Of a stretch of 64,000 bases of DNA, positions 1-64,000 are shown in pieces. Both the position numbers and the translations under genes were made by a program. The notes under the pieces were generated by a model that saw nothing but the letters and a program-made list of their open reading frames with translations, made no database searches and was not told the DNA's origin. How positions within the stretch are numbered: the first letter of the stretch is position 1; the number at the start of each line of letters is the position of its first letter. Source of the stretch: a bacterium (GTDB lineage: Bacteria; Planctomycetota; Planctomycetia; Isosphaerales; Isosphaeraceae); assembly GCA_016125085.1 (NCBI GenBank), contig WGMM01000029.1, positions 16,745-80,744 on the forward strand, in the 5' to 3' direction.

Positions 1-3000
1 AGGTGCCGCTGGACGGCAGGCTAAGCTGTAGATTCGCGTTCGTGCTGACCACCTGCGAGCCGGTGGCGGCCAGGTCGAGCTTGATTCCGCCGCCCTGGAA
101 GTTCGAAAAGTCGAGCGTGTCGCCCGTCACGCCGGTCGGCACGTTCAGGACGATGCTGCCGAACTCGATCCCCGAGGATCCGCCGACGAAGAAGAACGTG
201 TCGTCCGGGCCGTTGCCGCTGAACGTCCCGGTGAGTGAGGCGGGAATCGCAGTCCCGGCCGGGAGACCCAACAGGCCGGAGTCTTCGATCACGAACGTGT
301 TTCCGCCATCCGATCCCGTGACCGTGAAATTGGCTAGCAAGCCGCCGATCAAGGTGTTATTCGACCCATGGGCCGTGACGTTCACGCGGAAGGCCGAGGC
401 CGCGAGGCCGCTGGCGATCCCGTTCGTCACCATCGCCAGTTGGCTCGAATCGATCGACTCGATGAAGAGGCTGTCGGTCCCGATGTCGAACGTCGAGAGT
501 GGCCCGCCCGTCGCCTGGTTGCCGCTCCCCGGCAGCGTGACGTTGAGCCGGAAGTTGCTCAGCAGCGATCCGGTAAGGATACGTGCGGCACCGGTGGCAC
601 CCTCGGTGTGGAGGAACTGCTCCAGGATCGCCGGGTTCGTCTGGAGGAACTGCTGGAGCAGCGAGGGTTCGGCGGCGAGGAACTGACTGAGCAATGCCGG
701 ATTGTTCAGGAGGAACATCTGAAGCACGGCGGGATTGGCGGTCAGGTACTGCGAGAGCGAGGTCGGGGAACTCTGCAGGTAATCGAGCAGAGCGGACGGA
801 TTCTCCTCGAGATAAGTCTGCAGAGCCGCGGCATTGCTGACCAGGTACTGGGACAGAGCTGCCGGATTGCCGGCGAGATACTGCTGAAGCAGCGTGCTGT
901 CGATCGCAAGGAACTGTTGAAGGACGCTCGGATTGGCCGTGAGGTAGGTCTGGAGAGCCGCGGGGTTGGCCGTCAGATACTGCTGCAGTCTGGCGGGGTT
1001 CGCCATGACGTACTGAATCAGGATCGCCGGGTTGTCCGTCAGGAAACTCGACAACGCGGCCGGGTTGGCCCTGATGTACTGGGCGAGGGCCGTCGAGGCG
1101 CTCGAAAGGTATTGCGCCAGAGCCGTGGGGCTGCTCGCCAGGTATAGCTGCAGCAGGTTGTTCGAGGTGCCCTGCCACGCGATGTATGCCTGCAAGTCGC
1201 TGGGGTCGGCGGTCAGGTAAGCCAGAAGGCCAACGGATCCGCCGCTTTGCCATGCCGCATTGGCTTTGCCGTTGCCGCTGGTGGTGTCCCAACTCAGGAA
1301 CGCGTTCAAGAGGCTGCTGTTCGACGTCAGATAGGCGCTCATGCCCGCGACGTTGGCTGCGAGGTAAGCCTGTTGCGAGGCCGGCGAACTGGCGAGGTAA
1401 ACCGCCACGATGCCGCTGTTGCCGGTCAGGTATGTCTGGAGCGAAGCCGGGTTGCTCAGCAGATACTGCTGGAGAATCGCCGGGTTACTTGCCACGTAAA
1501 CCTGCATGCTTGAAGGGTTGGTCGCCAGGTAGGCCGCGAGAGTCCCCGCGCCGTTCGCGGCGACCGCCGCGGGATCGCCCGTGAATGCACTGCTGGCCAG
1601 ATAGGCGCTCAGCAGAGTGCTGTTGCTCGTCAGATAGGCGCTGAAGCCCGCGGCATCGGCCGCCAGATAGGCCTGCAGGCCCACCGGGTTGCTGACGATG
1701 TACTGGGCGATCGCCGTGGCGTTCTGACTGAGATAGCTCTGCAGGGCCGATGCATTCGCTTGGAGATATTGGGCGAGAGAGGCCGGGCTCGAGGCCAGGT
1801 AAGCCCCGAGAACGTTCGGATTTCCCGTGAGGAAAGAACTGAGCAGCGTCGGATTCTGCCGGAGATAAGCCTGCAGCGCGGCGCCGCCGTTCGGGGCATT
1901 CGGATTCGCCTGCAGGAACGCGGCAAGGGCCGTGCTGTTCGTGGCGATGTAGGCGCCGATGCCGCCGGAGTCGGTGTTGAGGAAGGCCGCCAGAGCCGTC
2001 GAATTGCTGGCGATGTAAGACGCGACCGATGCCCCGTTCTGGCGCAGGAATGACTGCACAGCAGCTGGGCCGCTTGCGAGGTACACCGCGATGCCGGTCG
2101 GGTTCGACGCGAGGTAAGCCTGCAACGCCGTGGAGTTGTTCGCGATGTACTGCGCGATGACCGCGGGGGCTTGTGCCAGGTACGCCGCGAGTCCCGCGGG
2201 GTTCGACGCGAAGTACGACTGAAGAGCGGCGGGGCTCGAAGCCAGGTAGGTTTGGAGAGTGGCTGGATTGATCCCGAGATAGCGGCTCAGAAGAGCGGGA
2301 TTCGCCTGAAGATACGACTGAAGCGCCGCCTGGCCTGCGGCGTCTCCGCTGCCGTAGGCCGCCTGCGCGGCGTCGTTGCCTGCGATGAAGACGCTCGCCA
2401 TGGCCGAGTTCGCAGCGATGTACGCGCTGATCCCGGCCGAGTCTGCCGCCAGGAATGCCGAGATCGCCGTCGGATTGCCTGCGAGCCAGGCCGCAATGGC
2501 CGCGGAGTTTTGCCGGAGGAACGCCGCCTGCGCCGAGGCATTGCCGGACAGGTACTGCACCACCGCGGCGCTGTTCTGTCGAAGATAGCCCTGGAGTGCG
2601 GCGGGCGAGTTCGAAAGATATTGCTGCAGGACCGCTGGGCTGCTGCTGAGGTATCGCTGCAGAGCCGCCGGATTCGAAGCGAGATACGTCTGAAGTGCCG
2701 CGCTGTTGGCGGTCAGATAGGTCTGGAGAGCGGTCGGATTCGCGGCGATGTATTGCTCAATTATCGTCGCATTCGTCGAGAGATACTGCTGAAGTGCCGA
2801 CGGGTTGCTTGTCACGTACGTCTGCAGAGCGGCGGCGTTCGTCACGAGATAAGTCTGAAGCGTGGCCGGGTTGCTGGTCAAGTATTGTTGCAAGGCCGTG
2901 GAATAACTGGCGAGGTAACCCGAAAGCCCCGTCGGGTTCGCGGCGAGGTATTGCTGGAGCCCGGTCGGGGCACTCACCAGGTACTGCTGGAGTATCGAAG

Positions 3001-6000
3001 GATTGCTCGCGATGAACAGCTGAAGCGAGGTTGCGTTCACCTGCAGGAAAGCGAAGAGCCCGGTGGATCCGCCCTCGAGATAAGCCTGTGAAGCACTCGG
3101 GTTCGCTCTCAGATAGGCGCTCGTGGCCGTCGGGTTCGAGACGATGTAGGAGCTGACTCCGTCCGAGTCCGCGGCGAGGTAAGTGAGCGCGTTGATCGGA
3201 TCGCCCACGATGTACGCGGCGATCGAGGCCGCATTCTGCGTGATGTAGGATTGCAGCGCCGAAGAGTTGGCCACCAGGTAGGATTGAAGGGCCGACGGAC
3301 TGGAAGCCAGGTAGGCGCCCAGGCCACCCGGGGCTGCATCCACGAATGCCGCAAGGGCATTGCCGTCTCCCATCAGGAAGGCCTGAAGCGAGGCGATGCC
3401 GCCGTTGAGATACGCCGATCGCGCGGCCGGGTTGGTTGCGAGGAACGCGTCGATCGTGCTCTGCGGTGAAGCCGAAACGAGGTAGGCACTCAAACCTGCC
3501 GGGTCAGCCGAGAGGAAGGCCTGCCGCGCGGCCGGAGTGCTGGCGAGATACGCGGAGACTCCCGCGCTGCCTTGCTGGAGGAAGGCCTGCCGCGCGGCGG
3601 TGTTGCTGGCGATGTACTGAGAGACGGCCCTCGCGTTGGCTTGCAGATAAGCCGAAAGCGCGCTCGGATTCGCGGTGAGGTACGACTGCAGCGAAGTTGA
3701 GTTTCCGGCCAGGTACGTCTGGAGTGTCGCCGGATTGCTCGTGAGGAAGGAGCTGAGCAGAGTGGGGTTCTGCCGGAGATAGGCCTGAAGCTCGGCCCCG
3801 CCGTTCGGGGCATTCGGATTTGCCTGCAGGAATGCTGCGAGGGCCGTGCTGTTCGAGGCGATGTACGCGCTGATGCCGCCTGAGTCGGCATTGAGGAAGG
3901 CCGCCAGAGCCGTCGAATTGCTGGCGATGTAAGACGCGACGGCCGCCCCGTTTTGGCGCAGGAACGACTGCTGAGCGTCCGGTTCCCCGGCGATGAACGC
4001 GGTCACGGCCGCGGAGTTGGCAGTGAGGTAAGCGGATGCCGCGGCGGTGTTGGTCGCCAGGTATTGCGCCACGGCGGCCGAGTTTCCTGCCAGGAATGCC
4101 TGCGCCGCGGCGCTGTTGAGTACGAGATACTGAGAGATACTGGCAGGATTGCCGCGGAGGAACGCCGCCAGGCTCAAGGCGTCGCCAGCCAGGAATTTGG
4201 CGATCCCCGCCGCATTCGCCTGCAGGAATGCCTGCTGAGCGATGGGCACGCTGTTGAGATAACTCTGCGCCTGGGGCCCGGTCGTGGCCGCATAGGCGTT
4301 GACGATCGCGGTGATGGCGGAATCGGAGCTTTGGATTACCGTATTGCCGCCGCTGTAGGCCTGGACGACTGCCCCCGCGGCGCCGAAGACCTTGTTGCCG
4401 CTCCCGACGATCAGGACATGCGTACCTGGAACGGCCGTGCCGCCGCTCACCACCGCGGGTGCGGCATACAGGGTCACCCCGCTGCCCACGACCGCTTTCT
4501 GGAACCGGCCGCCGAGCACGAGCGTGGCAAGCGACCCCGTGACGAGCAGGCTCGGGTCAAGCAGCGACTTCGGGTCGGTGCTCCCCGGAAAGCTCAGCGG
4601 GGTTTGCACGACGTTCGGCGTGTTCAGGTTCACCACGAAGGTGTCGCTCGTGATCTTCCCGCCGGTCGCCGTCGGTACGGACACCGGTTTGGTGTTGAGT
4701 GCGATGAACGTGTTGTCTGTGCCCGCGGGGTTCAGAGTCAGGGCACCCAGGAAGCCGTTGACGATATTCGTATTGCTCGCGGCACCGCCGTTGACGACCA
4801 GGTTCGCGAACCGCGCGCTCAAAGGTATGATCGCCGTGAAGTTCTGATTCGGGCCGGTCACGGCCGATTCGTCAGGGTTACTGTTGATGGTGACCGTCGC
4901 ACCGACGGGCAGGCTCTCCAGATTCAGCCTCGCGGCGTTCGACGGAACCGTCACGGTGGCCTGGGGTATGGTCCGCTGGGTCGCGTCGCCGGACGTGGTC
5001 GCGGCGGGAGCTGGCGGAAGAAGGATCAGCGTGTTGGCGTTGTAAAGGAAGCTGAGGCCGGCCGGCAGCGACTTGGATCCGAAGTCACCGGCGATCGAAC
5101 CGAACGACAGCGGCACGAACGCGTTATCGTCGCCTGGGGCGAAACCCGCGGCCAACGCCACGTTGAGCGTGCCGTTCAGCGAGGCGGCTCCGTTCACGTA
5201 AAGCTGGCCGTAGTCGATGCCACCGACCGTGCCTGCCAGGGATATGTCGATCGTTCCGGTCACTGTCTGGGTGAAGCTCCCGCCAATGACGATCGATCCC
5301 GTCGGGTTGACCCGGGCGGAGCTGGTCACATTTCCCCGGATCAGGCCGGAACCGGTCAGCGATCCACCGTTGACGATGACTGAGCCGGTGCCGGTCATGA
5401 TCAAGGTCGTGAGGAAAGTGGCCGTCTCCTGCCCGCTCATGGCATCGAAAGCGAATTTGCCGGCCGATGTGTCGACTGTCGCGCCGCTGCCGACGCTCAA
5501 ACTGTCGATGGTCTCGGTCGTGTTCCCGGCGTGCGTCACCGTGACACCGTTCGGGATCACGACTTTGGGGATCACAAGCGGGTTCTGGCCGGGCACCGCG
5601 TTCCCGACCCAGTTGCTCGCGGTGTCCCAGTCGTTGTTGCCAGCATTGCCCGTCCAGTACACCACGGGGTGGGTGCTCGTGCCGATGAAGTCCGAGGGGA
5701 ACCAGCCCGCGCTGCCGTCGGCTACACCGATCAGGTTGCGGCCCAGGGAGGTAATGAACTTGTCCTGGACGTCGGGTGCGGTTCCCGGGTCAAATCCGCC
5801 GCCGCCGACCGCCGTGTTCCCGGCGACGACCGAGTTGTTCAGGGTCTGCGAGCCGCGGTTATCGAAAAGGCCGCCGCCGGTTGCGGCGGAGTTCCCGGTG
5901 ACGAAACTATTGGTCAGGAAGGACCGGCTGTCGTTATACATGCCGCCGCCGTTGATGCCGGCGGTGTTTTCGCTGATGGTACAGGTCGTCAGCCGGATGA

Positions 6001-9000
6001 GCCGCCTGTTGAAGATGCCGCCGCCGTCGTTGATGGCGGAGTTCCCCTTCACGGTGGTGTTGGTCAATGTCATGCGTGAGAAATTGTAAATGCCGCCGCC
6101 GTCCAGGGTGGAGTTCCCGACGATGGTGCAGTCCGTAAAAAACTCGAGCCCCGCGCGGTACGAGTAAACACCGCCGCCCTTGTTTTTGGCGGTGTTGCCG
6201 CTGATGGTGCAGCTGTTCAGCGTGGTCACGTCGGCGTCATCGTAGCCGAATTGTTCGTCGAACACATACAAACCGCCGCCTTTGTCGCCGCTGGAGTTTC
6301 CGCTGATGGTGCAGCCGGTCATCGTCAGCGTGCCGTACTGTTTGAGGATGCCACCGGCGTTCCCGGCAGCGGTGTTGCCGCTGACGGTGCTGTCTGTCAG
6401 TGTCGACGTGCCCCGGAAGTTGCCGAAACCGCCGACCTCCGAGGTGGACCTGTTACCGCTGATGGTGCAGTCGATCAGCACGGCCGTCCCGAAGTAGTTC
6501 CCCATGCCCCCGACGAAGCCGGCGGTGTTTCCGCTGATGGTGCAATTGGTCAGGGTGATCGTGCCGCCGGAGTTCGAGACTCCGCCCGAGCCGGAGGCGG
6601 AATTGCCGCTGATGGTGCAGTCAGTCAGTGTTGCTGTGCCCCTGTTGTACAGGCCGCCGCCATTCCCGGTGGTCGAACCACCCGAGATGGTCAGGCCGCT
6701 GAACAAAGCCGTCACCCCTTCATCGACCTGGAACACCCGGCTCCGCCCGCCGCCGCTGACCGTCACGCCGCCCGCCGGGCCTGTGATCGTCTCCGTCCCG
6801 GCCTGGTTGCTCAGCTCGATTTGGCCGAGCGTCAACGAGATCGTCTGACCGCCGGTGAAAACCGCCGGGTCGAAGGTGATCGTCTGGCCTGGGACCAGGT
6901 TGGCGCTCTGGATCGCCTCGCGCAGGCTGGTCGTCCCTGAATAGACACTGGATGTGTCGGCGGTCGTGTTGACCACGAAGCTCGGGGCGATCACCGTCAA
7001 GGTGACCTCCGGGCTGGTGATGCCCGCCATGGATGCAGTGATCGTGCTCGTGCCCAGGTCCAATCCGGTGACGGTAAAGCCGCTGAACGCCGCGACCGAA
7101 GGCGTGCCTGACGCCCATTCCGCTGATTTGGTGATGTCCTGAGTCGAGCCGTCCGAGAACGTGCCCGTGGCGGTGAGTTGCGCCGCCACACCGAGTGCGA
7201 GCAAGGGTTTGCCGGGGGACAGCGCGATCGACATAAGGGCGAAGTTCGTGAGGCTGAAGTCGGCCGAATCCGCGGTTCCACGGAAGGTCGCCGAGACGAT
7301 GTAGCTGCCGCCGACGAAGTTGGACGCGGCCACGACGCTCGCATTGCCGTCGCCGCCGATGACCGCCGGGCTCCCCGTGAGGGTCGCCGATGGACCCTCG
7401 GTCGGCGCGGTGAAAGTCACCAGCCCGCCCGCGACCGGTTCGCTCGGGTTCGATGCCGTGACCGTGACGACGAGGGCGGCGGAAAACACGCCACTGGCCG
7501 TCTGGCCGCTCCCCGAGGCGATGGCGAGGGCGAAACCGCTCGACTCGAAAGCGCCGATGTCCACCACGCCGCTCCTGATCGAGCCACGCTGGTCGGTCGC
7601 GGGTACGCTCGCTCCCCCGGCTCCGGCGTCAAGCGCCGGACTGCCGGGCAAAAGGGGCATCGTCTGCGTCAAACCGCCGTAATAGCCCAGTGGCGCCAGC
7701 ATCGCCTTCAGCGGCACGCTGCTTGATCCTCTCAAGTCAGACCCGACAAATCCGGAGCCGCCATTGGCGACGCCGATCAGGTTGTAGCCGGCGGAGACGA
7801 TGCGGCCAGAGAGATCGCTTGTGAACTGAGAGCCAGGTCTCACGTTGCCCGCGACGATAGTGTTGGTCAGCTTGGTCGTGCCGTTCGATATCCCGCCGCC
7901 GCCGCTACTAAGGCCCGTGTTGCCGCTCACGGTGCTGTTGGTCAACGTGAGCGTGCCGGCGCCCTGGTTGAAAAATCCGCCGCCATACTTGGCGGAGTTG
8001 CCGCTGATGGTGCTGTTCGTGAGCGTGAGCGTGGCCAGGGGGTAGTTGGCCAGGCCGCCCCCGAGGCCCTTGGCGGAGTTGCCGCTGACGGTGCAGTTCG
8101 TCAGAGCGGCGGAACCGACGTTGTACAGGCCGCCGCCGTTGTCGTTGACGTAGCGAGTGTTGCGATTGTTGAAGCCGGCGCCGTCCGCGGCGTTGCCACT
8201 GATAGTGCAGTCGGTCAGAGTGGCTGTGCCGAGGTTGTACAATCCGCCGCCGGCCCTGTCGCCCTTGCCGGAGTTGCCGCTGACGGTGCTGCCGGTCAGG
8301 ATGACGGTGCCGACGTTGAACAACCCACCGCCACTCGAGGCGGAGTTGCCGCTGACGGTGCAGTTCGTCAGCGTGGCCGTACCGATGACGTACAGGCCGC
8401 CGCCGTTTCCGGAAGTCGTACCGCCCGAGATGGTCAGACCACTGAGGGAGGCCGTCGCCCCTTTCTCGACCTGGAACACCCGGATCAGCCCGCCGCCGCT
8501 GACGGTCACGCCCGCCGCGGGGCCAGTGATGGTGACAGCCTCCGTTGTGTTGAGCAACTCGAGCGGGGTTCCGGTCAGGGTGATCGTCTGCGCTGAGGCG
8601 AAGACGATCGGATCGAAGGTGATGTTCGACATTCCCAGGGAATCGTAATTGGCGAACCCGACCGCCTCGCGCAGGCTCAGGAGGCCCGCGCCCGGGGCCA
8701 GGGAGTCACTCGTCGTATTCACGACCAGAGCCGCGAATCGTGTGCCCGTGTTGGTCAGGGCGAACGAGGTGGTGGACAGACCGCCGGCGGATGCGACGAA
8801 GTCATAACTGCCGAGAGCGTTGTTGGGCGCGGCGGTGATGGTGGCCCGGCCACCGGCGATGACGGTCGACGGAACCGAGGGGACCGCCGTGGGACCGTTG
8901 AAGGGTTTACCGCCGAAAGAGATCACGCCGCCGTTGACCGGTTCAAGCGGGTTGTTGGCCGCCACCGTCACGGTTAGTGGCTTGGCGAACGCCGAACCGA

Positions 9001-12000
9001 TGTTCGCATTTTGCTGGCTGCCGGCGGAGACCGTGAGGGTGAAGCCCTCGCTCTCGAAGGCGCCGATGTCGACGCCACCCACCCGGCTTACCCCGCGCTC
9101 GTCGGTCGCGAGAACGCCCGCGACGCTGGTTCCGGCATCGATCGCCGGACTTCCGGGCAGAAGAGCCAGGGTCTGATTCGGCCCGCCGTAGTCGCCGAGG
9201 GGGACTAGCATCGGGTTCAACGGCGCGGCCTTGCTGCCTGTCAAGTCGGTCGTGGTCCAACCCGTTTTGTAGCCTACGGTCGCAATGCCGATAATGTTGT
9301 AACCGCCGCTGAGGGGGTAGCCCCTCACATCGGATTCGGCATTGGGTCTGGTGTTGGTGGTGATGTTGCCCGCGACGATCGTGTTGGTCAGCGTCATGCC
9401 GGTGGACGACGTCGGCGAGAAACTGGTGGACAGGCCGCCGCCCCCTCGACCGGCGGTGTTTCCGCTGACGGTGCAATTGGTCAGCGTGGCCTGGCCGGAG
9501 TCGGCGATGGCGCCGCCGTACCTGCCGGCGGTGTTGCCGACGACGGTGCAGTTGGTCAGGGTGGCTCTTGACCCGCCACTGTTCCAAACCCCGCCGCCGA
9601 CGCCGGAGGCCGTGTTTCCGCTGACGGTGCAGTCGGTCAGCGTGAGCGTGCCCTGGTTGTAAACGCCGCCGCCACTTACGCTGGTGTTGCCGCCCGAGAT
9701 GGTCAGCCCCGAGATCGACGCCGTAACGTTCGAGTCGACGTGGAACACTCGGCTCAACCCGCCGCCGCTGATCGTCAAGCCCGCCGCGGGGCCCGTGATC
9801 GTCATCGTCTCGGTCGTGTTGCTCAACTCCAGCTCGGCCCCGCTCAAGGTGATCGTCTGGTGTGTGCTGAAAACGGCCGGATCGAAAGTGATGCCTGAGA
9901 TGCCCGTGGAATCGAGGTCGAGTAAGGAGATGGCCTTACGCAGGCTCATGAGGCCCGAGGTCGGAGTGAGGGCGTCTTGCGTCGTATTCACGACGAGTTT
10001 TGTGAAGGGCGTGCCGGTATTGGTCAGAGCGAACGACACCGGGGGCGAACCCGTGAGTGATGCGACCACCGTGTAGCTGCCAAGGGCGTTGTTGGGCGCG
10101 GCAGTGACGGAAGCGAGGCCCCCCGAGATCACCGCCGAGGAGGACGAAAGATACGCCCTGGCGCCATCCACCGGGTTGACCACGAAGTCGACGGCGGCGC
10201 CGTCGACCGGCTCGACCGGGTCGTTGGCCGTCAACGTCAGGCCGAGGGCGTTGGCGAACGACTTGCCGATGTCCGCACTCTGCGGGCTGCTACCCGCAAC
10301 CGCCTTGAGAATGAACCCCTGGCTTTCGAAGGCACCGATGTCGACGGCCCCGAACCTGCGCTTCCCGCGCTCGTCGGTGGTGAGCACGCCCGCGCCGCTG
10401 GTTCCGGCGTCGATCGCCGGGCTCCCCGGCAGAAGCGCGACCGTCTGTCCCGTGGCGCCGTAGGTGCCCAGTACGGGATTGCCGCTGGCATCGGTCGGGA
10501 AGATCGAGGACAGCGAGCGTCCGACGAGATTTCCGTCGACACCGTCCGTCAGCCCGCCGGCCGTGTTCCCATCGCCGATCAGGTTGAAGGTGCCGTTGAC
10601 AGAGCCGCCGATGTCCGTGGGATCGCTCAAGCCGTAGCCGAACACGAAGTTGCCGGCGACGATGGTGTTGGTCAGCGTCGCCGTCCCGGAGTTGAACACG
10701 CCGCCGCCGAGGCTGCTTTCGCGGGCGTTACTGCCGACGAAGGTGCAGTTGGTCAGCGTGACCGTCCCTGAGTTGAACAGGCCGCCGCCGGAAAGGGCGG
10801 AGTTGCCGCTGACGGTGCAGTTGGTCAGCGCGAGCGTGCCCTGGTTGAGCAGGCCACCGCCGTCGTAATTCCCCGAATAGTTCTGCGGCGACCAGCCGTT
10901 GTAACCGGCCGAGGCGCCGCCGTAGCCCGCGTTGCCGCCGGTGATGCTCAGCCCCGAGATGGACGCCTTGACGTTCGGGTCGATCTGGAAGACACGACTC
11001 TTCCCGTCGGCGTTGACCGTGACACCCCCCGCCGGGCCCGTGATCGTCGTGGTCCCCGTCGTGTCGCTCAACTCCAGCAGTGTGCCGCCCAGGGTGATCC
11101 TCTGCGAAGTGGCGAAGACGACCGGGTCGAACGTGATCGACTGGTCCCCCTCCAGGAGGTTGGCCAGGTTGACCGCCTGGCGCAGACTGAGCCGGCCGGC
11201 GGCCGCCGGGCCGTCGACGGTCGTGTTGACGACGAGAAGTGAGCTTTGCCTCTGAAAGGCACCGATGTCGATCGGGGCGTCCAACGCGAAGCCGCGCTGA
11301 TCGGCCGTGACGCCGCTGGCGGTTCCCTTGCCGATGGCCGGACTGCCGGGCAAGAGCGGCATGGTCAGGGTCGGTCCGCCGTACGACCCCAGAACGCCGA
11401 GTCCGGGGTTTGCGACGCCGACGATGTTGCCGTTGGTCCCGTTGATTAGACCTCCCGAGCCCCCGGTACCGATCAGGTTGTGAGAACCGGTCACATTGCC
11501 CGAAATGTCGCTGGTATTGCCGGCGACGATCGAGTTGGTCAGCGTGGTCGTGCCGCCAGGGCTATATAAGCCGGCACCGGTCGCCCCGGAGTTGCCACTG
11601 AACGTGCAATTGACCAGCGTGGCATTGCCCGAGCTGTTGAAAAGGCCGCTGCCCCTGGATGGGACGACGCCGGTCGAGGGGGTTCCCTGAACGAAAAGTT
11701 CGCGGTAACCGACGTACGCATTCTGGGGCAAAGGGAAGGAGAACCGGATCGCGGCCACATGACTGGCGAGAATCCCTGTACTGCTGGTGAGAAACGCGGC
11801 CGTATCGCTGGGACTCCCGTCGAACGTGGGGGTGGATACGTCACTCAGCACCTGGAACCTGGTCGGGTCGAGCACCGTGGAATAGAGCACGGTGTAATCT
11901 TGCCGGCTGTGGCCCGAATCGCGCCAACCGGCATAGGTGTTGATGTTCGTAATGTCGTAACCCAGCGGGTTGGTGCCCGTGTCCAGGTTGTACGTGATTT

Positions 12001-13051
12001 GCTCCCCGTTGATGAGGATCACGAGATCGGGGTTCGGCCCGGGGTCATCGGTCAGGCCGGGCGGACCGAACTGGCCGTCTTTCAGCATGGCGATGCCGCC
12101 CGGGTGGAGCCCTTCCCCACCGGAGAGATTGAATACGTTGCCGACGACGTTCGTACTGCTCAGGCTCGTCTGAAGGAGCCCGGACGTGGGGATGGTAAAT
12201 CCGTCGCTGGAGCCCGCCGAACTCAGGCTCGGCACCCCCGCCACGCCGGGATCGAGGTAAAAGTTGCTGCTGACGGTGCAGTTGGTCAGCGCCAGCGAAC
12301 CACCCTGGTTGTACGTCCCTGCACCGTTCAAGGCAGAGTTGACGCTGACTGTACTGTCGCTCAGCGTTGCCGTGCCCCGGTTGATCAGGCCACCGCCGTC
12401 TTTCGCTGAGTTGCCGCTGATCGAAGAACCGGTCAGCGTAAGCGTGCCCAGGTTGAAAATGCCGCCGCCGTCGTTGCTGGCCGTGTTGCCGCTCACCGTG
12501 GTGTCGATCAGCGTCGCGATGCCGCGGTTGTACAAGCCGCCGCCGTCACTGCCGGAGTTGCCGCTGACCGTAGCGTCGGTCAGCGTAAGCGTGCCCTGGT
12601 TGTAGAGGCCGCCGCCTTCGCTTACGCCTTGGCCTCCAGCGATCGTCAGTCCCGAGATCGACGCCGTTACGTTCCGGTTGATCTGGAACACCCGGCTCAG
12701 TTGGTTGCCGTTCACCGAGACACCCGCCGCGGGGCCGATGATCGTCGCGGCACCCGTCGTGTCGGTCAGCTCGAGCTGCGAGCCCGACAGGTAGATCGTT
12801 TTCGGGGTGGCGAACACCGTGCTGTCGAACGTGATCGTGTCAGCGCCCGGGTTCGAATTCGCCTGGCCGATGGCCCATCGCAGCGATCCGGGGTTGCGAT
12901 CGTCCGTCGTGTTGTACACCGCGAATGTGGAGAGCAGCGTGCGTTCTTCCAGCGCCAAAAGATTCGGACGCAGTCCCAGGCGTTGGCCCCTGCGGGCCTT
13001 GACCGTGCCGCGCCCGAATCGTCGCTGATCGCCTGTCCTGAAGTAACTCAT
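1..13051 (-). CDS. giant secreted/cell-surface beta-helix repeat protein (N-terminal 4350 codons; C-terminus lies beyond the left window edge)
   Basis: The minus-strand frame with codon first bases at coordinate = 1 mod 3 is open from ATG 13051..13049 to position 2 with no stop. The ORF track lists no minus ORF in this frame between 1 and 13051, which fits an ORF with no in-window stop. My translation starts MSYFRTGDQRRFGRGTVKARRGQRLGLRPNLLALEERTLLSTFAVYNTTDD. It continues with repeated (T/S)LTNCT(V/I)SGN(S/T)A..GGG(L/I)(Y/F)N beta-helix units, Ig-like linkers, and then an 11-residue repeat region. An alternative in-frame ATG lies at 13123. Confidence 0.85.
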   Translation of the reverse strand, partial: MSYFRTGDQRRFGRGTVKARRGQRLGLRPNLLALEERTLLSTFAVYNTTDDRNPGSLRWAIGQANSNPGADTITFDSTVFATPKTIYLSGSQLELTDTTGAATIIGPAAGVSVNGNQLSRVFQINRNVTASISGLTIAGGQGVSEGGGLYNQGTLTLTDATVSGNSGSDGGGLYNRGIATLIDTTVSGNTASNDGGGIFNLGTLTLTGSSISGNSAKDGGGLINRGTATLSDSTVSVNSALNGAGTYNQGGSLALTNCTVSSNFYLDPGVAGVPSLSSAGSSDGFTIPTSGLLQTSLSSTNVVGNVFNLSGGEGLHPGGIAMLKDGQFGPPGLTDDPGPNPDLVILINGEQITYNLDTGTNPLGYDITNINTYAGWRDSGHSRQDYTVLYSTVLDPTRFQVLSDVSTPTFDGSPSDTAAFLTSSTGILASHVAAIRFSFPLPQNAYVGYRELFVQGTPSTGVVPSRGSGLFNSSGNATLVNCTFSGNSGATGAGLYSPGGTTTLTNSIVAGNTSDISGNVTGSHNLIGTGGSGGLINGTNGNIVGVANPGLGVLGSYGGPTLTMPLLPGSPAIGKGTASGVTADQRGFALDAPIDIGAFQRQSSLLVVNTTVDGPAAAGRLSLRQAVNLANLLEGDQSITFDPVVFATSQRITLGGTLLELSDTTGTTTITGPAGGVTVNADGKSRVFQIDPNVKASISGLSITGGNAGYGGASAGYNGWSPQNYSGNYDGGGLLNQGTLALTNCTVSGNSALSGGGLFNSGTVTLTNCTFVGSNARESSLGGGVFNSGTATLTNTIVAGNFVFGYGLSDPTDIGGSVNGTFNLIGDGNTAGGLTDGVDGNLVGRSLSSIFPTDASGNPVLGTYGATGQTVALLPGSPAIDAGTSGAGVLTTDERGKRRFGAVDIGAFESQGFILKAVAGSSPQSADIGKSFANALGLTLTANDPVEPVDGAAVDFVVNPVDGARAYLSSSSAVISGGLASVTAAPNNALGSYTVVASLTGSPPVSFALTNTGTPFTKLVVNTTQDALTPTSGLMSLRKAISLLDLDSTGISGITFDPAVFSTHQTITLSGAELELSNTTETMTITGPAAGLTISGGGLSRVFHVDSNVTASISGLTISGGNTSVSGGGVYNQGTLTLTDCTVSGNTASGVGGGVWNSGGSRATLTNCTVVGNTAGRYGGAIADSGQATLTNCTVSGNTAGRGGGGLSTSFSPTSSTGMTLTNTIVAGNITTNTRPNAESDVRGYPLSGGYNIIGIATVGYKTGWTTTDLTGSKAAPLNPMLVPLGDYGGPNQTLALLPGSPAIDAGTSVAGVLATDERGVSRVGGVDIGAFESEGFTLTVSAGSQQNANIGSAFAKPLTVTVAANNPLEPVNGGVISFGGKPFNGPTAVPSVPSTVIAGGRATITAAPNNALGSYDFVASAGGLSTTSFALTNTGTRFAALVVNTTSDSLAPGAGLLSLREAVGFANYDSLGMSNITFDPIVFASAQTITLTGTPLELLNTTEAVTITGPAAGVTVSGGGLIRVFQVEKGATASLSGLTISGGTTSGNGGGLYVIGTATLTNCTVSGNSASSGGGLFNVGTVILTGSTVSGNSGKGDRAGGGLYNLGTATLTDCTISGNAADGAGFNNRNTRYVNDNGGGLYNVGSAALTNCTVSGNSAKGLGGGLANYPLATLTLTNSTISGNSAKYGGGFFNQGAGTLTLTNSTVSGNTGLSSGGGGISNGTTKLTNTIVAGNVRPGSQFTSDLSGRIVSAGYNLIGVANGGSGFVGSDLRGSSSVPLKAMLAPLGYYGGLTQTMPLLPGSPALDAGAGGASVPATDQRGSIRSGVVDIGAFESSGFALAIASGSGQTASGVFSAALVVTVTASNPSEPVAGGLVTFTAPTEGPSATLTGSPAVIGGDGNASVVAASNFVGGSYIVSATFRGTADSADFSLTNFALMSIALSPGKPLLALGVAAQLTATGTFSDGSTQDITKSAEWASGTPSVAAFSGFTVTGLDLGTSTITASMAGITSPEVTLTVIAPSFVVNTTADTSSVYSGTTSLREAIQSANLVPGQTITFDPAVFTGGQTISLTLGQIELSNQAGTETITGPAGGVTVSGGGRSRVFQVDEGVTALFSGLTISGGSTTGNGGGLYNRGTATLTDCTISGNSASGSGGVSNSGGTITLTNCTISGNTAGFVGGMGNYFGTAVLIDCTISGNRSTSEVGGFGNFRGTSTLTDSTVSGNTAAGNAGGILKQYGTLTMTGCTISGNSSGDKGGGLYVFDEQFGYDDADVTTLNSCTISGNTAKNKGGGVYSYRAGLEFFTDCTIVGNSTLDGGGIYNFSRMTLTNTTVKGNSAINDGGGIFNRRLIRLTTCTISENTAGINGGGMYNDSRSFLTNSFVTGNSAATGGGLFDNRGSQTLNNSVVAGNTAVGGGGFDPGTAPDVQDKFITSLGRNLIGVADGSAGWFPSDFIGTSTHPVVYWTGNAGNNDWDTASNWVGNAVPGQNPLVIPKVVIPNGVTVTHAGNTTETIDSLSVGSGATVDTSAGKFAFDAMSGQETATFLTTLIMTGTGSVIVNGGSLTGSGLIRGNVTSSARVNPTGSIVIGGSFTQTVTGTIDISLAGTVGGIDYGQLYVNGAASLNGTLNVALAAGFAPGDDNAFVPLSFGSIAGDFGSKSLPAGLSFLYNANTLILLPPAPAATTSGDATQRTIPQATVTVPSNAARLNLESLPVGATVTINSNPDESAVTGPNQNFTAIIPLSARFANLVVNGGAASNTNIVNGFLGALTLNPAGTDNTFIALNTKPVSVPTATGGKITSDTFVVNLNTPNVVQTPLSFPGSTDPKSLLDPSLLVTGSLATLVLGGRFQKAVVGSGVTLYAAPAVVSGGTAVPGTHVLIVGSGNKVFGAAGAVVQAYSGGNTVIQSSDSAITAIVNAYAATTGPQAQSYLNSVPIAQQAFLQANAAGIAKFLAGDALSLAAFLRGNPASISQYLVLNSAAAQAFLAGNSAAVAQYLATNTAAASAYLTANSAAVTAFIAGEPDAQQSFLRQNGAAVASYIASNSTALAAFLNADSGGISAYIASNSTALAAFLQANPNAPNGGAELQAYLRQNPTLLSSFLTSNPATLQTYLAGNSTSLQSYLTANPSALSAYLQANARAVSQYIASNTAARQAFLQQGSAGVSAYLASTPAARQAFLSADPAGLSAYLVSASPQSTIDAFLATNPAARSAYLNGGIASLQAFLMGDGNALAAFVDAAPGGLGAYLASSPSALQSYLVANSSALQSYITQNAASIAAYIVGDPINALTYLAADSDGVSSYIVSNPTATSAYLRANPSASQAYLEGGSTGLFAFLQVNATSLQLFIASNPSILQQYLVSAPTGLQQYLAANPTGLSGYLASYSTALQQYLTSNPATLQTYLVTNAAALQTYVTSNPSALQQYLSTNATIIEQYIAANPTALQTYLTANSAALQTYLASNPAALQRYLSSSPAVLQQYLSNSPAALQGYLRQNSAAVVQYLSGNASAQAAFLRQNSAAIAAWLAGNPTAISAFLAADSAGISAYIAANSAMASVFIAGNDAAQAAYGSGDAAGQAALQSYLQANPALLSRYLGINPATLQTYLASSPAALQSYFASNPAGLAAYLAQAPAVIAQYIANNSTALQAYLASNPTGIAVYLASGPAAVQSFLRQNGASVASYIASNSTALAAFLNTDSGGIGAYIATNSTALAAFLQANPNAPNGGAALQAYLRQNPTLLSSFLTGNPNVLGAYLASSPASLAQYLQANASALQSYLSQNATAIAQYIVSNPVGLQAYLAADAAGFSAYLTSNSTLLSAYLASSAFTGDPAAVAANGAGTLAAYLATNPSSMQVYVASNPAILQQYLLSNPASLQTYLTGNSGIVAVYLASSPASQQAYLAANVAGMSAYLTSNSSLLNAFLSWDTTSGNGKANAAWQSGGSVGLLAYLTADPSDLQAYIAWQGTSNNLLQLYLASSPTALAQYLSSASTALAQYIRANPAALSSFLTDNPAILIQYVMANPARLQQYLTANPAALQTYLTANPSVLQQFLAIDSTLLQQYLAGNPAALSQYLVSNAAALQTYLEENPSALLDYLQSSPTSLSQYLTANPAVLQMFLLNNPALLSQFLAAEPSLLQQFLQTNPAILEQFLHTEGATGAARILTGSLLSNFRLNVTLPGSGNQATGGPLSTFDIGTDSLFIESIDSSQLAMVTNGIASGLAASAFRVNVTAHGSNNTLIGGLLANFTVTGSDGGNTFVIEDSGLLGLPAGTAIPASLTGTFSGNGPDDTFFFVGGSSGIEFGSIVLNVPTGVTGDTLDFSNFQGGGIKLDLAATGSQVVSTNANLQLSLPSSGT
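607..4285 (-). repeat. 33-nt / 11-residue tandem repeat region of the giant CDS (consensus about x-x-N-P-x-A-L-Q-x-Y-L)
   Basis: A strict 33-nt register is visible on the plus strand, for example ten consecutive 33-mers from about 2672 each ending in ...ga|g(a/g)ta. Translation of the minus strand gives MANPARLQQYL TANPAALQTYL TANPSVLQQFL AIDSTLLQQYL AGNPAALSQYL VSNAAALQTYL EENPSALLDYL and so on. Some units are longer, for example ANPNAPNGGAELQAYL. Confidence 0.85.
5600..12895 (-). repeat. five tandem modules inside the giant CDS (CSLREA-like motif + parallel beta-helix repeats + DIGAFE-type end motif)
   Basis: Module starts (GSLRWAIG, LSLRQAV, MSLRKAI, LSLREAV, TSLREAI) lie near 12895, 11200, 9955, 8680 and 6930. 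Module ends (D-Q/E-R-G-x-x-R-x(4-5)-D-I-G-A-F-E/Q) lie near 11251, 10325, 9053 and 7544. The fifth module lacks that end motif and runs to about 5600. The recurring plus-strand string gttgccgctgacggtgcagttggtcag is the reverse complement of LTNCTVSGN. Confidence 0.75.
6985..7210 (-). other. Big_2-like bacterial Ig domain within the giant CDS
   Basis: The translation is KPLLALGVAAQLTATGTFSDGSTQDITKSAEWASGTPSVAAFSGFTVTGLDLGTSTITASMAGITSPEVTLTVI. This has the typical Big_2 pattern (L.atg.fsDGs..dvT....W.S......tv...G.vt....G...ita). Confidence 0.5.
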
Positions 13052-13203
13052 GCTGCTGTCTCTCTGATGTTCGTGGTAAACGACATGTGACCGACAGCCT
13101 CGCCCCTCGCCCTTACGAACCATGAACCGACAGGCAGGGCTGTGCTGTCTCCAAAGAAGAGCGGGTGCGGCCCGCCATGAGGATCAGCGAATCGAAGCGA
13201 TCC

Positions 13204-14376
13204 TTACGAACCAGGAATTTCGGAATTCCGGGGACGACCGCTCACGTGCGGCTCCCGCAGCTCCGGCGACACATCAGCCAGCGCCGCATCGGGGACGACG
13301 AACGAGTTTTCCAGCAATTTCTCGTCGTCGTTGATCAAGTCCGGATATCGCCGGCCCGGCAGCACGGTCACGGCGAAGACCTCCTGCACAGCGGTCTCGA
13401 AACGCAAGAGAGCGACGACTTGCCCGGAAGTCAGGTCGATCACGCAGACGCCGCAGGTTCTCTCTTCTTCGGGCAGCCGCTCGGTAATCGGAATGCCGCT
13501 GAAGACCGCGCTTTCACGCACCTGGGAGAGGCCCACGAAGGCGAAATTCCCGGCGAAATCCACGCCCCGCGTGAAGCCTGAAACTTCGGCGATCGGCTCA
13601 TACTTGCCGGTTCTGAGATCGATGTAGCCGAAGGTCCCTGCGCCCGATTCGCACACCCAGAGCCGCCCGCGATACCATCGCGGCGAGTGGGGCATCGAAA
13701 GGCCCCGCGTGATCACCTCGCCCGAGGCTACGTCCATGACGATGCCGCCTCTCGCCTTGTTCGCCCGCCAGCCGGCCGGCGTGTCCGTCTCGCCCAGCGC
13801 CGTGACGTACTTCGGCTTGCCGTCGAACATCCCCAATCCGTTCAGGTGGCATCGGTCGGTCGGCTCAAGGGCCGAGACGAACGGCGGCCGCCAGCGGGGC
13901 GTGAAGCTCGCGGACTTGTCGATCGTGCAGAGACACGAGAACCGCGTGTTGACGGCCCAGAGTTCCTCGCCGCTGCCCCAGGCCATATCGTGAATCTGAA
14001 TGTTGCCCGTGAAATGGGCTGACCGGGGCAGAAAGCACGCATCGTGCCGACCGGTCGGTTCCAGCCGCGCCGCCACTGCCGGGACGTCGACGTATTCCCA
14101 CACATGTATCTGCGTGCCGACCGCCAGGCGGTTGCCGGCCACGGCCAGGCCCATGGGTGAGTGAAAGGCGCGGAAGTGCGCGTTGAGGTGATCTCCTTCG
14201 TCGCGGACCAGCACGAGCTTGCCGGCCTGATAGGTGGTGACAAGGAGCGACGCGCCGATCTGACGCAGAATCGCAGGGAAGTTCGCCGTGTGAACCGCCC
14301 GAAGTTGTATCGCGGCATCCGCCACGGAGAGTTCCGGTTCTGGCATCGGTTCGGCGATTGAAGCGGCTGTCGTCAT
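13204..14376 (-). CDS. TIGR03032-family (DUF4915-like) conserved hypothetical protein
   Basis: The 390-aa ORF carries motifs I associate with TIGR03032: SPMGLAV..NRLAVGT, HDMAW....LWAVNTRFSCLCT, FTPRWRPPFVS, DRCHLNGL, SMPHSPRW..GRLWVCESG. It is co-directional with, and 152 nt upstream of, the giant CDS. Confidence 0.7.
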   Translation of the reverse strand: MTTAASIAEPMPEPELSVADAAIQLRAVHTANFPAILRQIGASLLVTTYQAGKLVLVRDEGDHLNAHFRAFHSPMGLAVAGNRLAVGTQIHVWEYVDVPAVAARLEPTGRHDACFLPRSAHFTGNIQIHDMAWGSGEELWAVNTRFSCLCTIDKSASFTPRWRPPFVSALEPTDRCHLNGLGMFDGKPKYVTALGETDTPAGWRANKARGGIVMDVASGEVITRGLSMPHSPRWYRGRLWVCESGAGTFGYIDLRTGKYEPIAEVSGFTRGVDFAGNFAFVGLSQVRESAVFSGIPITERLPEEERTCGVCVIDLTSGQVVALLRFETAVQEVFAVTVLPGRRYPDLINDDEKLLENSFVVPDAALADVSPELREPHVSGRPRNSEIPGS

Positions 14377-15547
14377 GATGTCATGCCTGCATTCTTAGAA
14401 AAGTTCGAAGTCGATTCTTCGGTGCGTGGATCGCTCACGATCGCAGTCAGAAGCCTCCCATGTGCCAGAGACAATAGAGCCCGGCCTTCAGGCCTCGAAG
14501 ACATCTGTTCCGGACGGGGAAGATCGAACGCAAAACCCTGCGAGGAAAGGGACTTCAGTCAGCAGGTCGCAGCGATCGTGTAGCGGGACTGCTCGACCGC
14601 TTGCGACCCCGGGAAATCCCTGGTCTTCATTGCCAATGCTCTCGTCCCGGCTCAGAATTGCCCGTTCGAATCGTGGTTTCAGGCGAAGCTCGGACACCAT
14701 GATTCAGGAGTTAAGCACCTTCTCTACACGGGCCTGAATATGAGTACTGACAGCCCGGAATGAATCGAGACAATCTTCCAGAAGAAAAATCTGATGCCGC
14801 CCAGCCATACATGAAATTCGCTTTTTTCGGCTGAACCTTTGCGGCACATCGCCTCGATTCGAACTCGCCTGGGTTCGTCGTTCCTTCGTACTTGACCAGG
14901 TAAAAATGTCTGGATGCTTTATTGCGGCTCGAAGCACATCACTCACTTATCGAAAGTGCCGCTCGCGGGGAAACGGGACCGGTTCGTAATGCGCGTCGAA
15001 CGAAGGGAAAACCGATCGCAATCATGATCGAATCATAATCCTCGTGGGCGTCGCGTCACGGCCACCCGTGGCTGACGGTTGCGTAGAGGCTGAAGCCTGA
15101 AAAATCCGTTCGAAGCCGGTAGCTAAAAACTGGTTTTTTGGAATCGACTCTTCGTCGATAATAGTGCATCGAGAAGAGCACGTTACGAAGGTTGTGCGGG
15201 TACGTGGCCGGGACCATGTCGATGCGCCTTTTCACGCGTCAGGGTTACGGAATGCCGATTTCGTAACGGCATGAAGGACGGTAATCTGGTCGCATTGCGG
15301 GAAGGCCGGAGGTCGACGGGAGAAGGTCCCAGGAGGACCCGATATCGGTTCGATGCCGGCGGAAGGCTGAGGGACGGACATTCAAGGAGCGTTCGGCCGA
15401 ATTCAGTCCGGAACGGGATGGTTCGATCTTGAGACGAAAGCTCTCGATGTCCTTCTTGACGGCATCTCCGAAAGCGTCGAAGAAATACTTCTCCCGACTG
15501 CGCCTTCTGTCTGCCGATTTCGCTGAACCGGTCGGAGGACCCCTGCG

Positions 15548-18500
15548 ATGAACGAACTCGACCTGTTCGCTGCCGCGATTGCGATCGACGACTCTCGCGA
15601 GCGTGATGCCCTGCTGGATCGTGAATGTGCCGGCCGCCCGGAGCTGCGCCTGCGGCTCGACGAGCTGCTGGTCGAGCACTTCCGAATCGACCCGCGATCC
15701 GATCGACCGGGCTGCGAGCCGACCACGTCTCTTTCCGCAACGGAGGCTGGAGATATGGGCACCCAGATCCGATGGAAGCCGGCCGACGACGTGGAGATGG
15801 ACAAGACCTTCATCGATCGGCCGCAGGATTATGCCGAGCCGGGGATCTTCGGCCCGGGCGATCGCGACAAGAACGAGCAGGCCGGCACCGTCATCGCCGG
15901 CAAGTACACGCTGGCCGAAGTCATCGGCGAGGGCGGCATGGGCTCCGTCTGGCGGGCCCGGCAGACCGAGCCGGTCAAGCGGTTCGTCGCGGTCAAGCTG
16001 ATCAAGGCCGGCATGGACTCCCGGCAGGTCCTGGCCCGGTTCGAGGCCGAACGCCAGGCCCTCGCGATGATGGATCACCCCAACATCGCCAAGGTGCTCG
16101 ACGGGGGGCTGCACCAGGGCCGGCCCTACTTCGTGATGGAGCTGGTCAAGGGCATCCCGATCACCGATTATTGCGATCGGAAACGGCTCACCCCGAAGGA
16201 GCGGCTCGATCTTTTCGTCCCGGTCTGCCAGGCGATCCAGCATGCCCACCAGAAGGGGATCATCCACCGCGACATCAAGCCCTCCAACGTGCTGATCGCA
16301 CTTTACGACGACCGGCCCGTGGTGAAGGTGATCGACTTCGGCGTGGCCAAGGCGACCGGCGGAGCGCTCACCGATCAGACCCTCGATACCGGCTTCGGCG
16401 GCGTGGTCGGCACGCCCCAGTACATGAGCCCCGAGCAGGCGACGTTCAACAATCTGGACGTCGACACTCGCAGTGACGTCTATGCCCTGGGCGTTCTGCT
16501 CTACGAGCTGCTGACCGGCTCACCGCCGTTTTCCAGGGACGAACTGGAGAAACGCGGCGTCCTGGAGATGCTGCGGGTGGTGCGTGAGGAGGAGCCGCCC
16601 CGGCCGAGCACGAAGCTCTCGACGGCCGATGCGCTGCCGTCGCTTTCGGCCAACCGGAGCACCGTGCCTTCGAAGCTGGCGGGCCTGCTGCGGAACGAAC
16701 TCGACTGGATCGTGATGAAGGCGCTGGAGAAGGACCGGTCACGGCGTTACGAGACGGCCAACGGGTTCGCGGCCGACGTGCAGCGATATCTGGCGGGCGA
16801 GGCGGTTCTGGCGCACCCGCCGAGCACTGGCTACCGGCTGCGGAAGTTCGCGCGAAAGCACCGGGTGGGGCTGACGACGACGGCGGCGCTGGCGCTGCTG
16901 CTGGTGGCGGGGGTGGCCGCCAGCACCTGGCAGGCGGTGCGCGCCACGCGGGCGGAGGCGGCTGCGCGGCTCGCGGAAGGCGTCGCGGTGCGGGCGCAGC
17001 GGGCCGAAGCCGAGCGAGCCGAGGGCGAGCGGCTCGCCAGGCTCGACGCGCAGGCCAGGAAGGCCGAGGCCGAGCGAGCGCAGATTCGCGCCGAGGCGGG
17101 CGAGGCACTTGCCGGCGAGCGGCTCGTCCAGGTCGAGGCCGAGAAGAAGAAGGCCGAGGAGGAGCAGCAGATCGCCCAGGCGGTGAAGGTCTTTCTGCTA
17201 AATAAGCTGCTGGCCCAGACCGACGTGAGTCAGCAGGCCGACGCGCTGCTGAAGGCGGGCGGCACGGCGACCGAGGCGCGGCCGAACCCGACCATCCGCG
17301 AGCTTCTCGACCGGGCCGCCAGGGAGCTGGCGCCGGACCGGATTGAGCAGAGCTTCCCGGGGCAACCTCGGGTCCAGTCCGAGATTCTCGCCACGGTGGG
17401 CAACGCCTATCGTGGCATCGGCGAATTCCCGGCGGCGATCGAATTCCTGAAACGGTCCGAAGCCTTGTGCCGGCAACACGGCGGCCCCGAGCACCCCAGT
17501 ACGCTCAACAGAATGCACCTTCTTGCCCTCGCGTATGAAGCCGCCGGCAAGCCGATGCTGGCCGTGCCGCTCTTCGAGGAAACCCTGAGGATTCGAAGGG
17601 CCACGCTCGGCCCCGAGCACCAAGACACGCTCAATACGATGAGTTCGCTCGCCGGGGCGTATAGTTCCGCCGGGGAGGCTGACCTGGCCGTGTCGCTCCA
17701 CGAGGAGACCCTGAGGATTCGAAGGGCCACGCTCGGCCCCGAGCACCACGACACCATCGCCGGAATGAGCAACCTCGCCCTGGCATACCGCCACGCCGGG
17801 AAGGTGGACCTGGCCGTGCCGCTCGCCACAGAGGCGTTGAGACTGACGAAGGCCAAGCTTGGCCCCGACCACCCCGATACGCTCAGCGGCATGAGCAATC
17901 TCGGCATGCTGTATAAGGTCGCCGGGAAGCCGGGCCTGGCACTGCCGCTCTACGAGGAGGCGTTGAGGCGACAGAAGGCGAAGCTCGGCCCCGAGAATCC
18001 CAGCACCCTGACCACGATGAACAGCCTCGCCGCGGCGTATCTTGACGCCGGGAAGGCGGACCTGGGGCTGCCGCTCATGGAGGAGACCGTGAAGCTCAGG
18101 CGGGCCACGCTCGGCCCCGAGCATCCCAGGACTCTCGACAGCATGGGCAACCTTGCCCTGGCGTATAACATGGCGGGGAAGGCGGACCTGGCCATGCCGC
18201 TCATCGAGGAGACCCTGAAGCTCCGGCGTGCCACACTCGGCCCCGAGCATCCCAGGACACTCGACGGCATGAGGATCCTGGCCGGCACGTATAACGCCGC
18301 CGGGAAGGCGGACCTTGCCGTGCCGCTCTACGAGGAAACGCTGAGGCGACAGCAGGCGAAGCTCGGCCCCGAGCACCCCGACACGCTCACCACGATGGCC
18401 AGCCTCGCCGTGGCGCATCTCGCCACCGGGAGGGCGGACCTGGGCCTGCCGATCTTCGAGGAGACCCTGAAGCTCAACAAGTCAAGGCTTGGTGCCGAGA

Positions 18501-19192
18501 ATCCGAACACGCTCATCGCGATGAACAACCTCGCCGGGACGTACAATGTCGTCGGGAAGCCGGACCTGGCCCAGCCCGTCGCCGAGGAGGCGCTGGAGCT
18601 CGCGAAGGCTGCGCTCGGCTCCGAGCACCCCATCACGCGCAATGCCCAGAATATACTGGACTTGGCGCGGCGGCTGCTGGACGCCGAAGATCGGTATCGA
18701 CGCGAGCGGGAGGCCCACGGGCCCGGGCACATCGACGCCCTGCTCGCCCTGCGTGACGTAGCCCAGTTGAAGCTGGGCCGAAATCAACTCGACGAAGCCG
18801 AGCGGCTTCTCGACGAGGTGCTCAAAGGGATCGCGGACCGGCCGGCCGATGACACGGCGCGGGCGCCCACCGTCGACCTCGTGGTGAAGTGCCTTGCCGC
18901 CCGTACCAGGACGGATCCCGACGCATGGACGGTGTACCGCACGAAGTCAATGCTCGGCGGGGCGATGCTCGGCCAGAAGAATTACGCCCAGGCCGGGCCG
19001 CTGCTCCTGGCGGGTTACGAGGGGCTGAAGCAGCGCGAGTCATCAATCCCGGAGCCGGCCCGGGCCTGCCTGCCCGAGGCGCTCGACCGCCTGATCTCGC
19101 TCTCCACCGCCACGAACCAGCCGGACGAGGTCAAGAAATGGCAAGCCGAGCGGGCGAAGTACCCCATGGCGAAACCCGAAAGCCTGAAATGA
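15548..19192 (+). CDS. Ser/Thr protein kinase with transmembrane segment, coiled-coil and TPR repeat domain
   Basis: Kinase motifs are present: GEGGMGSVWRA, VAVKLIK, HRDIKPSNVLI, DFGVAKA, GTPQYMSPEQ. A TM segment follows (LTTTAALALLLVAGVAASTW), then an Ala/Glu/Arg-rich coiled coil and 42-residue TPR-type units. Confidence 0.9.
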   Translation: MNELDLFAAAIAIDDSRERDALLDRECAGRPELRLRLDELLVEHFRIDPRSDRPGCEPTTSLSATEAGDMGTQIRWKPADDVEMDKTFIDRPQDYAEPGIFGPGDRDKNEQAGTVIAGKYTLAEVIGEGGMGSVWRARQTEPVKRFVAVKLIKAGMDSRQVLARFEAERQALAMMDHPNIAKVLDGGLHQGRPYFVMELVKGIPITDYCDRKRLTPKERLDLFVPVCQAIQHAHQKGIIHRDIKPSNVLIALYDDRPVVKVIDFGVAKATGGALTDQTLDTGFGGVVGTPQYMSPEQATFNNLDVDTRSDVYALGVLLYELLTGSPPFSRDELEKRGVLEMLRVVREEEPPRPSTKLSTADALPSLSANRSTVPSKLAGLLRNELDWIVMKALEKDRSRRYETANGFAADVQRYLAGEAVLAHPPSTGYRLRKFARKHRVGLTTTAALALLLVAGVAASTWQAVRATRAEAAARLAEGVAVRAQRAEAERAEGERLARLDAQARKAEAERAQIRAEAGEALAGERLVQVEAEKKKAEEEQQIAQAVKVFLLNKLLAQTDVSQQADALLKAGGTATEARPNPTIRELLDRAARELAPDRIEQSFPGQPRVQSEILATVGNAYRGIGEFPAAIEFLKRSEALCRQHGGPEHPSTLNRMHLLALAYEAAGKPMLAVPLFEETLRIRRATLGPEHQDTLNTMSSLAGAYSSAGEADLAVSLHEETLRIRRATLGPEHHDTIAGMSNLALAYRHAGKVDLAVPLATEALRLTKAKLGPDHPDTLSGMSNLGMLYKVAGKPGLALPLYEEALRRQKAKLGPENPSTLTTMNSLAAAYLDAGKADLGLPLMEETVKLRRATLGPEHPRTLDSMGNLALAYNMAGKADLAMPLIEETLKLRRATLGPEHPRTLDGMRILAGTYNAAGKADLAVPLYEETLRRQQAKLGPEHPDTLTTMASLAVAHLATGRADLGLPIFEETLKLNKSRLGAENPNTLIAMNNLAGTYNVVGKPDLAQPVAEEALELAKAALGSEHPITRNAQNILDLARRLLDAEDRYRREREAHGPGHIDALLALRDVAQLKLGRNQLDEAERLLDEVLKGIADRPADDTARAPTVDLVVKCLAARTRTDPDAWTVYRTKSMLGGAMLGQKNYAQAGPLLLAGYEGLKQRESSIPEPARACLPEALDRLISLSTATNQPDEVKKWQAERAKYPMAKPESLK
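17370..18660 (+). repeat. about ten 42-residue (126-nt) TPR-like units in the kinase C-terminal domain
   Basis: The unit recurs as LA.AY..AGK.DLA.PL.EETL..RRA.LGPEHP.TL..M..L. LGPEH-type motifs were counted ten times. Confidence 0.8.
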
Positions 19193-19683
19193 AGCCCGAC
19201 GACTTCCTGCCGCAGGTATACGAGGAGCTTCGCCGGCTCGCGGCGGCGAGGATGGCGACGGAGAAGCCCGGCCAGACGCTCGACGCGACGGGGTTGGTCC
19301 ACGAGACCTTCCTCAAGCTCGGCGGCGACCGCTCGTTCGCCACCCGGGCCGACTACCTGAAGGCCGCCGCCGTCGCCATGCGGCGGATCCTCGTCGATCG
19401 CGCTCGGGCCCGCAACGCGGCCAAGCGCGGCGGCGGGCGGCGCGTCGACCTCGAATCGCACCACCTCGCCATCGAGCCCGCGGCCGACTTCGAGACACTT
19501 GACGCCGCTCTTTCCCGCCTCGCCATCGAACACCCTCGCATCGCGGAACTCATCCAGCTCCGATACTTCGGCGGGTCGACCCTCGCCGAGTGTGCCGAAA
19601 TCCTTGGCGTGTCGGAACGCACGGCCGACACGTGGTGGGCTTACGGGCGAGCCTGGCTCGCGGTCGCTCTCAAGGATGACTGA
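19189..19683 (+). CDS. ECF-type RNA polymerase sigma factor (kinase-associated, ECF43/TIGR02999-like)
   Basis: The translation is MKPDDFLPQVYEELRRLAAARMATEKPGQTLDATGLVHETFLKL...IAELIQLRYFGGSTLAECAEILGVSERTADTWWAYGRAWL. ATG 19189-19191 overlaps the kinase TGA 19190-19192 (ATGA). The longer track ORF starting at 18889 is an out-of-frame read-in over the kinase. Confidence 0.85.
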   Translation: MKPDDFLPQVYEELRRLAAARMATEKPGQTLDATGLVHETFLKLGGDRSFATRADYLKAAAVAMRRILVDRARARNAAKRGGGRRVDLESHHLAIEPAADFETLDAALSRLAIEHPRIAELIQLRYFGGSTLAECAEILGVSERTADTWWAYGRAWLAVALKDD

Positions 19684-20313
19684 CCCGAGCGTGCGTGACC
19701 GACGGAGTTCAGGCATCTCACAGCCATCGATCGCCCCTCATGACGCGACCGCAACATCATCGACTCGCACGGCGAGCCGTATGGAGGATGACCTGGTGAT
19801 TGCCTGGAATCGATCTTTCGGATGGACCCTTCCGGGTCATCCGAAGGCAGGCAATAACACTGACCAATATCACGGTCGCCATGCTCGGCTCGAATTCGCA
19901 ACCGACTGACGAGCCACAACTTCTGATCGACTTGACGTCCTTCATCGATGACATGGGCCGTGGTGCTTTCCCCGCTGCGGCAACCGGGATGCCCAGACGC
20001 CGAGGAACGGAGGGCTCACTTCATGTGGGCCGTGGTTCACAACGGGACTGAATCGCTGCCGTGGAGATTGTCGGGGTTCTCCAGGCGTCAGTCGATTTCT
20101 GTTCGGCCGATCCGCTCGATTGACGACGACTTCTTGGGTGCCCGCACGGTCTTCACCCAGCCTCATGAGCTTGCTCGTCGTTCACTGGCATGAGGTCGCG
20201 CAGCGATCGACGTCCAAGTCGCAAAGGCTCGCGAGATGCTCTCGCCGGCACTGCAGGCTGGGCTTCGCGGCCTGGAGAATTACGCCGCCGATCTTTTCAG
20301 GCGGAAGGGCCGT

Positions 20314-20408
20314 GACTGACAGCGCTTCAGCGTACATGGCCACGTCGGCGTGGTATCATCATGCGAGTGGCTTGCGCGTGGCCGGGCTGCTGAGCTTCGG
20401 CGTTCTGC
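20314..20408 (+). repeat. attC-like site A (degenerate)
   Basis: Layout: GACTGAC(20314)-AGC-GCTtCAGC(20324-20331)...GCTGAGC(20389-20395)-TTCGGC-GTTCTGC(20402-20408). It forms a 7-bp stem with a bulged T, and the L'-6nt-R' layout matches site D. Confidence 0.4.
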
Positions 20409-20424
20409 GGTGGAGGGCGCTCGG

Positions 20425-20778
20425 ATGGATTCGCAGGTCGCTTACCCTCGCCTATGGCAGATGTTCGGGGCGTTCTTCCACCAGGACTGGGACTTCGAGG
20501 GTGACGACTGGCCGGACCTCGTCCGCAACTTCGCCGGCGTCAAGCCGCAGGCGGAACTGGACGCCACGGCCGCGGAACTGGACCGGCTCCTGGCCGATCT
20601 CCCCGACGATGCGGCCTTGGACCGCGAGTTGTACGACGTGCTGGGCTGCTCGTTCCTGCCGCGGCCGGACCTCGGTGGGCCGACGGTGCGGGTATGGCTC
20701 GGGCAGATTGCCACGTTCCTGCGCGGCGGCGCACAAGACGCCGAACCAGGTGCTGCATCTGACCGGCGAGGCATATAG
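20425..20778 (+). CDS. contact-dependent-inhibition (CdiI_2-like) immunity protein
   Basis: MDSQVAYPRLWQMFGAFFHQDWDFEGDDWPDLVRNFAG...ELDRLLADLPDDAALDRELYDVLGCSFLP. The YP.L...FGAYFHQDW motif is what I remember for this immunity family. The ATG is 22 nt after core A. Confidence 0.55.
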   Translation: MDSQVAYPRLWQMFGAFFHQDWDFEGDDWPDLVRNFAGVKPQAELDATAAELDRLLADLPDDAALDRELYDVLGCSFLPRPDLGGPTVRVWLGQIATFLRGGAQDAEPGAASDRRGI

Positions 20779-20829
20779 GCTTTCCCAGGGTTCAAGCTCC
20801 CTCAGCCCCGTCGGCAGGTGAGCCAGGTC

Positions 20830-20836
20830 GTTAGGT
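20830..20836 (+). repeat. GTTAGGT core-like box B (no convincing R''/stem found)
   Basis: caggtcGTTAGGTgccagATG lies 5 nt upstream of the ATG at 20842. Only a weak hairpin, GCTCCCTCAGCC/GGCAGGTGAGC, lies upstream. Confidence 0.3.
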
Positions 20837-20841
20837 GCCAG

Positions 20842-21228
20842 ATGGAACTTCCAGGCGAGCTCATAGCCAAGGCATCCCGGCGAGGAAACGAATACGCCTG
20901 GGCGCCAAGCGATTTCCCGGCTGTCCTGTCGAGAGCTGAGGAGCTTGGATTCGCTTGTTTGGGCGGCCAGTTTCAGTTTCGGACGCCAGATGCGACCTGC
21001 GAGATGTACTGGCTAAGTGCCGATGCGGCTGAAAGGCGGCCCGGCGAGTCGTGGCAAACGTACGTGTCACGCTCATCCGCAGAGGTTCTCGATCATTTCA
21101 GTTCGTTGCTCAAGACCACTGACTTTCGCGCTGAGGCAATGAGCTGGCCGGACGTGCCGGAGTTGTCCGGTGTAAGTGCTCAGCCAGAGCCCCATCTGTG
21201 CTTTGTCGCATACTTCGTCAATAAGTGA
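20842..21228 (+). CDS. polymorphic-toxin immunity protein-like (Imm40-like)
   Basis: MELPGELIAKASRRGNEYAWAPSDFPAVLSRAEELGFACLGGQFQFRTPDATCEMYWLSADAAERRPGESWQTYVSRSSAEVLDHF. This resembles the Imm40-type pattern as I recall it (NE.AW ... LGG ... ESW..YV.RS..E). The track ORF starts at 20818; the ATG at 20842 is preferred. Confidence 0.5.
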   Translation: MELPGELIAKASRRGNEYAWAPSDFPAVLSRAEELGFACLGGQFQFRTPDATCEMYWLSADAAERRPGESWQTYVSRSSAEVLDHFSSLLKTTDFRAEAMSWPDVPELSGVSAQPEPHLCFVAYFVNK

Positions 21229-21233
21229 CCGGC

Positions 21234-21260
21234 ACCTGACTACTCGCTCAAGCGTTAGGC
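21234..21260 (+). repeat. attC-like site C (very short, probably truncated)
   Basis: Layout: ACCTGAC(21234)-13 nt-GTTAGGC(21254). ACCTGA is complementary in 5 of 6 positions to TTAGGT, which opens this cassette at 20831. Confidence 0.35.
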
Positions 21261-21392
21261 CGCGCGAACGAAGCCGGAAATCGCAATTCATCATCTGCGG
21301 AAGCGGTTCGGAGAAAACCGGCACAAACTCGTTGCATCAGCCGGGCTTGTTGGTCAAATTGAACGAATCTCGCAGTTCGTCCGCAAGAACGT

Positions 21393-21443
21393 GCCTTACC
21401 CGGCGCTTCAGCGGCCCCGGTCCGCTGAGCTTGTGCGTTAGGC
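21393..21443 (+). repeat. attC-like site D
   Basis: Layout: GCCTTAC-CCGGC-GCTtCAGCGG-CCCCGGT-CCGCTGAGC-TTGTGC-GTTAGGC. The R boxes pair at 6 of 7 positions. The L stem is 9 bp with one extrahelical T, flanked by unpaired spacers of 5 and 6 nt. Confidence 0.6.
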
Positions 21444-21479
21444 GGCTCGGGTCGCCCCCTTCGCGCATCGGAGGTTTAT

Positions 21480-21824
21480 GTGGGCAGCCGGGCTTCTGTT
21501 TCTGTCCGCGGGCTCATGCTCGTCGTGGCCTTGGTCGCCATCTCGTTCTGGGCGTTCGATACCGTCCGGATGAACCGGCGGTCGGAGCGGTACCGTAGCT
21601 ACGCGGCCTACAACGATGAGATGGTCCGACGTTGCCGCGACATCGTTGCGATGGATCCGATCGAGCGAGCCAGGAAGTCCGTGGAGGCATACGACGACCC
21701 TTACCTCTTTAACCCCGCCTGGACGAAGGAGATGATCTCTTACCATTCGAGGGTGCGCGACATCTTCGCACACGCGGCCGAGCACCCGCGTGAGCCATTG
21801 CCACCACACCCGCAGAACCCGTGA
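21480..21824 (+). CDS. small membrane-anchored hypothetical protein
   Basis: 114-aa ORF with an N-terminal TM segment (LMLVVALVAISFWAF). I recognise no family. Confidence 0.45.
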   Translation: MGSRASVSVRGLMLVVALVAISFWAFDTVRMNRRSERYRSYAAYNDEMVRRCRDIVAMDPIERARKSVEAYDDPYLFNPAWTKEMISYHSRVRDIFAHAAEHPREPLPPHPQNP

Positions 21825-21838
21825 GCAAGGCCGGGATC

Positions 21839-21940
21839 ATCAAACCTCGCGCTGCAGCGGCCCCGGCCCGCCGCGACGCAAACAGTGCTTCATGTAAGAC
21901 TTCCCTCGGCGGTCCGGTCCGCTGAGCTTGGTCGTTATCC
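21839..21940 (+). repeat. attC-like site E
   Basis: Layout: ATCAAAC-CTCGC-GCTgCAGCGGcCCCGG ... CCGGtCCGCTGAGC-TTGGTC-GTTATCC. There is an alternative local hairpin, CTCGGCGG-TCCGGT-CCGCTGAG. Confidence 0.5.
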
Positions 21941-21952
21941 AACAGAGATTCA

Positions 21953-22303
21953 ATGACTCCCGAGCAATTCAACGAGGCAATCCAAATGCTTCGTAGTACC
22001 GACCCAATGACATACGAAGACGGCTACCATTGGCTTCAAGGCGACAATCTCATCCAATATGCTCCACAGATCGTTGAGATACTGCTATCTGAAGACGATC
22101 CCAACATACGGGCTAAGTTTGTGGAGCTGGTCGGTGATGCAGACCTGCCAGAACACATACCACTGCTCGTTCAAGAACTGTCGCACACAGCCCACGAAGT
22201 ACGATCCTGGGCATACAATCAACTCTCACTTTCAGAACATGAATCTGCGAGAGCCCAGGCGGAACGATACCGACAATCACATCCAGATGAAGACTTCTAC
22301 TAA
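21953..22303 (+). CDS. small HEAT-repeat-like protein (possible immunity protein)
   Basis: MTPEQFNEAIQMLRSTDPMTYEDGYHWL...DPNIRAKFVELVGDADLPEHIPLLVQELSHTAHEVRSWAYNQLS. The segment is visibly more A/T-rich than its flanks. The ATG is 18 nt after the cassette boundary. Confidence 0.5.
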   Translation: MTPEQFNEAIQMLRSTDPMTYEDGYHWLQGDNLIQYAPQIVEILLSEDDPNIRAKFVELVGDADLPEHIPLLVQELSHTAHEVRSWAYNQLSLSEHESARAQAERYRQSHPDEDFY

Positions 22304-22313
22304 CGGATATGCT

Positions 22314-22404
22314 GGATAACAATCGGTTCAACCGGTGCCGCGGGCCGCGCGGTTTCTGATAACGATGTGGGTTGGCCGTGGCCCGGTTAACCGAAGCGTT
22401 AGGT
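22314..22404 (+). repeat. attC-like site F
   Basis: Layout: GGATAAC-AA-TCGGTTcAACCGGtGCC (22323-22339) ... GGCCCGGTTAACCGA (22380-22394)-AGC-GTTAGGT. The stem is 15 bp with two bulged bases on the 5' arm. GGATAA is the exact complement of TTATCC at the 5' end of this cassette (21935). Confidence 0.6.
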
Positions 22405-22415
22405 GGTTCTCCCCG

Positions 22416-22697
22416 ATGCTGGCCAATTGGATCTTCACCGAGAACCTCCGGCCCTTCCTCATATCACTCGGCTGGTTCGTCGGCTATGAATTCGACCCGG
22501 ATGACTGGACGGCGATCCGCTACGGCATCGAAGCCACCGATCAGGAGGCCGATCGTTGGTTCGAGTATGAGTTCGCTGGCCGGCAACGGGCCGCTTTCCG
22601 GCTCGCTTGTGATCCCGGTACTTCGGTCGTTCACGTCCGAGTCGAAGTCCCTGCGGCCCTCGTCCCCAAGGTTGAGGCTGCAATCGCCATCTTCTAG
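22416..22697 (+). CDS. hypothetical protein (cassette cargo)
   Basis: An ATG at 22416, 17 nt after core F, gives MLANWIFTENLRPFLISLGWFVGYEFDPDDWTAIRYGIEATDQEADRWFEYEF.... The track start at 22335 lies inside attC-like site F. Confidence 0.45.
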   Translation: MLANWIFTENLRPFLISLGWFVGYEFDPDDWTAIRYGIEATDQEADRWFEYEFAGRQRAAFRLACDPGTSVVHVRVEVPAALVPKVEAAIAIF

Positions 22698-22718
22698 GAG
22701 TTCCGCATCCAGGCCTAC

Positions 22719-22820
22719 TCCTAACCGCTCGCTGAAGCCGGCCCCGGTACCGCCGTGGCGCTCGATGGTCGTGCAAAAGTTCCTCTCGGCGGTCCGGTCC
22801 GCTGAGCTTGTTCATTAAGC
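22719..22820 (+). repeat. attC-like site G
   Basis: Layout: TCCTAAC-CGCTC-GCTGAAGCCGGCCCCGG ... CCGGTCCGCTGAGC-TTGTTC-ATTAAGC. The right half is nearly identical to site E. Confidence 0.5.
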
Positions 22821-22838
22821 CGGTTGAGGACGCAGGGG

Positions 22839-23120
22839 ATGGCGAACCGAAGCTTGATCTGCCCAATTTGTGGCATTATGCAACGGGTTGCCTGCGAGTC
22901 GCTCCGGGGTCCTGTGGGCATTGCACCCTGGCCATCGCATTGTGGGCGGCCGATGCTGATTCTTGGCTATCGGCAGTCTCAAGCGGCGACGCAACTCACA
23001 ACAGTCAAGCGTATCCGGTGGGTTGCCCTCGGTGGACCAATCCGCCAGGGACGCGGGCGCAAACGGTGGTTGCCCATTCTTTCCGAGGATCGACTGGGTG
23101 AGCGGTTCCCTTCCAGTTGA
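22839..23120 (+). CDS. small zinc-ribbon-like hypothetical protein (cassette cargo)
   Basis: MANRSLICPICGIMQRVACESLRGPVGIAPWPSHCGRPML..., with a CPICG ... HCG pair. The ATG is 24 nt after the cassette boundary. Confidence 0.4.
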   Translation: MANRSLICPICGIMQRVACESLRGPVGIAPWPSHCGRPMLILGYRQSQAATQLTTVKRIRWVALGGPIRQGRGRKRWLPILSEDRLGERFPSS

Positions 23121-23123
23121 GCC

Positions 23124-23192
23124 TCCTAAGGCAGGCCGATCCAGGTGGGTTGCAGCGGACCCATCTGTGCAGATCGGCTGGGTTCGTTAGAT
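23124..23192 (+). repeat. attC-like site H
   Basis: Layout: TCCTAAG-G-CAGgCCGATC ... GATCGGCTG-GGTTC-GTTAGAT. It forms a long imperfect hairpin over 23132-23180 with a bulged G. The stem sequence is unrelated to that of sites D, E and G. Confidence 0.45.
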
Positions 23193-23539
23193 TGGCTAGT
23201 GTCACACCCGGCAGACTGATCCGGAGAGCTTGTCGTTCGACTGCAAAGGGCTTCGCGTTGGAAAACCTTCGACAATACGGGCTGGTCCACATCCGGAAAT
23301 TGCTCCTCCCGCCCGCTGAGTACGATGGGTGGCGGGTCAACAAAAGGCATCCGGCCGTGGGCGATATGGGTGCACTACTCGAAATTCTGACCGCTCCCGG
23401 CCTTCCGGATCGGTATGTGGTCGAGTCGTCGGGGCCGGACGGTGTAACGGTGTGGCTCGGGGACTTCGCGGCCGAGGAGCTTGAGCCGTTGGGTAGTGGT
23501 GTCGCCGAACCAGACGCCTCAGCAGACGGCCATGGCTGA
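23192..23539 (+). CDS. hypothetical protein (start uncertain, TTG at 23192)
   Basis: This is the frame of track ORF 23117..23539. The first start after core H is TTG at 23192. I recognise no family. Confidence 0.3.
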   Translation: MASVTPGRLIRRACRSTAKGFALENLRQYGLVHIRKLLLPPAEYDGWRVNKRHPAVGDMGALLEILTAPGLPDRYVVESSGPDGVTVWLGDFAAEELEPLGSGVAEPDASADGHG

Positions 23540-23581
23540 CAGGTTTCCGGGAGTTCGTAGCTCACTCAGCCCCCGCTGTCG

Positions 23582-23869
23582 ATGAGCCTTGTCGTCAGGC
23601 GGAAGGTATCGATGCTCGAACGACAGCTTGCACATCTGGTTTTCCTGCGTCGCGGTTCCGTGCTTCTGGTCAAGCGGCCCGAAGCCGACTGGCGTCAGCT
23701 CCAGGACGAATACGACGGATTCATGACGTCGCTTGGCCCCTGGCCGAAAGAGGACATCTGCGAGTACTTCTCGATCGAGTACGGGCCGGACGATCGCCGT
23801 TGGCCATTCACACGACCGGATGTTGCGGAGTTTATGCGGGCGACTGACCGACTTGTGCTGGAGTCGTGA
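23582..23869 (+). CDS. hypothetical protein
   Basis: 95-aa ORF with ordinary composition. I recognise no family, and no attC-like element follows it. Confidence 0.3.
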   Translation: MSLVVRRKVSMLERQLAHLVFLRRGSVLLVKRPEADWRQLQDEYDGFMTSLGPWPKEDICEYFSIEYGPDDRRWPFTRPDVAEFMRATDRLVLES

Positions 23870-23971
23870 TCCTGGTTGAAGCCGTCGATGTCCGTTTCGG
23901 ACGTGTTCAGGAGGTCCAGGCACAGAGCCTTGATCGGATTCAATGCCTGGACCGTAAACGGCACTCAGACA

Positions 23972-25222
23972 TCAGCCAATACGCTCCATGGCCAGCCGTG
24001 CCTGGGCCTCGTCACGCTCGGCGTAAATCTCGGTCGTCGCGAGCGTTGAGTGGCCCAGGACCGCCCGTGCGACTTCGATCCCGAACTCGCGACGCAGGTT
24101 GGTCGCGGCCAGGTGGCGAAGCTGGTTCGCGTTCCAAGGCGAGACACCGGCTTTTTTGGCGGCATAGTGTATGGCCCGGTTATAGGCCTTGGCATCGTAA
24201 CACTTGCCTGGGTTTCGCTTTGGTGCTGTTTTTCGCCGGTCGATCTGCTATGGCTGAACTTTCGTTTTCCGTTCCGCCCGCATCCTCTGATTGCGAATAC
24301 GATCCGAGAGTTCCGGACTGAAGACAAAGGCCTCCGGGACGTCAGGCCGCAACCAAGGATTCAGGATATCCTGAGCCGCCGGTCCGAAGTAAACGACTCG
24401 GGATCGACCCATGTGCTGGGTTTTGTGCGACTGTGGTAGATTGGCCCAAACCGATTCCGACATGTCCAGGTCGGCCGTGCGCAAACGGCAAACCTCGCCT
24501 GGTCGAAGGCCCGCGAGTCTCTGAAGATCGACCATCGCCATGATCACCGGTGATGCGTGCGGGCGGATCGCTTCGATGGACGCCTCGGAGACGGCAGTGA
24601 CTTTACGAGGCTCACGGGCTTCGCTACGGCCCGCACGTAAACCGGGAATGGCTTTCAAGGCCATCAGGGTCTCAGGACGAACCAGCGATTCCGTCACACC
24701 CCAGCGGAACATACGTGTGATACGAGCAACCTGCTTGTTGATCGTCGTACGTGCCCAGCCCATGCGGATGAACTCGGCACGCAACGTCTTCAACTCGGCC
24801 GGACCGAAGTCGTCGACGCAGATCGAGCCGTAATATTTTCGCAGAAGCTTCAGAATGTACCTGATGCCATCGACTTCGGAGGTGGGCTGTCCGTCTTTGA
24901 CGTAGTAGCCAACGGCGTAGTCGTGATAGCGAACAGCCAGTTCGGTGATGCGAACTGTGCCATCGCTCAGATTATCAGCCAATGTGCGAGTGGCTGCTGC
25001 GGTTCGGCGGGGTTTCGGCGTTTTGCGGCCGTCGTTGAGCCACTGAGCGAGAATTCGTTCGTAAGCCTCTTTTGATTCTTGGCTTCCGTGCGCACCCAGG
25101 TGGATCTCGCGACCGTTCAGGATGACCCTGGCATATTTGCGCTTGTGGCGCAGGTATCTCGGCACTCTCATGATGTTTCCCAAGCCTCTGGAACTTGGGG
25201 ATTCCCCAACTTTCCGAGCCAT
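23972..25222 (-). pseudogene. tyrosine recombinase / phage-type integrase interrupted by an in-frame TAG at 24250..24248
   Basis: The track ORF 24248..25222 ends ...RMRAERKTKVQP*. The same frame continues QIDRRKTAPKRNPGKCYDAKAYNRAIHYAAKKAGVSPWNANQLRHLAATNLRREFGIEVARAVLGHSTLATTEIYAERDEAQARLAMERIG*. That continuation carries the catalytic RH, LGH and Tyr boxes. TGA is at 23974..23972. The gene starts 66 nt from the tRNA-Ala 3' end. Confidence 0.75.
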
Positions 25223-25288
25223 TCCGATGGCTATCGCCTCGTGTCTGGCTCCGATGTAAGTTATGAAATCTTAACGCTTTCCAGAGAG

Positions 25289-25361
25289 TGGAGACGATCG
25301 GGATCGAACCGACAACCCCCTGCTTGCAAAGCAGGTGCTCTCCCAATTGAGCTACGTCCCC
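25289..25361 (-). tRNA. tRNA-Ala (anticodon TGC)
   Basis: The minus-strand sequence is GGGGACGTAGCTCAATTGGGAGAGCACCTGCTTTGCAAGCAGGGGGTTGTCGGTTCGATCCCGATCGTCTCCA. It folds as a cloverleaf with 7/4/5/5-bp stems. It has the G3:U70 Ala identity pair, anticodon loop TT-TGC-AA and T-loop TTCGATC. No CCA is encoded. Confidence 0.95.
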
Positions 25362-25374
25362 TTGTGTAAGCAAG

Positions 25375-25403
25375 AATATAGTCGATCCTTCCGGGTTTGA
25401 CAA
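25375..25403 (-). promoter_or_regulatory. sigma70-like promoter for tRNA-Ala
   Basis: On the minus strand the sequence reads TTGTCA-17 nt-TATATT, ending 14 nt upstream of the tRNA 5' end. Confidence 0.45.
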
Positions 25404-25652
25404 TGTCATTTCGTCCTGGCGAGCGGTTAATGTCTCTTTGTCGCGGGCTTAAGGCTTTCTCGAATTGGGTCTTGCGTGATTCGATGAGGTGCATTCGTTT
25501 GTGTCTTGCGAGCGGGTGAGCGTCCGCCGAAATGTCTTTACGATCGTTTGCTTCTTTTCGATGTCGTATGATAGCATCTCGATGCGATCGTCAGGGACGT
25601 TCCAGTCTCAGGGTCAATGGTCTGACGCCATATTCCGGATGAGATTCGCCGC

Positions 25653-26393
25653 ATGAGTTCGCTCGAAGAGTTGGACATCGTCGCAGTCGGTGCACACCCT
25701 GACGATGTGGAAATCGCGTGTGGCGGCACTTTGGCGCATCTGGCCAGGAAGGGATATCGTGTCGGGATCGTCGACCTGACCGATGGCGAACCGACTCCGC
25801 TTTCGCCCGGTCCGGACGTCCGGATGGAAGAGGCCGCACGTGCGGCGGAGGAGCTTGGTGTCGCCGTCAGGCTCAACCTGAATCTCCCGAATCGCCGTCT
25901 TTTCGACTGCTTCGAGCACCGGCTCGCTCTGGCGAAGGTGTTTCGCAAGTATCGTCCGAAGGTTGTCGTCGGGTTCGGCGGCCGTACGGTCATGGCATCG
26001 CCTGACCATTACCAGGCGATGCTCATTACGGATGCCGCCGTGTTCTACAGCAGGCTCACCAAGTGGGACGAGCACTTCGACGGCCTCCAGCCCCACACGA
26101 TCAGCAATCAGCTGAGCTTCCCGATCGCTCTGCACAGTCTCGATCTGCCGGAATCTTCGGGATATCTCGTTTCGGACATCGGCGACTGCCTCGAAGCGAA
26201 GCTCCGGTCGATCGCGTGTTACCGCACCCAGTTCCCGGCAGGTCGCAAGCGGGTCTTCGCAGTCGTGGAGGCGATGAACAGATACCACGGCCAGATCGCG
26301 GGATTCGAAGCCGGCGAGATCTTCCTGACGTACAGGGCGATCGGGACCGACGATCTCATGCGCTGGGCGGCACCTGCTTTCGCCCGCGGTTGA
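25653..26393 (+). CDS. PIG-L/LmbE family deacetylase (BshB-like)
   Basis: The N-terminus VAVGAHPDDVEIACGGTLAHLARKGYRVGIVDLTDGE carries the AHPDD.E metal-binding motif. Confidence 0.85.
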   Translation: MSSLEELDIVAVGAHPDDVEIACGGTLAHLARKGYRVGIVDLTDGEPTPLSPGPDVRMEEAARAAEELGVAVRLNLNLPNRRLFDCFEHRLALAKVFRKYRPKVVVGFGGRTVMASPDHYQAMLITDAAVFYSRLTKWDEHFDGLQPHTISNQLSFPIALHSLDLPESSGYLVSDIGDCLEAKLRSIACYRTQFPAGRKRVFAVVEAMNRYHGQIAGFEAGEIFLTYRAIGTDDLMRWAAPAFARG

Positions 26394-26483
26394 ATTCCTG
26401 ATCCGGTTTCGCAGCTAAAGGTCGTCAAGCGATGAGCATTCATCTTGTTGCCGGGGATCGAGAGGAATATCATAAGAGAATGA

Positions 26484-27482
26484 GTGCTGCATCGAATCCT
26501 CGGTCCACAGCGGTATTTGCCCAGACGAAGCAAGAAAGTTGACTTTTCGATGTTCGATCGCCTATGGCGCAGATTACGAGGATCTGAAGCTGGCAGAAAG
26601 TCAGGCGACGCACCGGTACGTAATGAAGACAACTTGTCCGAGGACGCGGATTCGGTCATGTCCGATCTGACTCTCGGAGTCATCGGCGTCGGTTCGGTTT
26701 CGATCTGCGGCAACCATCGCGAACATAACGAAGATAATCTATACGTTTCGGACATACTCGACCGGCTCCCGCTTTATATCGTCGCTGACGGCATGGGCGG
26801 CCAGCTCGGCGGCGAATATGCGAGCCGCATGGCTGTCGAAATCATCCCTCGCGAAATTCGCAAGCGTCAGGTCGGCGAATTCCGGTCCTCGCAGATCCGC
26901 AATGCCATCAGCGAAGCGATCAGCCAGGCGAATCACGAGATTCTCGCCTCATCGCACATCCAGCCGCAGCTCAGCAACATGGGCACCACGGTGGTGCAGC
27001 TGATCGTCCGCCGGGGCCGAGCGTTCGTAGCCGGAATCGGCGATTCCCGCTGTTACCGCTACCGCGCCCGCAGGATGGACGTCCTCACCCGCGATCACTC
27101 CATGGCCCAGGCTCTGGCCGAGGTCGGCACGATCCGGCAGGAAGACGTTCCTTCCCATCGGTACAATCACGTTCTCTATCTTTACCTTGGCAGTCGGGAA
27201 GTCGATCGCGGGGCGACCGAAGTGAAAGTCCTCACCCTGCTGCATGGCGACCGTTTTCTGCTTTGCTCCGACGGTCTCTCCGGCGTCGTCTCCGAAAAGG
27301 AAATGGCCGAAATCCTTTCGTCCGAACCCAACGCGCAGAAGGCCGCCGAACGGCTCGTCGAGCTCGCCCAGACCAACCGCTCACGCGACAATATCACCTG
27401 CGTGATCGTCGATATCGGCCACGTAGGCGACTCGCAAACGAAGCTCGACTCTCCGCCGGTGCCACCACTCGCCGGGGGCTGA
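26484..27482 (+). CDS. PP2C-family Ser/Thr protein phosphatase
   Basis: Motifs present: HREHNEDN, VADGMGG, GTTVV, GDSRCY, LCSDGL, SRDNITCVIV. The true start may be a later ATG (26550 or about 26658). Confidence 0.85.
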   Translation: MLHRILGPQRYLPRRSKKVDFSMFDRLWRRLRGSEAGRKSGDAPVRNEDNLSEDADSVMSDLTLGVIGVGSVSICGNHREHNEDNLYVSDILDRLPLYIVADGMGGQLGGEYASRMAVEIIPREIRKRQVGEFRSSQIRNAISEAISQANHEILASSHIQPQLSNMGTTVVQLIVRRGRAFVAGIGDSRCYRYRARRMDVLTRDHSMAQALAEVGTIRQEDVPSHRYNHVLYLYLGSREVDRGATEVKVLTLLHGDRFLLCSDGLSGVVSEKEMAEILSSEPNAQKAAERLVELAQTNRSRDNITCVIVDIGHVGDSQTKLDSPPVPPLAGG

Positions 27483-27538
27483 TGCCGGCCTGGTAACTCT
27501 CCGAACTCTATCTTTCGCGTGCGAATCAGGGCCAGTTC

Positions 27539-29008
27539 ATGCTCGAGCCGCCGCAAAGCACCGCACGGACATGGCTCGACTGGCTCGCCCTGGACGGCTG
27601 GCTCGACGAAAACGCCCTGACCCTCGCCCGCGAATGCCTCGACAAATCGGCCGACCCGGTCGAAATGGCTTCGATGCTCGTGCAGGAAGGGCTCGTGACG
27701 CCGTTTCAGGCCAGGAACCTGATCGCCGGTTCGGCCCCCAGGCTCGATTGCGGCCGATATCGCATCCGCAAGCGGCTCGGCAAGGGCGGCATGGGTGAGG
27801 TGTTCGCCGCCGAACCGCGGGACCGCCGCGATATCCCCGTCGCCATCAAGATTCTCCAGATCGACGAATCGATGCCGCCCGAGGACCGCAAGCGGCTCGA
27901 ATCCCGCTTCCTGCGCGAAATGCGGGCCGGCCGCGACGTCACCCACCCGAACGTCACCCGCACCGTCGACTTCGGCCGCGACGCCGACCGCTTCTTCCTC
28001 GTCATGCCCAGGCTCAAGGGCCCCAGCCTCGCCGCCCTGATCGAGGCCAAAAACCGCCGGCCCGAACTCAAGACGATCGTGCGCATGGCCGCTCAGATCG
28101 TCTCAGGGCTCGAAGCGATCCATCAGGCCGGTCTCGTGCACCGCGACCTCAAGCCCTCGAACATCCTTTACGACGGCCACAAGAACTGGAAGATCCTCGA
28201 CCTGGGCCTGGCCAAGGCCCTCGGCGATCGCTTGAGCCTCACCCGTCCGGGCGTGATTCTCGGCACGCTCGACTACGCCGCCCCCGAACAGCTCAAGGAT
28301 GCGACGAATGTCGGATCTCCAGCCGATTTTTACGCCCTCGGCTGTATCCTTTACCACGCGTTCAGCGGCGAGGTGCCCTTCGATGGCGGCGACGCCGTCA
28401 GCAAGATCTATCGGCATCGCATGACACCGCCCGAGCCGCTGCTGACTCATCGGCCTGATCTGCCCGAACCGCTGGCACATCTGGTCGACAGCCTGCTCCG
28501 CAAGGAACCGGCCGAACGCCCCGCCGCCGCGACCGTGCGTTTCGTTCTGGAGGAATTGCTTCAGGGCCGCGCTCCGGCTGTCGATTTTTCGAGCGGGGCG
28601 AAGGGCCAGTCTTCCCAGCCGCAAAACCTTGCCCAATCGCCCGCACCTGCCGCCGCCGGTTCCGCGACGTTCGCGGACGAAGCCGACTCCAGTGGCGAAT
28701 CGTTCCCTGACGGTTTGCCTGAGGATGAAGGCGGCAATCAGCCCTGGATGGCCGAATCCGTTTCGAATTTCTCGATCGCGCTGGATGAACTCGATATCGA
28801 AGAGATGGACACGGCGGAAGCTGAAGGACAGCGTCGAAGCCGGGATTCACGGCTGGTCGTGCCGCAGAAATCCAAACCCCGGCCTGTGCTCAAGCGATCG
28901 CCCGAATTGCAATGGGCATTGCAGGCGGCTCTGATTCTGCTTCTTTCGGCGAGTTTCTTGTGGTTCGTGGTTTCGTTGCGTGCTTTATGGCGGCATTTGG
29001 CAGGTTGA
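27539..29008 (+). CDS. Ser/Thr protein kinase with C-terminal transmembrane anchor
   Basis: Motifs present: GKGGMGEVFAA, VAIKIL, HRDLKPSNIL, DLGLAKA, APEQ. The C-terminal TM segment is ALILLLSASFLWFVVSL. Confidence 0.9.
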   Translation: MLEPPQSTARTWLDWLALDGWLDENALTLARECLDKSADPVEMASMLVQEGLVTPFQARNLIAGSAPRLDCGRYRIRKRLGKGGMGEVFAAEPRDRRDIPVAIKILQIDESMPPEDRKRLESRFLREMRAGRDVTHPNVTRTVDFGRDADRFFLVMPRLKGPSLAALIEAKNRRPELKTIVRMAAQIVSGLEAIHQAGLVHRDLKPSNILYDGHKNWKILDLGLAKALGDRLSLTRPGVILGTLDYAAPEQLKDATNVGSPADFYALGCILYHAFSGEVPFDGGDAVSKIYRHRMTPPEPLLTHRPDLPEPLAHLVDSLLRKEPAERPAAATVRFVLEELLQGRAPAVDFSSGAKGQSSQPQNLAQSPAPAAAGSATFADEADSSGESFPDGLPEDEGGNQPWMAESVSNFSIALDELDIEEMDTAEAEGQRRSRDSRLVVPQKSKPRPVLKRSPELQWALQAALILLLSASFLWFVVSLRALWRHLAG

Positions 29009-29064
29009 GTGCGTCGTTCGCCTGAAATCCCGATTCCGAACCCCTTTCGACGCACCCTGTACCT

Positions 29065-32000
29065 GTGCATGCGTTCTCGCATACAATGGTCTTGTCCGTA
29101 AGTGTCCGAACCTCAGCGCCGATCGGAGCGAACCAGCCAGTGGCCAGGCGCCGAACCGCCAGCGAATCGCTATCGCCCCCCCTGCTCCCCGATGCCGTGT
29201 CGGGGCTCGGTCACTTTCTGCCTGTCGTGGCCGACTGGTTCCGTCAGTCGCTGGGCACCCCGACCGACGCCCAGGTTCAGGGCTGGAACGCCATCCGTGC
29301 CGGGCATCATTCGCTTATCGTCGCCCCCACGGGATCGGGCAAAACTCTCGCGGCCTTCCTGGCCGGGCTGGATCATCTCTGGCGCAGCTCCGAACGCCCG
29401 AAAGGCGTGCGAATTCTTTATCTTTCGCCGCTGAAAGCCCTTAGTCAGGACATCCGCCTGAACCTGGAAAAACCCCTCGCCGGCGTCTCGGCACTGGCGA
29501 AAACCCGGGGGATCTCGCTGCCTGAATTACGCATTTCGGTGCGAACCGGCGACACGCCCACGGCCGAGCGCCAGGCGCAGGCACGCAAGCCGCCGGACGT
29601 ATTCATCACCACGCCTGAATCGTTGCATTTGATTCTCGGCAGTTCCGCCCGCGCGATGCTCAAGCCCGTTCGTTGGGTAATCGTCGACGAATTGCATTCC
29701 CTGGCCGGTCAGAAACGGGGCACGTTTCTTTCGATCCTGCTGGAACGGCTGGAGGAAGAAATCGGGGCCGAGCCGCAGCGCATCGGGCTGACGGCCACCG
29801 TGAACCCCCTCGAAAGCGCCGCCCGATTCCTGGGCGGGCATCGCTGGGTCGAACCGGCCGGCAAAGGGAAGAAGGGACATTTCGAGCCTCGCCCGGTCTC
29901 GATCGTCCGCTCTGTCGCCCCCAAGACTTGGGACCTGCTCGTCCAGCGTGCGGCCGTCGACGACGATCCCGACGCCCCGCGTTCCATCTGGCCCCGGCTC
30001 GAAAAGGATCTGCACGCTCTCGTTCAGGAACACCAGTCGACCCTGATCTTCGCCAACGACCGCTTCAGCGTCGAACGCCTCACAGCCCGGATCAACGCCC
30101 TGGCGGGAGAAGAACAGGAAATTCCGAATCTTCCCGAAACCGATAATACGATCGATTCGAAGGCTGAAAATGCGATCGAAACTGCCGGCGATTCGAAATC
30201 CGAATCCGAAGATCCTTCCGATAGCATCGAAGCCGCCGATCATGCGAATTTATCGGATCTCGAAGCGGACTCCGCCGCATGTGTGCAGGCGCATCACGGT
30301 TCGATCGCGCTGGATCGCCGCCGCCGGATCGAAACCGATCTGAAAGAGGGTCGGCTCAAGGGCGTCATCTGCACGGCTTCGCTCGAAATGGGCATCGACA
30401 TGGGGGCTGTCGACCTCGTCTGCCAGGTCGGGTCTCCGGGTGAAGTCGCGCGCGGGTTGCAGCGTGTGGGCCGTGCCGGTCACGGGGTTGGCCAGGTGAG
30501 CAAGGGCCGATTCTTCGCCAAAACCACGCCCGACTTGCTGGAAACCGCAGCGCTCGTGCACGCGATGTCGCGCGGCGATGTCGAACCGCTGGCCATCCCC
30601 CGCAATTGCCTGGATATCCTTGCCCAGCAAGTGATCGCCTGCGTGGCCGTGCGGCCCTGGAAGCCGAAAGACCTGCTGCGGCTGTTCCGCCGTTGCGAGC
30701 CCTATCACGGGCTTTCGGACAAAGCCTTCGAATCGGTGCTGGAAATGGTCGCCGGGCGGTTTCGGGTCGAGGCGGTGCGCGACCTCAAGGCCCGGATCTT
30801 CTGGGATCGTGTTCGCGACGAACTGATGCCGCTGCCCGGCACCGCATCGCTCGCGATGACCGGGGGAGGAGCGATCACCGACACCGGCCAATATCCTGTG
30901 AAGCTCGGCGAAGACGGCCCGACGCTCGGTACGCTCGACGAAGAGTTCGTGCTGGAACGCCGCAACGGCGAAGCCTTTCGCCTGGGCAGCTCCACCTGGC
31001 GAATCGACCGGATCGACCCGGACAATGTCGTCGTCTCGCCTTCGAATCAGGGCGAACTGGCCGTGATGCCCTTCTGGCGCGGTGAAACGGCCCGACGTTC
31101 GGCCACGCTGGGCCGATCGATCGGCCAGCTTGTGCGCGCTATCGCCGAGCGTGCGGACGAAGAATCGGCAATGCGTTTGCTCACCGACGATTGCCGGCTC
31201 GACACCGCTGCTGCGCAAGACCTTCGGCGCATGATCGACCGCCAGGTCCGCCTGTCCGGTGCCGCGCCCGATGACCGGACGATTCTGGTCGAAGCCTTTC
31301 GCGACCCCGCCGGCGAGGTCGCCCTTGCCATCATGAGCCCCTGGGGCGGTCGGCTGCATCAGGCCCTGAAGCTCATATTGCAAAGCCGGATCGAAGAACG
31401 TGTGGGCATCAGGCCCGCGGCCCAGCACGCGAACGACGGCCTGATCATGCGACTGCCACGTGACCTGGAGGACCAGCCGCCGCTGGACATTCTGGACGGT
31501 CTGACATTCGACGAAGCCGAACGGCGGCTGCAGGCCGAACTTGCCGACAGTGCCCTGTTCGGCCTGCGATTCCGCCAGAATGCCTCACGGGCCCTGCTCT
31601 TGCCCAGGCCTGATCCGGGCCGGCGCACACCGTTGTGGCTGCAAAGGCTGCGTTCGAAGGACCTGCTGGGAATCGTGCGGCAGATGCCCGATTTTCCGAT
31701 CGTGGCCGAGACGGCGCGCGAATGTCTGTCGCAGGATCTCGATCTCGACCTTTTACGTTCGGTACTCGATGGCATCGTCTCAGGCGAATTTCGGGTCGTG
31801 AAACATGTCGGAGAAGCCGCGGGCCCGTTCGCGGCCGATCTTATGAACCGGTTCGAACGCAAATTTCTTTATGAATGGGACGACCCCCACCCCGGCGGCA
31901 GTCGGTCAGCTTCGCGACCTGCCGATCGTTCGCAAGGTCCGCTGCTGGATGAGCTTCTGGAACCGGCCGTGGTGGAACGGCTGGGGCGGAAGCTTGCCGA

Positions 32001-33891
32001 ATCGATCCACCGTCCGGCCCGGTCGGCCGAAGAACTGGCGGAACGCCTCAGCCGCCTGGGCGATCTGGCCGCTGGCGAAGTTTGCGACGAGAATCTCGTT
32101 TGGCTGCGCGACCTCGAATCGCGTGAGCTTTGCAGGTATTTGCCTGTTCGCGGCGATCATGGCTTGTGGATTCCGGGCGAAGAATTCGGCACTTATGCAA
32201 TTGCATTTCCGTCGCTCGGGATCGCGCCTGGCGGCGGATTTCGTGCCGGTGTGGCGGATGCCGCGCGCTGGCAGGCGATCGACGCGATTCTTGGCCGGTT
32301 CGTCAAATCCAGGGCCCTGATCGCATTGGCCGAAATCACTGACCGATACCCAATTGAGCCGACGCTGGCGGCCGAATGGCTGGGCCGGCTGACCGATTCA
32401 GGCGGCTTCGCCCGCGTTCGCAAGCTGGGCGAAGAAAACGGTGAAATGGTCTGGGCCGAGACGGACCGCCTGCGCAGCATGATCGGCCAGAGCCTGGTGC
32501 AGCGGCGGCAGGAGGTGCGGGCGATCGCGCCGGATGCCTGGGCCGCCTGGGTGGTGGAGACTGCGTTCGCCGAGAACCCGGGTCAGGCAGAATTATCTTC
32601 GCCGATGCACGAACTCGAAAGCGTGCTTATGCCGCTGCAGGGCTGGGCGGCCACACCGAAGGAATGGCTGGAAGAGATCCTGCCCGCGCGGTGCTCGGCG
32701 CAGGCGATCGCCACCATCGACGACCTGCTGGCCGCGGGCGAATGGGCCTGGGCACCGATGCCGGGCGAGGACCGGACCGAGGCCCCGCGTATCGTGATCT
32801 ATCGCCGCGACTTGCCCCCGCTTTTCGGTCCGCCGGATCCCTCGACCGAAGAGGATAACGAATCGGCGTTCGCCATTCGAAATGCACTTTCGAATGATGG
32901 GCCGGCAACGGCCCAGCGGCTTGCCGAACGCACGGGGATGTCTTTGGCGGCTGTGAAAGCTGGGCTCAAACAGGCGGTATTGCGTGGCCTGGTCACCAAC
33001 GAACGCCTGCGGTTTCTGGACCGGTTCCTTTCGGTCGATCGAGACAGAACCGGTTCGGCGAAGTCCATTGAAGCGACATCGCGGGCTCGATCCGGCCGCA
33101 AGCTCAATAACTTTCGGGCTCTGCTCACGCAGCAGGGGGTCGGCGTGGGCGGAGCGTCATCTGGCCGACGGCCGGCATTGGCGGATTCGGTACCGGTGGA
33201 GGGCCGCTGGCGGTGCATGGATGCTGGTGCGGCATCCGGGCGAACCGCATCCGAAGATCCGCTGGCATTCGCTGTAGCGATTCTGATCCGCCGCTATGGC
33301 ATCGCATGTCGGGAAACGGCCAGGTTCGGCACCCCGGGCGTGCCCTGGCAGGAATTGCTCGCATGGATGGAGGCCGCCGAATGGCGCGGCGACCTGCGCC
33401 GGGGGTACTTCGTCGAAGGACTTGCGGGAATGCAGTTTACGACCGACGATGTGGCCCGCGATCTGACGCTCTTCGCCGAGGCTGCCGGTGCAGATGTGAC
33501 GGATCGAAGCCCGCGTTTCCGCTGGCTTTCGGCCGTCGATCCGGCGAATGTCTACGGCGCTTCGGCGCCGCTTGATTTGCCCCTGATCGAAGGGGGCAAG
33601 GCCCGTCTGCCACGAATGCCCGGCAACTCGATCGTCCTGGCCGACGGGGCCCCGGTCTGGATCGTGCAGGAACGGGGCAAGCGTCTCACGAGCCTGCCTC
33701 ACGCATCCGAAGCCCTTCTGAAACAAGGGCTTGCTTGCTTTCTGAAAATCTTCATGAAATCCACTCCCAAATGGACGGTGACGACGCTTGACGACGCCCC
33801 GGCCGCTACGACACGCTACGCGGACGCCCTGATCGATCAGGGCTTCTTCCGCGACGGTCTCTCGTTGACGATCTACCGCGGGCTGATTTGA
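29065..33891 (+). CDS. lhr: Lhr-family ATP-dependent DEAH-box helicase
   Basis: Motifs present: APTGSGKTLAAFL, VIVDELHSLAGQKRG, TATV, HHGSIA, QVGSPGEVARGLQRVGRAGH. A long Lhr-type C-terminal extension follows; the product is 1608 aa. The start is uncertain by a few codons. Confidence 0.9.
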   Translation: MHAFSHTMVLSVSVRTSAPIGANQPVARRRTASESLSPPLLPDAVSGLGHFLPVVADWFRQSLGTPTDAQVQGWNAIRAGHHSLIVAPTGSGKTLAAFLAGLDHLWRSSERPKGVRILYLSPLKALSQDIRLNLEKPLAGVSALAKTRGISLPELRISVRTGDTPTAERQAQARKPPDVFITTPESLHLILGSSARAMLKPVRWVIVDELHSLAGQKRGTFLSILLERLEEEIGAEPQRIGLTATVNPLESAARFLGGHRWVEPAGKGKKGHFEPRPVSIVRSVAPKTWDLLVQRAAVDDDPDAPRSIWPRLEKDLHALVQEHQSTLIFANDRFSVERLTARINALAGEEQEIPNLPETDNTIDSKAENAIETAGDSKSESEDPSDSIEAADHANLSDLEADSAACVQAHHGSIALDRRRRIETDLKEGRLKGVICTASLEMGIDMGAVDLVCQVGSPGEVARGLQRVGRAGHGVGQVSKGRFFAKTTPDLLETAALVHAMSRGDVEPLAIPRNCLDILAQQVIACVAVRPWKPKDLLRLFRRCEPYHGLSDKAFESVLEMVAGRFRVEAVRDLKARIFWDRVRDELMPLPGTASLAMTGGGAITDTGQYPVKLGEDGPTLGTLDEEFVLERRNGEAFRLGSSTWRIDRIDPDNVVVSPSNQGELAVMPFWRGETARRSATLGRSIGQLVRAIAERADEESAMRLLTDDCRLDTAAAQDLRRMIDRQVRLSGAAPDDRTILVEAFRDPAGEVALAIMSPWGGRLHQALKLILQSRIEERVGIRPAAQHANDGLIMRLPRDLEDQPPLDILDGLTFDEAERRLQAELADSALFGLRFRQNASRALLLPRPDPGRRTPLWLQRLRSKDLLGIVRQMPDFPIVAETARECLSQDLDLDLLRSVLDGIVSGEFRVVKHVGEAAGPFAADLMNRFERKFLYEWDDPHPGGSRSASRPADRSQGPLLDELLEPAVVERLGRKLAESIHRPARSAEELAERLSRLGDLAAGEVCDENLVWLRDLESRELCRYLPVRGDHGLWIPGEEFGTYAIAFPSLGIAPGGGFRAGVADAARWQAIDAILGRFVKSRALIALAEITDRYPIEPTLAAEWLGRLTDSGGFARVRKLGEENGEMVWAETDRLRSMIGQSLVQRRQEVRAIAPDAWAAWVVETAFAENPGQAELSSPMHELESVLMPLQGWAATPKEWLEEILPARCSAQAIATIDDLLAAGEWAWAPMPGEDRTEAPRIVIYRRDLPPLFGPPDPSTEEDNESAFAIRNALSNDGPATAQRLAERTGMSLAAVKAGLKQAVLRGLVTNERLRFLDRFLSVDRDRTGSAKSIEATSRARSGRKLNNFRALLTQQGVGVGGASSGRRPALADSVPVEGRWRCMDAGAASGRTASEDPLAFAVAILIRRYGIACRETARFGTPGVPWQELLAWMEAAEWRGDLRRGYFVEGLAGMQFTTDDVARDLTLFAEAAGADVTDRSPRFRWLSAVDPANVYGASAPLDLPLIEGGKARLPRMPGNSIVLADGAPVWIVQERGKRLTSLPHASEALLKQGLACFLKIFMKSTPKWTVTTLDDAPAATTRYADALIDQGFFRDGLSLTIYRGLI

Positions 33892-34766
33892 GCAGGGTCG
33901 ATCGCAATTTCGAAAGCCTGGGTTCACCGATGTCGAATCACGCGAAGGCCGGGAATGAAATACCATCGGACAATACGAGCAATTCCGAACCCGAAACGCC
34001 CGACGCATCCGTGGGTGCGGATCACCCTCGAAGCGACGCGAATCCTGTTCCGCCGGAGTTTGACTGCATCGTAATCAGCGACTTGCATCTGGGCAGCGAA
34101 ATCTGCCAGGCCCAGATGCTTGAGGATTTTCTGGAATGGGCCGTTGCGAATGCCAGGATGCTCGTCATCAACGGCGACATTTTCGACGATCTCAATTTCA
34201 AGCGTCTCAAGCGTCATCATTTCAATTGCCTGCGGGTGATCCGTCGCAATACGGACCGGGCGGACCTGCGCGTGATCTGGATCCGGGGCAATCACGACGG
34301 CCCGGCCGATATCGTCAGTCACATCGTGGGTGTCGACGTGCTCGACGAATTCGAATTCGACAACGGCCAGACACGACTGCTGATCTTTCACGGCGACCAG
34401 TTCGACACCATCGTCTCGGGCCACAAGGGCATCACGGCATTCTTTTCGGCCATCTTTCGTGGCCTGAAACGCATCCTGCCCGGAGACTGGGCACGGGCCA
34501 TCCGCCGGTTTTCGAAAAGCTTTCAGCGCAATTCCGACGCAATTCGCCGCGGGGCCGTCGCCGAAGCCCGCCGCCGCGGTTGCCCGGCCGTCACCTGCGG
34601 CCACACGCATGCTTTCGAAGATGTGGTGGTCGACGGCGTACGATACATCAACACCGGCACTTGGACGACCGCCCCTCCCTGCCCTTATGTGACGATTCGC
34701 GGCCAGCGAATGGAACTGGCGTTCTGGCCGCCCGTCGAACTTCCTGTGGAACCCCTCGAAGCTTGA
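33888..34766 (+). CDS. calcineurin-like metallophosphoesterase (Lhr-associated MPE/PdeM-like)
   Basis: Motifs present: VISDLHLGSE, INGDIFDD, IRGNHDG, FHGDQFD, CGHTH. The track start overlaps the lhr stop. ATG 33930 (MSNHAKAG) is an alternative start. Confidence 0.7.
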   Translation: MSRVDRNFESLGSPMSNHAKAGNEIPSDNTSNSEPETPDASVGADHPRSDANPVPPEFDCIVISDLHLGSEICQAQMLEDFLEWAVANARMLVINGDIFDDLNFKRLKRHHFNCLRVIRRNTDRADLRVIWIRGNHDGPADIVSHIVGVDVLDEFEFDNGQTRLLIFHGDQFDTIVSGHKGITAFFSAIFRGLKRILPGDWARAIRRFSKSFQRNSDAIRRGAVAEARRRGCPAVTCGHTHAFEDVVVDGVRYINTGTWTTAPPCPYVTIRGQRMELAFWPPVELPVEPLEA

Positions 34767-34850
34767 AGTTCGGGGAGTCGAAATCAAAGAGGCCGGAGCG
34801 CGATGCCCCGGCCTCGTTCGATAGTTCGGATCCAAGTCGCCGGGCGAAAG

Positions 34851-37800
34851 TCATTCGCCGGCGGCGGCCGTCGTCGTTTCCGGTCCGGTGGCCGAAATGC
34901 GAACGGAGACTGCCGATTGCAGAATCAATTGCAACTGGCTGTCGCCGGCCGGGGCCCGGTCGGTCGCCATCGTTACCACGTTCCAGCCCTTCTTCAGCGC
35001 CAGAGGCAGCGGGTTTTCGTTCAGGCGGCCGTTGGGGCGGGTCTGCGGCGAAGCGACCTTTTTGCCGTTCAGATACAGTCGGGTCGGCCCGGAATGGCCG
35101 GAACGCAGGGCGACGGTCTGATCGACCGGCGATTCGACCCAGAACGCGGCATAAGCCCGGCCCGGGTTGGTGCCGAACTGGCCCCGGAGGTTCATCATGC
35201 CCGAACTGGCGATGTCGAGGGCGACCCAGCCGATCGTTTGCCCGTCCTGACCGACGAGCGGCTTGCGCACGTCCGGCGCAGCAAGAGAGACGCTCTTGCC
35301 GTCCTCTTCGACCGGAAGCGGGCCCACAGCCATCAGGCGGGTGACACGCGTGGCCGTCTTCAGCGATTCCTGGGCCGGCTTGTCTCGCAGGAACGCCAGC
35401 AGGTCTGCAAGTTCCTTCTGCGAAAGATCCGCGACCAGGCCGACGGGCATCAGGCTCACGTTATCCCGCTGCTGCTCTTCGATTTCGGCCACGGGCACGC
35501 GGATTTCCTGGCCCGAGGCTTCGCGCAGGACAAGCGTTTCGTTGTCCTGGCTGACCTTCACGCCCGAAAGCACGCGGCCATTGTTCAGGGCCACCTTATA
35601 GGCTTCGTAGCCTTCTTTCAGCTCTTTGGAAGGTTCCAGGATCGATTCGATCAGCTTTTCCACCGAATAACTCTGGAAGGCCCCGGTGAGTGCCGGGCCC
35701 ACATTGCCGCCGATGCTCTCCATCTTGTGGCACGTGGTGCAGCGGGCTCCGCCTTCTTTCAGAAACACGCCCATACCGGCCCAGGGATCGGCCTTGCCGA
35801 CTTCCGCCGCAAGGGCGATCCGGTCAATCGACTTGATCGATTCCTCGATTCCCTTTTCGATCCGGGCCTGAACGGCCTGGTGCTCGGGCGTGGCGAATTT
35901 CCGCAAGGCCGCGAGAACCGTCGGCGCGTCACCTGATTTCAACTTGCCTTCGACGAACAGGTTGCCCAGCCGCAGGGCCGTTTTCGGCTGCTCGCCGAGT
36001 AGCGCCAGAGCGTCGGCCCGCACTTCTTCGCTGGGGCTCGTCAGGGCCTTTTCGAGGTAAGGAATCGCACGGTCCCGGTTCGATTCGGCCAGGCCACGCA
36101 GAACCGCCACGGACCATGCCGTGTCCGTTCCCGAAGCGTCCGCCGCTTTGGCGATCAGGTCGAAGGCACCCGCACCGGTCGTCCGCAGCGCTCGCAGCAC
36201 CGCAAGTCGTTCAGCGGCGGATCGGTTGCCGTCGGCCACGCGGTCGCCCAGCTTTTCGGCCAGCTTGGGGAACCTGCTGTCGGCGGCGTATTCGGTCGCG
36301 GCGACACGCACGGCTTCATCTTCTTCGTCCAGCAACCGGGCGACCAGCTCATGAGCCGGAATGCCCGCCAGGCGCACGTTCTGAAGCGTCGCCAGCTCGA
36401 TGCGGGCGTCCAGCTCAGGATGTGCCTGCACGAACTGCACCAGCTTCACCGTGGCCACGGGGATGTTCAGCGGAATGTCCTTGAACATTCGCACGAAGAC
36501 GAGGCGATCGTCGGCCGACAGGTTCGGCAGAACGACCAGGTCGGGCAGGCGCCGGGCGGCTGGTTCCGTCCGCATGGCCGAAAACACTCCCACTGCATTG
36601 CGGCGACGGCTGTCAGAGCCCAGGCGGATCGTCTGCGCCACAACTTCCACAGCCGTTTCGCCAAGCCGTTCGATGGCACGAATGAAAGCGTCACGAGTGG
36701 CTACATCAGCCGAAGCGTTATCGTGCAGCCAGTTCAGCATCGCTTCGCCGGCCCGGGCCGGGTTGTCCGTCGCGTGCCGGCCGATCGCCAGGGCCAGTTC
36801 ACGCAAGACCTGACCATTGGTTTCGCTGGCCAGATGCTGCTCCAGATGAGGCACGAATTCAGGGCGGCTTGCCGTGGGTTCCCACGAGATTGCCTGTGCC
36901 GCCAGCCGGCGTACCTGAAATTCCGGATCGCTCCAGGCCGCTACGAGCCGGCTTTCCACTTCGCCGTTCCAGAGCTGACGAATGCCCTGAAGACCCAGGC
37001 AGCGGGCCCGCACAGGGGCCTGGCCGTCATTGAGCAGGGCCATCAGCGCGGCGCGAGACTTCTCGCCACGCTCCACCAGCTCTCGCAGGGCACGGTCGGC
37101 CTGCTGATAATCCAGGCCTCGCAGCATGCCGATCAGCTCGGCTTCTGACGCTTTCTGGACGTGCGTCCAGTCGTTGCGGGGCCGTACCGGGCGTGCCGGT
37201 TCGGTCGAAGTGCCGCCCCAGGTCAGCTTGTAGAGGCGGCCGAATTTGCCGTCGCCCCAAAGCCGTCCGGCACCGCCGGAATTCGAACGCCAGTCGAGCA
37301 CGTAGATCGCACCGTCCGGGCCGACCACGGTCTGGCACGGGCGAAACAGGTCGTCGTCGGCCGTCATCAGCGTCAGTTCCCGGCGCAGCACGTTCGCGCC
37401 GCCGGCTGGCTCCACCTCATAGGCACGCACGAGTTTGCGGAAGACGTCGGGATAGATCAGCAGGTCGCGAAACCGGTCCGGAAACGCCGTGCCGTGATAG
37501 ACGGCCAGGCCCGCCGGCGCGCCACGGCCGGTTTTGGCCACGATCGGCAGCTTGCCAGGCAGTTCGCCGTCGACGGCGCCCCGGTCGAAGTCAGGCCGGC
37601 AGCAGAACGCGCCCGGCAGCAGCCGCCAGCCGTAGTCGCCTTCTTCCACAGGATTGATCAGCCGCACGCCCTGGAATTTCGAGCCGTCTTCGTTGTCGTT
37701 GTCCACGATGAAGGCATCGAACCGGCTATTGAAAGCCAGGTCGCGATAAGGATTACGGAAGCCGAGGGCGAACAGGTTCATGCGTGTGCCGTCGGGCCGG

Positions 37801-38516
37801 CCGCGGAAAATGCCGCCACAGCGCGAGACTTCCACCCGCGAGCCATCAGCCCCGACGACGTGGTTGTCGTTATCGCCGGCGGTCAGGTAGAACCAGCCGT
37901 CGGTGCCCAGAGTCATGCCCGAAAGCCAGTGGTGGTAGAACCCGCAGAAGCCGTCGGCGATGATCGTACGCGTTTCGAAGCGGCCGTCGCCGTCTTCGTC
38001 CGACCATTTTTCCAGCCGCCCGACGCAGGTCAGGTACAGGGCACCCTTCCAGGGGAAGATCGATGAGGGCATCTCGGCACCGTCGACGACCACCTCGGAG
38101 TGTTCGTAAATGCCGTCTTTGTCACGGTCTTCGAGCCGCTTGACGATGTCCATCGTCGCCTTGCGCCGGCGAGTGATCCGCTGCGTGCCGCCTTCGGGCA
38201 GCTTGATCGTGTCGAATGTGTCGTACATCCGGTCGGCCTGGCGCCATTCGGCGACGTACAGCCGCCCCTGGTCGTCGAACGCCATGGCGGTCGGGTCGAC
38301 GATCGCCGGTTCGGCGGCCACGATCTGCACCTTGAAGCCCGGAACGGCGTAATGGCCCTTGAGCCGGGGGTCCTGATCGCCCAGCTCCACCAGGCCTTCT
38401 CGACCTTCGGCGGGGCCGACCTGGGCGATCGCGTGCGTGCTGAACAAGGTAGAAACGAGGCCGATGGCGACGACGAAGCGACGTCCGGCCACTCTGGCGA
38501 AGCGTTGGAGAATCAT
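34851..38516 (-). CDS. PVC-type membrane-bound-dehydrogenase-domain / HEAT-repeat / CxxCH heme-binding protein
   Basis: The signal-like N-terminus is MILQRFARVAGRRFVVAIGLVSTLFSTHAIAQ. It also has PGFKVQIVAAEPAIVDPTAMAFDDQGRLYVAE (TIGR02604-like) and GGARCTTCHKMESIGGNVGPALTG (TIGR02603-like heme c). The track ORF extends to GTG 38705. Confidence 0.8.
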   Translation of the reverse strand: MILQRFARVAGRRFVVAIGLVSTLFSTHAIAQVGPAEGREGLVELGDQDPRLKGHYAVPGFKVQIVAAEPAIVDPTAMAFDDQGRLYVAEWRQADRMYDTFDTIKLPEGGTQRITRRRKATMDIVKRLEDRDKDGIYEHSEVVVDGAEMPSSIFPWKGALYLTCVGRLEKWSDEDGDGRFETRTIIADGFCGFYHHWLSGMTLGTDGWFYLTAGDNDNHVVGADGSRVEVSRCGGIFRGRPDGTRMNLFALGFRNPYRDLAFNSRFDAFIVDNDNEDGSKFQGVRLINPVEEGDYGWRLLPGAFCCRPDFDRGAVDGELPGKLPIVAKTGRGAPAGLAVYHGTAFPDRFRDLLIYPDVFRKLVRAYEVEPAGGANVLRRELTLMTADDDLFRPCQTVVGPDGAIYVLDWRSNSGGAGRLWGDGKFGRLYKLTWGGTSTEPARPVRPRNDWTHVQKASEAELIGMLRGLDYQQADRALRELVERGEKSRAALMALLNDGQAPVRARCLGLQGIRQLWNGEVESRLVAAWSDPEFQVRRLAAQAISWEPTASRPEFVPHLEQHLASETNGQVLRELALAIGRHATDNPARAGEAMLNWLHDNASADVATRDAFIRAIERLGETAVEVVAQTIRLGSDSRRRNAVGVFSAMRTEPAARRLPDLVVLPNLSADDRLVFVRMFKDIPLNIPVATVKLVQFVQAHPELDARIELATLQNVRLAGIPAHELVARLLDEEDEAVRVAATEYAADSRFPKLAEKLGDRVADGNRSAAERLAVLRALRTTGAGAFDLIAKAADASGTDTAWSVAVLRGLAESNRDRAIPYLEKALTSPSEEVRADALALLGEQPKTALRLGNLFVEGKLKSGDAPTVLAALRKFATPEHQAVQARIEKGIEESIKSIDRIALAAEVGKADPWAGMGVFLKEGGARCTTCHKMESIGGNVGPALTGAFQSYSVEKLIESILEPSKELKEGYEAYKVALNNGRVLSGVKVSQDNETLVLREASGQEIRVPVAEIEEQQRDNVSLMPVGLVADLSQKELADLLAFLRDKPAQESLKTATRVTRLMAVGPLPVEEDGKSVSLAAPDVRKPLVGQDGQTIGWVALDIASSGMMNLRGQFGTNPGRAYAAFWVESPVDQTVALRSGHSGPTRLYLNGKKVASPQTRPNGRLNENPLPLALKKGWNVVTMATDRAPAGDSQLQLILQSAVSVRISATGPETTTAAAGE

Positions 38517-38701
38517 TTTTGTGACGAGTCCTCGGGCATTTCGGGCGGGGGAATCCGCAGCGGGTATCCCGTTAAAGTAATCCGCGCGTGCCGCGATCGC
38601 AAGAGAATGCTGGTCAATGCCGAACGAAAAACGGCGACTCCCGGATGGGGTCGCCGCTCGATCGATATCGCTGCGTAGCCTGGAGAGTTCGCCTCTCCGA
38701 T

Positions 38702-39268
38702 TCACTTCACCCGTTCGAGATACTCGCCGGTGCGGGTGTCGACCTTCACCTTGTCGCCTACCTTCATGAACGGCGGCACCTGGATGACCAGGCCGTTCTC
38801 GCAGGTGGCTTCCTTGTACTGGTTCGTGGCCGTGGCGCCCTTGATTTCGGGCGGAGTGTCGGTGATCACGTATTCCATCGAAGCCGGAATTTCGACCGAG
38901 ACGGCCTTGTCGTCGATGTACTTCACCATCGTCTTCGTGTTCGGCAGCAGGAAGTTCAGCGAGGTGCCGAGAATGTCCGTATTCAGCGGGAACTGGTCGT
39001 ACGTTTCCATGTCCATGAAAACGTGTTCGTCGCCCTGGCTGTAAAGGTATTGGAATTCTTTGGTTTCGACGAACGGGACTTCCAGGGTGTCAGCCGAGCG
39101 GAACCGCTTTTCGATCGTCGATCCCGACTTCAGGTTCTTGAGTTTCGTCTGCACCATCGCGCGCAGGTTGCCGGGCGTGTGATGGAGAAAGTCGACGACG
39201 ACGAAATTCACGCCTTCGATCGTAACGACCTGTCCTCGTCTGATGTCGTTGGCCTTGATCTGTGCCAT
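38702..39268 (-). CDS. efp: translation elongation factor P
   Basis: Full-length EF-P pattern: MAQIKANDIRRGQVV...TPGNLRAMVQTKLKNL...VDTRTGEYLERVK. Confidence 0.95.
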   Translation of the reverse strand: MAQIKANDIRRGQVVTIEGVNFVVVDFLHHTPGNLRAMVQTKLKNLKSGSTIEKRFRSADTLEVPFVETKEFQYLYSQGDEHVFMDMETYDQFPLNTDILGTSLNFLLPNTKTMVKYIDDKAVSVEIPASMEYVITDTPPEIKGATATNQYKEATCENGLVIQVPPFMKVGDKVKVDTRTGEYLERVK

Positions 39269-39455
39269 GGTTCCTGTCCGTCAAGGGAATCGGCGGGCAC
39301 GGCCCCGTTCTTGTGTGGCCTTGACCTTGCCGAGCGTTGTTCCATCCCCGGCCGGTTGCCGGGGCGATCTGATCCGAAGACCGATATCATAACGCGCATC
39401 GCTCGAATTCTCTACCCACAAGCCGGATCGGTCCGTTCGATCGCCGAATGGCTTC

Positions 39456-39974
39456 ATGCTTTCGCTGCGGCACCAGGGCTTCATTGAAGTTGACTTGATG
39501 GATTTTCGATCTATACTTACAGATGTGGTCGGCGATGAAATGCCACCCGGCACGTACAAGGGGCGATTCGTGAAGGCCCGGTTTTCCCGCGACATCCTGA
39601 AGAGCATCGGCCTGGCGGCCTGGTTCGCCCTGTCGAGCGTTCTATCCGTGTCCGCGCAGGATTTCTGCCGCCCGGATCATGACTGTTGCCAGGTCGAAAC
39701 CAAAACCTGCTGCACGCCCGCGATTCCCGCCCCGACGCCGCATTCGGGCCCCGATTGTACCTGCAATCACGCCGGTCCGTCGCAAACCGCCCGCCCTGCA
39801 AGCTCGGCGAGCGTACGTGCGGAACAGCGTAAAGAGCGGTCGATCTCCAGCGAGGTCTCTGAATATCCGCCTTACACGCCGAAGATCGCGAATTCGACAA
39901 GTTCCTCTTCTCCCGCGACTTCGGTTCCGGTCTCCGTACCCGTATTTCGCCTGACGTCCCGCTGGCGCTGTTGA
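39456..39974 (+). CDS. secreted Cys-rich hypothetical protein (start probably ATG 39540)
   Basis: From 39540 the translation is MPPGTYKGRFVKARFSRDILKSIGLAAWFALSSVLSVSAQ / DFCRPDHDCCQVETKTCCTPAIPAPTPHSGPDCTCNH.... The tail is Ser/Pro-rich. Confidence 0.4.
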   Translation: MLSLRHQGFIEVDLMDFRSILTDVVGDEMPPGTYKGRFVKARFSRDILKSIGLAAWFALSSVLSVSAQDFCRPDHDCCQVETKTCCTPAIPAPTPHSGPDCTCNHAGPSQTARPASSASVRAEQRKERSISSEVSEYPPYTPKIANSTSSSSPATSVPVSVPVFRLTSRWRC

Positions 39975-40196
39975 ATCGCTATTTTCCGATTTCGAAAATT
40001 CCAGGCTGAGTCATGTCGCTATGCCCTGAATCATGGGCCGCGTGAATCGTCTGGATAAGTCAAGGTGCAATTCGCTCCGGCCACTTTCGATATGTCGTCG
40101 AACGAATCGTCAGCCGCGCTGGCGAGCCACTGGGCCGTGCGCGAACTTTCCGAATCGATTTCGAATGGTCCGATGCAATTCGAATGCATCGACATG

Positions 40197-40202
40197 AAGG
40201 AG
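40197..40202 (+). promoter_or_regulatory. Shine-Dalgarno (AAGGAG) for the CDS starting at 40211
   Basis: gAAGGAGaatttgcgATG, with an 8-nt spacing. Confidence 0.5.
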
Positions 40203-40210
40203 AATTTGCG

Positions 40211-40630
40211 ATGAGTATGATCGAAACACGTCGTCGGATGATGTTCGGCGTTCTGAGTGCCCTGGTTTCGGGCCTCGCTTTGTCGTCCATGGCCACGGCC
40301 GCCGACACCAAAGCCGCCTGCTGCAAGGACGGCAAGTGCTGTGGTGAGAAGGCCTGCACGGGCGACTGCTGCAAGTCAGGCAAGTGCACGCACGATTGCT
40401 GCAAGAAGGCTGAAGGCGCGGCCTGCTGCAAGGACGGCAAGTGCTGTGGTGAGAAGGCCTGCACGGGCGACTGCTGCAAGTCAGGCAAGTGCACGCACGA
40501 TTGCTGCAAGAAGACCGAAGGCGCGGCCTGCTGTAAGGACGGCAAGTGCTGCGGTGAGAAGACCTGCACGGGCGACTGCTGCAAGTCGGGCAAGTGCACG
40601 CACGATTGCTGCAAGAAAAAGGCCGCCTGA
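40211..40630 (+). CDS. exported Cys-rich tandem-repeat protein (metallothionein-like)
   Basis: The signal peptide is MSMIETRRRMMFGVLSALVSGLALSSMATA, with an RR motif. It is followed by 3 x ACCKDGKCCGEKACTGDCCKSGKCTHDCCKKAEGA, giving 30 Cys in a mature part of about 109 residues. Confidence 0.75.
   Translation: MSMIETRRRMMFGVLSALVSGLALSSMATAADTKAACCKDGKCCGEKACTGDCCKSGKCTHDCCKKAEGAACCKDGKCCGEKACTGDCCKSGKCTHDCCKKTEGAACCKDGKCCGEKTCTGDCCKSGKCTHDCCKKKAA
40316..40627 (+). repeat. three tandem 105-nt (35-codon) near-identical repeats
   Basis: gcctgctgcaaggacgg recurs at 40316 and 40421, and as gcctgctgtaaggacgg at 40526. Only a handful of substitutions separate the copies. Confidence 0.9.
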
Positions 40631-40796
40631 GTCGGTCGAGATCCTGCATAGGATTCGATCGGATTCTACGGCGTCAATGAAATGACCTGGTCGGTTTCGC
40701 CTGAAAAACAGGCGAAGCCGGCCTTTCGATTTCGGGAACTTCGAAGGCTCTTGGCGAAGCCGGGAAGCAATGAGACTGCAATTCGACAGCCGGTCG

Positions 40797-41246
40797 TCAG
40801 AATTCGATCGATCCGGCATAGAACGAAGCGATCGATTCCGCGTTCGCTGAGGCGGCTGGCGGCGGCGGGGCCAGATGCCGAAATGGCCAGCGGTCGACAT
40901 TTCGTAGAATCGAATAGCCGATAAGGATCGCCAGAACCGTCCAGGCGATCCATGGGCGCCTGAAGCGGTCAGGCCTTGCGGCCATGATGACCAGGACCGG
41001 AATCGCCATGACCGCGAGCGCGTTGTATTTCAGAGCCGTACCGATTCGGCCATTGAGCAGATGATGCGATGCCCGGGTCGACCCGCAGCCGGAACAATGA
41101 AGCCCGGTGAATTGCCGGATCGGGCAGCCGGGGAAGATCCGGGATCGTTCCGGATCGTTCCGCGCCAGCACCATCGCGCCGAACAGGATGGCAAAAGCGG
41201 CCAGACCGTTTCGGGCAGACCGCTTCCACGTCATGCCGTGGTTCAT
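40797..41246 (-). CDS. DUF2752 domain membrane protein
   Basis: FPGCPIRQFTGLHCSGCGSTRASHHLLNGRIGTALKYNALAV matches the DUF2752 CP..tG..CpGCG.tRA pattern. ATG 41246 overlaps the upstream TGA (ATGA). Confidence 0.75.
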   Translation of the reverse strand: MNHGMTWKRSARNGLAAFAILFGAMVLARNDPERSRIFPGCPIRQFTGLHCSGCGSTRASHHLLNGRIGTALKYNALAVMAIPVLVIMAARPDRFRRPWIAWTVLAILIGYSILRNVDRWPFRHLAPPPPAASANAESIASFYAGSIEF

Positions 41247-41590
41247 TGCACCTTCTGGGATTCTTGCAGGAAGGCGAAAGCGATGTTCAGGAAGATGACG
41301 ATGAATCCGAGGATGAAACTGATCACGATCCATTTGAAGGCGTTATCGGACGCCTCCTGAGCCCCCTCGATATCGCCCGCCAACGCCTTGTTGTTCACCC
41401 TGGTGGCATAGACGAGTGCGACGATGCCGAACGGAACGCAGCAAAACAGGGTGACCAGAACCGCCTGGGTCATATAGTTGGGAATCGTGACGGCCGGGCC
41501 TCCCAGGCCCGAGGGCCTGATCGCTTCGCCGCAGCCCACGCAAAATTTGGCTTGATCGGAGTTCTCGTATCCGCATTTTCGACAAAACAT
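41243..41590 (-). CDS. CD225/dispanin-family membrane protein with N-terminal zinc ribbon
   Basis: MFCRKCGYENSDQAKFCVGCG is followed by NYMTQAVLVTLFCCVPFGIVALVYATRVNNKALAGDIEGAQEAS. Confidence 0.75.
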   Translation of the reverse strand: MFCRKCGYENSDQAKFCVGCGEAIRPSGLGGPAVTIPNYMTQAVLVTLFCCVPFGIVALVYATRVNNKALAGDIEGAQEASDNAFKWIVISFILGFIVIFLNIAFAFLQESQKVQ

Positions 41591-41611
41591 GGTGGAAGCC
41601 TTCTTTCTTAC

Positions 41612-42058
41612 TCAGCTGCGATTTCGGAGCAGTTCCAGAACGAGACCCAGGATGAGGAAGCCGAATAGAACCGTCCCGAACATCCCCATCACCAGACCGA
41701 AGATCGCCCGGCCCATCCCGTGCTTTTCCGGGTTTCGGCGAATGTCACGAATCGCGAGAATGCCTGTGATCAGAGCCGCGGGTGCCGGCAGCAGCAGAAT
41801 GGAGACGAGTCCGAGGTATCCGGACACGATCGCCAGCCCGGACCGGCCGACCGGCAGCAGCAGCCGCATGGCGGCGGAATCGTCACCCGTCGAAATGACA
41901 GGTCGCGCGGTATCGTGCAGGTTGTACCCGCAAGCTGTACATCGATAGTTATTCTCGAGGTTCTTGACTCCGCACTTTTCGCAATAAATCGTCGGTGCCG
42001 CTGGTTCCGGGCTGAGTATTTCGTCGCTTTCCGCCTGATCCGTGATTTCTTCGCTCAT
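41612..42058 (-). CDS. DUF4190 domain membrane protein with zinc ribbon
   Basis: YCEKCGVKN...YRCTACGYN is followed by GLAIVSGYLGLVSILLLPAPAALITGILAIRDIRRNPEKHGMGRAIFGLVMG. Confidence 0.7.
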   Translation of the reverse strand: MSEEITDQAESDEILSPEPAAPTIYCEKCGVKNLENNYRCTACGYNLHDTARPVISTGDDSAAMRLLLPVGRSGLAIVSGYLGLVSILLLPAPAALITGILAIRDIRRNPEKHGMGRAIFGLVMGMFGTVLFGFLILGLVLELLRNRS

Positions 42059-42379
42059 GTGAGATCACCTTACGAAACTGGCCAGGGTGACATGTGGAAT
42101 TGCAATCGTATTCGCTGAAGATTCCGCGCAACGGCACAAACGCATCGAACATGTGATGCTGAGGGATTTCGAACGGATTTGTTTTCGAAGCCCTCACAAG
42201 CCCGGTATTCCTCGAATTCTCGAACAGGAAGGTCGAAAATCTCTAAGGAACCGGGTCGAACGGTCTCAGAGTATCCATGCCCCGTGAACTCCACAAGAGT
42301 CCACAGAAAGATTTTTGCACGGACTTGCGTCATCGACCGATCCGCATTTTCCAAGGGCAAGATCGCAGGATCGCCTGAC

Positions 42380-43657
42380 TTATAAAGCCGTGAACATAAG
42401 AAACTGCGCTGCCCGCACGATCGCCCGCCGCTCCGATTCGCTGACGGCTCCGCCTCGGGCGGCCAGGTCGCGGATTTTGTCGAGCGTACGTTCGATCGTC
42501 GTTTTCTGCAGGCCGCCCAGCTTCAGGCCGCTTTCGGGCGAGCGGATCGCCTCGAGCACCGAGGCGATCACCGTCAGCTCCTCAGGGGCCGGTTCCGGCT
42601 CTTCTTTCCACGAGCCGGGATTCGCGTCGGACGCGGCGAGGGCTGCTGTTTCGCGGATCAGTTCGGCGATCTGGTGCAGCTTGTCGTAATCGATCGTCTC
42701 GGGCTTATCCTCCGGGGTGTGATAAACCTCGCTCTCGCCGGTGGAAAAGAACAGATAAGGAACCTTTTTGGTCATGAACGGGCCGTAATCGCTGCGGACA
42801 CCCACAAGATCCGTCCCCAGCAGCCCCGCACGGACCGACCTGTCGGCCGCCGCGGACGCGATCCATCGGCGCGACTGCGGCAGGCGTTCGCTCCCGATCA
42901 CGAAGACCCATTCCCGGCAGATGCCGGACAAGCTCCGGCCGATCATGTCGGCCGTCATGAACAGCCGGATCCGGTCCAACGGCACCGGCGAATTCGCGGC
43001 GAAATGGCGTGAGCCGAAAAGCCCGAATTCTTCGAGGTCGAACGCCACGAACAGCATGCTCCGCTTCGGCCGGTTCTCGGGCCTGGCGAACCAGGCCGCC
43101 GTTTCCAGCAGCATCGCCACGCCGCTGGCGTTGTCGTCGGCCCCGGAGAAAACGGTCGCTTTGCCGGCTTTCGTGCCGCCGCCATTGTCTTTTCCGGTAT
43201 CTGCCCTGGGCGCGGCCGTGCCCAGATGGTCCCAGTGGGCCGAAAGGATGATCCATTCTTCCTTCAGGGCCGGGTCCGATCCTTCCACCTTCGCGGCCAG
43301 ATTCGTGCCGATCGTTCTGCCTGAGGATGCCTGCACCACCGGCTGACGATACCCCTCGGCGAAACCGGGCTTCAGGCCGGCGGTCAGGAAGCTTTTCTCG
43401 ATGTATTCGATCGTCGGATTGGCCGTTCTGCCGCTGCGTCCGCCGAACGGATCGGAAGCCAGCGTGAAGACGTGCTTGCGGAGTCTCTCCGGCGAAAGAA
43501 CGTCGCGCGTGCCGGGTGCCGCATGCACCGGCTTGGCCTTGCACGCCAGATCCTGCCCCGTCGCCGGCAATGCGCATGCGGTCGAACAAGCCGCGAAGTA
43601 CAGGAAAATGCCTGAAATGCGGCGATATATGTCGAATGCCGATCGGTTGAAGTGCAT
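42380..43657 (-). CDS. M28-family metallopeptidase (aminopeptidase)
   Basis: The ORF has a signal peptide. Motifs: SAHWDHLG, GADDNASGVAMLLE, FVAFDLEEFGLFGSRHF. Confidence 0.85.
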   Translation of the reverse strand: MHFNRSAFDIYRRISGIFLYFAACSTACALPATGQDLACKAKPVHAAPGTRDVLSPERLRKHVFTLASDPFGGRSGRTANPTIEYIEKSFLTAGLKPGFAEGYRQPVVQASSGRTIGTNLAAKVEGSDPALKEEWIILSAHWDHLGTAAPRADTGKDNGGGTKAGKATVFSGADDNASGVAMLLETAAWFARPENRPKRSMLFVAFDLEEFGLFGSRHFAANSPVPLDRIRLFMTADMIGRSLSGICREWVFVIGSERLPQSRRWIASAAADRSVRAGLLGTDLVGVRSDYGPFMTKKVPYLFFSTGESEVYHTPEDKPETIDYDKLHQIAELIRETAALAASDANPGSWKEEPEPAPEELTVIASVLEAIRSPESGLKLGGLQKTTIERTLDKIRDLAARGGAVSESERRAIVRAAQFLMFTAL

Positions 43658-43856
43658 CGTGACGAGTCCTTTCGATTCGACCGCCCGGCCTGACCTTGCG
43701 ACCGGTGTGACCGTTACCGCCGGATCAACCCCAACGGCCAGTTGCGAGCGGTGCGAATTTCCTTACCGTGACCCTGCCGCCGCGCTCGATGAATCTCGTG
43801 AGGCGATGGATATTGCGCCCGAACCGAACGTGACTTTCGCATGGAGGTGGATTGAG

Positions 43857-44192
43857 ATGTTCACGACCCGTACCCGTGTCGGCCTGGCTGCCCTGGTGCT
43901 GATGAGCCTTTCCGGCATGGTGCAAGCCGCCGATTACGACAACTACATGCACTGGCCCTACGTGCCGCCCCAGGTGCCCGGCGCGGGTGCCAACTACCAG
44001 CAGCTCTACGACGGCTGGTACCTCTACCCCCGTGAGCAGCGTATCGTACCCCAAATTCAGGGGCCGCTCTACCGCAATTACTACGGCGGCAAGAAGGACG
44101 GCTGGTGGTTCGGCCGCAAGGACAACGAACACCGCGACTGGTCCAACAAGAAGTGGTACAAGGGCTACCACTTCTACCTGGACGTCTTCTGA
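43857..44192 (+). CDS. small secreted Tyr/Trp-rich hypothetical protein
   Basis: GGAGG lies 8 nt upstream of the ATG. The translation is MFTTRTRVGLAALVLMSLSGMVQA / ADYDNYMHWPYVPPQ...KKWYKGYHFYLDVF. Confidence 0.5.
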   Translation: MFTTRTRVGLAALVLMSLSGMVQAADYDNYMHWPYVPPQVPGAGANYQQLYDGWYLYPREQRIVPQIQGPLYRNYYGGKKDGWWFGRKDNEHRDWSNKKWYKGYHFYLDVF

Positions 44193-44216
44193 TCGAAGCC
44201 CCTTGCGGGCTTGATT
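44193..44216 (+). terminator. weak hairpin after the 43857..44192 CDS
   Basis: tcgAAGCCC-cttgc-GGGCTTga, followed by only two T residues. Confidence 0.3.
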
Positions 44217-44431
44217 CGGACACGCACCGGGGCGGTTCCTCGAACGAACCGCCCCGGCATTCTTTCGCGCATCCGGCATGGTTGCCGAATCGGCGAAATC
44301 GCCCGAAATCCAATCACTGGTGTCGATTCCGCACCCCTTTCGCTTGTAAGCCCCTTTTCCCCGCCCGTATATTGTTTTAGTGAGACTCTGCCGTCTCGCC
44401 ACGATCGATCCGGTCGATCGGTTCGCACGAA

Positions 44432-45532
44432 TTGGCCACACTTGCACCGAGAGAGCGACCACCACCGATGAACCGAGTGATGATCGATCCTGCCGCCGAT
44501 ACGCCCCGCGTCATCGTCGTCGAACGCCGTTCGCTCCTGTCCCAGTTCGGCGGTGTCTGGTTCGTGGCCCTGCCTCTCATCGCGGCTTATTTGATCTGCC
44601 GCGTCCCTTACGACGATTCCGAATCTTCGGCCGCCCAGCTTCACCTGGGTGACAATTCCTGGCAGCACGCCACCACGCCCGTCGCGAATCAGCCGCCGGC
44701 CGCCGACGCCGCCCGGCCGCATGTCGAGCCCGCGACGGCCATTACCGTCGCCGCCGAAAAATCGCCGGATTATGCACCGGTAGCGCCAGTGACGACCGCT
44801 GAAGCCCCCCGCCCTGCCCAGCCGGAAGAGCACGCCCCGCCTGCCGAACCGGCCGCCGAAAAGCTGCCGATGGGTGTGGTCGTGATCGAATCGCCCAAGG
44901 CCGGGGCCAACCCAGTCGCCGTTTTCGATCCCGAAGGCAAAGCTCTGCAAACGAACGAGCCCCACCAGGCCGAAAACCGCACCCTCGAAGCCGCCCTGAA
45001 ATTTGACGGCGGCCAGCCCACAGGCGACGAAACCCGCAAGGCTCTCGAAGAAATCAACGCCGCCGCCGAAAAGGCCCGGATCGATCGCGAACGGACCGAG
45101 TCGCTCAAGCCCCTCATCGAAATCCACGAAAAGGCCCAGACCGAAGCCCGCGAAGCCAAAAAGGCCGATGCCCAGCGCCGGCAGGCCGCCGCCACGCGTG
45201 AGGCATTCCTCGGTGGCATAGGCACGGTCCTGGCCTCCGACGCTTCCGTGCCCCAGCAGGGTCGCCAGATCGACCTGATGGTCCGGCGTGAGCTCGATGT
45301 CGTCGACTTCAGCCCCTTCCAGACCATTTTCAAAAAGCTCACGACCATGCGGGCCTCGCGCGCCAGCAAGCTCCGTTACCTGATCAACCAGAACGTGCCT
45401 GAATCGCTGATCCTGTCGTATCTCATCGAACTCGATTCGAAGGAGATCGGCAAAAACGGCGGCCCGCGCGACCGCGACCACGCGATCGTCCGCTCCGCCC
45501 AGCTGTTGCTCTCTAACGTCAAGGGCAACTGA
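44432..45532 (+). CDS. membrane-anchored Pro/Ala/Glu-rich hypothetical protein
   Basis: 366-aa ORF with one TM segment (GGVWFVALPLIAAYLIC). It has a low-complexity middle and a charged coiled-coil-like stretch. I recognise no family. Confidence 0.5.
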   Translation: MATLAPRERPPPMNRVMIDPAADTPRVIVVERRSLLSQFGGVWFVALPLIAAYLICRVPYDDSESSAAQLHLGDNSWQHATTPVANQPPAADAARPHVEPATAITVAAEKSPDYAPVAPVTTAEAPRPAQPEEHAPPAEPAAEKLPMGVVVIESPKAGANPVAVFDPEGKALQTNEPHQAENRTLEAALKFDGGQPTGDETRKALEEINAAAEKARIDRERTESLKPLIEIHEKAQTEAREAKKADAQRRQAAATREAFLGGIGTVLASDASVPQQGRQIDLMVRRELDVVDFSPFQTIFKKLTTMRASRASKLRYLINQNVPESLILSYLIELDSKEIGKNGGPRDRDHAIVRSAQLLLSNVKGN

Positions 45533-45601
45533 TTGGCCTGCGCCCCCTGCCGGTTCGCATGTTCATTTCGCCCGGCTTCGAATTCTCCCGGAATCGTTCG
45601 C

Positions 45602-47086
45602 ATGACATCCCTTTTCCTCGCCGTTTCCTTCGCGCTCGCCGCCGTGGCTCAGCAGCCTCCGCATCTGGCCCGTGAGGTCGAGTCGGGCCTGGAACTGATT
45701 CGCTCGGGCGATGCCCTGGCCGACTCCGGCAAAGTCAACGAAGCCCAGATCCGCTACCACGAGGCCATGGAACGCATCCTGCCTTCCGTGAGGGGCCTGG
45801 CCCTGAAGCACCCTGTCAAGCGTGACGAAACGCCCAGGGAACAGCTCGGCAAAGTGCTCGTCGACGAGTGGGAACAAGATGTCAGCCCCGAGAAATTCCG
45901 CCGCGACGACGCCACGTGGAAAACCCTCGGCCTGATCCCGCCCGAATTCGACCTCAAGGGGGCTTACGTCAAGCTGCTGACCGAAGAAGTCGCCGCCTTT
46001 TACGACCCCAAGACCAAAACCATGCACCTGATCCGCGAGCCGGAAGATGAACCGGCCGCCGACGGCAAGGATAAACCCCTCACCAAAAAAGACGACAAGC
46101 CCCCCACCCTGCTCGAACTGATCATGGGCCCCCAGCCCAAGTTCGATAAGGACGGCGCCCGCATCGTCATCGCCCACGAGCTGACTCACGCCTTGGGCGA
46201 CCAGCACTTTGACCTGGACGCCATGCTCGACGCCGTGAAGGTGGACGACGACGCCGCTCTCGCCCTCTCAGCCCTTATCGAAGGCGACGCCACCCTGACC
46301 ATGATGGCCGTCGCTCAGCAGGACTGGACCGGTACCCAGATCGTCGCCATGCCCGCCCAGGGCCTTTCCCGGCTCGTTCGCTGGTTCGGTACGTTTCTGC
46401 CCATGATGGGCGGCACCACGGCCCGCAACTCGCCACCGGTCATGTATCAGTCTCTGCTGTTCCCCTACGTCAACGGCCTGGTCTTCTGCGCCCACCTCAC
46501 CAACGCCGGCGGCTGGCCCGCTCTCGACGCCGCTTACAAGAACCCGCCCCTCTCGACCGAGCAGATCCTCCATCCCGAAAAATACGCCGGCCCCGAAGCC
46601 GACCCGCCCACGGCCATCGACCTGGGCGAAATCCGCACCCCCGAAGGCTGGGCAGACCTGGGCCGCAACTGCATCGGCGAGCTGACGATTCGCATCATGC
46701 TCGCCCGCCAAGGCGGCAATCAGGCCGCCGCGGGCTGGGACGGCGACACCCTCGCCGTCTTCGCCGGCAAGGACGACCCGAAACGCCTGGGCATGGTCTG
46801 GCTGAGCACCTGGGACACCGAAGCCGACGCCGACCAGTTCGCCGACGCTCTCCAGAAATACTGGATGCCGACGGACGAGCCCGCTGCCTTGGTTCAGCAG
46901 GGAGCCGCCCCGACGACCCGCACCATCACCGGCGGCTTCGTTACGACGACTGGCAAGGACGTCCTGGTCGTCCGCGGCTTCGATGGCCCTGTGGCCAAAG
47001 CGGTCGCGGAAGACGTGATGAAGAATCACAAGAAGCGGGAAAAGACGTTCCCGAAAGCCAATCCGCCGAGACCTGTCGGGGCGTGA
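45602..47086 (+). CDS. secreted putative zinc metalloprotease (HExxH)
   Basis: The signal peptide is MTSLFLAVSFALAAVAQQ. The motif IAHELTHALGDQHF has ALIEGDATL downstream, which is a gluzincin-like arrangement. Confidence 0.6.
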   Translation: MTSLFLAVSFALAAVAQQPPHLAREVESGLELIRSGDALADSGKVNEAQIRYHEAMERILPSVRGLALKHPVKRDETPREQLGKVLVDEWEQDVSPEKFRRDDATWKTLGLIPPEFDLKGAYVKLLTEEVAAFYDPKTKTMHLIREPEDEPAADGKDKPLTKKDDKPPTLLELIMGPQPKFDKDGARIVIAHELTHALGDQHFDLDAMLDAVKVDDDAALALSALIEGDATLTMMAVAQQDWTGTQIVAMPAQGLSRLVRWFGTFLPMMGGTTARNSPPVMYQSLLFPYVNGLVFCAHLTNAGGWPALDAAYKNPPLSTEQILHPEKYAGPEADPPTAIDLGEIRTPEGWADLGRNCIGELTIRIMLARQGGNQAAAGWDGDTLAVFAGKDDPKRLGMVWLSTWDTEADADQFADALQKYWMPTDEPAALVQQGAAPTTRTITGGFVTTTGKDVLVVRGFDGPVAKAVAEDVMKNHKKREKTFPKANPPRPVGA

Positions 47087-47104
47087 TACTGTCGCCCGAA
47101 GCGA

Positions 47105-47638
47105 ATGGGGAACCTGCGAAAGAACGACATGGCCCATTCGAATCGATCGCAACGGATTCGGTCTTTGGCGATCGGTTTCGCCGTGTGTTCCTGTATCGCA
47201 TGCAGTTCGCCGGCCCTTTTCCGAAACGTCGGCGCGCTGGTCGTCGCGGCGGCGATTCCTCTGGCCGTGGGCCTTTTGGGCCTGAGGCGGCTGGCCCATT
47301 ACGATTGGCTTCGAGCATCGCTCGCGGGAGCGTCCGTCGGGCTGGTTCTCATCTTCGCGTATGCGTTCAGTCCGCCGGTTCTCGAACGCATCGGGCATGA
47401 ATTCGGCTGGCCGGGACGGTCTTTACGCATGTGGGAGAATTTCACTGCACCGGTTTATAATGACTGTTGCCGCGAACCCTGGTTCTGGCGGGTTTTCGAA
47501 ATCTGGGACACCTGGACTGCCATGATTTTCGAACGGGCCCGATTTTCCGTCAGACGAATTCCTGTCGTACAGATTTCGATTCTCGGGGTTTTGTCGCTCG
47601 GATTTCGATATTTGCGTTCGACCGGGAAGAAGCCGTGA
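47105..47638 (+). CDS. hypothetical membrane protein
   Basis: 177-aa ORF with several hydrophobic segments. I recognise no family. Confidence 0.4.
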   Translation: MGNLRKNDMAHSNRSQRIRSLAIGFAVCSCIACSSPALFRNVGALVVAAAIPLAVGLLGLRRLAHYDWLRASLAGASVGLVLIFAYAFSPPVLERIGHEFGWPGRSLRMWENFTAPVYNDCCREPWFWRVFEIWDTWTAMIFERARFSVRRIPVVQISILGVLSLGFRYLRSTGKKP

Positions 47639-47732
47639 ATGAGCTGCGGATTTCTCTGTTCATCGCTTGCGAAGATCGTAAAATGCAATAATCATCGGCT
47701 CACTGCGGTCCGGAACCGGAGATCACCTGCCT

Positions 47733-48017
47733 TTGCCATTGCTCAAACAAGCCACATGCATTCGCTACGAATACGCGGACCGTTCGGAGTCCTGCTGGCT
47801 GCCGGCGGGTTCTGACTCTCCCTCGCCCACGCCGACCCGCCGTATTACGCTCGATGTGACGATCGAATACGAACCCGGCGACGGTTTCATTCTGGCTTAT
47901 TCCGCACGCGAAGATCCGACATTCGCCTACGACGACTGGTTCGGCAGCCTTTCAGCCGCCGAAGCCGCCGCCGAGGAAATGTTCGGAATCGGGCCGGATC
48001 GATGGGATAAAGCCTGA
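47733..48017 (+). CDS. small hypothetical protein
   Basis: 94-aa ORF with ordinary composition. I recognise no family. Confidence 0.3.
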   Translation: MPLLKQATCIRYEYADRSESCWLPAGSDSPSPTPTRRITLDVTIEYEPGDGFILAYSAREDPTFAYDDWFGSLSAAEAAAEEMFGIGPDRWDKA

Positions 48018-48159
48018 AGATCCCGTCTGCCGTCCATTCCGTTTGCCGGCTCGGTGGTGTCATTGGCTTGCGCTTCGCTGCGCCCTTCGAATGCCACATG
48101 CCAGTCGATATCGGGTGACTCTGAAGGGGTGCGTGCCTGACCTCGTGGAGCGATGGGCC

Positions 48160-49821
48160 ATGACGAACGATCCGAAATCGAATCCTGTCCATTATCCGCC
48201 CGACCGCCGCCTGCGAGTTCGTATTCGGACATCGTATTTATGCATGATTCTCGCTCTGGCCGCTCTTCCGGTCGCAATGGCCTGGGTGCAATATCTCGTT
48301 GCAGGTCTGCCTGAGATCGGTAACCTGCCGAAATTGCCGGACGAAGCGACCCGGGCTCACCATTTTCCCGGCTGGCTCCGTCTCACGCATTACGTGAATT
48401 TCATTTTTCTCGTCCTGCTCGCTCGCAGCGGTCTTTCGATATTGATGGATCATCCTCGTCTCTATTTCGACGTTCACTGCACGCCCGGCAGCGACTGGGC
48501 GAAATTCACTCCGATCGAAGTGCCGGCGGATCGTGTCTGGACTGCCAAGGACGATGCCCGCTACATCTCGCCCTGGCTGGCACTGCCGGGTTATCGTCAC
48601 ACCGTCGGCGTCGCCCGGCACTGGCACCTGCCCGGAGCCTTGATCTGGTTTCTCAACGGCGTCATCTTCGTGACGCTCATGTTCGGCACCACGGAATGGA
48701 AACGTCTGGTGCCGACATCATGGGCCGTTGTGGCTGAAGCCTGGGCGATCTTCGTTCACTATGCGACCCTGCGCCTGCCGCCTGAACCCGACCCGCTCAT
48801 CCGCTACAACGCGCTGCAGCAACTGAGCTACTTCACGGTCGTTTTCGTCATGGCGCCACTTTCGGCCCTGACCGGACTGGCGATGTCACCTTCGATCGAT
48901 AACCGGTTCCGCTGGTATCCGCGACTTTTCGGCGGAAGGCAATCGGCCCGCTCACTGCATTTCCTGCTGCTTGTGGGATATGTCGCGTTTCTGATGATGC
49001 ATGTGACGATGGTGTTCGTCAACGACCCAGTCCGCAACTTCAACGGCATCGTATTCGGCAATGACAGTGAGCGTCTTCTCGGGCTGATCTGCGGCCTTGG
49101 CGCGATTTCGGCGATCGTACCCATCTGCATGGTCGCTCACTGGTTGTCGTGGAATCGGCCTCGTCAATTGCAATATGCCGCCGGGTCGGTTCACGCAGTG
49201 CTGCGCTGGCTGACGTTCCGCCTCTGGAAGCCCTGCGTTCGATATGCGGAAGATGACATTTCGCCGTTTTTCTGGCCTAACGGCAAAATCCCTGTTTCGG
49301 AGGAGTGGACGACACTCGCCGCCGGGAACTTCGCGGATTATCGACTCAAAATTGGCGGCCTCGTCGATAACCCGGTCGAGCTTTCGCTGGACGATTTGAA
49401 ATCGCTCGGCCGTCAGGAACAGATCACCATGCATCATTGCATCCAGGGCTGGTCAGGCATCGCGCATTGGGCCGGTGTGCCCTTGGAAAGGCTTGTCGAA
49501 CTCGTCAAACCCCAGCAGGACGCCAAGGTCGTCGTGTTCCGATCCTTCGGCGAAGGTCTCTATGGTGGCGAATATTACGATACCCAGCCCATGGATATCG
49601 CATTGCAGTCAGAGACTCTCCTGGCTTGGGAAATGAATTTCCAACCATTGCCCCAGCTCTACGGAGCACCGCTGCGGCTGCGTGTGGAGAGCCAGCTCGG
49701 TTACAAGATGGTGAAGTGGATCAGGGCCATCGATTTCGTCGACAGCGAAAAGTCGATCGGCAAAGGTCATGGCGGCAAGAATGAGGACGACGAATATTTC
49801 GACCTGATACCTGAAATTTAA
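48160..49821 (+). CDS. fusion of b-type cytochrome membrane domain and molybdopterin-dependent oxidoreductase (MsrQ-MsrP-like)
   Basis: The N-terminal multi-TM domain has conserved His residues (HHFPGWLRLTHYVNF, ARHWH, SLHFLLLVGYVAFLMMH). The C-terminal part is ITMHHCIQGWSGIAHWAGVPL...YGAPLRLRVESQLGYKMVKWI, a sulfite-oxidase-family Moco domain. Confidence 0.8.
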   Translation: MTNDPKSNPVHYPPDRRLRVRIRTSYLCMILALAALPVAMAWVQYLVAGLPEIGNLPKLPDEATRAHHFPGWLRLTHYVNFIFLVLLARSGLSILMDHPRLYFDVHCTPGSDWAKFTPIEVPADRVWTAKDDARYISPWLALPGYRHTVGVARHWHLPGALIWFLNGVIFVTLMFGTTEWKRLVPTSWAVVAEAWAIFVHYATLRLPPEPDPLIRYNALQQLSYFTVVFVMAPLSALTGLAMSPSIDNRFRWYPRLFGGRQSARSLHFLLLVGYVAFLMMHVTMVFVNDPVRNFNGIVFGNDSERLLGLICGLGAISAIVPICMVAHWLSWNRPRQLQYAAGSVHAVLRWLTFRLWKPCVRYAEDDISPFFWPNGKIPVSEEWTTLAAGNFADYRLKIGGLVDNPVELSLDDLKSLGRQEQITMHHCIQGWSGIAHWAGVPLERLVELVKPQQDAKVVVFRSFGEGLYGGEYYDTQPMDIALQSETLLAWEMNFQPLPQLYGAPLRLRVESQLGYKMVKWIRAIDFVDSEKSIGKGHGGKNEDDEYFDLIPEI

Positions 49822-49835
49822 GGCCGCCAGCCTGG

Positions 49836-49856
49836 CCAGAGGTGCCTCGGCTTTTT
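49836..49856 (+). terminator. putative intrinsic terminator
   Basis: CCaGAGG-tg-CCTCGG is followed by CTTTTT, 15 nt after the stop at 49821. Confidence 0.45.
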
Positions 49857-49969
49857 CCCGACTTTTCGTCTATACGGGATCATGCACAATACGGGTGCAG
49901 CGCGTAGAAAAACGCGGGGCGTCCTGATAACGGAATCCCCGCGTCTTCGCATGATTCGAAACCGATCGA

Positions 49970-51910
49970 TCAATCGCCGGCTGCGGCTTCGGCCTTCTTC
50001 GGTTCAGGCGATTCCGACTTCTTCGCCTTCGCTTCCTCTTCGGTCAGAATCGGGCGGCGCGAAGGCTTGCGGGGGAACTTCCCATCCATGTTGGCGGCGT
50101 TCCAGATCATGGCGGCCATGATCGTCGAGGCCTGCTTCAGGTCGTCGGCCTGAAGGCGGTCGTAAACGTCCATGTTCGAGTGGTGCGTGCGCGGGTCATA
50201 TTCGATTTCGTCCTGAATGAATTGAAACCCGGGCAGGCCGATGCCGTCGAACGACAGGTGGTCGGTGCCGCTGGTGTTCGAGGCCGTGATCGTATTGGCC
50301 TGAAGGTCGACGAACGGCTGCAGCCACTTGCGGAAAACGGGCCGGGCGGCCTCGTTGCCCTGCAGATAGACGCCCCGGATCTTGCCCGTGCCGTTGTCCA
50401 GGTTGAAATAGACCTGGAATTTGTCGTATTCGCCGGTCTTGACGATCGGGGCCGTGGGCGCGGCCGTCGGGCCGAAGAAGCTGTCGGTCGCCCCTTCGAT
50501 CGCTCCGAAGTGCTTCTTGACGTATTGCCGCGAGCCGTGCAGGCCCTGCTCTTCGCCCGACCAGAGGGCGATGCGGATCGTCCGCCGCGGCTTCAGGCCC
50601 AGGGCCTTGATGATCCGCACGGCTTCCATACCCACGGCACAGCCAGCGGCGTTGTCGGTGGCGCCGGTACCGCCGTGCCAGCTGTCCATGTGGCCGCCCA
50701 GCATCACCACTTCGTCTTTCAGGTCGGTGCCGGGGATTTCGGCCACGGTGTTGTAGCCCATCATATCCTTGTCCTGCACTTCGACGGCGATTTCGAATTC
50801 GGCCTTCACCTTTTCGCCGGCCTTCACCATGTGAGCCAGACGATTGAAATGCTCGACCGTCACGACGACCTGCGGCAGAGTCTTCGGGGCGTCCTTGTCA
50901 TGGGCGTTCTTGCGGGCCGGCATACGCGGCTGGCCTTCGCCGCCGGCACTGGTCGATTCCGGCTGAGCCGGCTGGGGCACGCTGGCCGATTGCACGAAGA
51001 ATGTGCCGCCGTCGCCCTTGAAGCTGGTTTCGACCATCACGGCCGCGCCTTCTTCGATCAGGAATTGCAACCGCTTCGAAGTGAAATTGCCCTGATTCCG
51101 CACGCGGTTAATGACATCGTTCGCCTTGGCCTTGGCTTCGTCCTTGCCGGGCTCGCCCTTCTTGACTTCGTCCTTCTTCGATTCATCCTTGCGGGCGGCC
51201 TTGCCCTGGGGGAATCCGCCGCGGCCGCCGCCGCCAGGCGTGGGCTCAGGTGCGTTGGCCAGTGCCAGCAGTTCTTCAGGCGTCTTGCGGTGGCCGGGGG
51301 CTTCGAACAGGGCTTTCACGTCACGCGGGCTGCCGATCAGCACGATCGCGCCCTTGAGCTTGCCCTTGAATTCTTCCAGGCCTTTTTCGTCGGTGGCCGT
51401 CAGGTGCACGACGGGCCCGGAAACCTTGCCGCCGGTGCCGGGCGACCAGGCTTTCGGCAGGCCGATCAGCGGGATGCAGACCGGTTCGGTGACCTGGGCC
51501 GAGAAGCTCTTGAGCGTCCAGCCGGTGCCGAACGGGCCCCAGGCTTCCAGGGCGGCGTTCTCCAGGCCGAATTCGGTCAGTTTTTTGGCCGTCCACTCGT
51601 TGGCGCGCTTCATGCCCGGCGAGTTCGTCAGCCGCGGGCCGATGACTTCCGTCAGATAGAGAACCGTGTCCATCACCTTGGACTTGTTCAGGCCTTCTTC
51701 GCGGATCTTGGCGATCGTCTCGTCAGCTGCCTTGGCCGGCGCAGTGCCCTTTTCCTGCAGGATCTCCAGGCCTGAGCCCGGGATTTCCGCATGGCCGTGG
51801 CCATCGTGCGGATCGTCGTGGTTCTGGGCGTTGGAATAGCTCAAAATGAAGAAGCTGGCCGCGAGGCCCAGGGCGATGCCGCCGGCTCGCCCGAAAATAC
51901 GTGAAATCAT
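49970..51910 (-). CDS. M28-family metallopeptidase with PA domain
   Basis: The ORF has a signal peptide. Motifs: MLGGHMDSWHGGTGATDNAAGCAVGMEA, IALWSGEEQGLHGSRQY, HHSNMDVYD. Confidence 0.85.
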   Translation of the reverse strand: MISRIFGRAGGIALGLAASFFILSYSNAQNHDDPHDGHGHAEIPGSGLEILQEKGTAPAKAADETIAKIREEGLNKSKVMDTVLYLTEVIGPRLTNSPGMKRANEWTAKKLTEFGLENAALEAWGPFGTGWTLKSFSAQVTEPVCIPLIGLPKAWSPGTGGKVSGPVVHLTATDEKGLEEFKGKLKGAIVLIGSPRDVKALFEAPGHRKTPEELLALANAPEPTPGGGGRGGFPQGKAARKDESKKDEVKKGEPGKDEAKAKANDVINRVRNQGNFTSKRLQFLIEEGAAVMVETSFKGDGGTFFVQSASVPQPAQPESTSAGGEGQPRMPARKNAHDKDAPKTLPQVVVTVEHFNRLAHMVKAGEKVKAEFEIAVEVQDKDMMGYNTVAEIPGTDLKDEVVMLGGHMDSWHGGTGATDNAAGCAVGMEAVRIIKALGLKPRRTIRIALWSGEEQGLHGSRQYVKKHFGAIEGATDSFFGPTAAPTAPIVKTGEYDKFQVYFNLDNGTGKIRGVYLQGNEAARPVFRKWLQPFVDLQANTITASNTSGTDHLSFDGIGLPGFQFIQDEIEYDPRTHHSNMDVYDRLQADDLKQASTIMAAMIWNAANMDGKFPRKPSRRPILTEEEAKAKKSESPEPKKAEAAAGD

Positions 51911-52203
51911 GGATCGAATGCCCCCAGAATCGCGCCGCCGGTCAAGGCACGGGTGTCGATGAATCAGGATGTGTCGCGTCGTTCGATCGTCCGGTCGGAG
52001 TTCGTGTGATCAGCATACCGAGATGTGCCCGGGAATTCATCGAATTTTCTTCGTTCGGTTTCGATTCGAAGGGTGAATATTCCGAATTTCCGCCTTCCCG
52101 GTCGCTCCGGTCCGGACGGCTTCGGAAAGTCCAGGGCCTGACGTCCAGCGATAGGTCAATCCGCGAGTGAATCAGGCGAACGAAATGCCAAAGACGATTC
52201 CGT

Positions 52204-53169
52204 TCACTCTCGCCCCGTTTCGGGAAAAAATCCGCCCCCAGCCCGCCGAACGGCCACATCGCCCAGCAGGTCACGCCACATCCGGTACGGATCGCCGAAC
52301 ACGTCCCGGCCCAGGTCCCTGTCCGCAAGGGCCGAAGCCAGCACGTTGACGCCGGCCTCGATCGTAAAGGCATTTTCCATATACAAAATCCGAGTGCCAA
52401 TGGCTTCCCGGCCGATCACATCCATGCATGCGGCGATCTCGATGCTGTCACGCCGCGCGAATCCCACGCCGCACACGCCCACGATCGCTTCTGACCAGAG
52501 CTTCGGGTCGCTTTCGGCCGCGCAGCTTCGTAAGCCCTTCACCACCGATTCGAAAACGGCCTCGCCAGCCGCCGTGAGCACCTTGTCCAGTTCGCCCATC
52601 ACGGGCTGCATCGCCGTTCGCACGGCATCCGGGGCCGCCTTGCCTGTTTCGGCCCAGCCTTTGGCCAGGGCGGCCAGTGCCGAAAGCACTTTCGCCGCCG
52701 GGGCCGCCACTTCGGGCGGCAGGTCCATCGCCGCCTGCTCGACCGCCTGAGCCAGCGCTGCGGAAAGACGTTTCGCCGCTTCGATCTTCGGCCCGGCATC
52801 GCCCGCCCGGGCCAGCCGCGCACCGGTCGCCTGGGTCGCGATCACGCCATGCATCAGCCCTTTGACTTTCGAAATCCAGCCGATGGGCGCGTACGACCGC
52901 ACGGCTTTGCCATGCTCGACTCGCCAGACTTCCCCCGTGCCGATAAGCATCAGCACGGCCAGCGGGCATTCGGCCAGAAGTTCGGCCCGGTTCGTGCCGT
53001 AAAGCTCGCGAAAAGTCGCATTCAGGCGGGCCGCGTCGTCGGCCACGTTCGGCTCGGCCGCCGTCGTGTTCGCTGACGTTTGCCCTGCGCAGATCATGGC
53101 AGCCAGCGTGCCGCCTTCGATCAGAAATCCGCGGCGGTCGGTTCCATCGGTTCGATCCGGTTCGCTCAT
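52204..53169 (-). CDS. Tat-signal hypothetical protein
   Basis: DRRGFLIEGGTLAAMICAGQTSA is a twin-arginine-like signal. The remainder is Ala-rich and I recognise no family. Confidence 0.5.
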   Translation of the reverse strand: MSEPDRTDGTDRRGFLIEGGTLAAMICAGQTSANTTAAEPNVADDAARLNATFRELYGTNRAELLAECPLAVLMLIGTGEVWRVEHGKAVRSYAPIGWISKVKGLMHGVIATQATGARLARAGDAGPKIEAAKRLSAALAQAVEQAAMDLPPEVAAPAAKVLSALAALAKGWAETGKAAPDAVRTAMQPVMGELDKVLTAAGEAVFESVVKGLRSCAAESDPKLWSEAIVGVCGVGFARRDSIEIAACMDVIGREAIGTRILYMENAFTIEAGVNVLASALADRDLGRDVFGDPYRMWRDLLGDVAVRRAGGGFFPETGRE

Positions 53170-53200
53170 GACACTGCCTCAAAAGTGAGATTCGTGGCAC

Positions 53201-53228
53201 GCGAACCGGTTCGAATTTCCCGGTTCGC
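53201..53228 (-). terminator. perfect 9-bp inverted repeat immediately after the ABC-F stop
   Basis: GCGAACCGG-10 nt-CCGGTTCGC. No clear U-tract follows. Confidence 0.3.
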
Positions 53229-53229
53229 C

Positions 53230-54945
53230 TTACGCCACCGTCGAAGACCGCTTGCCGCCGGTTGCGGGGGATTTGTCGGCTGAGTCCTTGTCGGATTTCG
53301 TGGGGAATTTCAATCCGCGCGTCAGGATCGCGAACGGGTTGTCGTCCGACTTCGCCGACTTCGACTTCATGTACAGGTAATCGTCGTAGCGGCACGGATA
53401 GACCGTCAGCTTGCCGTCTTCCACTTCGATCACCTTGTTCGCCACGGCACGAATGAAGTGCTCGTCGTGCGAAATGAAACACAGCGTCCCTTCGAAACCG
53501 TCCAGAGCTTCTTCCAGAATGTCGCGGCTGGCGATATCCAGGTGGTTCGTCGGTTCGTCCATCATGATAAAATTGTGCGTGACGGTCAGGATCTTCGCCA
53601 GGCACAGGCGGGTTTTTTCGCCGCCGGAGAGATTGCCCACGGCCTTTTCCACGTCGTCGCCGCTGAAAAGGAACGCCCCGAGGGTATTCCGCAGCGAGCC
53701 TTCGGAGGCCCCCGGGTGCACGCTCCGCAGGTTGTCGATCACGGTGGCCTTCATGTCCAGAGCTTCCACCCGGTGCTGGGCGAAATAGGTCTCGAACACG
53801 TTCGAACCGAGCGTCATCGTGCCGCCCTGCGGCTTCTGCACGCCGGCCAGCAGCTTCATCAGCGTCGTTTTGCCCGCGCCGTTGGGGCCGACCAGAACGA
53901 CTTTGTCGCCACGCTCGATCGCCACGCTCATGCCGCGATAGACGATCTTCGTGCCGTAGGCGAAGTCGATGTTCTCCAGCTTCGCAACCACGTGGCCGCT
54001 GCGTGGCGGCTCGGGCAGCTTGATGCGCACAGCTGAGTTGTCCGTCTTCGGCGCGGCGATCTTTTCGATCTTGTCCATCGCCTTCAACCGGCTCTGGGCC
54101 CGGGCGGCCGTGGCGGCGTTGGCCCGGTTCCGGTCCACGAAGTCCTGCATCTGCTTGAGCTTCTTCTGCTGGCCGTCGAACGACGCCTGGTGCACCGTCA
54201 GCCGATGCTCGCGCTGCGGGATGTGGTCGGAATAGTTGCCGGAATAGCTGTAAAGCTTGCCCAGCTCCAGCTCGACGGTGCGATTGATGACCCGGTCCAG
54301 AAAGTCCCGGTCGTGGCACGTGATGAGGATCGCCCCGTCGTAGCCCTGCAGGAACTCCTCGAACCACTTCACGGAAAGCAAGTCCAGGTGGTTCGTCGGT
54401 TCGTCCAGCAGCAGCAGGTCGTGATTGAAAGCCAGCAGGCCGCCCAGGGCCAGCCGCATCGCCCAGCCACCTGAAAGCGTGGCCACGGGTGCGTCAAGCT
54501 GCTGAACGCTGAACCCCAGGCCCATGAGGATGCTCTTCGCCCGGGCTTCCATTTCGTAGCCGCCGGCCGAGATGAACGCCTCGTGGGCGTCGTCGTAGGC
54601 GTCCAGGGCTTTGGGGTCGCCGGTTTCCAGCCCCTTCATCACTTCGTGCAGTCGTTTGTTGGCGATCGTCCAGGGGCCGAGGTGGTCGAGCATGTTCTCG
54701 AACACCGTGCCTTCCTTGAGCGGGTGGATTTCCTGCGGCAGGTAGCCGATGGAGCACTTCCGGTCGCGCATGATCTCGCCGGAGTCGACGGATTCGGTGC
54801 CCAGCAGAATCTTGAACAGGGTGGACTTGCCCGCGCCGTTCTTGCCGAGCAGGCCGATGCGGTCGCCGCGCGTGATGGACAGGTCGATGCCGTCGTAAAT
54901 GGTCTGATGACCGAAGCGTTTCTTGCCGTTGACGAGTCGAATCAT
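53230..54945 (-). CDS. ABC-F family ATPase (two ABC domains, no TM domain)
   Basis: Walker A motifs: GKNGAGKST and GPNGAGKTT. Signature motifs: LSGGW and LSGGEK. Walker B motifs: [11 protein letters not shown] and [12 protein letters not shown]. Confidence 0.9.
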
Positions 54946-55387
54946 CGCGTGAGCCGGTCGGGCCTCTCGAAAAGGAAATCACGGTCGCAGTGCCGGGGAA
55001 GTGCGTCGAATCCGCCAGGCCGCGATCGTGAAAAGTGATCGTTGCGTAATATCATACGCGAAATTGATCGGAAAGGGAACGAATCCCGGGCTCCTTCGAC
55101 ACGAAAGGGATTGGTGAGAGCGAAAAACCGTCAGCGCTTCGCCCGGAATACGAGCCGGAAGCGAAAGCGACGGACGCGAAACGGAGTACTTCGAAGACCG
55201 GAGGAAATGACGAATTCCCAGGACTCGCTAATTCAAATCAATGTTCATCCACTTGAAGAATCACTGACCGTAGCTCACGCTCCCGTCTCGTTTTCGGCCG
55301 TGCAGCTGATTTCGAATGACATCTCGAAATCGGATCAAGTCGATGCAATAAGTCACAAAATTCGAAATCGGTCGATTCGAATTCGCT

Positions 55388-56074
55388 TCATGCGCAATCC
55401 GCCCACCGATACAGCCACGACCTCCCCTGCTTGCCGATCTGCTCGATCAGGCCTGATTTGGCGAAACAATAGGCCATCTTCTGGGCCAGATAGCGTTCAG
55501 CGCCCATTTCGGTGGCCAGGTCCAGGGTCGTGAAGTCGCCGCTCATCGATTTCGGCGCCAGGTTACGCCAATCGTCGGCGGTTTCGAAAAGGCGGCGCTC
55601 GACGATCTCCACCAGTTGCCGTTCTTCCCGCCGCCAGCCCTTGCTGCGCCAGCTTCGGGTGCGGACGGGCTTGCGCAGCTCCTCTTCGCGTGTCATCACG
55701 ATTTCGAAAGAAAAGTTCGGGTGCGAAATCAGGTCGGGGATGCTCACCAGCTCGATGAACGCATGCTCGACACGGCCCCGCTTGGGCGATTTCCGCCGCG
55801 ACGATTCGCCTGACCGCCCCGCCGGCAGCGTGACGATCCACTTCTCCAGAGCCAGTGGCCAGATCAGCCGCACCTGGTACGATTTCAGCAAATGGCGCAG
55901 CTTCGCCCTCATTGCGCCGAAGCTGGCGGTTTGAATTTCCAGCAGCAGGCCTTCGCGCACGATGTCGACGACGAACCGGTCGACGGGCACTTCGAAGCGG
56001 TCGCCCGGCTGGGCCGTCAGCCGTTTCAGATCGGCGTGCAGCGACTTTTCGTTGAGAAGGCCGATGACTGACAT
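55388..56074 (-). CDS. PD-(D/E)xK-like (CoiA-like) nuclease-fold protein with C-terminal winged-helix-like region
   Basis: FVVDIVREGLLLEIQTASFGAMRAKLRHLLKSYQVRLIWPL resembles the D...E-x-Q core followed by R..Y...v.W seen in CoiA-like proteins. The start is taken at ATG 56074 (MSVIGLL). Confidence 0.45.
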   Translation of the reverse strand: MSVIGLLNEKSLHADLKRLTAQPGDRFEVPVDRFVVDIVREGLLLEIQTASFGAMRAKLRHLLKSYQVRLIWPLALEKWIVTLPAGRSGESSRRKSPKRGRVEHAFIELVSIPDLISHPNFSFEIVMTREEELRKPVRTRSWRSKGWRREERQLVEIVERRLFETADDWRNLAPKSMSGDFTTLDLATEMGAERYLAQKMAYCFAKSGLIEQIGKQGRSWLYRWADCA

Positions 56075-56323
56075 GGGGCGATCGTGTCCGTGATCGAATG
56101 ACATCCTGAATCCGGCCGGGCCACGAAGGCACGTCATGTGCCTTTCCGCCGGAATGTCCTGCATCATAACGCGATTCTGACGGATTTGTCAGCCGAATTT
56201 CGAAAGCCGAAAGAAGAACCGGCGATCGAACTCTCCAAAAGAAACGAAAACGGCTGGCCCGGCAGTCATGCCGGACCAGCCTGATGTGAGTTACCTGAAA
56301 CCGGACGAATTCCGGAATGGAAT

Positions 56324-59300
56324 TCAGCTCAGGCGATGGGCACGAGCGGCGCGGAGGGCCGCCCATTTCGCCCGAACGGCCGCGATGCGAGCCGCGCGGT
56401 TGGCTGCAGGGGCGAGCGTCGCCAGCTTGGCGGGGCGAACCAGGGCGGTTTTCGCTGCCGAGGCTTGGGCCGAACCTGCGACGGCAGGTGCGGCTGGCGG
56501 GGTTCTGAGTGCGGCCGGTTGCTGTGTCTGCTGCCGGGCCACGATAGCGACGTTGTCGATGAGGGCCGTCGCGTCGTTGGTCGCCCCGATGTCAGCAAGC
56601 CCGATGATGTGCTGGCCGGCCGGCGCGGTGAATCGCACCGTGTAGCCGGTGTAATTCGGGCCGCTGGGAACCACCGTGCCGATGACTTCGCCGTCGAGCA
56701 GCACGCTGATCGTCTGCCGGTCGACGGAATTGCCACGTTTGCGCTGGGCTGCGAAGAAGCTCAGCACGTAATTGCCGGCCTGCAGGGTGACCTTCTGGCG
56801 AATACCGCCGGCCGCACCCAGAAGGGCGACCTGCTTGCCTTCCGGCGCGGGGCCGTTCTGCGCGGTGTATGTGCTGCCGTTGCCCGCGATACCGGCCTTG
56901 GCATTGAAATCCCAGAGGGTTCCGTCCGGATCGAGCACGAAATTCCCGGGCGGGGTTTGCGTCAGCTGTGGCGTTTCGAAACCCGAATTGGAAAGCGGAT
57001 TGACCGGCGGCGCACCGGTGACGATGATCTGGACCGCCTTCGCCCCGGGGGCCTTGTTGCTGAGCACCAGCACCAGTCCGCGCGAAGATTCCATTTCCGT
57101 GATGATCGTACCCGCGGGAATGCCAGGGCCGATCACGTAGGCTCCAATAAGTGAAGGACCAGGCGGCTGAATTTGCCAGTATTTCGTCTCGTCCGTCAAC
57201 GTTACGATCGTCTTGCCTGCATAGGGCAGCCTTGAATCCGTCGGATTCGAAATCGTGCCGATGTCCTGGATCATTCCGTACTGCGCGTTGCCGTACCATT
57301 TCTTCTGGTTCGGCAGATTGCCCAGGCCTGAGAAGACGATTTCGAGGTGGTTCGGATTCACCCGTTCCATTTGAGGCGTGTAGTTGCTGGCATAGGCACC
57401 GACGTCCGAAGTGTCGTCGTCCACGGAGAATCCGTAACCCGAAAGGCCGAGAACCTCGTGCACGAACCAGACGTAGGGGTCGAGGTTGTAGACGTTGAAC
57501 TGCTGCCCGCCCTGCCATGTGGCCGGGTGCGGATACCACTGGGCTTCGGGGACCTTGGTGAAATCGTACACGCCGCGAAGGATCGACTTGATCAGGTCGC
57601 GAACGTCGGCTTCGATTTGCGAATTGCTGTCATTCGCATTCGGAATGTGGGTGACGTCGCAGCCGATCGTCGTATAGACCAGGCTCATGGCGGCGGGCAT
57701 GATCGGATTGTTCACGGTGAATTGAGGAATCTGTGATTCCGCGAACATCGCCGCGTAGACCGACCCCGCGAAGGCCAGAGCCGTCTGCTGCTGGTCTTTC
57801 GTGAAGGTGAGCGGGAACGTTTTGGCGAAGCTGCCGACAGCCGCCGTCGCCTGGGCATTGCCTGAGATGACGACCGTGGGGGCCGAAGTATAGCCCGTCC
57901 CGCTGGCGGTCATGACGATCTGGGTAATGGTGCCGTTGTCGCCGACGACGGCCGTCGCCGTCGCCCCGCTGCCGCCCCCGCCCTGGAACGTGACCTGCGG
58001 CGGATTTTTCGGATCGTAACCGGAGCCGGCGTTGGTGATCGACACGCTCATGATGCCGGTCGTATCGGAAAACGCCATCGGCGTCGGATTCGCGAACGAG
58101 TAGCCGCCCGAACCGCCGGATGTCGAAACCTGGCTCACGCGGATCTGCTTGCGGTCGTCGCTGATGTACAGCACGATGATCGAAGTGCCGTTCGCGGGCA
58201 CAAGTCCAGCGCCAGTCACCGACATGCCGACGGCAAGGCTTGCAGGCGCGGGCTTGCTGAGCTGAATCGTGCTGCTTTTCGCCGCGATCGAACCAGGAAG
58301 GTTAGATGGAGCCGTCTTGCCCGCGAACTGATCGACGTAGTATTTGGCCCAGGAATACCAGAGATTCGTGATGGCCGTCGTGGCGTAGTCGGTCACGGGC
58401 CTGTAGAAAATGAAACTCTGGCCGCCGGTCAGGGTCACCGGCCCTTTGACCGTGACCACGACGCCCGGCAGGTTCGGATCCTCGTTTTTCACGAAATTCG
58501 TGACCTGGCCGAATTCGGTCAGTGTCGAATTTTTGGCGTAGAAATCCAGCCCCTGATCCTTCCATCCTTGAAGGGTATCGAAAAAAGCGTCCCGAGCGGC
58601 CTTGGTCAGGAAGTCGCAGCGCAACGTCTGACTGTCGACGATGGCGCCCCCGGCCGTCGACTGAACCGGGCCTTCACCACCGCTGGAGAGCATCCAGCTG
58701 TTGTCTGGCCCATATGTGAAATACGATGACTTCTGGGCGTTCAGCGGGCTGTTGGCGAAAAGGTTCGCACCGCTGGGGATGTTCAGGATGCCGTTCGGAT
58801 TGAAATATTCCGGCCAGCCGTGCGTGCCGAAATACTGCCCGATGCTCGCGATGCCCTGGTTTTTCACGAAGCTTTCGATCATGTACTGCATCGTGCCAGG
58901 CGTCGTCGTATTGCCGTTCGAAAGGTCCGAACCGGCCCAGCCATAATGATATCCGATCGTCGGCGGCGTCGGATTGCCCGGAATCGGCACCGGCACGTCG
59001 GTGGCTTCCATCGAAATCGGGGCCGTCAGGCTGTCGACGTACGAAACGTCGTAATTGTATTCGACGGTCGTTTCGGCGACCTCCTCTTCCGTCAGCCAGT
59101 GCGTGAGATAAGGCGCCCGGATCGTGAATTCGGTAAGCTGCGCCGGGGCGTCCAGCGCGATGCCCTGCGGCCGCGTCGCATGATAGAACATCATGAGCCC
59201 GGCCGATTCGTTGGCGCCGGCCGTAAACTGAGTCACCCACGAATCCGCCGTGCCCGAGACGGAAACGCCGCGCGTCGAGGTCGGATCGTACCGGAACGGG

Positions 59301-59854
59301 TTCGAGCCGTTCACGATATCGTCCGGCACCAGATCCTTGCCGTCAGTCGCCACATACATCCGGGCCGAATCCCAAAAGACGAGCGGTACGCGGAACGTCA
59401 TGCTGGCGCCAGGCTTCAGGCCGAAATGCTGCCCCGTGGCGTCGACATATCCCACATAGGCCCGATATTCCTGATTGTGATAGTCCTGCGGATCGTAATA
59501 ATTTCCGGGATTGTTCGGATTGAGATTCGACGGCAGTTGGCCGGTGTTCGCATTGCGCAGGATCGGAAAAATCGTAATTTCGGACGTGTTGGTAATGGTG
59601 ATCGTCTTGAGGACGGGCGCTTCCGTGATCCCTTTAATGAAACTCGCTGGAGGCGCGGCCGGGTTCGTCGATGGCCCGCCGTTCCAGAAGATCGATCCCA
59701 GCGGACTGTCACTGCCGGCTGGCACATCGGCCGACATGAGAAGCCGGCTTTCCAGCTCGGCCAACCGCATGACGAACTGATCTCGAAACCGGTTGCGCCG
59801 ATTCGGACGTGCCGGTTCGGATGCCTTCTGCCGCAGGATCTTCGGAAACGCCAT
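56324..59854 (-). CDS. large secreted hypothetical protein (LExRLL N-terminus; C-terminal jelly-roll/CBM-like domain)
   Basis: 1176-aa ORF. The N-terminus contains ...FVMRLAELESRLLMS. The middle contains ITNAGSGYDPKNPPQVTFQGGGGSGATATAVV..GTGYTSAPTVVISG. The C-terminus contains NSGFETPQL...TLQAGNYVLSFFAAQR...IDNVAIV. Confidence 0.75.
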   Translation of the reverse strand: MAFPKILRQKASEPARPNRRNRFRDQFVMRLAELESRLLMSADVPAGSDSPLGSIFWNGGPSTNPAAPPASFIKGITEAPVLKTITITNTSEITIFPILRNANTGQLPSNLNPNNPGNYYDPQDYHNQEYRAYVGYVDATGQHFGLKPGASMTFRVPLVFWDSARMYVATDGKDLVPDDIVNGSNPFRYDPTSTRGVSVSGTADSWVTQFTAGANESAGLMMFYHATRPQGIALDAPAQLTEFTIRAPYLTHWLTEEEVAETTVEYNYDVSYVDSLTAPISMEATDVPVPIPGNPTPPTIGYHYGWAGSDLSNGNTTTPGTMQYMIESFVKNQGIASIGQYFGTHGWPEYFNPNGILNIPSGANLFANSPLNAQKSSYFTYGPDNSWMLSSGGEGPVQSTAGGAIVDSQTLRCDFLTKAARDAFFDTLQGWKDQGLDFYAKNSTLTEFGQVTNFVKNEDPNLPGVVVTVKGPVTLTGGQSFIFYRPVTDYATTAITNLWYSWAKYYVDQFAGKTAPSNLPGSIAAKSSTIQLSKPAPASLAVGMSVTGAGLVPANGTSIIVLYISDDRKQIRVSQVSTSGGSGGYSFANPTPMAFSDTTGIMSVSITNAGSGYDPKNPPQVTFQGGGGSGATATAVVGDNGTITQIVMTASGTGYTSAPTVVISGNAQATAAVGSFAKTFPLTFTKDQQQTALAFAGSVYAAMFAESQIPQFTVNNPIMPAAMSLVYTTIGCDVTHIPNANDSNSQIEADVRDLIKSILRGVYDFTKVPEAQWYPHPATWQGGQQFNVYNLDPYVWFVHEVLGLSGYGFSVDDDTSDVGAYASNYTPQMERVNPNHLEIVFSGLGNLPNQKKWYGNAQYGMIQDIGTISNPTDSRLPYAGKTIVTLTDETKYWQIQPPGPSLIGAYVIGPGIPAGTIITEMESSRGLVLVLSNKAPGAKAVQIIVTGAPPVNPLSNSGFETPQLTQTPPGNFVLDPDGTLWDFNAKAGIAGNGSTYTAQNGPAPEGKQVALLGAAGGIRQKVTLQAGNYVLSFFAAQRKRGNSVDRQTISVLLDGEVIGTVVPSGPNYTGYTVRFTAPAGQHIIGLADIGATNDATALIDNVAIVARQQTQQPAALRTPPAAPAVAGSAQASAAKTALVRPAKLATLAPAANRAARIAAVRAKWAALRAARAHRLS

Positions 59855-60616
59855 GGAGTGAAATCCTCTTGTCGAATGTGAATTGCCTGAATCGAACCGC
59901 CGGCAGGATCCGCCTCCGTCGACAGATTTGCCGAAGTCCGCACGATCCCGTTACGTCCGCGAGCCGGAATGCCCCGGACCGGTCGATCGCTCAATAGGTC
60001 ACGATGCTCATGATGCCGCCGCTTCAGTCGAAATTCGTCAGTAAATCTGTCGCTGCCGCCAGTCGCGAAATGCCGTGACGCCGCGACCGCCGCCCCCCAT
60101 CGATTCATTCGAAAAGGACGTGAATCACGACGTTTCGAAACCCCGTCGACAAGCCTTGCCTTGATCGTGCACAGGCAAAAAGGCAGTTATTGCCTTCCAT
60201 CCCGTGCCTGCTTCAGATCGCTCATCCCCGCCTGGCCGCTGGGCCTTGACGCGAATCGCATTTCTCACCGAAGTCCGATTCAAAGCTTGAAGCCTGGCTT
60301 CTGCTCAACCTGCTTCGTCTGGCCGGATGACTTCTCGGGTGGGTGTCGGGACTGCATACGCAAGGTTTGCGGATTGAGCAGATTCGGTCAAACACATCCT
60401 ACCTTGAGAGACATGAACTGTCAAAGAACAAGAGTAAAAATGAACACATGCTGCATTTTTCGTTCCGTAGTGCCGTAAGTCTATGCCATTAAACGGTGTA
60501 CGTGCCCTTCTTGCGGCTGGTCGAAATCGTTCTTCGATGCGAAGTTTCACGACTGGACACTCAGGATGCGCCGAATCGGCCTGACGTCGATGCAGACGAA
60601 TCATGTGATCACGTGT

Positions 60617-61948
60617 TCACAATGACTTCAGGAATCGGATCAACTGATCCCTCTGTGCCTCGCCCAGCCTCGAAAATTTGCGGGCTGAGGCTTCGGCCTC
60701 GCCGCCATGTTCCAGAATGGCATGTTCCAGCCCGGGTGAGCGGCCATCATGCATGTACGGAGCCGATTCCCGAATCCCCCACAAGGGCGGTGTGCGCCAT
60801 TCGTCGGCCCGGGCCGCGGAGTCCGCGTCCGCACCGGGATCGACCGCTATCGAAGTTCCGAACACCTGATACTGGCCAGACTCACGCACATCCGGCTTCA
60901 TGTCATGCAGCAGCAGATCCGAATAGAGCCCTTCGACCCCGCCCAGATTCGGCACGTGGCATTTCGAACACTCCAGCTCGCGGAACAGTCTCTGCCCTGA
61001 TCGTATCGATTCGCTTTCGACCCGCACAGGCCGCGGCAAAGACGCCACGAACGCCGTGATCGCGTCAATCTGATCCTTGCCCAGGTCCAGGCCCGGGGCC
61101 GCCGCTGCGGGCCCACGCGGATCGGCGCCCTGGTGCTTGTTCGGCGTCTCCAGGCCAAGTTCACCCGCGGCGGCCTCTTCGACGAACTCGCGCAGCGTCG
61201 CCTTCTGGCCCTTCCAGCCGAATTTGCCCACGCGGCCGTCCGCGGTGCGTGCCACGCGGCCGCCCATGCCCAGAAGCCGCTGCCGCGCCGCCTGATTCAG
61301 CAAAATCTTGTCGTCAATTCTGTCGATCGCACCAGTGCCGAAAAGGCTCGGCGTGTTGCGCTGGGAAAGATCGACGACGAAATCGCCGTGCGAGCCCGGC
61401 ACCGTGCGGCGATAATCACGATACGCTTCATCTGTGCTGAACTTGTGCAGAACGACCGACGGCGACTGGCGGAAGCCTTCATGAACCTGGGCAAGCAGGG
61501 CCGGGTCGAGCCGCCGGGTCATCTCTTCGCGAGCACGCCCCGCGGCGTCATCGGCACCGTTGCCGAACCGGTATTCGAACCGCCCGTTCACGAACCGGAA
61601 CGAGTACGAAAACGCATAACCGCCGAAGGGCGTGAAGCCGGCATCGGCCGGCCGAGCTGTGACGATGTCGATGTTGCGTGCGTTCGAACCTGCCCCGCCC
61701 GAACCGCCCTGATGGTGACACTCCGAGCAGCTCCGGGCGTTGAACATCGGCCCCAGGCCGTCCGCCCGCCCCTGGGCTTTCGGCAACGTCGTCGGTTCCC
61801 ACACCCAGTCGAACAGGTTCCGGCCCCGGTCCAGGGCCGTCGCCCCTTCCAGGCCGAGCCGGTCATGCTGAGCCGATGCGGTGCCGCACACGAGCGTCGC
61901 AAGTGTCATCAGAGCGATTCGTTTCGCTGCCGCTGCGAGATGCGTCAT
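60617..61948 (-). CDS. di-heme oxidoreductase family protein (DUF1111/cytochrome c peroxidase-like)
   Basis: The ORF has a signal peptide and two CxxCH motifs (CSECH, CSKCH). It also has TPPLWGIRESAPYMHDGRS. Confidence 0.8.
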   Translation of the reverse strand: MTHLAAAAKRIALMTLATLVCGTASAQHDRLGLEGATALDRGRNLFDWVWEPTTLPKAQGRADGLGPMFNARSCSECHHQGGSGGAGSNARNIDIVTARPADAGFTPFGGYAFSYSFRFVNGRFEYRFGNGADDAAGRAREEMTRRLDPALLAQVHEGFRQSPSVVLHKFSTDEAYRDYRRTVPGSHGDFVVDLSQRNTPSLFGTGAIDRIDDKILLNQAARQRLLGMGGRVARTADGRVGKFGWKGQKATLREFVEEAAAGELGLETPNKHQGADPRGPAAAAPGLDLGKDQIDAITAFVASLPRPVRVESESIRSGQRLFRELECSKCHVPNLGGVEGLYSDLLLHDMKPDVRESGQYQVFGTSIAVDPGADADSAARADEWRTPPLWGIRESAPYMHDGRSPGLEHAILEHGGEAEASARKFSRLGEAQRDQLIRFLKSL

Positions 61949-62331
61949 CGGTCATTCACCTTTCGCAGTCTTCGGGGCTCGCCTTGGGATCACGGATTTT
62001 TCTTCGCTTGTCGTGAGTGCTTCCCTGTATCGTAACATTTCGCAATCGTGACGAAAGCTTCGCACAAGCCGAATTTTTCGAAGCCTGATCCGATCCGTCG
62101 CGTTCGCCGTGTGCCCCCGAATTCGTGCTTGAAGCTGGCTTGCCGGCGATCCTGCTCCAGGTCGTTGACCCGTGACTGCCGACACGTCATGCTCAAATCC
62201 TGTACTCCGTGGATCGGAAATCCGGGCCGATCATGCGGTCCGTTCTTCGGAACGGTCCAGTCCCATGAGATAAAAAGGTTCCGGGGTCCTGATCCCGGTC
62301 CGCAACCCGCATCCATCACAACCGGCGATGA

Positions 62332-63264
<933 letters not shown>

Positions 63265-63336
63265 ACCTCAGGCTTTGCAGCGGAAGCGGCTTTCCGCCGC
63301 TTCCGCGAGAATCGTCGAGACTCCGATTCCGCGCCA

Positions 63337-64000
63337 TCAACCGGTAATGCGATCGTCACGCCTTCTCCGCCAATACCATTTGTGCAGCTCCACGGCCGGC
63401 AAGATCGACAATGCCAGCCCGATCGCCACGCACCACATCGCGGGTGTCACCGGTTCGACGTGCAGGACCCGCTGAAACCACGGCGTATGCATCGCCATGA
63501 TATGCAGGCCGAGCGCCAGTGCCGCCCCGGCGACCAGCAGTGGATTCCTCAGTGGAGAAATACCGAGCGAACTCGCGTTTTCGCTCCTGCAATTTCCGAT
63601 ATGCACGTTTTCGAAAAGCACCATCAGGAGCAGCAGGTGATTCCGGGCCGATTCGACCGGATGTCCCGATTCGACCAGCGCCACGAAAAGGCCGAATCCC
63701 ACGCAACCCATTACGGCCGCGCCCACGGCGATCCGTTCGATCATCAACCGGTCGAAAATCGGCTCTGACGGCGGCCTTGGCGCACGCCGCATCACGTCGT
63801 CCTCGCTCGGTTCGAAGGCGAGAGCTTCGTCCTGAATGGCCTCGGTGGCCACATTCAGCCAGAGGAGTTGAAGCGGCAAAAGCGGCAGCGGATAGCCTCC
63901 GAGCATCGCCAGGATCACCAGCGCCAGCTCGCCGGCACCCGTCGAAACCAGCAGCACGATGACCTTGCGGATATTGTCGTAAGCGATCCGGCCCTCTTCC
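63337..64000 (-). CDS. P-type cation-transporting ATPase, C-terminal part (N-terminus beyond the right window edge)
   Basis: The frame stays open upstream of the track start to the window edge (...EEGRIAYDNIRKVIVLLVSTGAGELALVIL...). C-terminal TM helices and PLQLLWLNV are typical of P-type ATPases. Confidence 0.8.
   Translation of the reverse strand, partial: EEGRIAYDNIRKVIVLLVSTGAGELALVILAMLGGYPLPLLPLQLLWLNVATEAIQDEALAFEPSEDDVMRRAPRPPSEPIFDRLMIERIAVGAAVMGCVGFGLFVALVESGHPVESARNHLLLLMVLFENVHIGNCRSENASSLGISPLRNPLLVAGAALALGLHIMAMHTPWFQRVLHVEPVTPAMWCVAIGLALSILPAVELHKWYWRRRRDDRITG

Follow-up and report, generated by a model that had tools for sequence, protein, structure and literature searches.

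What kind of structure is built by roughly a hundred tandem repeats of 11 residues in the middle of a giant bacterial protein, and what might such a structure be for? The question is raised by the left end of the window, by which we mean the whole 64,000-nucleotide stretch of DNA analysed here. The features on which the discussion depends are collected in Table 1.

An 11-residue tandem array in a giant gene

An earlier note on this DNA had placed a 33-nt (11-residue) array of about 110 units on the minus strand at 607-4285, and this is essentially right: the peptide strings that it quoted lie at aa 4071-4136, and its description of a repeat with few charges and no Cys is borne out. The consensus unit is A-S-N-P-A-A-L-Q-A-Y-L (positions 1-11). 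There are 106 [YFW][LIVMF] anchors in the array, spaced by exactly 11 residues in 98 of 105 intervals; the remaining intervals are 13, 14, 17, 17, 24, 25 and 27 residues long, and several of the longer ones correspond to two degenerate units, giving a total of roughly 108-110. Residue identity at lag 11 is 0.349, as compared to 0.110 +/- 0.008 in shuffled sequences (z = 29); lags 4 and 7 give secondary peaks, and there is a weak super-period of 22 residues. In the DNA the identity at lag 33 is 0.474 versus ~0.27 at neighbouring lags.

Counted over 105 units, the residues at positions 1 to 11 are A (41), S (32), N (66), P (53), A (50), A (46), L (66), Q (45), A (43), Y (74) or F (30), and L (83) or I (17), with entropy minima at positions 10, 11, 3 and 7. 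Conserved large hydrophobic residues in strict register account for 27% of array positions. The composition is otherwise dominated by small and uncharged polar residues (A 22%, L 14%, S 12%, Q 8%, N 7% and Y 6%, with A+S+Q+N+T+G reaching 61%); D, E, K and R together make up 48 of 1,215 residues (4%), Met makes up 0.5%, and neither Cys nor His occurs in the 1,215-residue array.

Table 1. Features of the window discussed in the text (aa numbering follows the frame of the giant gene)
Feature	Position	Strand	Basis and remarks
Giant gene, 5' part only	2-13123	minus	Stop-free frame 2-13183; runs off the left window end
Post-array domain, cut by the window end	2-610	minus	aa 4192-4394; predicted beta-rich, solenoid-like
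Array of ~108 tandem 11-residue units	611-4288	minus	aa 2966-4191; anchor spacing and lag-11 identity
300-nt segmental duplication within the array	1793-2092 and 3707-4006	minus	Repeat search, copies 82% identical; peptide blocks aa 3714-3796 and aa 3076-3158, respectively
Pre-array domain	4289-4966	minus	aa ~2738-2965; last ~100 residues conserved directly upstream of homolog arrays
N-terminal modules: CSLREA-type starts and choice-of-anchor Q right-handed beta-helix repeats, one Big_2	5684-12931	minus	NCBIfam/Pfam
DUF4915 gene, directly upstream of the giant gene	13204-14376	minus	Pfam PF16261, 6.5e-131

The frame that contains the array runs for 4,394 codons within the window, and the likely start of the gene is the ATG at 13123 or that at 13051. 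Its first 2,500 aa, which do not include the array, contain the matches to NF041518 (choice-of-anchor Q; 230 bits, cut-off 25, E 1.4e-69, in four stretches) and to TIGR04214 (CSLREA; 43.9 bits, cut-off 25, E 1.6e-11), and it is the host protein and not the array that scores above the NCBIfam cut-offs for choice-of-anchor Q/CSLREA giant secreted proteins. The Pfam Big_2 match is sub-threshold (19.7 bits against 22.8, E 8.4e-4). Extracellular-type domains found in the giant protein or its ortholog comprise choice-of-anchor Q, the sub-threshold Big_2, Big_3_5, MBG and DUF4214, along with a marginal PPC match (25.8 against 25.9); we infer that the giant protein is secreted, and the array protein looks extracellular. 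AlphaFold2 models the post-array domain with short regular strands at pLDDT values up to 92, and its best Foldseek matches, although non-significant, are beta-roll and beta-helix proteins.

An Isosphaeraceae ortholog (L003), which comes from an independently assembled MAG of another species, aligns with the array over 1,215 residues at 83.8% identity and with no indels, and the two agree in unit count and in their irregular units. Positions 7, 10 and 11 are the best conserved in this comparison (0.90-0.94), and dN/dS over the array is 0.19 at a dS of 0.47. The array is under purifying selection.

A conserved cassette with a variable number of units

The array was found in about 15 of 1.84 billion cluster representatives, all of them planctomycete-type giant proteins. 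We define an N-P capped 11-mer array family here by at least eight units at 11-residue spacing, [YFW][LIVMF] at positions 10-11 and N or D at position 3, and further by frequent Pro at position 4, a charged fraction below 12%, and pre- and post-array domains on either side. The features of the unit are present in the window array and in 15 of the 153 representatives listed. A blastp search with aa 2700-2976 identified pre-array homologs in seven proteins (P0002, P0005, P0007, P0008, P0009, P0036 and P0068), where the match lies just before the array, and the segment is also visible in L002 paralogs. The post-array domain is kept in 17 homologs at 43-68% identity. The position of the array is constant, with the conserved pre-array segment followed by the array and then by the post-array beta domain; next, in homologs, comes a metzincin-like motif (HExxHxxGxxH). 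The C-terminal part of these homologs includes the post-array beta domain, the metzincin-like motif, PPC, Ig-like and MBG domains, and DUF4214. In L002, as here, the giant gene (there the homologous one) has a DUF4915 gene as its immediate upstream neighbour, an instance of conserved synteny.

The N-terminal modules are variable. In P0007, P0008 and P0009 other repeats stand in place of the beta-helix modules, and RTX, a further domain of extracellular type, is present in P0009. It had been proposed that the array projects the beta-helix modules from the cell surface, but it is the pre- and post-array domains that co-occur with it. Nor does the array separate the beta-helix modules from a cell anchor, as that proposal implies: it lies mid-protein, between the N-terminal beta-helix modules and, in homologs, the C-terminal part, and no anchor was found. 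The number of units ranges from ~45 to ~250 among homologs, a five-fold range, and is frozen between the two closest species (those of the window and L003), which fits a structural constraint, unlike the behaviour of strain-variable stalks.

Predicted structure of the unit

Position 3 is N, D, S or T in 87 of 105 units, 53 of the 56 prolines in the array are at position 4, and positions 3-4 read NP, SP, DP, AP or EP in 50 of 105 units. Gly is concentrated at positions 2, 3 and 6. In an AlphaFold2 model of the array (pLDDT 66, pTM 0.40), each of 20 units out of 20 forms a 10-residue helix that starts at position 4, and the sole break is at Asn3. A second model (pLDDT ~70) likewise has one helix per unit with a break at Asn3. 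Capping statistics and models are in accord with the short N-capped helices envisaged from the DNA alone, and on the predicted structures each unit is most likely a short capped alpha-helix. Pro is present in only half of the units, and some junctions might be continuous helix.

No family passes at the domain level in Pfam-A or NCBIfam when the array is searched, and there is no significant PDB match by sequence or fold; Foldseek comparisons, in which the copy of the PDB was current to April 2026, turned up no comparable fold among solved structures or viral predictions. The motif is an undescribed, predicted alpha-helical tandem repeat and not a described domain, as had been suspected.

A proposed length-setting spacer in giant proteins

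The explanation that we favour, and to which we would give about even chances, is that the array is a capped-helix rod or solenoid that serves as a length-setting spacer in a conserved cassette. Each unit would be a helix of ~10 residues, N-capped by Asn, Asp or Ser at position 3 with Pro or Ser following at position 4, and would present a hydrophobic patch formed by Leu7, Tyr/Phe10 and Leu/Ile11 together with small Ala or Gly residues. Some 108 such helices, joined by single-residue corners and packing through these patches, would then build up an extended and nearly charge-free fold, a helical rod or solenoid measuring tens of nm when wound and at most ~180 nm were the helices collinear. Besides the capping statistics and the models, the summed partial Pfam matches to STI1/DP-type families (see below) speak for this reading, since those families consist of short helices that begin with D/N-P. 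The cassette consists of the pre-array beta segment, the variable-length array, the post-array beta-solenoid-like domain and the metzincin-like module, and is carried by giant, presumably secreted proteins of Isosphaeraceae-type Planctomycetota.

It is tempting to speculate about the geometry in more specific terms. The array might be an alpha-solenoid of a kind not seen before, a polygonal spring with one 10-residue helix per unit, single-residue Asn-Pro corners and an Ala/Leu/Tyr core, although we regard this as possible rather than probable. If true, no known alpha-solenoid repeat would be shorter, and the array would be an uncharged rod on the nanometre scale whose length, from ~45 to 250 units, could be tuned genetically; planctomycetes would use it to space the enzymatic modules of giant exoproteins.

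As to function, we infer that the array most likely acts as a spacer whose length sets the distance from the N-terminal to the C-terminal functional modules. The extender role put forward in the earlier note is plausible because of the five-fold range in unit number among homologs; the part of that idea in which a stalk projects beta-helix modules from the cell surface is not supported. Extenders of giant adhesins and 'periscope' proteins are arrays of Ig-like, SHIRT or Rib beta domains of 80-100 residues, often with near-identical DNA copies and strain-level variation in length. The array resembles them as a long mid-protein tandem array in a giant secreted protein whose copy number differs among homologs and which presumably sets a distance, but differs in having an 11-residue helix as its unit, DNA copies that are 60-75% identical, and an equal count in two species. 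A periscope-type variable array, with near-identical DNA and copy variation in close relatives, is rejected here (0 indels at dS 0.47).

Alternative readings of the array

The best of the alternatives, although an unlikely one, is that the array is a series of surface-active or client-binding amphipathic helices, either as an apolipoprotein- or perilipin-4-like coat on a hydrophobic surface or lipid, or as an STI1-like chain of hydrophobic grooves that binds hydrophobic polymers or unfolded segments. The STI1/DP-type families (Sti1/Hop DP, ubiquilin/Dsk2 STI1, Rad23 XPC-binding and Ddi2 HDD; PF17830, PF23195, PF09280 and PF24669) are the only ones in Pfam whose summed scores on the array reach whole-sequence cut-offs. 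These scores are 39.5 bits for STI1-HOP_DP (PF17830; gathering score 29.1) and 28.6-32.5 for UBQLN1 (PF23195; gathering score 27), both attained only by adding many partial repeat matches, 27.7 for XPC-binding and 32.4 for Ddi2_HDD; on the whole protein PF17830 and PF23195 score 20.6 and 17.2, below their cut-offs. Not one stretch of the 1,215-aa array passes for PF17830, the best covering model positions 30-50 of 55 (about 20 positions), and an end-to-end match to PF23195 is absent, with the best stretch covering positions 8-41 of 70.

In the solved STI1 domain, conserved prolines make ~90 degree turns between short helices, and five to six helices form a 'helical hand' with a Met-rich hydrophobic groove (PMC13083928). 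The array likewise has short amphipathic helices that start with Asp/Asn-Pro, a feature of the STI1/DP type, and h-x-x-h-h hydrophobics. STI1, however, is a closed domain of ~55-70 residues with a Met-rich client groove, found in eukaryotic cytosolic proteostasis factors, whereas the array is open, bacterial, apparently extracellular and composed of ~108 uniform units with 0.5% Met. Membership in STI1 is disfavoured by the lack of an end-to-end match, the paucity of Met and the absence of any STI1 match in the Foldseek search of the array against the PDB.

For the lipid-coat version, the Apolipoprotein model (PF01442) aligns over 134 residues of the array (36.1 bits, E 7e-9; 26.1 bits on the whole protein), apoA-IV heads the PDB sequence matches (E 0.06), and the weak 22-residue super-period recalls apolipoprotein 22-mers. 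The score is far under the gathering score of 90. Exchangeable apolipoproteins (apoA-I, A-IV and E) share with the array 11/22-residue periodic amphipathic helices punctuated by Pro, but theirs are highly charged class-A helices in an unrelated phylogenetic context; the array has no regular Lys/Arg and Glu/Asp, and its conserved Asn would sit at the centre of the lipid-binding face, within the hydrophobic arc. Membership in this family is rejected, and what survives of the likeness to LEA, apolipoprotein and antifreeze repeats drawn at the outset is the 11-residue period alone.

Giant amphipathic helices based on 11-mers do exist: Plin4 has 29 33-mers (each 3 x 11-mer) without indels, and has no regular Pro, ~5 charges per 33-mer and no aromatics, and is unfolded without lipid (PMC5889406). 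The array is comparable in its ~1,000-residue size, its 11-residue period, its near absence of indels and its few bulky residues on the polar side, but it lacks the regular Lys/Glu of Plin4 and has Tyr or Phe in every unit as well as Asn-Pro caps. Strong purifying selection and zero indels are better suited to a folded domain than to a lipid-induced helix.

Less probable again is a right-handed coiled-coil fibre in which the array, as an uninterrupted 11/3 (hendecad) helix, would oligomerise, with Leu7, Tyr10 and Leu11 in the core plus a buried Asn layer. The model for this would be the tetrabrachion stalk, a hendecad right-handed coiled coil of unbroken, Pro-free helices that resembles the array in its 11-residue period and in forming an extended stalk within a giant surface protein. 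The exact period and the peaks at lags 4 and 7 are consistent with this reading; positions 6, 10, 3, 7, 11 and 4 of the consensus are computed to form a contiguous arc on an 11/3 wheel, and there are weak profile matches to virus-like fibre proteins with 11/22-mers and periodic Asn (P0012, P0119 and P0139), although these are without Pro. In the array, in contrast, Pro or Gly marks every unit boundary: Pro at position 4 in 50% of units (53/105) and common Gly at positions 2, 3 and 6 cannot be reconciled with long coiled coils free of breaks, and in the AlphaFold2 models the helix is interrupted at each Asn3. Judged by long breaker-free helices with hydrophobic a, d, e and h positions, a hendecad coiled coil is rejected, as 'h' is Asn in 66 of 105 units (63%), at the centre of the hydrophobic stripe.

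Improbable, too, is a low-complexity linker rich in Ala, Ser, Gln and Asn that would be intrinsically disordered, without a defined fold and perhaps adhesive or self-associating. The biased and almost uncharged composition of the array would suit such a linker, as would the modest AlphaFold2 confidence (pLDDT 65-70) and the lack of a structural match. However, disordered linkers normally accumulate indels, whereas here none is seen over 1,215 residues at dS 0.47 with dN/dS at 0.19, the large hydrophobics and entropy minima keep strict register, and the predicted secondary structure is uniformly helical.

Finally, misassembly, or repetitive DNA that does not code for protein, can be set aside as an account of the array with near certainty: assemblers classically go wrong at tandem repeats, and frameshifts break homologous genes in nanopore metagenome assemblies, but the frame is unbroken for 13 kb, with no frameshift or stop in the array region, GC3 over the array is 0.79, TRF barely picks the array up, and unit count and irregular units recur in an independent assembly of another species. 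Because its DNA copies are only 60-75% identical to each other, each unit is unique; on this ground, and with a gap-free independent ortholog in L003, the array is real coding sequence.

A giant open frame with an 11-residue register

On the minus strand of the window, one frame stays free of stops for 4,394 codons and leaves the window at its left end; the gene is therefore incomplete and was missing from the ORF listing. The repeat array within it (see the table) contains 106 aromatic-plus-aliphatic anchors, spaced exactly 11 residues apart in 98 of 105 intervals, the seven longer ones measuring 13, 14, 17, 17, 24, 25 and 27 residues. Shuffled sequence has a residue identity of 0.110 +/- 0.008 at lag 11, the array one of 0.349 (z = 29); autocorrelation is still present at lags 22 to 66, and DNA identity at lag 33 is 0.474 as opposed to ~0.27 at adjacent lags. 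The unit consensus is A-S-N-P-A-A-L-Q-A-Y-L, the array is composed of A 22%, L 14%, S 12%, Q 8%, N 7% and Y 6%, and there are 48 charged residues among 1,215 and no Cys. Frame translation, anchor spacing and residue counts thus confirm the extent, strand, unit count and composition that the earlier note had read from the sequence.

As the array copies are too diverged for Tandem Repeats Finder, which detected only two short 33-nt arrays, autocorrelation at the protein level was used. A weak super-period in unit-to-unit similarity is 22 residues in the window, in the homologous locus L004 and in the cluster representative P0007 but 33 residues in locus L005 and representative P0003. A search for a consistent structural super-period was unsuccessful, and the periods may reflect either structure or the history of amplification. 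The idea of N-glycosylation was rejected, with 15 N-X-S/T sequons in the array where 15.5 +/- 3.5 are expected.

Features of the giant gene, its surroundings and its homologous loci
Feature	Location	Position	Strand	Remarks
Stop-free frame	window	2-13183	-	
Candidate starts	window	ATG 13123, ATG 13051	-	
N-terminal motif	window	12929-12961	-	aa 75-85
Pre-array segment	window	4289-4966	-	
Repeat array	window	4288-611	-	aa 2966-4191
Segmental duplication in array, 300 nt	window	1793-2092 and 3707-4006		82% identity
Post-array domain	window	2-610	-	
DUF4915 gene	window	13204-14376	-	PF16261, 6.5e-131; directly upstream of giant gene
Ser/Thr kinase fused to long TPR array	window	15548-19192	+	
Integrase-like gene	window	24248-25222	-	Phage_integrase 25.9 bits, below 27.1 cut-off
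PP2C phosphatase, then second Ser/Thr kinase	window	26484-29008	+	
Lhr-type large helicase	window	29065-33891	+	
DUF4915 gene	L002	4444-5613		directly upstream of homologous giant gene
Second paralog (pre-array segment and array)	L002	19501-23156		frameshift-ridden; downstream of first
Post-array domain through GYTSAP-type repeats and HExxHxxGxxH	L003	9962-14344		

The units as predicted capped helices

Of the 105 units, 87 have Asn, Asp, Ser or Thr at position 3. Nearly all prolines (53 of 56) are at position 4, and glycines are concentrated at positions 2, 3 and 6. These statistics match the textbook signature (Richardson and Richardson 1988, as cited in PMC13083928) of an N-cap residue followed by Pro at N1, together with a Gly at the C-terminal end, and the units are accordingly read as capped helices. 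The AlphaFold2 input was 20 units and an alignment of 16 rows, built from array blocks that do not overlap because MAFFT re-aligns in-register shifted windows to their true overlap and so renders the alignment useless. The resulting model (pLDDT 65.7, pTM 0.40) consists of 20 ten-residue helices with one non-helical residue, the Asn at position 3, between neighbours, and a second model comprising the last six units and the downstream domain has the same pattern. The predicted secondary structure of one helix per unit is reasonably supported by the capping statistics and the models, and so is the reading of the earlier note that the stalk consists of short N-capped helices, whereas we infer the packing geometry of the helices.

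Relation to described families

The repeat had been taken for an undescribed one, and the searches agree. When the whole protein was compared with Pfam and NCBIfam, only the N-terminal modules (choice-of-anchor Q, 1.4e-69, and CSLREA, both NCBIfam) and a sub-threshold Big_2 were recognised; against Pfam, no single stretch of the array alone exceeded any domain threshold; and Foldseek found no match to the array model with E < 0.4 in the PDB or BFVD, its weak matches to HEAT/karyopherin and tape-measure folds being discounted as evidence. The best and sole PDB sequence match of the array is apoA-IV (E 0.06), and searches of the literature brought up nothing of relevance on the repeat, on 'choice-of-anchor Q' or on DUF4915.

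Partial Pfam matches do, when summed over the array, single out a coherent set of families built of short Asp/Asn-Pro-initiated helices: STI1-HOP_DP (39.5 bits, cut-off 29.1), UBQLN1 (28.6-32.5 bits, cut-off 27), XPC-binding (27.7 bits, cut-off 26.4) and Ddi2_HDD (32.4 bits, cut-off 32.8). Six helices make up the solved STI1 domain, a 'helical hand' that turns by ~90 degrees at conserved prolines and has a groove rich in Met (PMC13083928). The array has the capped-helix motif in common with it but is open-ended, contains 0.5% Met and matches only ~20 of the 55 model positions; it resembles STI1 helices at the level of the motif and is probably not a member of the STI1 family. The earlier comparison with apolipoproteins holds for the 11-residue period, which is all that these proteins and the perilipin-4 giant amphipathic helix (PMC5889406) share with the array, and fails for charge and proline pattern: their helices are charged, with Pro absent or just every 22 residues, and the Apolipoprotein model scores 36 bits against a cut-off of 90. 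It is rather improbable that the array coats a surface in the manner of apolipoproteins or perilipin, or that it strings together client grooves of the STI1 kind, as it lacks both charge and Met, has a central Asn, and is under purifying selection without indels. A continuous hendecad coiled coil is disfavoured as well, given the Pro in half of the units, the Gly at unit boundaries and an Asn that would fall in the middle of the apolar arc.

Constraint on the array

The closest of the loci found by the genome scan, L003, is an ortholog from a different species in the same family, Isosphaeraceae, assembled separately. An alignment of the two arrays spans all 1,215 residues without a gap at 83.8% identity, with a dS of 0.47 and a dN/dS of 0.19, a constraint equal to that on the flanking globular parts. 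Conservation, both between the orthologs and from unit to unit, is highest at positions 10, 11 and 7 and next highest at 3 and 4. A disordered linker is unlikely in the face of large hydrophobic residues conserved in strict register and the absence of any indel at this dS. An artefact is effectively excluded by array copies with only 60-75% DNA identity, which makes each unit unique such that an assembler could neither collapse nor inflate the array, by a GC3 of 0.79 in the proposed frame (overall window GC ~0.64), and by the recurrence of the array in L003 with identical irregular units; the assembly error or frameshifts that the earlier note had allowed for find no place in an uninterrupted frame and a gap-free alignment.

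The sole recent event in the array is the 300-nt segmental duplication, which covers ~8 units including an irregular 17-residue unit, QANPNAPNGGA(E/A)LQAYL. It is also present in L003 and is therefore older than the split of the two species.

Distribution

Six relatives came out of a word-indexed search across 5.8 billion protein clusters. When 1.84 billion representatives were searched exhaustively with a profile, 415 matches had E <= 1e-3, 86 of them E <= 1e-10 and 18 of them E <= 1e-30. On inspection, ~15 of the 153 proteins among the matches listed are true Asn/Asp-Pro capped 11-mer arrays, the weaker matches being other 11/22-mer proteins such as AT-rich virus-like fibre proteins. Scanning 185,579 species genomes for the post-array domain yielded four loci, three in Planctomycetota MAGs (one annotated Isosphaeraceae) and the fourth, a weak partial match (41% identity over 51 residues, E 3e-4), in a Bryobacteraceae MAG. 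Going by these searches, only a handful of planctomycete lineages carry the array. With the post-array profile, the word-indexed search found mainly 100-330-aa fragments from frameshifted gene calls. In public nanopore-based metagenome assemblies the giant genes (L002, L001/L005) are split into several called genes, so that protein databases hold mostly fragments and the size of the family is under-counted.

Among the weak matches, P0012, P0119, P0139, P0022 and P0040 are AT-rich, virus-like giant fibre proteins with 11/22-residue repeats and periodic Asn without Pro, several of them terminating in a tail-fibre-type intramolecular-chaperone-like sequence. They may represent a convergent class of Asn-periodic 11-mer fibres.

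A conserved cassette and a proposed role for the array

True array members share two flanks, a ~100-residue segment directly before the array and a ~200-residue domain directly after it. AlphaFold2 confidently predicts a beta-rich structure of short, regular strands for the latter (pLDDT up to 92). No Pfam family matches it, and neither does any PDB fold significantly, the best, non-significant Foldseek matches being beta-rolls, beta-helices and serralysin-type folds. Downstream, full-length homologs and L003 have repeats of the GYTSAP type and an HExxHxxGxxH motif. In the ortholog, the motif is recognised by no Pfam model; it has weak, consistent matches (E 0.006-0.03) to the metzincin active sites of MMP, karilysin and fragilysin. 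C-terminal to it lie a marginal PPC match (25.8 bits, cut-off 25.9) and Big_3_5, MBG and DUF4214 domains. The N-terminal modules vary: the window and L003 have CSLREA/choice-of-anchor Q beta-helices, whereas P0007, P0008 and P0009 have repeats unrelated to these. Judged by sequence, the conserved cassette is the pre-array segment, the array, the post-array domain and a putative metzincin-like module.

A folded helical repeat best fits the evidence. Some 108 N-capped 10-residue helices would build a common apolar seam from Leu7, Tyr/Phe10 and Leu/Ile11 of each, and jointly form a long uncharged rod or solenoid separating the N-terminal modules from the metzincin-like module. The computed upper bound on its length, for collinear helices, is 182 nm; in a wound form of three or four units to a turn, it would measure an estimated 25-35 nm. 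Unit number is ~108 in the window and L003, ~130 in L004, ~250 in L005 and ~45 in P0007, and this five-fold range among distant homologs, together with the fixed place of the array between two conserved beta domains, fits a module whose main parameter is length. The strict conservation of unit number between close species indicates that this length is probably under selection rather than freely variable. The array would then be a helical tandem-repeat spacer, with STI1-like capped helices, in a giant protein that is presumably secreted. The stalk proposed earlier, projecting the beta-helix modules from the cell surface, is supported only in part: no anchor was found, and the constant partners of the array are the flanking beta domains and a C-terminal protease-like module.

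Giant proteins of Planctomycetota are mostly unannotated, and here a compact repeat recognisable from sequence, with its cassette, explains a stretch of over 1,200 residues in them. This is a useful annotation and no conceptual advance if the array is a spacer and nothing more; if one helix per 11 residues is correct, it would be a new, very short helical repeat among fibrous protein folds and a simple uncharged scaffold of programmable length for protein design. STI1-type Asn-Pro capped helices, in the sense of a likeness of motif, would be able to form open-ended arrays in bacteria.

N-terminal motif and neighbouring genes

After an Arg-rich stretch, the N-terminus of the giant protein carries the motif L-L-A-L-E-E-R-T-L-L-S, and homologs have similar motifs at their N-termini ('LASLEALEPRTLLAS' in P0009, 'MILESLEERVVLS' in the L002 gene). 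Instead of a classical signal peptide, it may be an export or leader motif specific to the lineage. The Pfam matches of the kinases, integrase-like gene, PP2C phosphatase and helicase nearby offer no evident functional link to the giant gene. The DUF4915 gene, which occupies the same position in the window and in L002, suggests a conserved two-gene unit with the giant gene.

Follow-up and report, generated by a model that had tools for sequence, protein, structure and literature searches.

The window, i.e., the whole 64-kb stretch of DNA that was analysed, contained about nine co-oriented cassettes between 20.09 and 23.87 kb. Each unit consisted of a small + strand open reading frame (ORF), which was lacking in one cassette, followed by an attC-like site. 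The general layout of the sites was an R'' box (RYYYAAC), 5 nt, an L'' box with one bulged base, a variable loop, an L' box, 6 nt and an R' box (GTTRRRY); sites D, E, G, F and B shared this layout with the L'' bulge at position 4. The eight R' and seven R'' boxes of the original prediction were confirmed at their positions, as were the cassette lengths of 428, 424, 183, 497, 464, 416 and 372 nt from G|TT to G|TT. The eight small + strand ORFs reported to lie close after R' boxes were also found, with starts 5–36 nt past a box. GTTAGGY occurred five times in 64 kb, and four of these copies (20830, 21254, 21437 and 22398) fell within 1.6 kb. The exact sequence CCGCTGAGCTTGnnC was present in the window only at 21422, 21919 and 22799. 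The array was bordered on the left by genes for a Ser/Thr kinase and an ECF sigma factor, and on the right by genes for a recombinase, tRNA-Ala, a PIG-L deacetylase, a PP2C phosphatase, a kinase and an Lhr helicase. The recombinase and tRNA genes had been missed in the first reading of this DNA.

Features of the cassette array

The sites were evaluated via a covariance model, R1, which was built from family sites outside the window only, contained no window sequence and served as a surrogate for the attC model of IntegronFinder. The whole window was scanned on both strands with the filters off. Of the eight matches with E < 0.1, seven (E, G, D, B, A, J and F; 69 to 14 bits) were + strand matches within the array. 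The eighth (13498–13590) was antisense within a DUF4915 gene and had no GTT core. All features described below are on the + strand.

The leftmost feature, Z (20087–20093), was an isolated R'-type box, GTCAGTC, which was fully complementary (7/7) to the R'' box of site A. Z may tentatively be taken as the left edge of a cassette 0 of 315 nt (20088–20402). No attC was found at Z by R1, and the chance occurrence of the 7-mer in the 630-nt upstream stretch was estimated at about 4%. Site A (20314–20408, 95 nt; R'' GACTGAC, R' GTTCTGC) scored 21.2 bits with R1 (E = 6e-4), and its L'' box GCTtCAGCG paired with L' CTGCTGAGC. The c1 ORF (20425–20778, 117 aa) had GGAGG upstream of its ATG and belonged to the CdiI_2 immunity protein family (PF18593, 64.3 bits). 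Site B (20740–20836, 97 nt; R' GTTAGGT) scored 26.7 bits (E = 1e-5). The core of site A had been described as having no R'' partner at junction B, but the partner exists: the R'' box GCCGAAC at 20740, within the 3' end of c1, matched the start of cassette 1 at 6/7 positions. The c2 ORF (20842–21228, 128 aa) had no family match. Feature C (21234–21260, 27 nt), read from the sequence as ACCTGAC-TACTC-GC-TCAAGC-GTTAGGC, was an attC stump in which R'', both spacers and R' were present and the L stem and loop were absent. Its R'' box matched the start of cassette 2 at 6/7 positions, and it gave no R1 match.

The third cassette, cas3 (21255–21437, 183 nt), had no ORF and held a conserved core (21261–21392). 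It ended in site D (21393–21443, 51 nt), GCCTTAC-CCGGC-GCTtCAGCGG-CCCCGGT-CCGCTGAGC-TTGTGC-GTTAGGC, which scored 49.3 bits (E = 1e-12) and had a bottom-strand hairpin of -12.2 kcal/mol. The parse proposed earlier for this site was reproduced exactly by the model built without the window. The c4 ORF (21480–21824, 114 aa) had a hydrophobic N-terminal segment and no family match. Site E (21839–21940, 102 nt; R'' ATCAAAC, R' GTTATCC) had the highest score, 69 bits (E = 1e-18), and its R'' box matched its own cassette start at only 4/7 positions. The c5 ORF (21953–22303, 116 aa) encoded HEAT repeats (PF13646, 32.1 bits). Site F (22314–22404, 91 nt; R'' GGATAAC, R' GTTAGGT), with a divergent L-box sequence, scored 14.0 bits (E = 0.1). 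The 15-bp L stem described for it was reproduced by folding, with C and T bulged on the 5' arm, and its R'' box matched the start of cassette 5 at 7/7 positions and its own R' box at 4/7. The c6 ORF (22416–22697, 93 aa) had no family match. Site G (22719–22820, 102 nt; R'' TCCTAAC) scored 51.7 bits (E = 2e-13); its core is mutated to ATTAAGC, and the site is probably inactive because this core starts with ATT and not GTT. The c7 ORF (22839–23120, 93 aa) had a Cys-rich N-terminus and no family match.

The hairpin H (23124–23192) carried R-like boxes TCCTAAG and GTTAGAT, spacers of 4 and 7 nt and a bulge on the 3' arm. Its R'' match was 4/7 and its R1 score, 8.5 bits (E = 4.6), was not significant; its assignment as an attC is uncertain. 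The array had been delimited at 23192, but it continued via I, c8, J and c9 to 23869. Feature I (23209–23241) was a 3' half-site, CCGGAGAGC-TTGTC-GTTCGAC, with 76% identity to the L'-spacer part of E and G; its R' box (23235–23241) was a 6/7 complement of the R'' box of site J. The c8 ORF (23258–23539, about 93 aa) was assigned a TTG start, which is uncertain. Site J (23504–23600, 97 nt; R'' GCCGAAC, R' GTCAGGC) scored 14.0 bits (E = 0.09). Its R'' box sat within the 3' end of c8, its sequence was homologous to site B, and the two formed one subfamily with a site at 2650–2744 of L019. The last cassette held the c9 ORF (23612–23869, 85 aa); no attC was recognisable after it, and 23870–23970 had no R1 match.

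Eight attC-like junctions had been proposed; attC-type sites were recovered by R1 at seven array positions (A, B, D–G and J), whereas C was a stump and H was left unsupported. Bottom-strand folding gave z -2.9 for E, z -2.4 for H (a stable hairpin) and z -1.4 for D. The folds of A, B and J (z +0.6, +0.3 and -0.3), which also had weak R1 scores (14–27 bits), were no better than shuffles, and C gave no fold.

Relation to integrons and shared cassettes

The bottom strand of an attC forms a hairpin by pairing of R'' with R' and of L'' with L', and the strand is marked by the unpaired central spacer and extrahelical bases. IntI cuts at G|TT of the R' box. Excised cassettes are circular; they reintegrate at attI or, less often, at another attC or a genomic GTT. 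The R'' boxes were compared with their own cassette starts, which gave 39/49 matches, and with their own R' boxes, which gave 31/49 (permutation p = 0.004). This test used only the originally described sites B to H, and the cassette-specific covariation noted there held. Such a match of R'' to its own cassette start is the footprint that recombination at G|TT leaves.

The R1 model was also applied to class 1 integrons, and it recognised the attCs directly 3' of cmlA5 (53 bits), aadA2 (27 bits) and aac(6')-Ib3 (19 bits), as well as those of an oxidoreductase cassette (19 bits) and qacG2 (14 bits). The box order, the 5/6-nt spacers, the GTTRRRY core and the extrahelical base at L'' position 4 of the window sites were the same as those of class 1 attCs (59-base elements; cmlA5, aadA2), and the L boxes of the cmlA5 attC, GCTGCAGCCGAC / GTCGGCTGAGC, were one base pair off the planctomycete consensus. 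In contrast, most window sites were longer (91–102 nt versus 60–70 nt), the cargo was unrelated to antibiotic resistance and the platform was not mobile.

Sites D, E and G belonged to a family of roughly 100 nt, GCCTAAC-CTCGC-GCTgCAGCGGAC...GTCCGCTGAGC-TTGGTC-GTTAGGC. Their exact 3' motif occurred in 68 genome stretches, mostly from Isosphaeraceae and other Planctomycetota, where it usually formed same-strand arrays. In these stretches, 341 R1 matches were found in same-strand arrays, e.g., about 11 in a 5-kb contig (L025). Full-length IntI homologues with 50–55% identity to IntI1 adjoined family arrays in L002, L010, L042, L043 and L061, and D, E and G share their family with arrays next to IntI in L002, L042, L043 and L061. 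Three of these homologues scored 453–475 bits for TIGR02249 (cutoff 265), and several arrays adjoined intI in the classic divergent layout. L002 was a complete integron, with intI on the - strand (1126–2082) followed by six + strand attCs. Moreover, a related 7.6-Mb contig had, besides an integron at 6.78 Mb, attC clusters at 0.82, 1.67, 1.97 and 5.89 Mb, which is a precedent for several arrays per genome. The attC-type identity of the window sites is thus supported by their geometry and by a family that adjoins bona fide integron integrases in related genomes.

The c9 cassette recurred directly after an attC in L033 among different neighbours (72% aa identity between the proteins), and the DNA was homologous (77%) over the stretch that begins at the L'/R' core and ends with the stop codon. 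Eleven copies related to cas3 were found, always as cassettes between attCs (seven in L019, two in L014 and two in L080); the family is conserved and multi-copy, and 8 kb of a single metagenome-assembled genome carried 7 of the copies. The copies differ by 1-nt indels, which speaks against cas3 being coding. No RNA structure signal was found in cas3. ORF-less cassettes with promoter activity are a known kind (PMC6557892; PMC11014356), and cas3 resembled them in being short and ORF-less with its own attC and in recurring between ORF cassettes in the same orientation. It differed in being a conserved multi-copy family in which a promoter motif was searched for and not found.

Integrase absence and alternative explanations

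No IntI or IntI remnant was found in the 64 kb by tblastn with IntI1 and two planctomycete IntIs as queries, in line with the earlier statement that none lies to the left of the array. The sole tyrosine recombinase (23971–25222, - strand) scored 27.8 bits for TIGR02249 and was rejected as an IntI, far under the cutoff of 265. The 3' end of tRNA-Ala(TGC) is followed, 66 nt downstream, by the start of this recombinase, and a recombinase close downstream of a tRNA 3' end is the usual island layout. The GC content dropped from about 0.65 to 0.57–0.60 between 21 and 27 kb, and the PIG-L deacetylase gene, next to the tRNA on its right, was where synteny with the closest relatives stopped. These features favour the array being cargo of a genomic island at tRNA-Ala, where the recombinase, not IntI, moved the block or acts on the sites. 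This explanation is considered unlikely. The recombinase gene has an in-frame stop codon, the 3' end of the tRNA is not directly repeated in the window over more than 12 nt, no homologue of the recombinase was near any of 79 loci that together have hundreds of attCs, and the attC family is tied to IntI in other genomes. Furthermore, carriage on an island would leave the nature of the sites unaffected.

Long arrays of the same site family exist in related genomes, and the array might be the distal end of a large sedentary chromosomal integron, with intI and attI just beyond the window, as the original prediction had allowed. This is very improbable, as neither the 20 kb left of the array nor the 40 kb right of it yielded another site with R1, and the array is framed by ordinary genes, of which those on the right are conserved core genes in relatives. 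Because ordinary genes border both sides, the array is a CALIN (cluster of attC sites lacking an integron integrase; PMC4889954) rather than the distal stretch of a larger contiguous integron. The junction elements are also GC-rich hairpins at gene 3' ends, one of them terminator-like (22785–22806), but a REP-like or terminator hairpin family unrelated to integrons has next to no plausibility and is already contradicted by the results. All sites have a single orientation, the aadA2 and cmlA5 attCs have the same bulge position and the same conserved, asymmetric 5/6-nt spacers, the R'' boxes complement the R' box of the preceding site rather than that of their own site, and the family forms arrays adjoining intI in other genomes. 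A scatter of the motif in non-cassette contexts, named earlier as the mark of such a family, was not seen, with no copies elsewhere in the 64 kb.

The array as a CALIN

The stretch at 20.09–23.87 kb is very probably an integron gene-cassette array without its own integron integrase, i.e., a CALIN, in an Isosphaeraceae-like planctomycete chromosome, and the attC and CALIN interpretation first proposed was upheld. A close relative in which the left flank is syntenic was looked for and not found. CALINs have about 5 attC sites on average, and in about half of them the genome encodes IntI elsewhere (Cury et al., 2016; PMC4889954). The window array resembled them in that it has at least 2 attC sites, with neither intI nearby nor an intI pseudogene within 10 kb, that its attCs are heterogeneous and in part degenerate, and that its cassettes are small and mostly lack database homologues. 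There was no difference of principle, although here a tyrosine recombinase pseudogene that is not an IntI, together with a tRNA gene, directly adjoins the array, which includes a stump site and an ORF-less cassette. A taxon-specific model of Planctomycetes attCs was given by Ghaly et al. (2021; PMC8352920) and used in PMC9176274; the window sites would appear to be of its training family. The window host shares the phylum of these chromosomal integrons, whereas intI, attI and a Pc promoter are all lacking in the window. The array is a genuine example of an element kind already described, as CALINs and Planctomycetes attCs were both known before.

The array appears to be partly fossilised, with the ATT core of G, the stump C, the fragments H and I, and a last cassette without its attC. 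A search for sigma-70-type promoters gave no match within the array, and expression of its genes would depend on read-through or internal promoters. Rearrangement of the array would proceed only via an IntI acting in trans, whether encoded in another part of the genome or brought in on an incoming element.

Recombination sites and the covariance model

Judged from its sequence, the region at 20.3-23.9 kb is an integron cassette array of the CALIN type (a cluster of attC sites lacking an integron integrase, IntI), with attCs of a planctomycete family. The sites were lettered A to J in order. When the sequence was re-read, the R' and R'' boxes of the original prediction were all found, its cassette lengths were correct, and its series of eight small plus-strand ORFs was present between 20.3 and 23.9 kb. 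The predicted attC geometry, with R''/R' boxes, a bulged L stem and unequal spacers, was present in most sites; C, H and A deviated. The R'' box ended in AAC in B, E, F, G and J, in GAC in A and C, and in TAC in D. The R' box began with GTT in A to F and in H, with GTC in J, and with a mutated ATT in G. The spacers after R'' and before R' were 5 and 6 nt in B, D, E, F, G and J, 3 and 6 nt in A, and 4 and 7 nt in H. The L''/L' boxes of site D were GCTtCAGCGG/CCGCTGAGC, in which the lower-case base was extrahelical; the L'' box was GCTgCAGCGG in E and GCTtCAGCG in A. Two extra bases were carried by the L'' arm in G, and a bulged C and T in F. An extrahelical L'' base was absent from C, which had no L stem, and from H, in which the bulge was on the 3' arm.

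A covariance model, R1, was used as a stand-in for the published attC models (IntegronFinder attc_4 and the Planctomycetes model). It was trained on 33 non-redundant sites from outside the window, taken from IntI-linked arrays (alignment A2), and only the R-box and L-box pairs were specified. The whole window was searched on both strands with the filters off. Seven sites of the array were matched at 14-69 bits, all on the plus strand, namely E (21839-21938, 69 bits, E = 1e-18), G (22719-22820, 51.7 bits, E = 2.4e-13), D (21393-21443, 49.3 bits, E = 1.4e-12), B (20740-20836, 26.7 bits, E = 1e-5), A (20314-20408, 21.2 bits, E = 6e-4), J (23504-23600, 14.0 bits, E = 0.09) and F (22314-22404, 14.0 bits, E = 0.1). 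The score of site H (23135-23196, plus strand) was not significant (8.5 bits, E = 4.6). The R boxes of the window sites were partly complementary and were placed as R boxes in the R1 alignment. The only other match with E < 0.1 (13498-13590, plus strand, 16.5 bits) lay antisense inside a DUF4915 gene (437 bits), lacked a GTT core and was taken as a false positive. The Rfam scan of the whole window at gathering thresholds gave tRNA-Ala only, and a permissive Rfam scan of 19.6-24 kb gave nothing relevant.

In the reciprocal test, R1 was run on four class 1 integrons from plasmids. It matched five attCs located directly 3' of known cassette genes and on the cassette strand, with scores of 53.2 (cmlA5), 27.0 (aadA2), 19.3 (aac(6')-Ib3), 19.1 (an oxidoreductase cassette) and 13.8 bits (qacG2). 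Hence, the 14-27 bit range of sites A, B, F and J is one in which genuine but divergent attCs also score. The bulged base occupied one R1 column common to the window sites and the class 1 attCs, including those of aadA2 and cmlA5. The L boxes of the cmlA5 resistance cassette (L073, 1622-1691, minus strand; GCTGCAGCCGAC / GTCGGCTGAGC) were one base pair off the planctomycete and betaproteobacterial consensus, and this attC scored 53 bits with R1; L035, L048, L062, L047 and L067 were the other loci of the comparison. From these sequences, a single attC lineage appears to be common to several phyla, and the near-identical L boxes of the planctomycete, betaproteobacterial and cmlA5 attCs may help to trace the origins of cassettes.

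When folded, D, E, F and G paired R'' with R', opened into an internal loop and formed an L stem with bulged bases on the 5' arm. The bottom-strand folds were better than those of shuffled sequences for E, H, G, D and F, and no better for A, B and J. Sites B, J and one in locus L019 formed one attC subfamily, in which the R''-spacer-L'' part (20740-20778, 23504-23539 and L019 2650-2685) was GCCGAACCAGGnGCTGCAgCaGA. Three proteins that are otherwise unrelated read through this part in frame and take their C-terminal tails from it (AEPGAASDRRGI, AEPDASADGHG and AEPGAAAESGA), so that the recombination site supplies a conserved peptide end.

Footprint of strand exchange and state of the array

In integrons, the strands are exchanged at the G|TT step of the R' box. 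For this reason, R'' is expected to complement the first bases (TTRRRY) of its own cassette, which derive from the previous junction, and the R' box of the same site need not match. The numbers of R'' matches (of 7) to the previous R' box versus the own R' box were 7 and 3 in A, 6 and 5 in B, 6 and 5 in C, 6 and 6 in D, 7 and 4 in F, 6 and 4 in G, 4 and 4 in H, and 6 and 5 in J. In E, where R'' fitted its own cassette poorly, they were 4 and 3. The own R' box was favoured at no site. The cassette-wise covariation put forward in the original prediction was borne out for its sites B to H, with 39/49 matches to the previous R' versus 31/49 to the own R' (permutation p = 0.004; the partners were shuffled among these sites only, and 39 was reached in 0.4% of the trials). 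When two further boxes were included, the values were 52/63 and 39/63. One of these was the partner of the site A R'' box, the isolated GTCAGTC at 20087-20093, which was absent from the earlier list. The other was the partner of the site J R'' box, GTTCGAC at 23235-23241, which ended the 3' half-site I; this half-site resembled the L'-spacer-R' consensus.

Several sites were damaged. The core of G was ATT and not GTT, H and I were fragments, and C was a 27-nt stump that retained both R boxes and both spacers and had no L stem. H and I taken together as one long attC of 117 nt showed neither L pairing nor a fold signal (z = -0.3). Nothing attC-like was found by R1 3' of the last ORF, c9; in another genome (L033), the stop codon of its homologue was followed, at about 370 nt, by a normal attC that ended the cassette. 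The damaged sites and the weak folds of A, B and J indicate that the array is probably partly fossilised. On these sequence features, D, E and F, and perhaps B, J and A, would at best be usable by an integrase acting in trans.

Integrase search, neighbouring genes and CALIN assignment

The predicted absence of an integrase was confirmed, as tblastn with IntI1 and two planctomycete IntIs gave no IntI-like match in 64 kb. No IntI remnant or pseudogene was detected in the same 64 kb, and the only region found was a generic recombinase at 24.0-24.6 kb. This tyrosine recombinase (23971-25222, minus strand, convergent with the array) carried only the generic Phage_integrase domain, scored 27.8 bits on TIGR02249 (cutoff 265) and contained an in-frame stop codon (VQP*QID) near 24250. 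Its gene lay just downstream of tRNA-Ala(TGC) (25288-25361, minus strand). A link between this recombinase and attC arrays was rejected, as no homologue was found in 79 loci. The synteny with relatives broke at the recombinase and tRNA-Ala, and the GC content was lower from 21 to 27 kb. The 3' end of the tRNA gave no repeat longer than 12 nt, and no island end or att repeat was found in the window. The recombinase and tRNA-Ala region may be what is left of an integrative element.

The closest relatives (PIG-L deacetylase, 89% and 80% amino acid identity) shared the right flank alone, starting at 25.68 kb, and had no tRNA there; the right-hand genes from the PIG-L deacetylase onward were kept in them. 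The left neighbours were a Ser/Thr kinase with TPR-like repeats, as read from the sequence, and an ECF sigma factor. The segment 19684-20086 had no similarity to any fetched locus. No sigma-70-type match was obtained in 19.6-24.1 kb. The sequences of attI sites differ between integron classes.

An ordinary family of REP or intergenic hairpin repeats, scattered in both orientations through unrelated intergenic regions, is very improbable, as every copy in the window belonged to the array and had the same orientation, and same-strand arrays occurred in other genomes. Exact copies of CCGCTGAGCTTGnnC numbered three in 64 kb, all within the array region; GTTAGGY occurred five times in the window, and four of these occurrences lay within 1.6 kb. 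CALINs were defined in 2016 as at least two attCs that have neither an intI within 4 kb nor an intI pseudogene within 10 kb (Cury et al., 2016, PMC4889954). At least seven attCs were supported by R1 here, with no IntI signal in 64 kb, and the intI next to the array that marks a complete integron was not found. The original prediction had left the choice between a CALIN and the distal part of a sedentary integron; the CALIN was upheld and the other reading was not, as the array is bounded on both sides by ordinary genes and thus fits the definition.

Cassette contents and related arrays

The ORFs, all on the plus strand, were c1 (20425-20778), c2 (20842-21228), c4 (21480-21824), c5 (21953-22303), c6 (22416-22697), c7 (22839-23120), c8 (about 23258-23539) and c9 (23612-23869). 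The c1 product was a CdiI_2 immunity protein (PF18593, 64 bits), that of c5 had HEAT repeats, and the other six had no match in Pfam or NCBIfam. Such a cargo of small proteins, most of them without a known family, is typical of environmental cassettes. The c9 homologue in L033 was 72% identical and began 13 nt after an attC scoring 76 bits. At the DNA level, the similarity (77%) began at the L'/R' core and ceased at the stop codon, and the neighbours differed on both sides. Exact look-up of the c5 protein gave one public contig (L001; Logan SRR10063242, 4.6 kb), which was 100% identical to 17719-22371 of the window. Its end inside site F is probably an assembly break at a repeated site. SRR10063242 is a sample containing the organism of the window.

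The motif GTCCGCTGAGCTTGNNCRTTA, which spans L', the spacer and R' of sites D, E and G, was searched in 185,579 species-representative genomes, with about nine matches estimated by chance. The scan gave 68 stretches, the majority from Isosphaeraceae and other Planctomycetota (Tautonia sociabilis, Tautonia sp. JC769, Aquisphaera insulae and many metagenome-assembled genomes), and a few from Betaproteobacteria, Cyanobacteria and other groups. The 8-kb stretches often held several copies. The full sites had the canonical attC layout, GCCTAAC-CTCGC-GCTgCAGCGGAC ... GTCCGCTGAGC-TTGGTC-GTTAGGC, with a length of about 100 nt in planctomycetes and of 57-72 nt in the other groups. By tblastn with an IntI1 query 100% identical to the real protein, full-length homologues (50-55% identity) adjoined the sites in L002, L010, L042, L043 and L061, and partial ones were found in seven more loci. 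Three of the site-adjacent integrases scored 453-475 bits on TIGR02249 "integron integrase" (cutoff 265).

L002 had the classic integron layout, with intI on the minus strand (1126-2082) followed by six plus-strand attCs (2514, 4599, 5285, 5857, 6416 and 7346). It lies on a planctomycete contig of 7.6 Mb (CAVTTN010000002.1), which carried this complete integron (L002 and L069, 6.78 Mb) and at least four distant attC clusters (L013 at 0.82 Mb; L033 and L037 at 1.67-1.69 Mb; L059 and L016 at 1.97-1.98 Mb; L041 at 5.89 Mb). The c9 homologue in L033 was thus on the same contig as the integron, 5.1 Mb apart. No IntI was found by tblastn in the distant clusters. In L033, attCs of equal score (83.8 bits) recurred at a spacing of 331 nt (1810-1909, 2141-2240 and 2472-2571), and the same score was obtained in the same genome at L002 2514, at L059 1900, 3774 and 4563, and at L069 3361. 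This points to a short many-copy cassette, which occurs among other places as a tandem triplicate and as the first cassette behind intI.

The cassette cas3 (21255-21437, 183 nt) had no ORF. It belonged to a conserved family of about 135 nt plus the attC, with the invariant blocks CTTGC-N18-GGTCAAATTGAA and GCAGTTCGTCCGCAAG. Seven copies were found in L019 (1285, 2152, 3315, 4978, 5796, 7096 and 7848) and two in L014 (5155 and 5888), both from the same Isosphaeraceae metagenome-assembled genome, and two were on the reverse strand of a metagenome contig (L080; 538 and 1917). Every copy was a separate cassette between attCs, among ORF cassettes, with up to seven copies in 8 kb. Coding was argued against by 1-nt indels between copies, and a structured RNA was rejected as the consensus fold was -8 kcal/mol with no covariation. 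A sigma-70 promoter gave no match, and the spacing of a sigma-54-like GGCAC...TTGC, noted by eye, was wrong (12 nt, not 10). Promoter activity has been described for gene-less cassettes (PMC6557892, PMC11014356), and a regulatory role for cas3 is a guess from these. It is a tentative and rather improbable proposal that cas3 belongs to a conserved non-coding family multiplied in Isosphaeraceae arrays as a portable regulatory or promoter module, which would switch on otherwise silent downstream cassettes. If so, integrase-less arrays would be expressed, and selection would act on the order of the cassettes around each cas3 copy.

The literature already describes CALINs and Planctomycetes attC models, and the array adds another CALIN without changing that knowledge. 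It is a further example from a little-studied family, the Isosphaeraceae, and an integron cassette array was recognisable by careful naked-eye reading of the sequence. The multi-copy non-coding cas3 family, the attC subfamily that encodes a conserved C-terminal peptide at its 5' end and the cross-phylum L boxes are additions of minor value. The presence of one integron and several integrase-less clusters on a single contig suggests that genomes with more than one CALIN may be usual in this planctomycete group and, less probably, that cassettes are often seeded outside attI in this lineage.

Follow-up and report, generated by a model that had tools for sequence, protein, structure and literature searches.

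The window, as we call the whole 64-kb stretch of DNA analysed here, contains a small gene for a Cys-rich repeat protein (the CC-repeat protein), preceded by a gene for a small Cys/His protein that we refer to as its partner. The two form a genuine two-gene unit of an Isosphaeraceae-type planctomycete. The features of the locus are as follows.

39490..39517, + strand: candidate sigma-70-like promoter 5' of the partner gene, TTGACT-16-TATACT, agreeing with the consensus at 10 of 12 positions
39540..39974, + strand: partner gene, encoding a small exported or anchored Cys/His protein
40085..40103, no strand assigned: candidate operator, the inverted repeat TTTCGA-N7-TCGAAC
40171..40191, + strand: predicted 5' leader hairpin, CGATGCA-N7-TGCATCG, just 5' of the Shine-Dalgarno sequence
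40197..40202, + strand: Shine-Dalgarno sequence AAGGAG, 8 nt 5' of the ATG
40211..40630, + strand: coding sequence of the 139-amino acid CC-repeat protein, stop codon included
40211..40300, + strand: predicted signal peptide MSMIETRRRMMFGVLSALVSGLALSSMATA (30 residues; RR motif; A-x-A cleavage site)
40316..40420, + strand: repeat unit 1, 35 amino acids with 10 Cys and 1 His
40421..40525, + strand: repeat unit 2, identical to unit 1 over the 90-nt core
40526..40630, + strand: repeat unit 3, the terminal unit, ending in KKKAA and the stop codon
40689..40733, + strand: predicted intrinsic terminator, consisting of a GC-rich hairpin of 15 bp and then TTTCGATTTC

The reading frame at 40211..40630(+) had been picked out in a first-pass annotation of this DNA, and its translation was reproduced exactly. 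The good Shine-Dalgarno sequence described there is present and kept across related loci, its GGAG core being invariant in seven close loci. Comparison of the window gene with six orthologues in the + frame gave pN/pS values of 0.11-0.31 at pS values of 0.33-0.69 (0.11-0.33 at 0.33-0.71 overall), indicating that this reading frame is under purifying selection. Because pN/pS is low, and because the Shine-Dalgarno sequence, leader, and terminator are conserved, the sequence marks the CC-repeat gene as a genuine gene. The contrary view would be that the frame is a by-product of the tandem repeat, or that the real gene is a longer frame on the opposite strand. Antisense ORFs at 40060..40614(-) and 40110..40649(-) are indeed longer (184 and 179 amino acids), and one of them is preferred by a length-greedy ORF caller; moreover, the exact CC-repeat protein sequence is absent from a 15-billion-protein collection in which a neighbour is present under its NCBI accession. 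These points are answered by the substitutions, which concentrate at synonymous sites of the + frame, by the conservation of the signal peptide, Shine-Dalgarno sequence, and terminator on the + strand, and by retention of the protein sequence among loci spanning 47-62% GC. Purifying selection on the + frame rules out either antisense ORF as the real gene, and the substitution pattern already refutes the non-gene explanation as a whole, leaving it a vanishingly small probability. As the CC-repeat gene shows, short, repetitive, Cys-rich ORFs can go missing from protein catalogues.

After the signal peptide, the protein consists of three near-identical 35-residue units encoded by 105-nt copies, as the first-pass annotation had stated. 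Tandem Repeats Finder reports a period of 105 over 40316-40617 (2.9 copies, 96% matches, no indels, score 562), and mean column identity across the three units is 95%. The core of unit 3 is 98% identical to the terminal unit of the related locus L003, but only 94% identical to units 1 and 2 of its own gene. The mature protein has 109 amino acids and a mass of 11.1 kDa, with 27.5% Cys and 21% Lys; the earlier count of 30 Cys (10 per unit), one His per unit, and many Lys is borne out by 30 Cys, 23 Lys, and 3 His among these residues. Its alphabet is limited to C, K, G, A, D, T, E, S, and H, with no F, W, Y, I, L, V, M, or P. The Cys residues form 12 CC doublets and are otherwise spaced as C-x3-C or C-x4-C, with neither C-x-C nor C-x-x-C; the spacing runs 0,4,0,4,3,0,4,3,0 with a gap of 7 residues between units. 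The pattern CCKxGKC occurs six times in the window, always within the CC-repeat gene, whereas none is expected from shuffled sequences. Because it has no hydrophobic core and is built only from the residues listed above, the mature protein would be unable to fold alone. AlphaFold2 returned only short helices and no confident autonomous fold (pLDDT of 51.8 and 52.1 with 3-row and 10-row alignments, respectively), a low-confidence model that is uninformative and gives no positive evidence.

The protein had been described as exported in appearance, with a twin-arginine-like motif, and both parts of that description hold. The segment TRRRMMF fits the Tat regular expression RR.[FGAVML][LITMVF] of TatP, and in all relatives the N-terminus is a signal peptide cleavable at a site of the A-x-A type. 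Among them, the signals are of either kind, RR-type or plain Sec-type: the RR is conserved within the lineage of the window protein, and the close relatives P0004, L010, and L012 have Sec-type signals without RR. The maximum Kyte-Doolittle hydrophobicity of the h-region is 2.07 here, versus 2.4-3.1 in relatives lacking RR. No Tat-signal profile was matched in the Pfam and NCBIfam scans of the CC-repeat protein at E <= 10, because these scans gave no model whatsoever at that threshold; short Tat-signal profiles often overlook true cases. The CC-repeat protein has an export signal, which may direct it to either the Tat or the Sec route.

Database searches placed the protein in no known family. 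Pfam contains no family that matches it at E <= 10, metallothionein models included, and NCBIfam contains no matching model. The PDB gave neither a sequence nor a profile match, with the profile searches coming back empty, and EGF-like PDB matches in the sequence search (E ~0.2-0.5) were set aside as chance. There was no match in a plasmid collection, and an Rfam scan of 39300-40900 produced one sub-threshold chance match and nothing else. The first-pass annotation, to which this type of repeat was unfamiliar, had proposed a homologue search and a check for copy-number variation. A search of 1.84 billion representatives yielded 11 matches at E <= 0.001, nine of which are exported CC/K-rich relatives. 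Relatives carry 1, 2, 3, 4, or 5 units, homogenised within each genome. Three candidates from an exhaustive profile search (P0008, P0009, and P0011) were rejected as compositional false positives, and the contigs of the distant relatives P0005, P0010, and P0012 are too short for gene context. Another distant relative, L020, lies beside RIC/ScdA, an iron-centre repair protein. Judged by their sequences, the exported CC/K-rich repeat proteins are an undescribed family, which we define here by a signal peptide, A-x-D-x-K, at least one ACCKDGKCC...CCKSGKCTHDCCKK unit, and a partner of the form C-xx-DH-x-CC...RWRC (ending at the stop codon) encoded directly upstream. Every one of these features is present in the window protein. 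In the literature, we found no bacterial metallothionein that is described as exported and as bearing a signal peptide.

The partner protein has a hydrophobic segment at its N-terminus and the motif [FY]RLTxRWRC at its C-terminus; it also contains C-xx-DH-x-CC-x5-6-CC, C-x-C, and a variable linker. Its NCBI entry, with 100% identity, is 'hypothetical protein GC170_16575 [bacterium]'. In each of the 13 loci for which upstream DNA is present, its gene immediately precedes the CC-repeat gene, an invariable linkage that the first-pass annotation overlooked. The partner has no Pfam, NCBIfam, or PDB match, and profile searches with it were empty. Homology to the HYC_CC_PP/DUF8199 proteins of Bacteroidota was considered and rejected (profile-profile probability of 0.3%, not significant); that the two occupy similar positions is an analogy. 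The ~15 kb around the CC-repeat gene, both in the window and at the syntenic loci L003 and L015, contain no gene for metal homeostasis and no regulator that senses metals. The window also offers no stress-response context, and no reductase is encoded near the CC-repeat gene.

This neighbourhood bears on the idea that the protein is a multi-core precursor of secreted Cys-rich peptides (a RiPP, a bacteriocin, or a signal) that are released by cleavage in the KK-AEGA linkers. Identical units joined by short linkers with dibasic sites would suit such a precursor, as would a conserved small protein encoded upstream. However, neither a dedicated exporter nor a maturase is found within ~15 kb (radical-SAM, LanB/C/M, YcaO, peptidase-ABC exporter, and other maturase genes were looked for), a classical signal peptide is atypical of RiPP precursors, and both a one-unit relative and HMA-fused tails exist. 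We therefore regard a peptide precursor as highly improbable.

Several putative regulatory elements accompany the two genes. The promoter candidate is kept in L003 as TTGACC-16-TATACT at 9251-9278, and its consensus match is what suggests promoter function. The candidate operator is kept as GTTCGA-N6/7-TCGAAC in L001, L002, L004, and L005 and has two matches in the window at no more than one mismatch, versus 0.21 expected; its RNA fold is unremarkable. For the leader, a consensus hairpin is predicted across seven loci, with two-sided compensatory changes in four of eight pairs; the energy of the hairpin alone is not exceptional (z = -0.12), and its support is comparative only. The terminator folds with a predicted energy of -29.3 kcal/mol (z = -5.7) and is kept in L003 at 10582-10615.

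The motif CCKDGKC also occurs outside the family. Four metagenome loci (L018, L019, L021, and L022) encode proteins with a signal peptide, an HMA-type region containing GNCGMC, and a tandem CCKDGKC tail. Of the three scanned against the Pfam HMA model (gathering score 24.8 bits), L018 and L019 passed with 37.1 and 30.0 bits, and L021 gave no match. These proteins belong to an exported HMA-domain family of Bacteroidota with 1704 clusters at E <= 1e-10, in the 120 best matches of which CCKDGKC is the commonest tail heptad (172 occurrences). BLASTP of the mature window protein against a CCKDGKC tail of an HMA protein gave E = 7e-10 and 53% identity, in which the shared motif is seven residues in biased sequence and may be convergent; HMA proteins are absent from the results of the exhaustive profile search with the CC-repeat protein. 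The module encoding these proteins has the order Porin_10, DUF8199/HYC_CC_PP, HMA protein with CC tail, second HMA protein, and TlpA-like thioredoxin, followed in Terrimonas alba by genes for an HMA-TonB receptor and for a P-type ATPase that carries a heavy-metal-binding domain (HMBD). The presence of the heptad on exported HMA proteins in metal-related modules may lend indirect support to metal binding by the CC-repeat protein. In our searches of the literature, we found no experimental study of the CCKDGKC tails and nothing on HYC_CC_PP.

We propose that the CC-repeat protein, rich in thiolates, buffers metal in the periplasm with a capacity that scales with the number of units, a reading to which we assign a probability of roughly 0.55. 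The first-pass annotation had called the protein metallothionein-like; this stands with respect to composition (27.5% Cys in a protein of 11.1 kDa that lacks aromatic and aliphatic residues), but no metallothionein family is matched. Metal binding, metal identity, stoichiometry, and the role of the partner enter the proposal as follows. The 30 thiolates and 3 imidazoles would enclose thiophilic metal ions in periplasmic metal-thiolate clusters, with the flanking Lys residues offsetting the negative charge of the clusters, and the metal-loaded protein would serve as a buffer or store. The likeliest metal would be Cu(I), with Zn, Cd, or Hg possible. If metallothioneins are a guide, a single unit of 35 residues, with its 10 Cys and 1 His, could hold roughly 3 divalent or ~6 Cu(I) ions, so that the number of units would set the capacity, and unequal recombination would shift that number between lineages (1 to 5). 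The upstream Cys/His protein would be a functional partner that loads or unloads metal, or keeps the thiols reduced. Weighing against a buffer, 30 thiols in an oxidising periplasm would tend toward disulfides unless kept reduced, and there is no metal-homeostasis gene nearby, no metallothionein match, and no C-x-C motif.

Disulfide formation is the basis of another explanation, in which the protein is a rigid, protease-resistant component of the envelope or matrix, with no metal role and with its Cys residues joined in a ladder or knot within or between molecules. Planctomycete envelopes have been reported to be cystine-rich, and CC-rich disulfide ladders occur in granulins and beetle antifreeze proteins, both of which count in favor of a structural role. 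Export into an oxidising compartment with no reductase encoded nearby, and the strict conservation of the Cys positions, would fit as well. Yet AlphaFold2 gives no confident disulfide-stabilised fold (pLDDT ~52), none of the solved Cys-rich folds matched in sequence, and Lys-flanked Cys without any hydrophobic residue are typical of metallothioneins. The occurrence of CCKDGKC on HMA domains beside a TlpA-like reductase in Bacteroidota also argues for reduced thiols. A structural disulfide protein is therefore unlikely.

The thiols might instead be sacrificial, scavenging oxidants, nitric oxide, or electrophiles, or binding As(III) or tellurite, rather than storing cations. Metallothioneins also scavenge radicals and NO, which is in keeping with such a role. 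So are the reported link between Pseudomonas PmtA and oxidative stress (PMC11237414) and the position of the distant exported CC/K-rich relative L020, which adjoins a quinol NO reductase, RIC/ScdA, and a Crp/Fnr regulator. The L020 protein, though, is only remotely similar and has no partner gene, stress-response genes are missing from the window, and the HMA fusions point to metal cations. On balance, a thiol buffer of this kind seems very unlikely.

A more elaborate version of the metal-buffer reading would take the RR motif as a functional Tat signal. In that case, folding round metal-thiolate clusters would take place in the cytoplasm and the protein would leave with its metal already bound, with the partner unloading metal or recycling the thiols and the number of units tuning capacity. 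We consider this version speculative and distinctly unlikely. If true, it would amount to metal removal by protein export, or to delivery of a pre-filled periplasmic store, and with the Bacteroidota HMA-CCKDGKC module it would define a widespread, unstudied system of periplasmic thiolate buffering. Should the metal-buffer reading hold in its simpler form, the CC-repeat protein would add a new, exported kind to the metallothionein-like proteins of bacteria. Most thiolate-rich metal stores, like bacterial metallothioneins, are described as cytosolic, and the known exported store, Csp1, is a folded helical bundle. An exported protein with a variable number of units and no hydrophobic core would be a different answer to soft-metal buffering in the periplasm, and it raises the question of how 30 thiols stay reduced and get loaded outside the cytoplasm.

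Metallothioneins are recognised by low molecular weight, very high Cys content, absence of aromatic residues, C-C, C-x-C, or C-x-x-C motifs, and a high content of metal in metal-thiolate clusters, and some eukaryotic members contain tandemly duplicated Cys modules. Like the eukaryotic proteins and SmtA/BmtA, MymT, and PmtA, the window protein is small, has ~28% Cys with Lys beside Cys and no aromatic residues, and shows CC doublets and modular duplication. It differs from them in having a classical export signal, in lacking C-x-C, and in lacking a family or structure match. Metallothioneins are described as cytosolic stores (PMC10155185), and PmtA gets to the cell surface by a non-classical route (PMC11237414). 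Csp1 of Methylosinus trichosporium is predicted to be exported by Tat and stores Cu(I) outside the cytoplasm (PMC10155185). The window protein resembles Csp1 in being exported and thiolate-rich and in its RR-type signal; however, Csp1 folds into a bundle of four helices whose core is lined with Cys, whereas the window protein has no hydrophobic residues and no confident helical bundle, and Csp copper storage proteins show neither a profile match nor sequence similarity to it. With HMA metallochaperones of the MerP/CopZ type it would share soft-metal thiolate ligation and, for MerP, the compartment, and the HMA domain is the domain partner of CCKDGKC in Bacteroidota. These chaperones bind one metal per ferredoxin-like domain via a single CxxC; the window protein has neither that domain nor CxxC.

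The HMA-tail proteins of Bacteroidota have no annotation beyond 'heavy-metal-associated domain-containing protein', 'cation transporter', or 'periplasmic mercuric ion binding protein' (e.g., Flavihumibacter rivuli KJS94_03030). They and the window protein have in common a signal peptide, tandem heptads of the CCKDGKC type in which Lys, Asp, and Gly abound, and a small, N-terminally hydrophobic Cys protein encoded directly upstream. Unlike them, the window protein has no HMA domain and no CxxC, its unit, at 35 residues, is longer, being a double heptad that has additional CC pairs and one His, its gene has no adjacent thioredoxin, porin, or second HMA gene, and its upstream partner is not detectably related to HYC_CC_PP/DUF8199. 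The CCKDGKC motif nonetheless ties a rare planctomycete protein to a large uncharacterised set in Bacteroidota (1704 clusters), and, given the shared motif and the conserved module, an experiment on either system would therefore inform both.

The CC-repeat gene (window 40211..40630, plus strand) is a 139-codon ORF followed by a stop, with a Shine-Dalgarno sequence, AAGGAG, 8 nt 5' of the ATG. Its product begins with MSMIETRRRMMFGVLSALVSGLALSSMATA, and three 35-residue units follow AADTKA, each comprising ACCKDGKCCGEKACTGDCCKSGKCTHDCCKK and a 4-5 residue linker. Three near-identical Cys-rich units of this length had been proposed in the first-pass annotation, and both retranslation and Tandem Repeats Finder (period 105, 2.9 copies, 96% matches, zero indels) agree; the Cys spacing proposed for the mature protein also matches exactly. 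Mean column identity of the three aligned units is 95%. A second, weaker period of 48 nt (64% matches) is due to an internal half-unit, CCKDGKC and CCKSGKC. All six matches to the degenerate pattern CCKxGKC in the 64-kb window, where none is expected, lie within the CC-repeat gene. The mature protein (109 aa, 11.1 kDa, pI 8.4) consists of 30 Cys (27.5%), 23 Lys, 14 Gly, 12 Ala, 10 Asp, 9 Thr, 5 Glu, 3 Ser and 3 His, with no other residues, and is thus devoid of aromatic, aliphatic and Pro residues. The elements flanking the gene are as follows.

Features around the CC-repeat gene (window coordinates)
39540..39974, plus strand: partner gene, encoding a small exported or anchored Cys/His protein, directly 5' of the CC-repeat gene
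40085-40103: inverted repeat TTTCGA-N7-TCGAAC, ~110 nt 5' of the CC-repeat start codon; GTTCGA-N6/7-TCGAAC in four related loci
40171-40191: 7-bp hairpin with a 7-nt loop, just 5' of the CC-repeat Shine-Dalgarno; pairing kept in other loci
40689-40723: strong hairpin, then a T-rich tract (terminator), ~60 nt 3' of the CC-repeat stop; -29.3 kcal/mol, z -5.7

Two longer ORFs (184 and 179 aa; window 40060-40649, minus strand) run antisense across the repeat, and a length-greedy ORF caller chooses one of them over the CC-repeat ORF. Comparison of the plus frame with orthologues gave a pN/pS of 0.11-0.33 at a synonymous divergence of 0.33-0.71, a substitution pattern that rules out the antisense ORFs; the plus-strand ORF is the real gene. 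Its Shine-Dalgarno and start codon are kept across related loci, and the terminator is also kept in L003, a syntenic Isosphaeraceae locus. A collection of 15 billion proteins contains no exact copy of the CC-repeat protein, from either start codon, nor of either antisense product. Because the same collection holds the neighboring DUF2752 protein (NCBI accession MBI1324784.1) and the partner protein ('hypothetical protein GC170_16575'), the CC-repeat gene may have been missed when the source assembly was annotated.

Every CC-repeat relative has an N-terminal signal peptide whose end is an A-x-A-like site, and export of the CC-repeat protein is well supported. The route is less uniform. An RR pair is conserved in the window's lineage (TRRRMMF, TRRQMIF, SRRRMIF, TRRQMMF) and recurs in more distant members (SRRDLL, LRRNFL). 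These segments fit a TatP-style regular expression. Hydrophobicity of the h-region is 2.0-2.2 in RR signals (window's lineage and the related protein P0010) versus 2.4-3.1 in non-RR relatives, with two RR-bearing exceptions, P0005 (2.86) and P0003 (2.69). The twin-arginine-like motif described earlier is present, but Pfam and NCBIfam scans of the CC-repeat protein returned no model at all, hence no Tat-signal profile, and close relatives with the same mature units (P0004, L010, L012 and L017) carry ordinary Sec-type signals. Tat cannot be obligatory for the family.

The CC-repeat family is very rare. In a word-indexed search of 5.8 billion proteins, two relatives emerged: P0001 (three units) and P0002 (two). 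An exhaustive profile search, run on 1.84 billion representatives, produced 11 matches at E <= 0.001, and nine of these are relatives, exported and CC/K-rich. Two proteins from the profile search, P0008 and P0009, were rejected as compositional noise; P0011 is exported and Cys-rich, but its Cys pattern differs and it was counted a false positive. P0004 is a 66-aa relative with one unit. Genome and metagenome scans added L003 with four units, L012 and L017 with three each, a sub-family with variant units (L013-L015), and L010, whose five CCKDGKCC-initiated units comprise two short divergent and three canonical ones. Unit number therefore varies from one (P0004) to five (L010), as the first-pass annotation suggested it might. 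Concerted evolution, also proposed there, is borne out by homogenization within genomes: L010 units 3-5 are mutually 98-99% identical, versus 80-88% to units elsewhere. In the window, the terminal unit is 98% identical to its L003 counterpart versus 94% to the internal units of its own gene. Homogenized internal units beside a distinct terminal unit are the pattern expected from unequal crossing-over among the internal units. In L020 (region 3392-8366), a distant exported CC/K-rich protein with CCKEG/CCKDG repeats is encoded directly 3' of genes for a Crp/Fnr regulator, a quinol NO reductase and the iron-centre repair protein RIC/ScdA, a context that hints at a nitrosative-stress link for this member.

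In all 13 loci with upstream DNA (those named are the window, L001, L003-L005, L010 and L012-L017), the CC-repeat gene is preceded by the partner gene, or by the 3' part of it if the contig starts within that gene. The linkage also holds where GC is 47-52%, where signals are of the Sec type and where units are variant, and on this conservation the partner appears to be obligate. The partner protein has an N-terminal hydrophobic segment and the motifs C-xx-DH-x-CC-x5-6-CC and C-x-C; its linker of ~60 residues is poorly conserved, and its C-terminus, [FY]RLTxRWRC, is conserved. It has no match in Pfam, NCBIfam or PDB. A sigma-70-like site lies 5' of the partner gene, where it is kept in L003, and no terminator is predicted between the two genes, which are thus probably one transcription unit. 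Two conserved elements occupy the 236-nt spacer. The inverted repeat is a candidate regulator binding site, and GTTCGA-N6/7-TCGAAC is rare in the window (two matches versus 0.21 expected). The hairpin has an energy that is unremarkable taken alone (z -0.12), and two-sided substitutions preserve its pairing in L001, L003 and L016.

The best genomic relative, a contig of an uncultured Isosphaeraceae bacterium (phylum Planctomycetota), has an identical gene order.

Gene order common to the window and its best relative
1, minus strand: 1,280-aa DUF7133/HEAT/cytochrome-c protein
2, minus strand: EF-P
3, plus strand: small Cys protein (partner)
4, plus strand: CC-repeat gene
5, minus strand: DUF2752
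6, minus strand: CD225 + zinc ribbon
7, minus strand: DUF4190 + zinc ribbon
8, minus strand: M28 peptidase

The DUF2752, CD225 and DUF4190 genes encode three consecutive small membrane proteins (window 40797-42058, minus strand), the latter two with zinc ribbons, and are syntenic in L003. The large DUF7133/HEAT-repeat protein (34851-38705, minus strand) has a C-terminal cytochrome-c (CxxCH) region; it is encoded beside EF-P and is conserved in L003 and L015. Farther out lie genes for an Lhr-type helicase, a Ser/Thr kinase, a PP2C phosphatase, a PIG-L deacetylase and a molybdopterin oxidoreductase. Within ~15 kb of the CC-repeat gene there is no metal transporter, metal sensor, thiol-disulfide oxidoreductase or peptide maturase. 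The missing maturase, together with the classical signal peptide, makes it very improbable that the protein is a multi-core precursor of secreted peptides.

The most informative evidence, a link to metals, came from the metagenome scan, in which proteins of L018, L019, L021 and L022 combine a signal peptide, an HMA-type region with a GNCGMC loop and C-terminal tandem CCKDGKC heptads. In a Pfam HMA scan of three of these four, L018 scored 37.1 bits and L019 30.0 bits (gathering score 24.8), and the L021 protein had no match. The family is large and spans Chitinophagaceae and related Bacteroidota (1704 clusters at E <= 1e-10). Among its best 120 matches, 80 have at least two CCK[DENG]G motifs, and CCKDGKC is by far the commonest tail heptad (172 occurrences). 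The genes belong to a module conserved in metagenome loci and in cultured Flavihumibacter rivuli and Terrimonas alba.

Order of the Bacteroidota module (L018 107-2284; L021 5076-10359; L023 7427-12536; L024 7467-20537)
Porin_10 (seen in L021, F. rivuli and T. alba)
DUF8199/HYC_CC_PP
exported HMA protein with CCKDGKC tail
second exported HMA protein
TlpA/AhpC-TSA-like thioredoxin and an uncharacterised 270-295 aa protein, in either order

In T. alba, genes for an AraC regulator, an HMA-MauE protein, a second DUF8199, an HMA-bearing TonB-dependent receptor and an HMBD P-type ATPase come after the module. We found no published study of this module. The architecture and context together place CCKDGKC outside the cytoplasm on a bona fide soft-metal-binding domain; the gene that carries the heptad adjoins one for a periplasmic thiol reductase, in metal-handling neighborhoods. 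BLASTP aligned the mature window protein with one such CC tail at E = 7e-10 and 53% identity. In effect, the window protein corresponds to the tail alone, built of a longer unit. HMA proteins were not among the matches of the exhaustive CC-repeat profile search, so the likeness is one of a short motif in compositionally biased sequence rather than demonstrated descent. The partner protein has no detectable relationship to HYC_CC_PP, although each is a small Cys protein that has a hydrophobic N-terminus and whose gene lies immediately 5'.

With 27.5% Cys and no residue for a hydrophobic core, the CC-repeat protein must be disordered, disulfide-locked or metal-organized. AlphaFold2 gave no confident fold from two alignments (pLDDT 51.8 and 52.1), which is compatible with all three states and proves none. 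We favor, at a probability of roughly 0.55, a periplasmic thiolate-rich metal buffer or store. The metal interpretation offered initially is partly supported, and the HMA tails provide an independent, if indirect, line for it; the planctomycete locus itself has no metal-related neighbor. Cu(I) would be the likeliest metal, because the ligands are all thiolates and the partners HMA/CopZ-like. A disulfide-rich structural role is unlikely, and a sacrificial thiol or redox role, at which the qNor, RIC and Fnr genes beside L020 hint, is less likely still.

By composition, the protein falls within the operational definition of a metallothionein, and to this extent its original description as metallothionein-like stands; however, no metallothionein family defined by sequence, and no metallothionein structure, matches it (Pfam, PDB), and it lacks C-x-C motifs. 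Metallothioneins are described as cytosolic stores, and MtCsp1 is a predicted Tat-exported four-helix-bundle Cu(I) store (PMC10155185). Pseudomonas PmtA has been detected on the cell surface, which it may reach by a non-classical route (PMC11237414). Our literature search found nothing on a periplasmic metallothionein, CCKDGKC or HYC_CC_PP. The CC-repeat finding is real and without earlier description, and it is more interesting than first stated because the partner gene is obligate and because the heptad ties the protein to a Bacteroidota module that is widespread. By sequence, the protein belongs to an undescribed family; in its predicted function, it most resembles a metallothionein or the tail of an exported metallochaperone.
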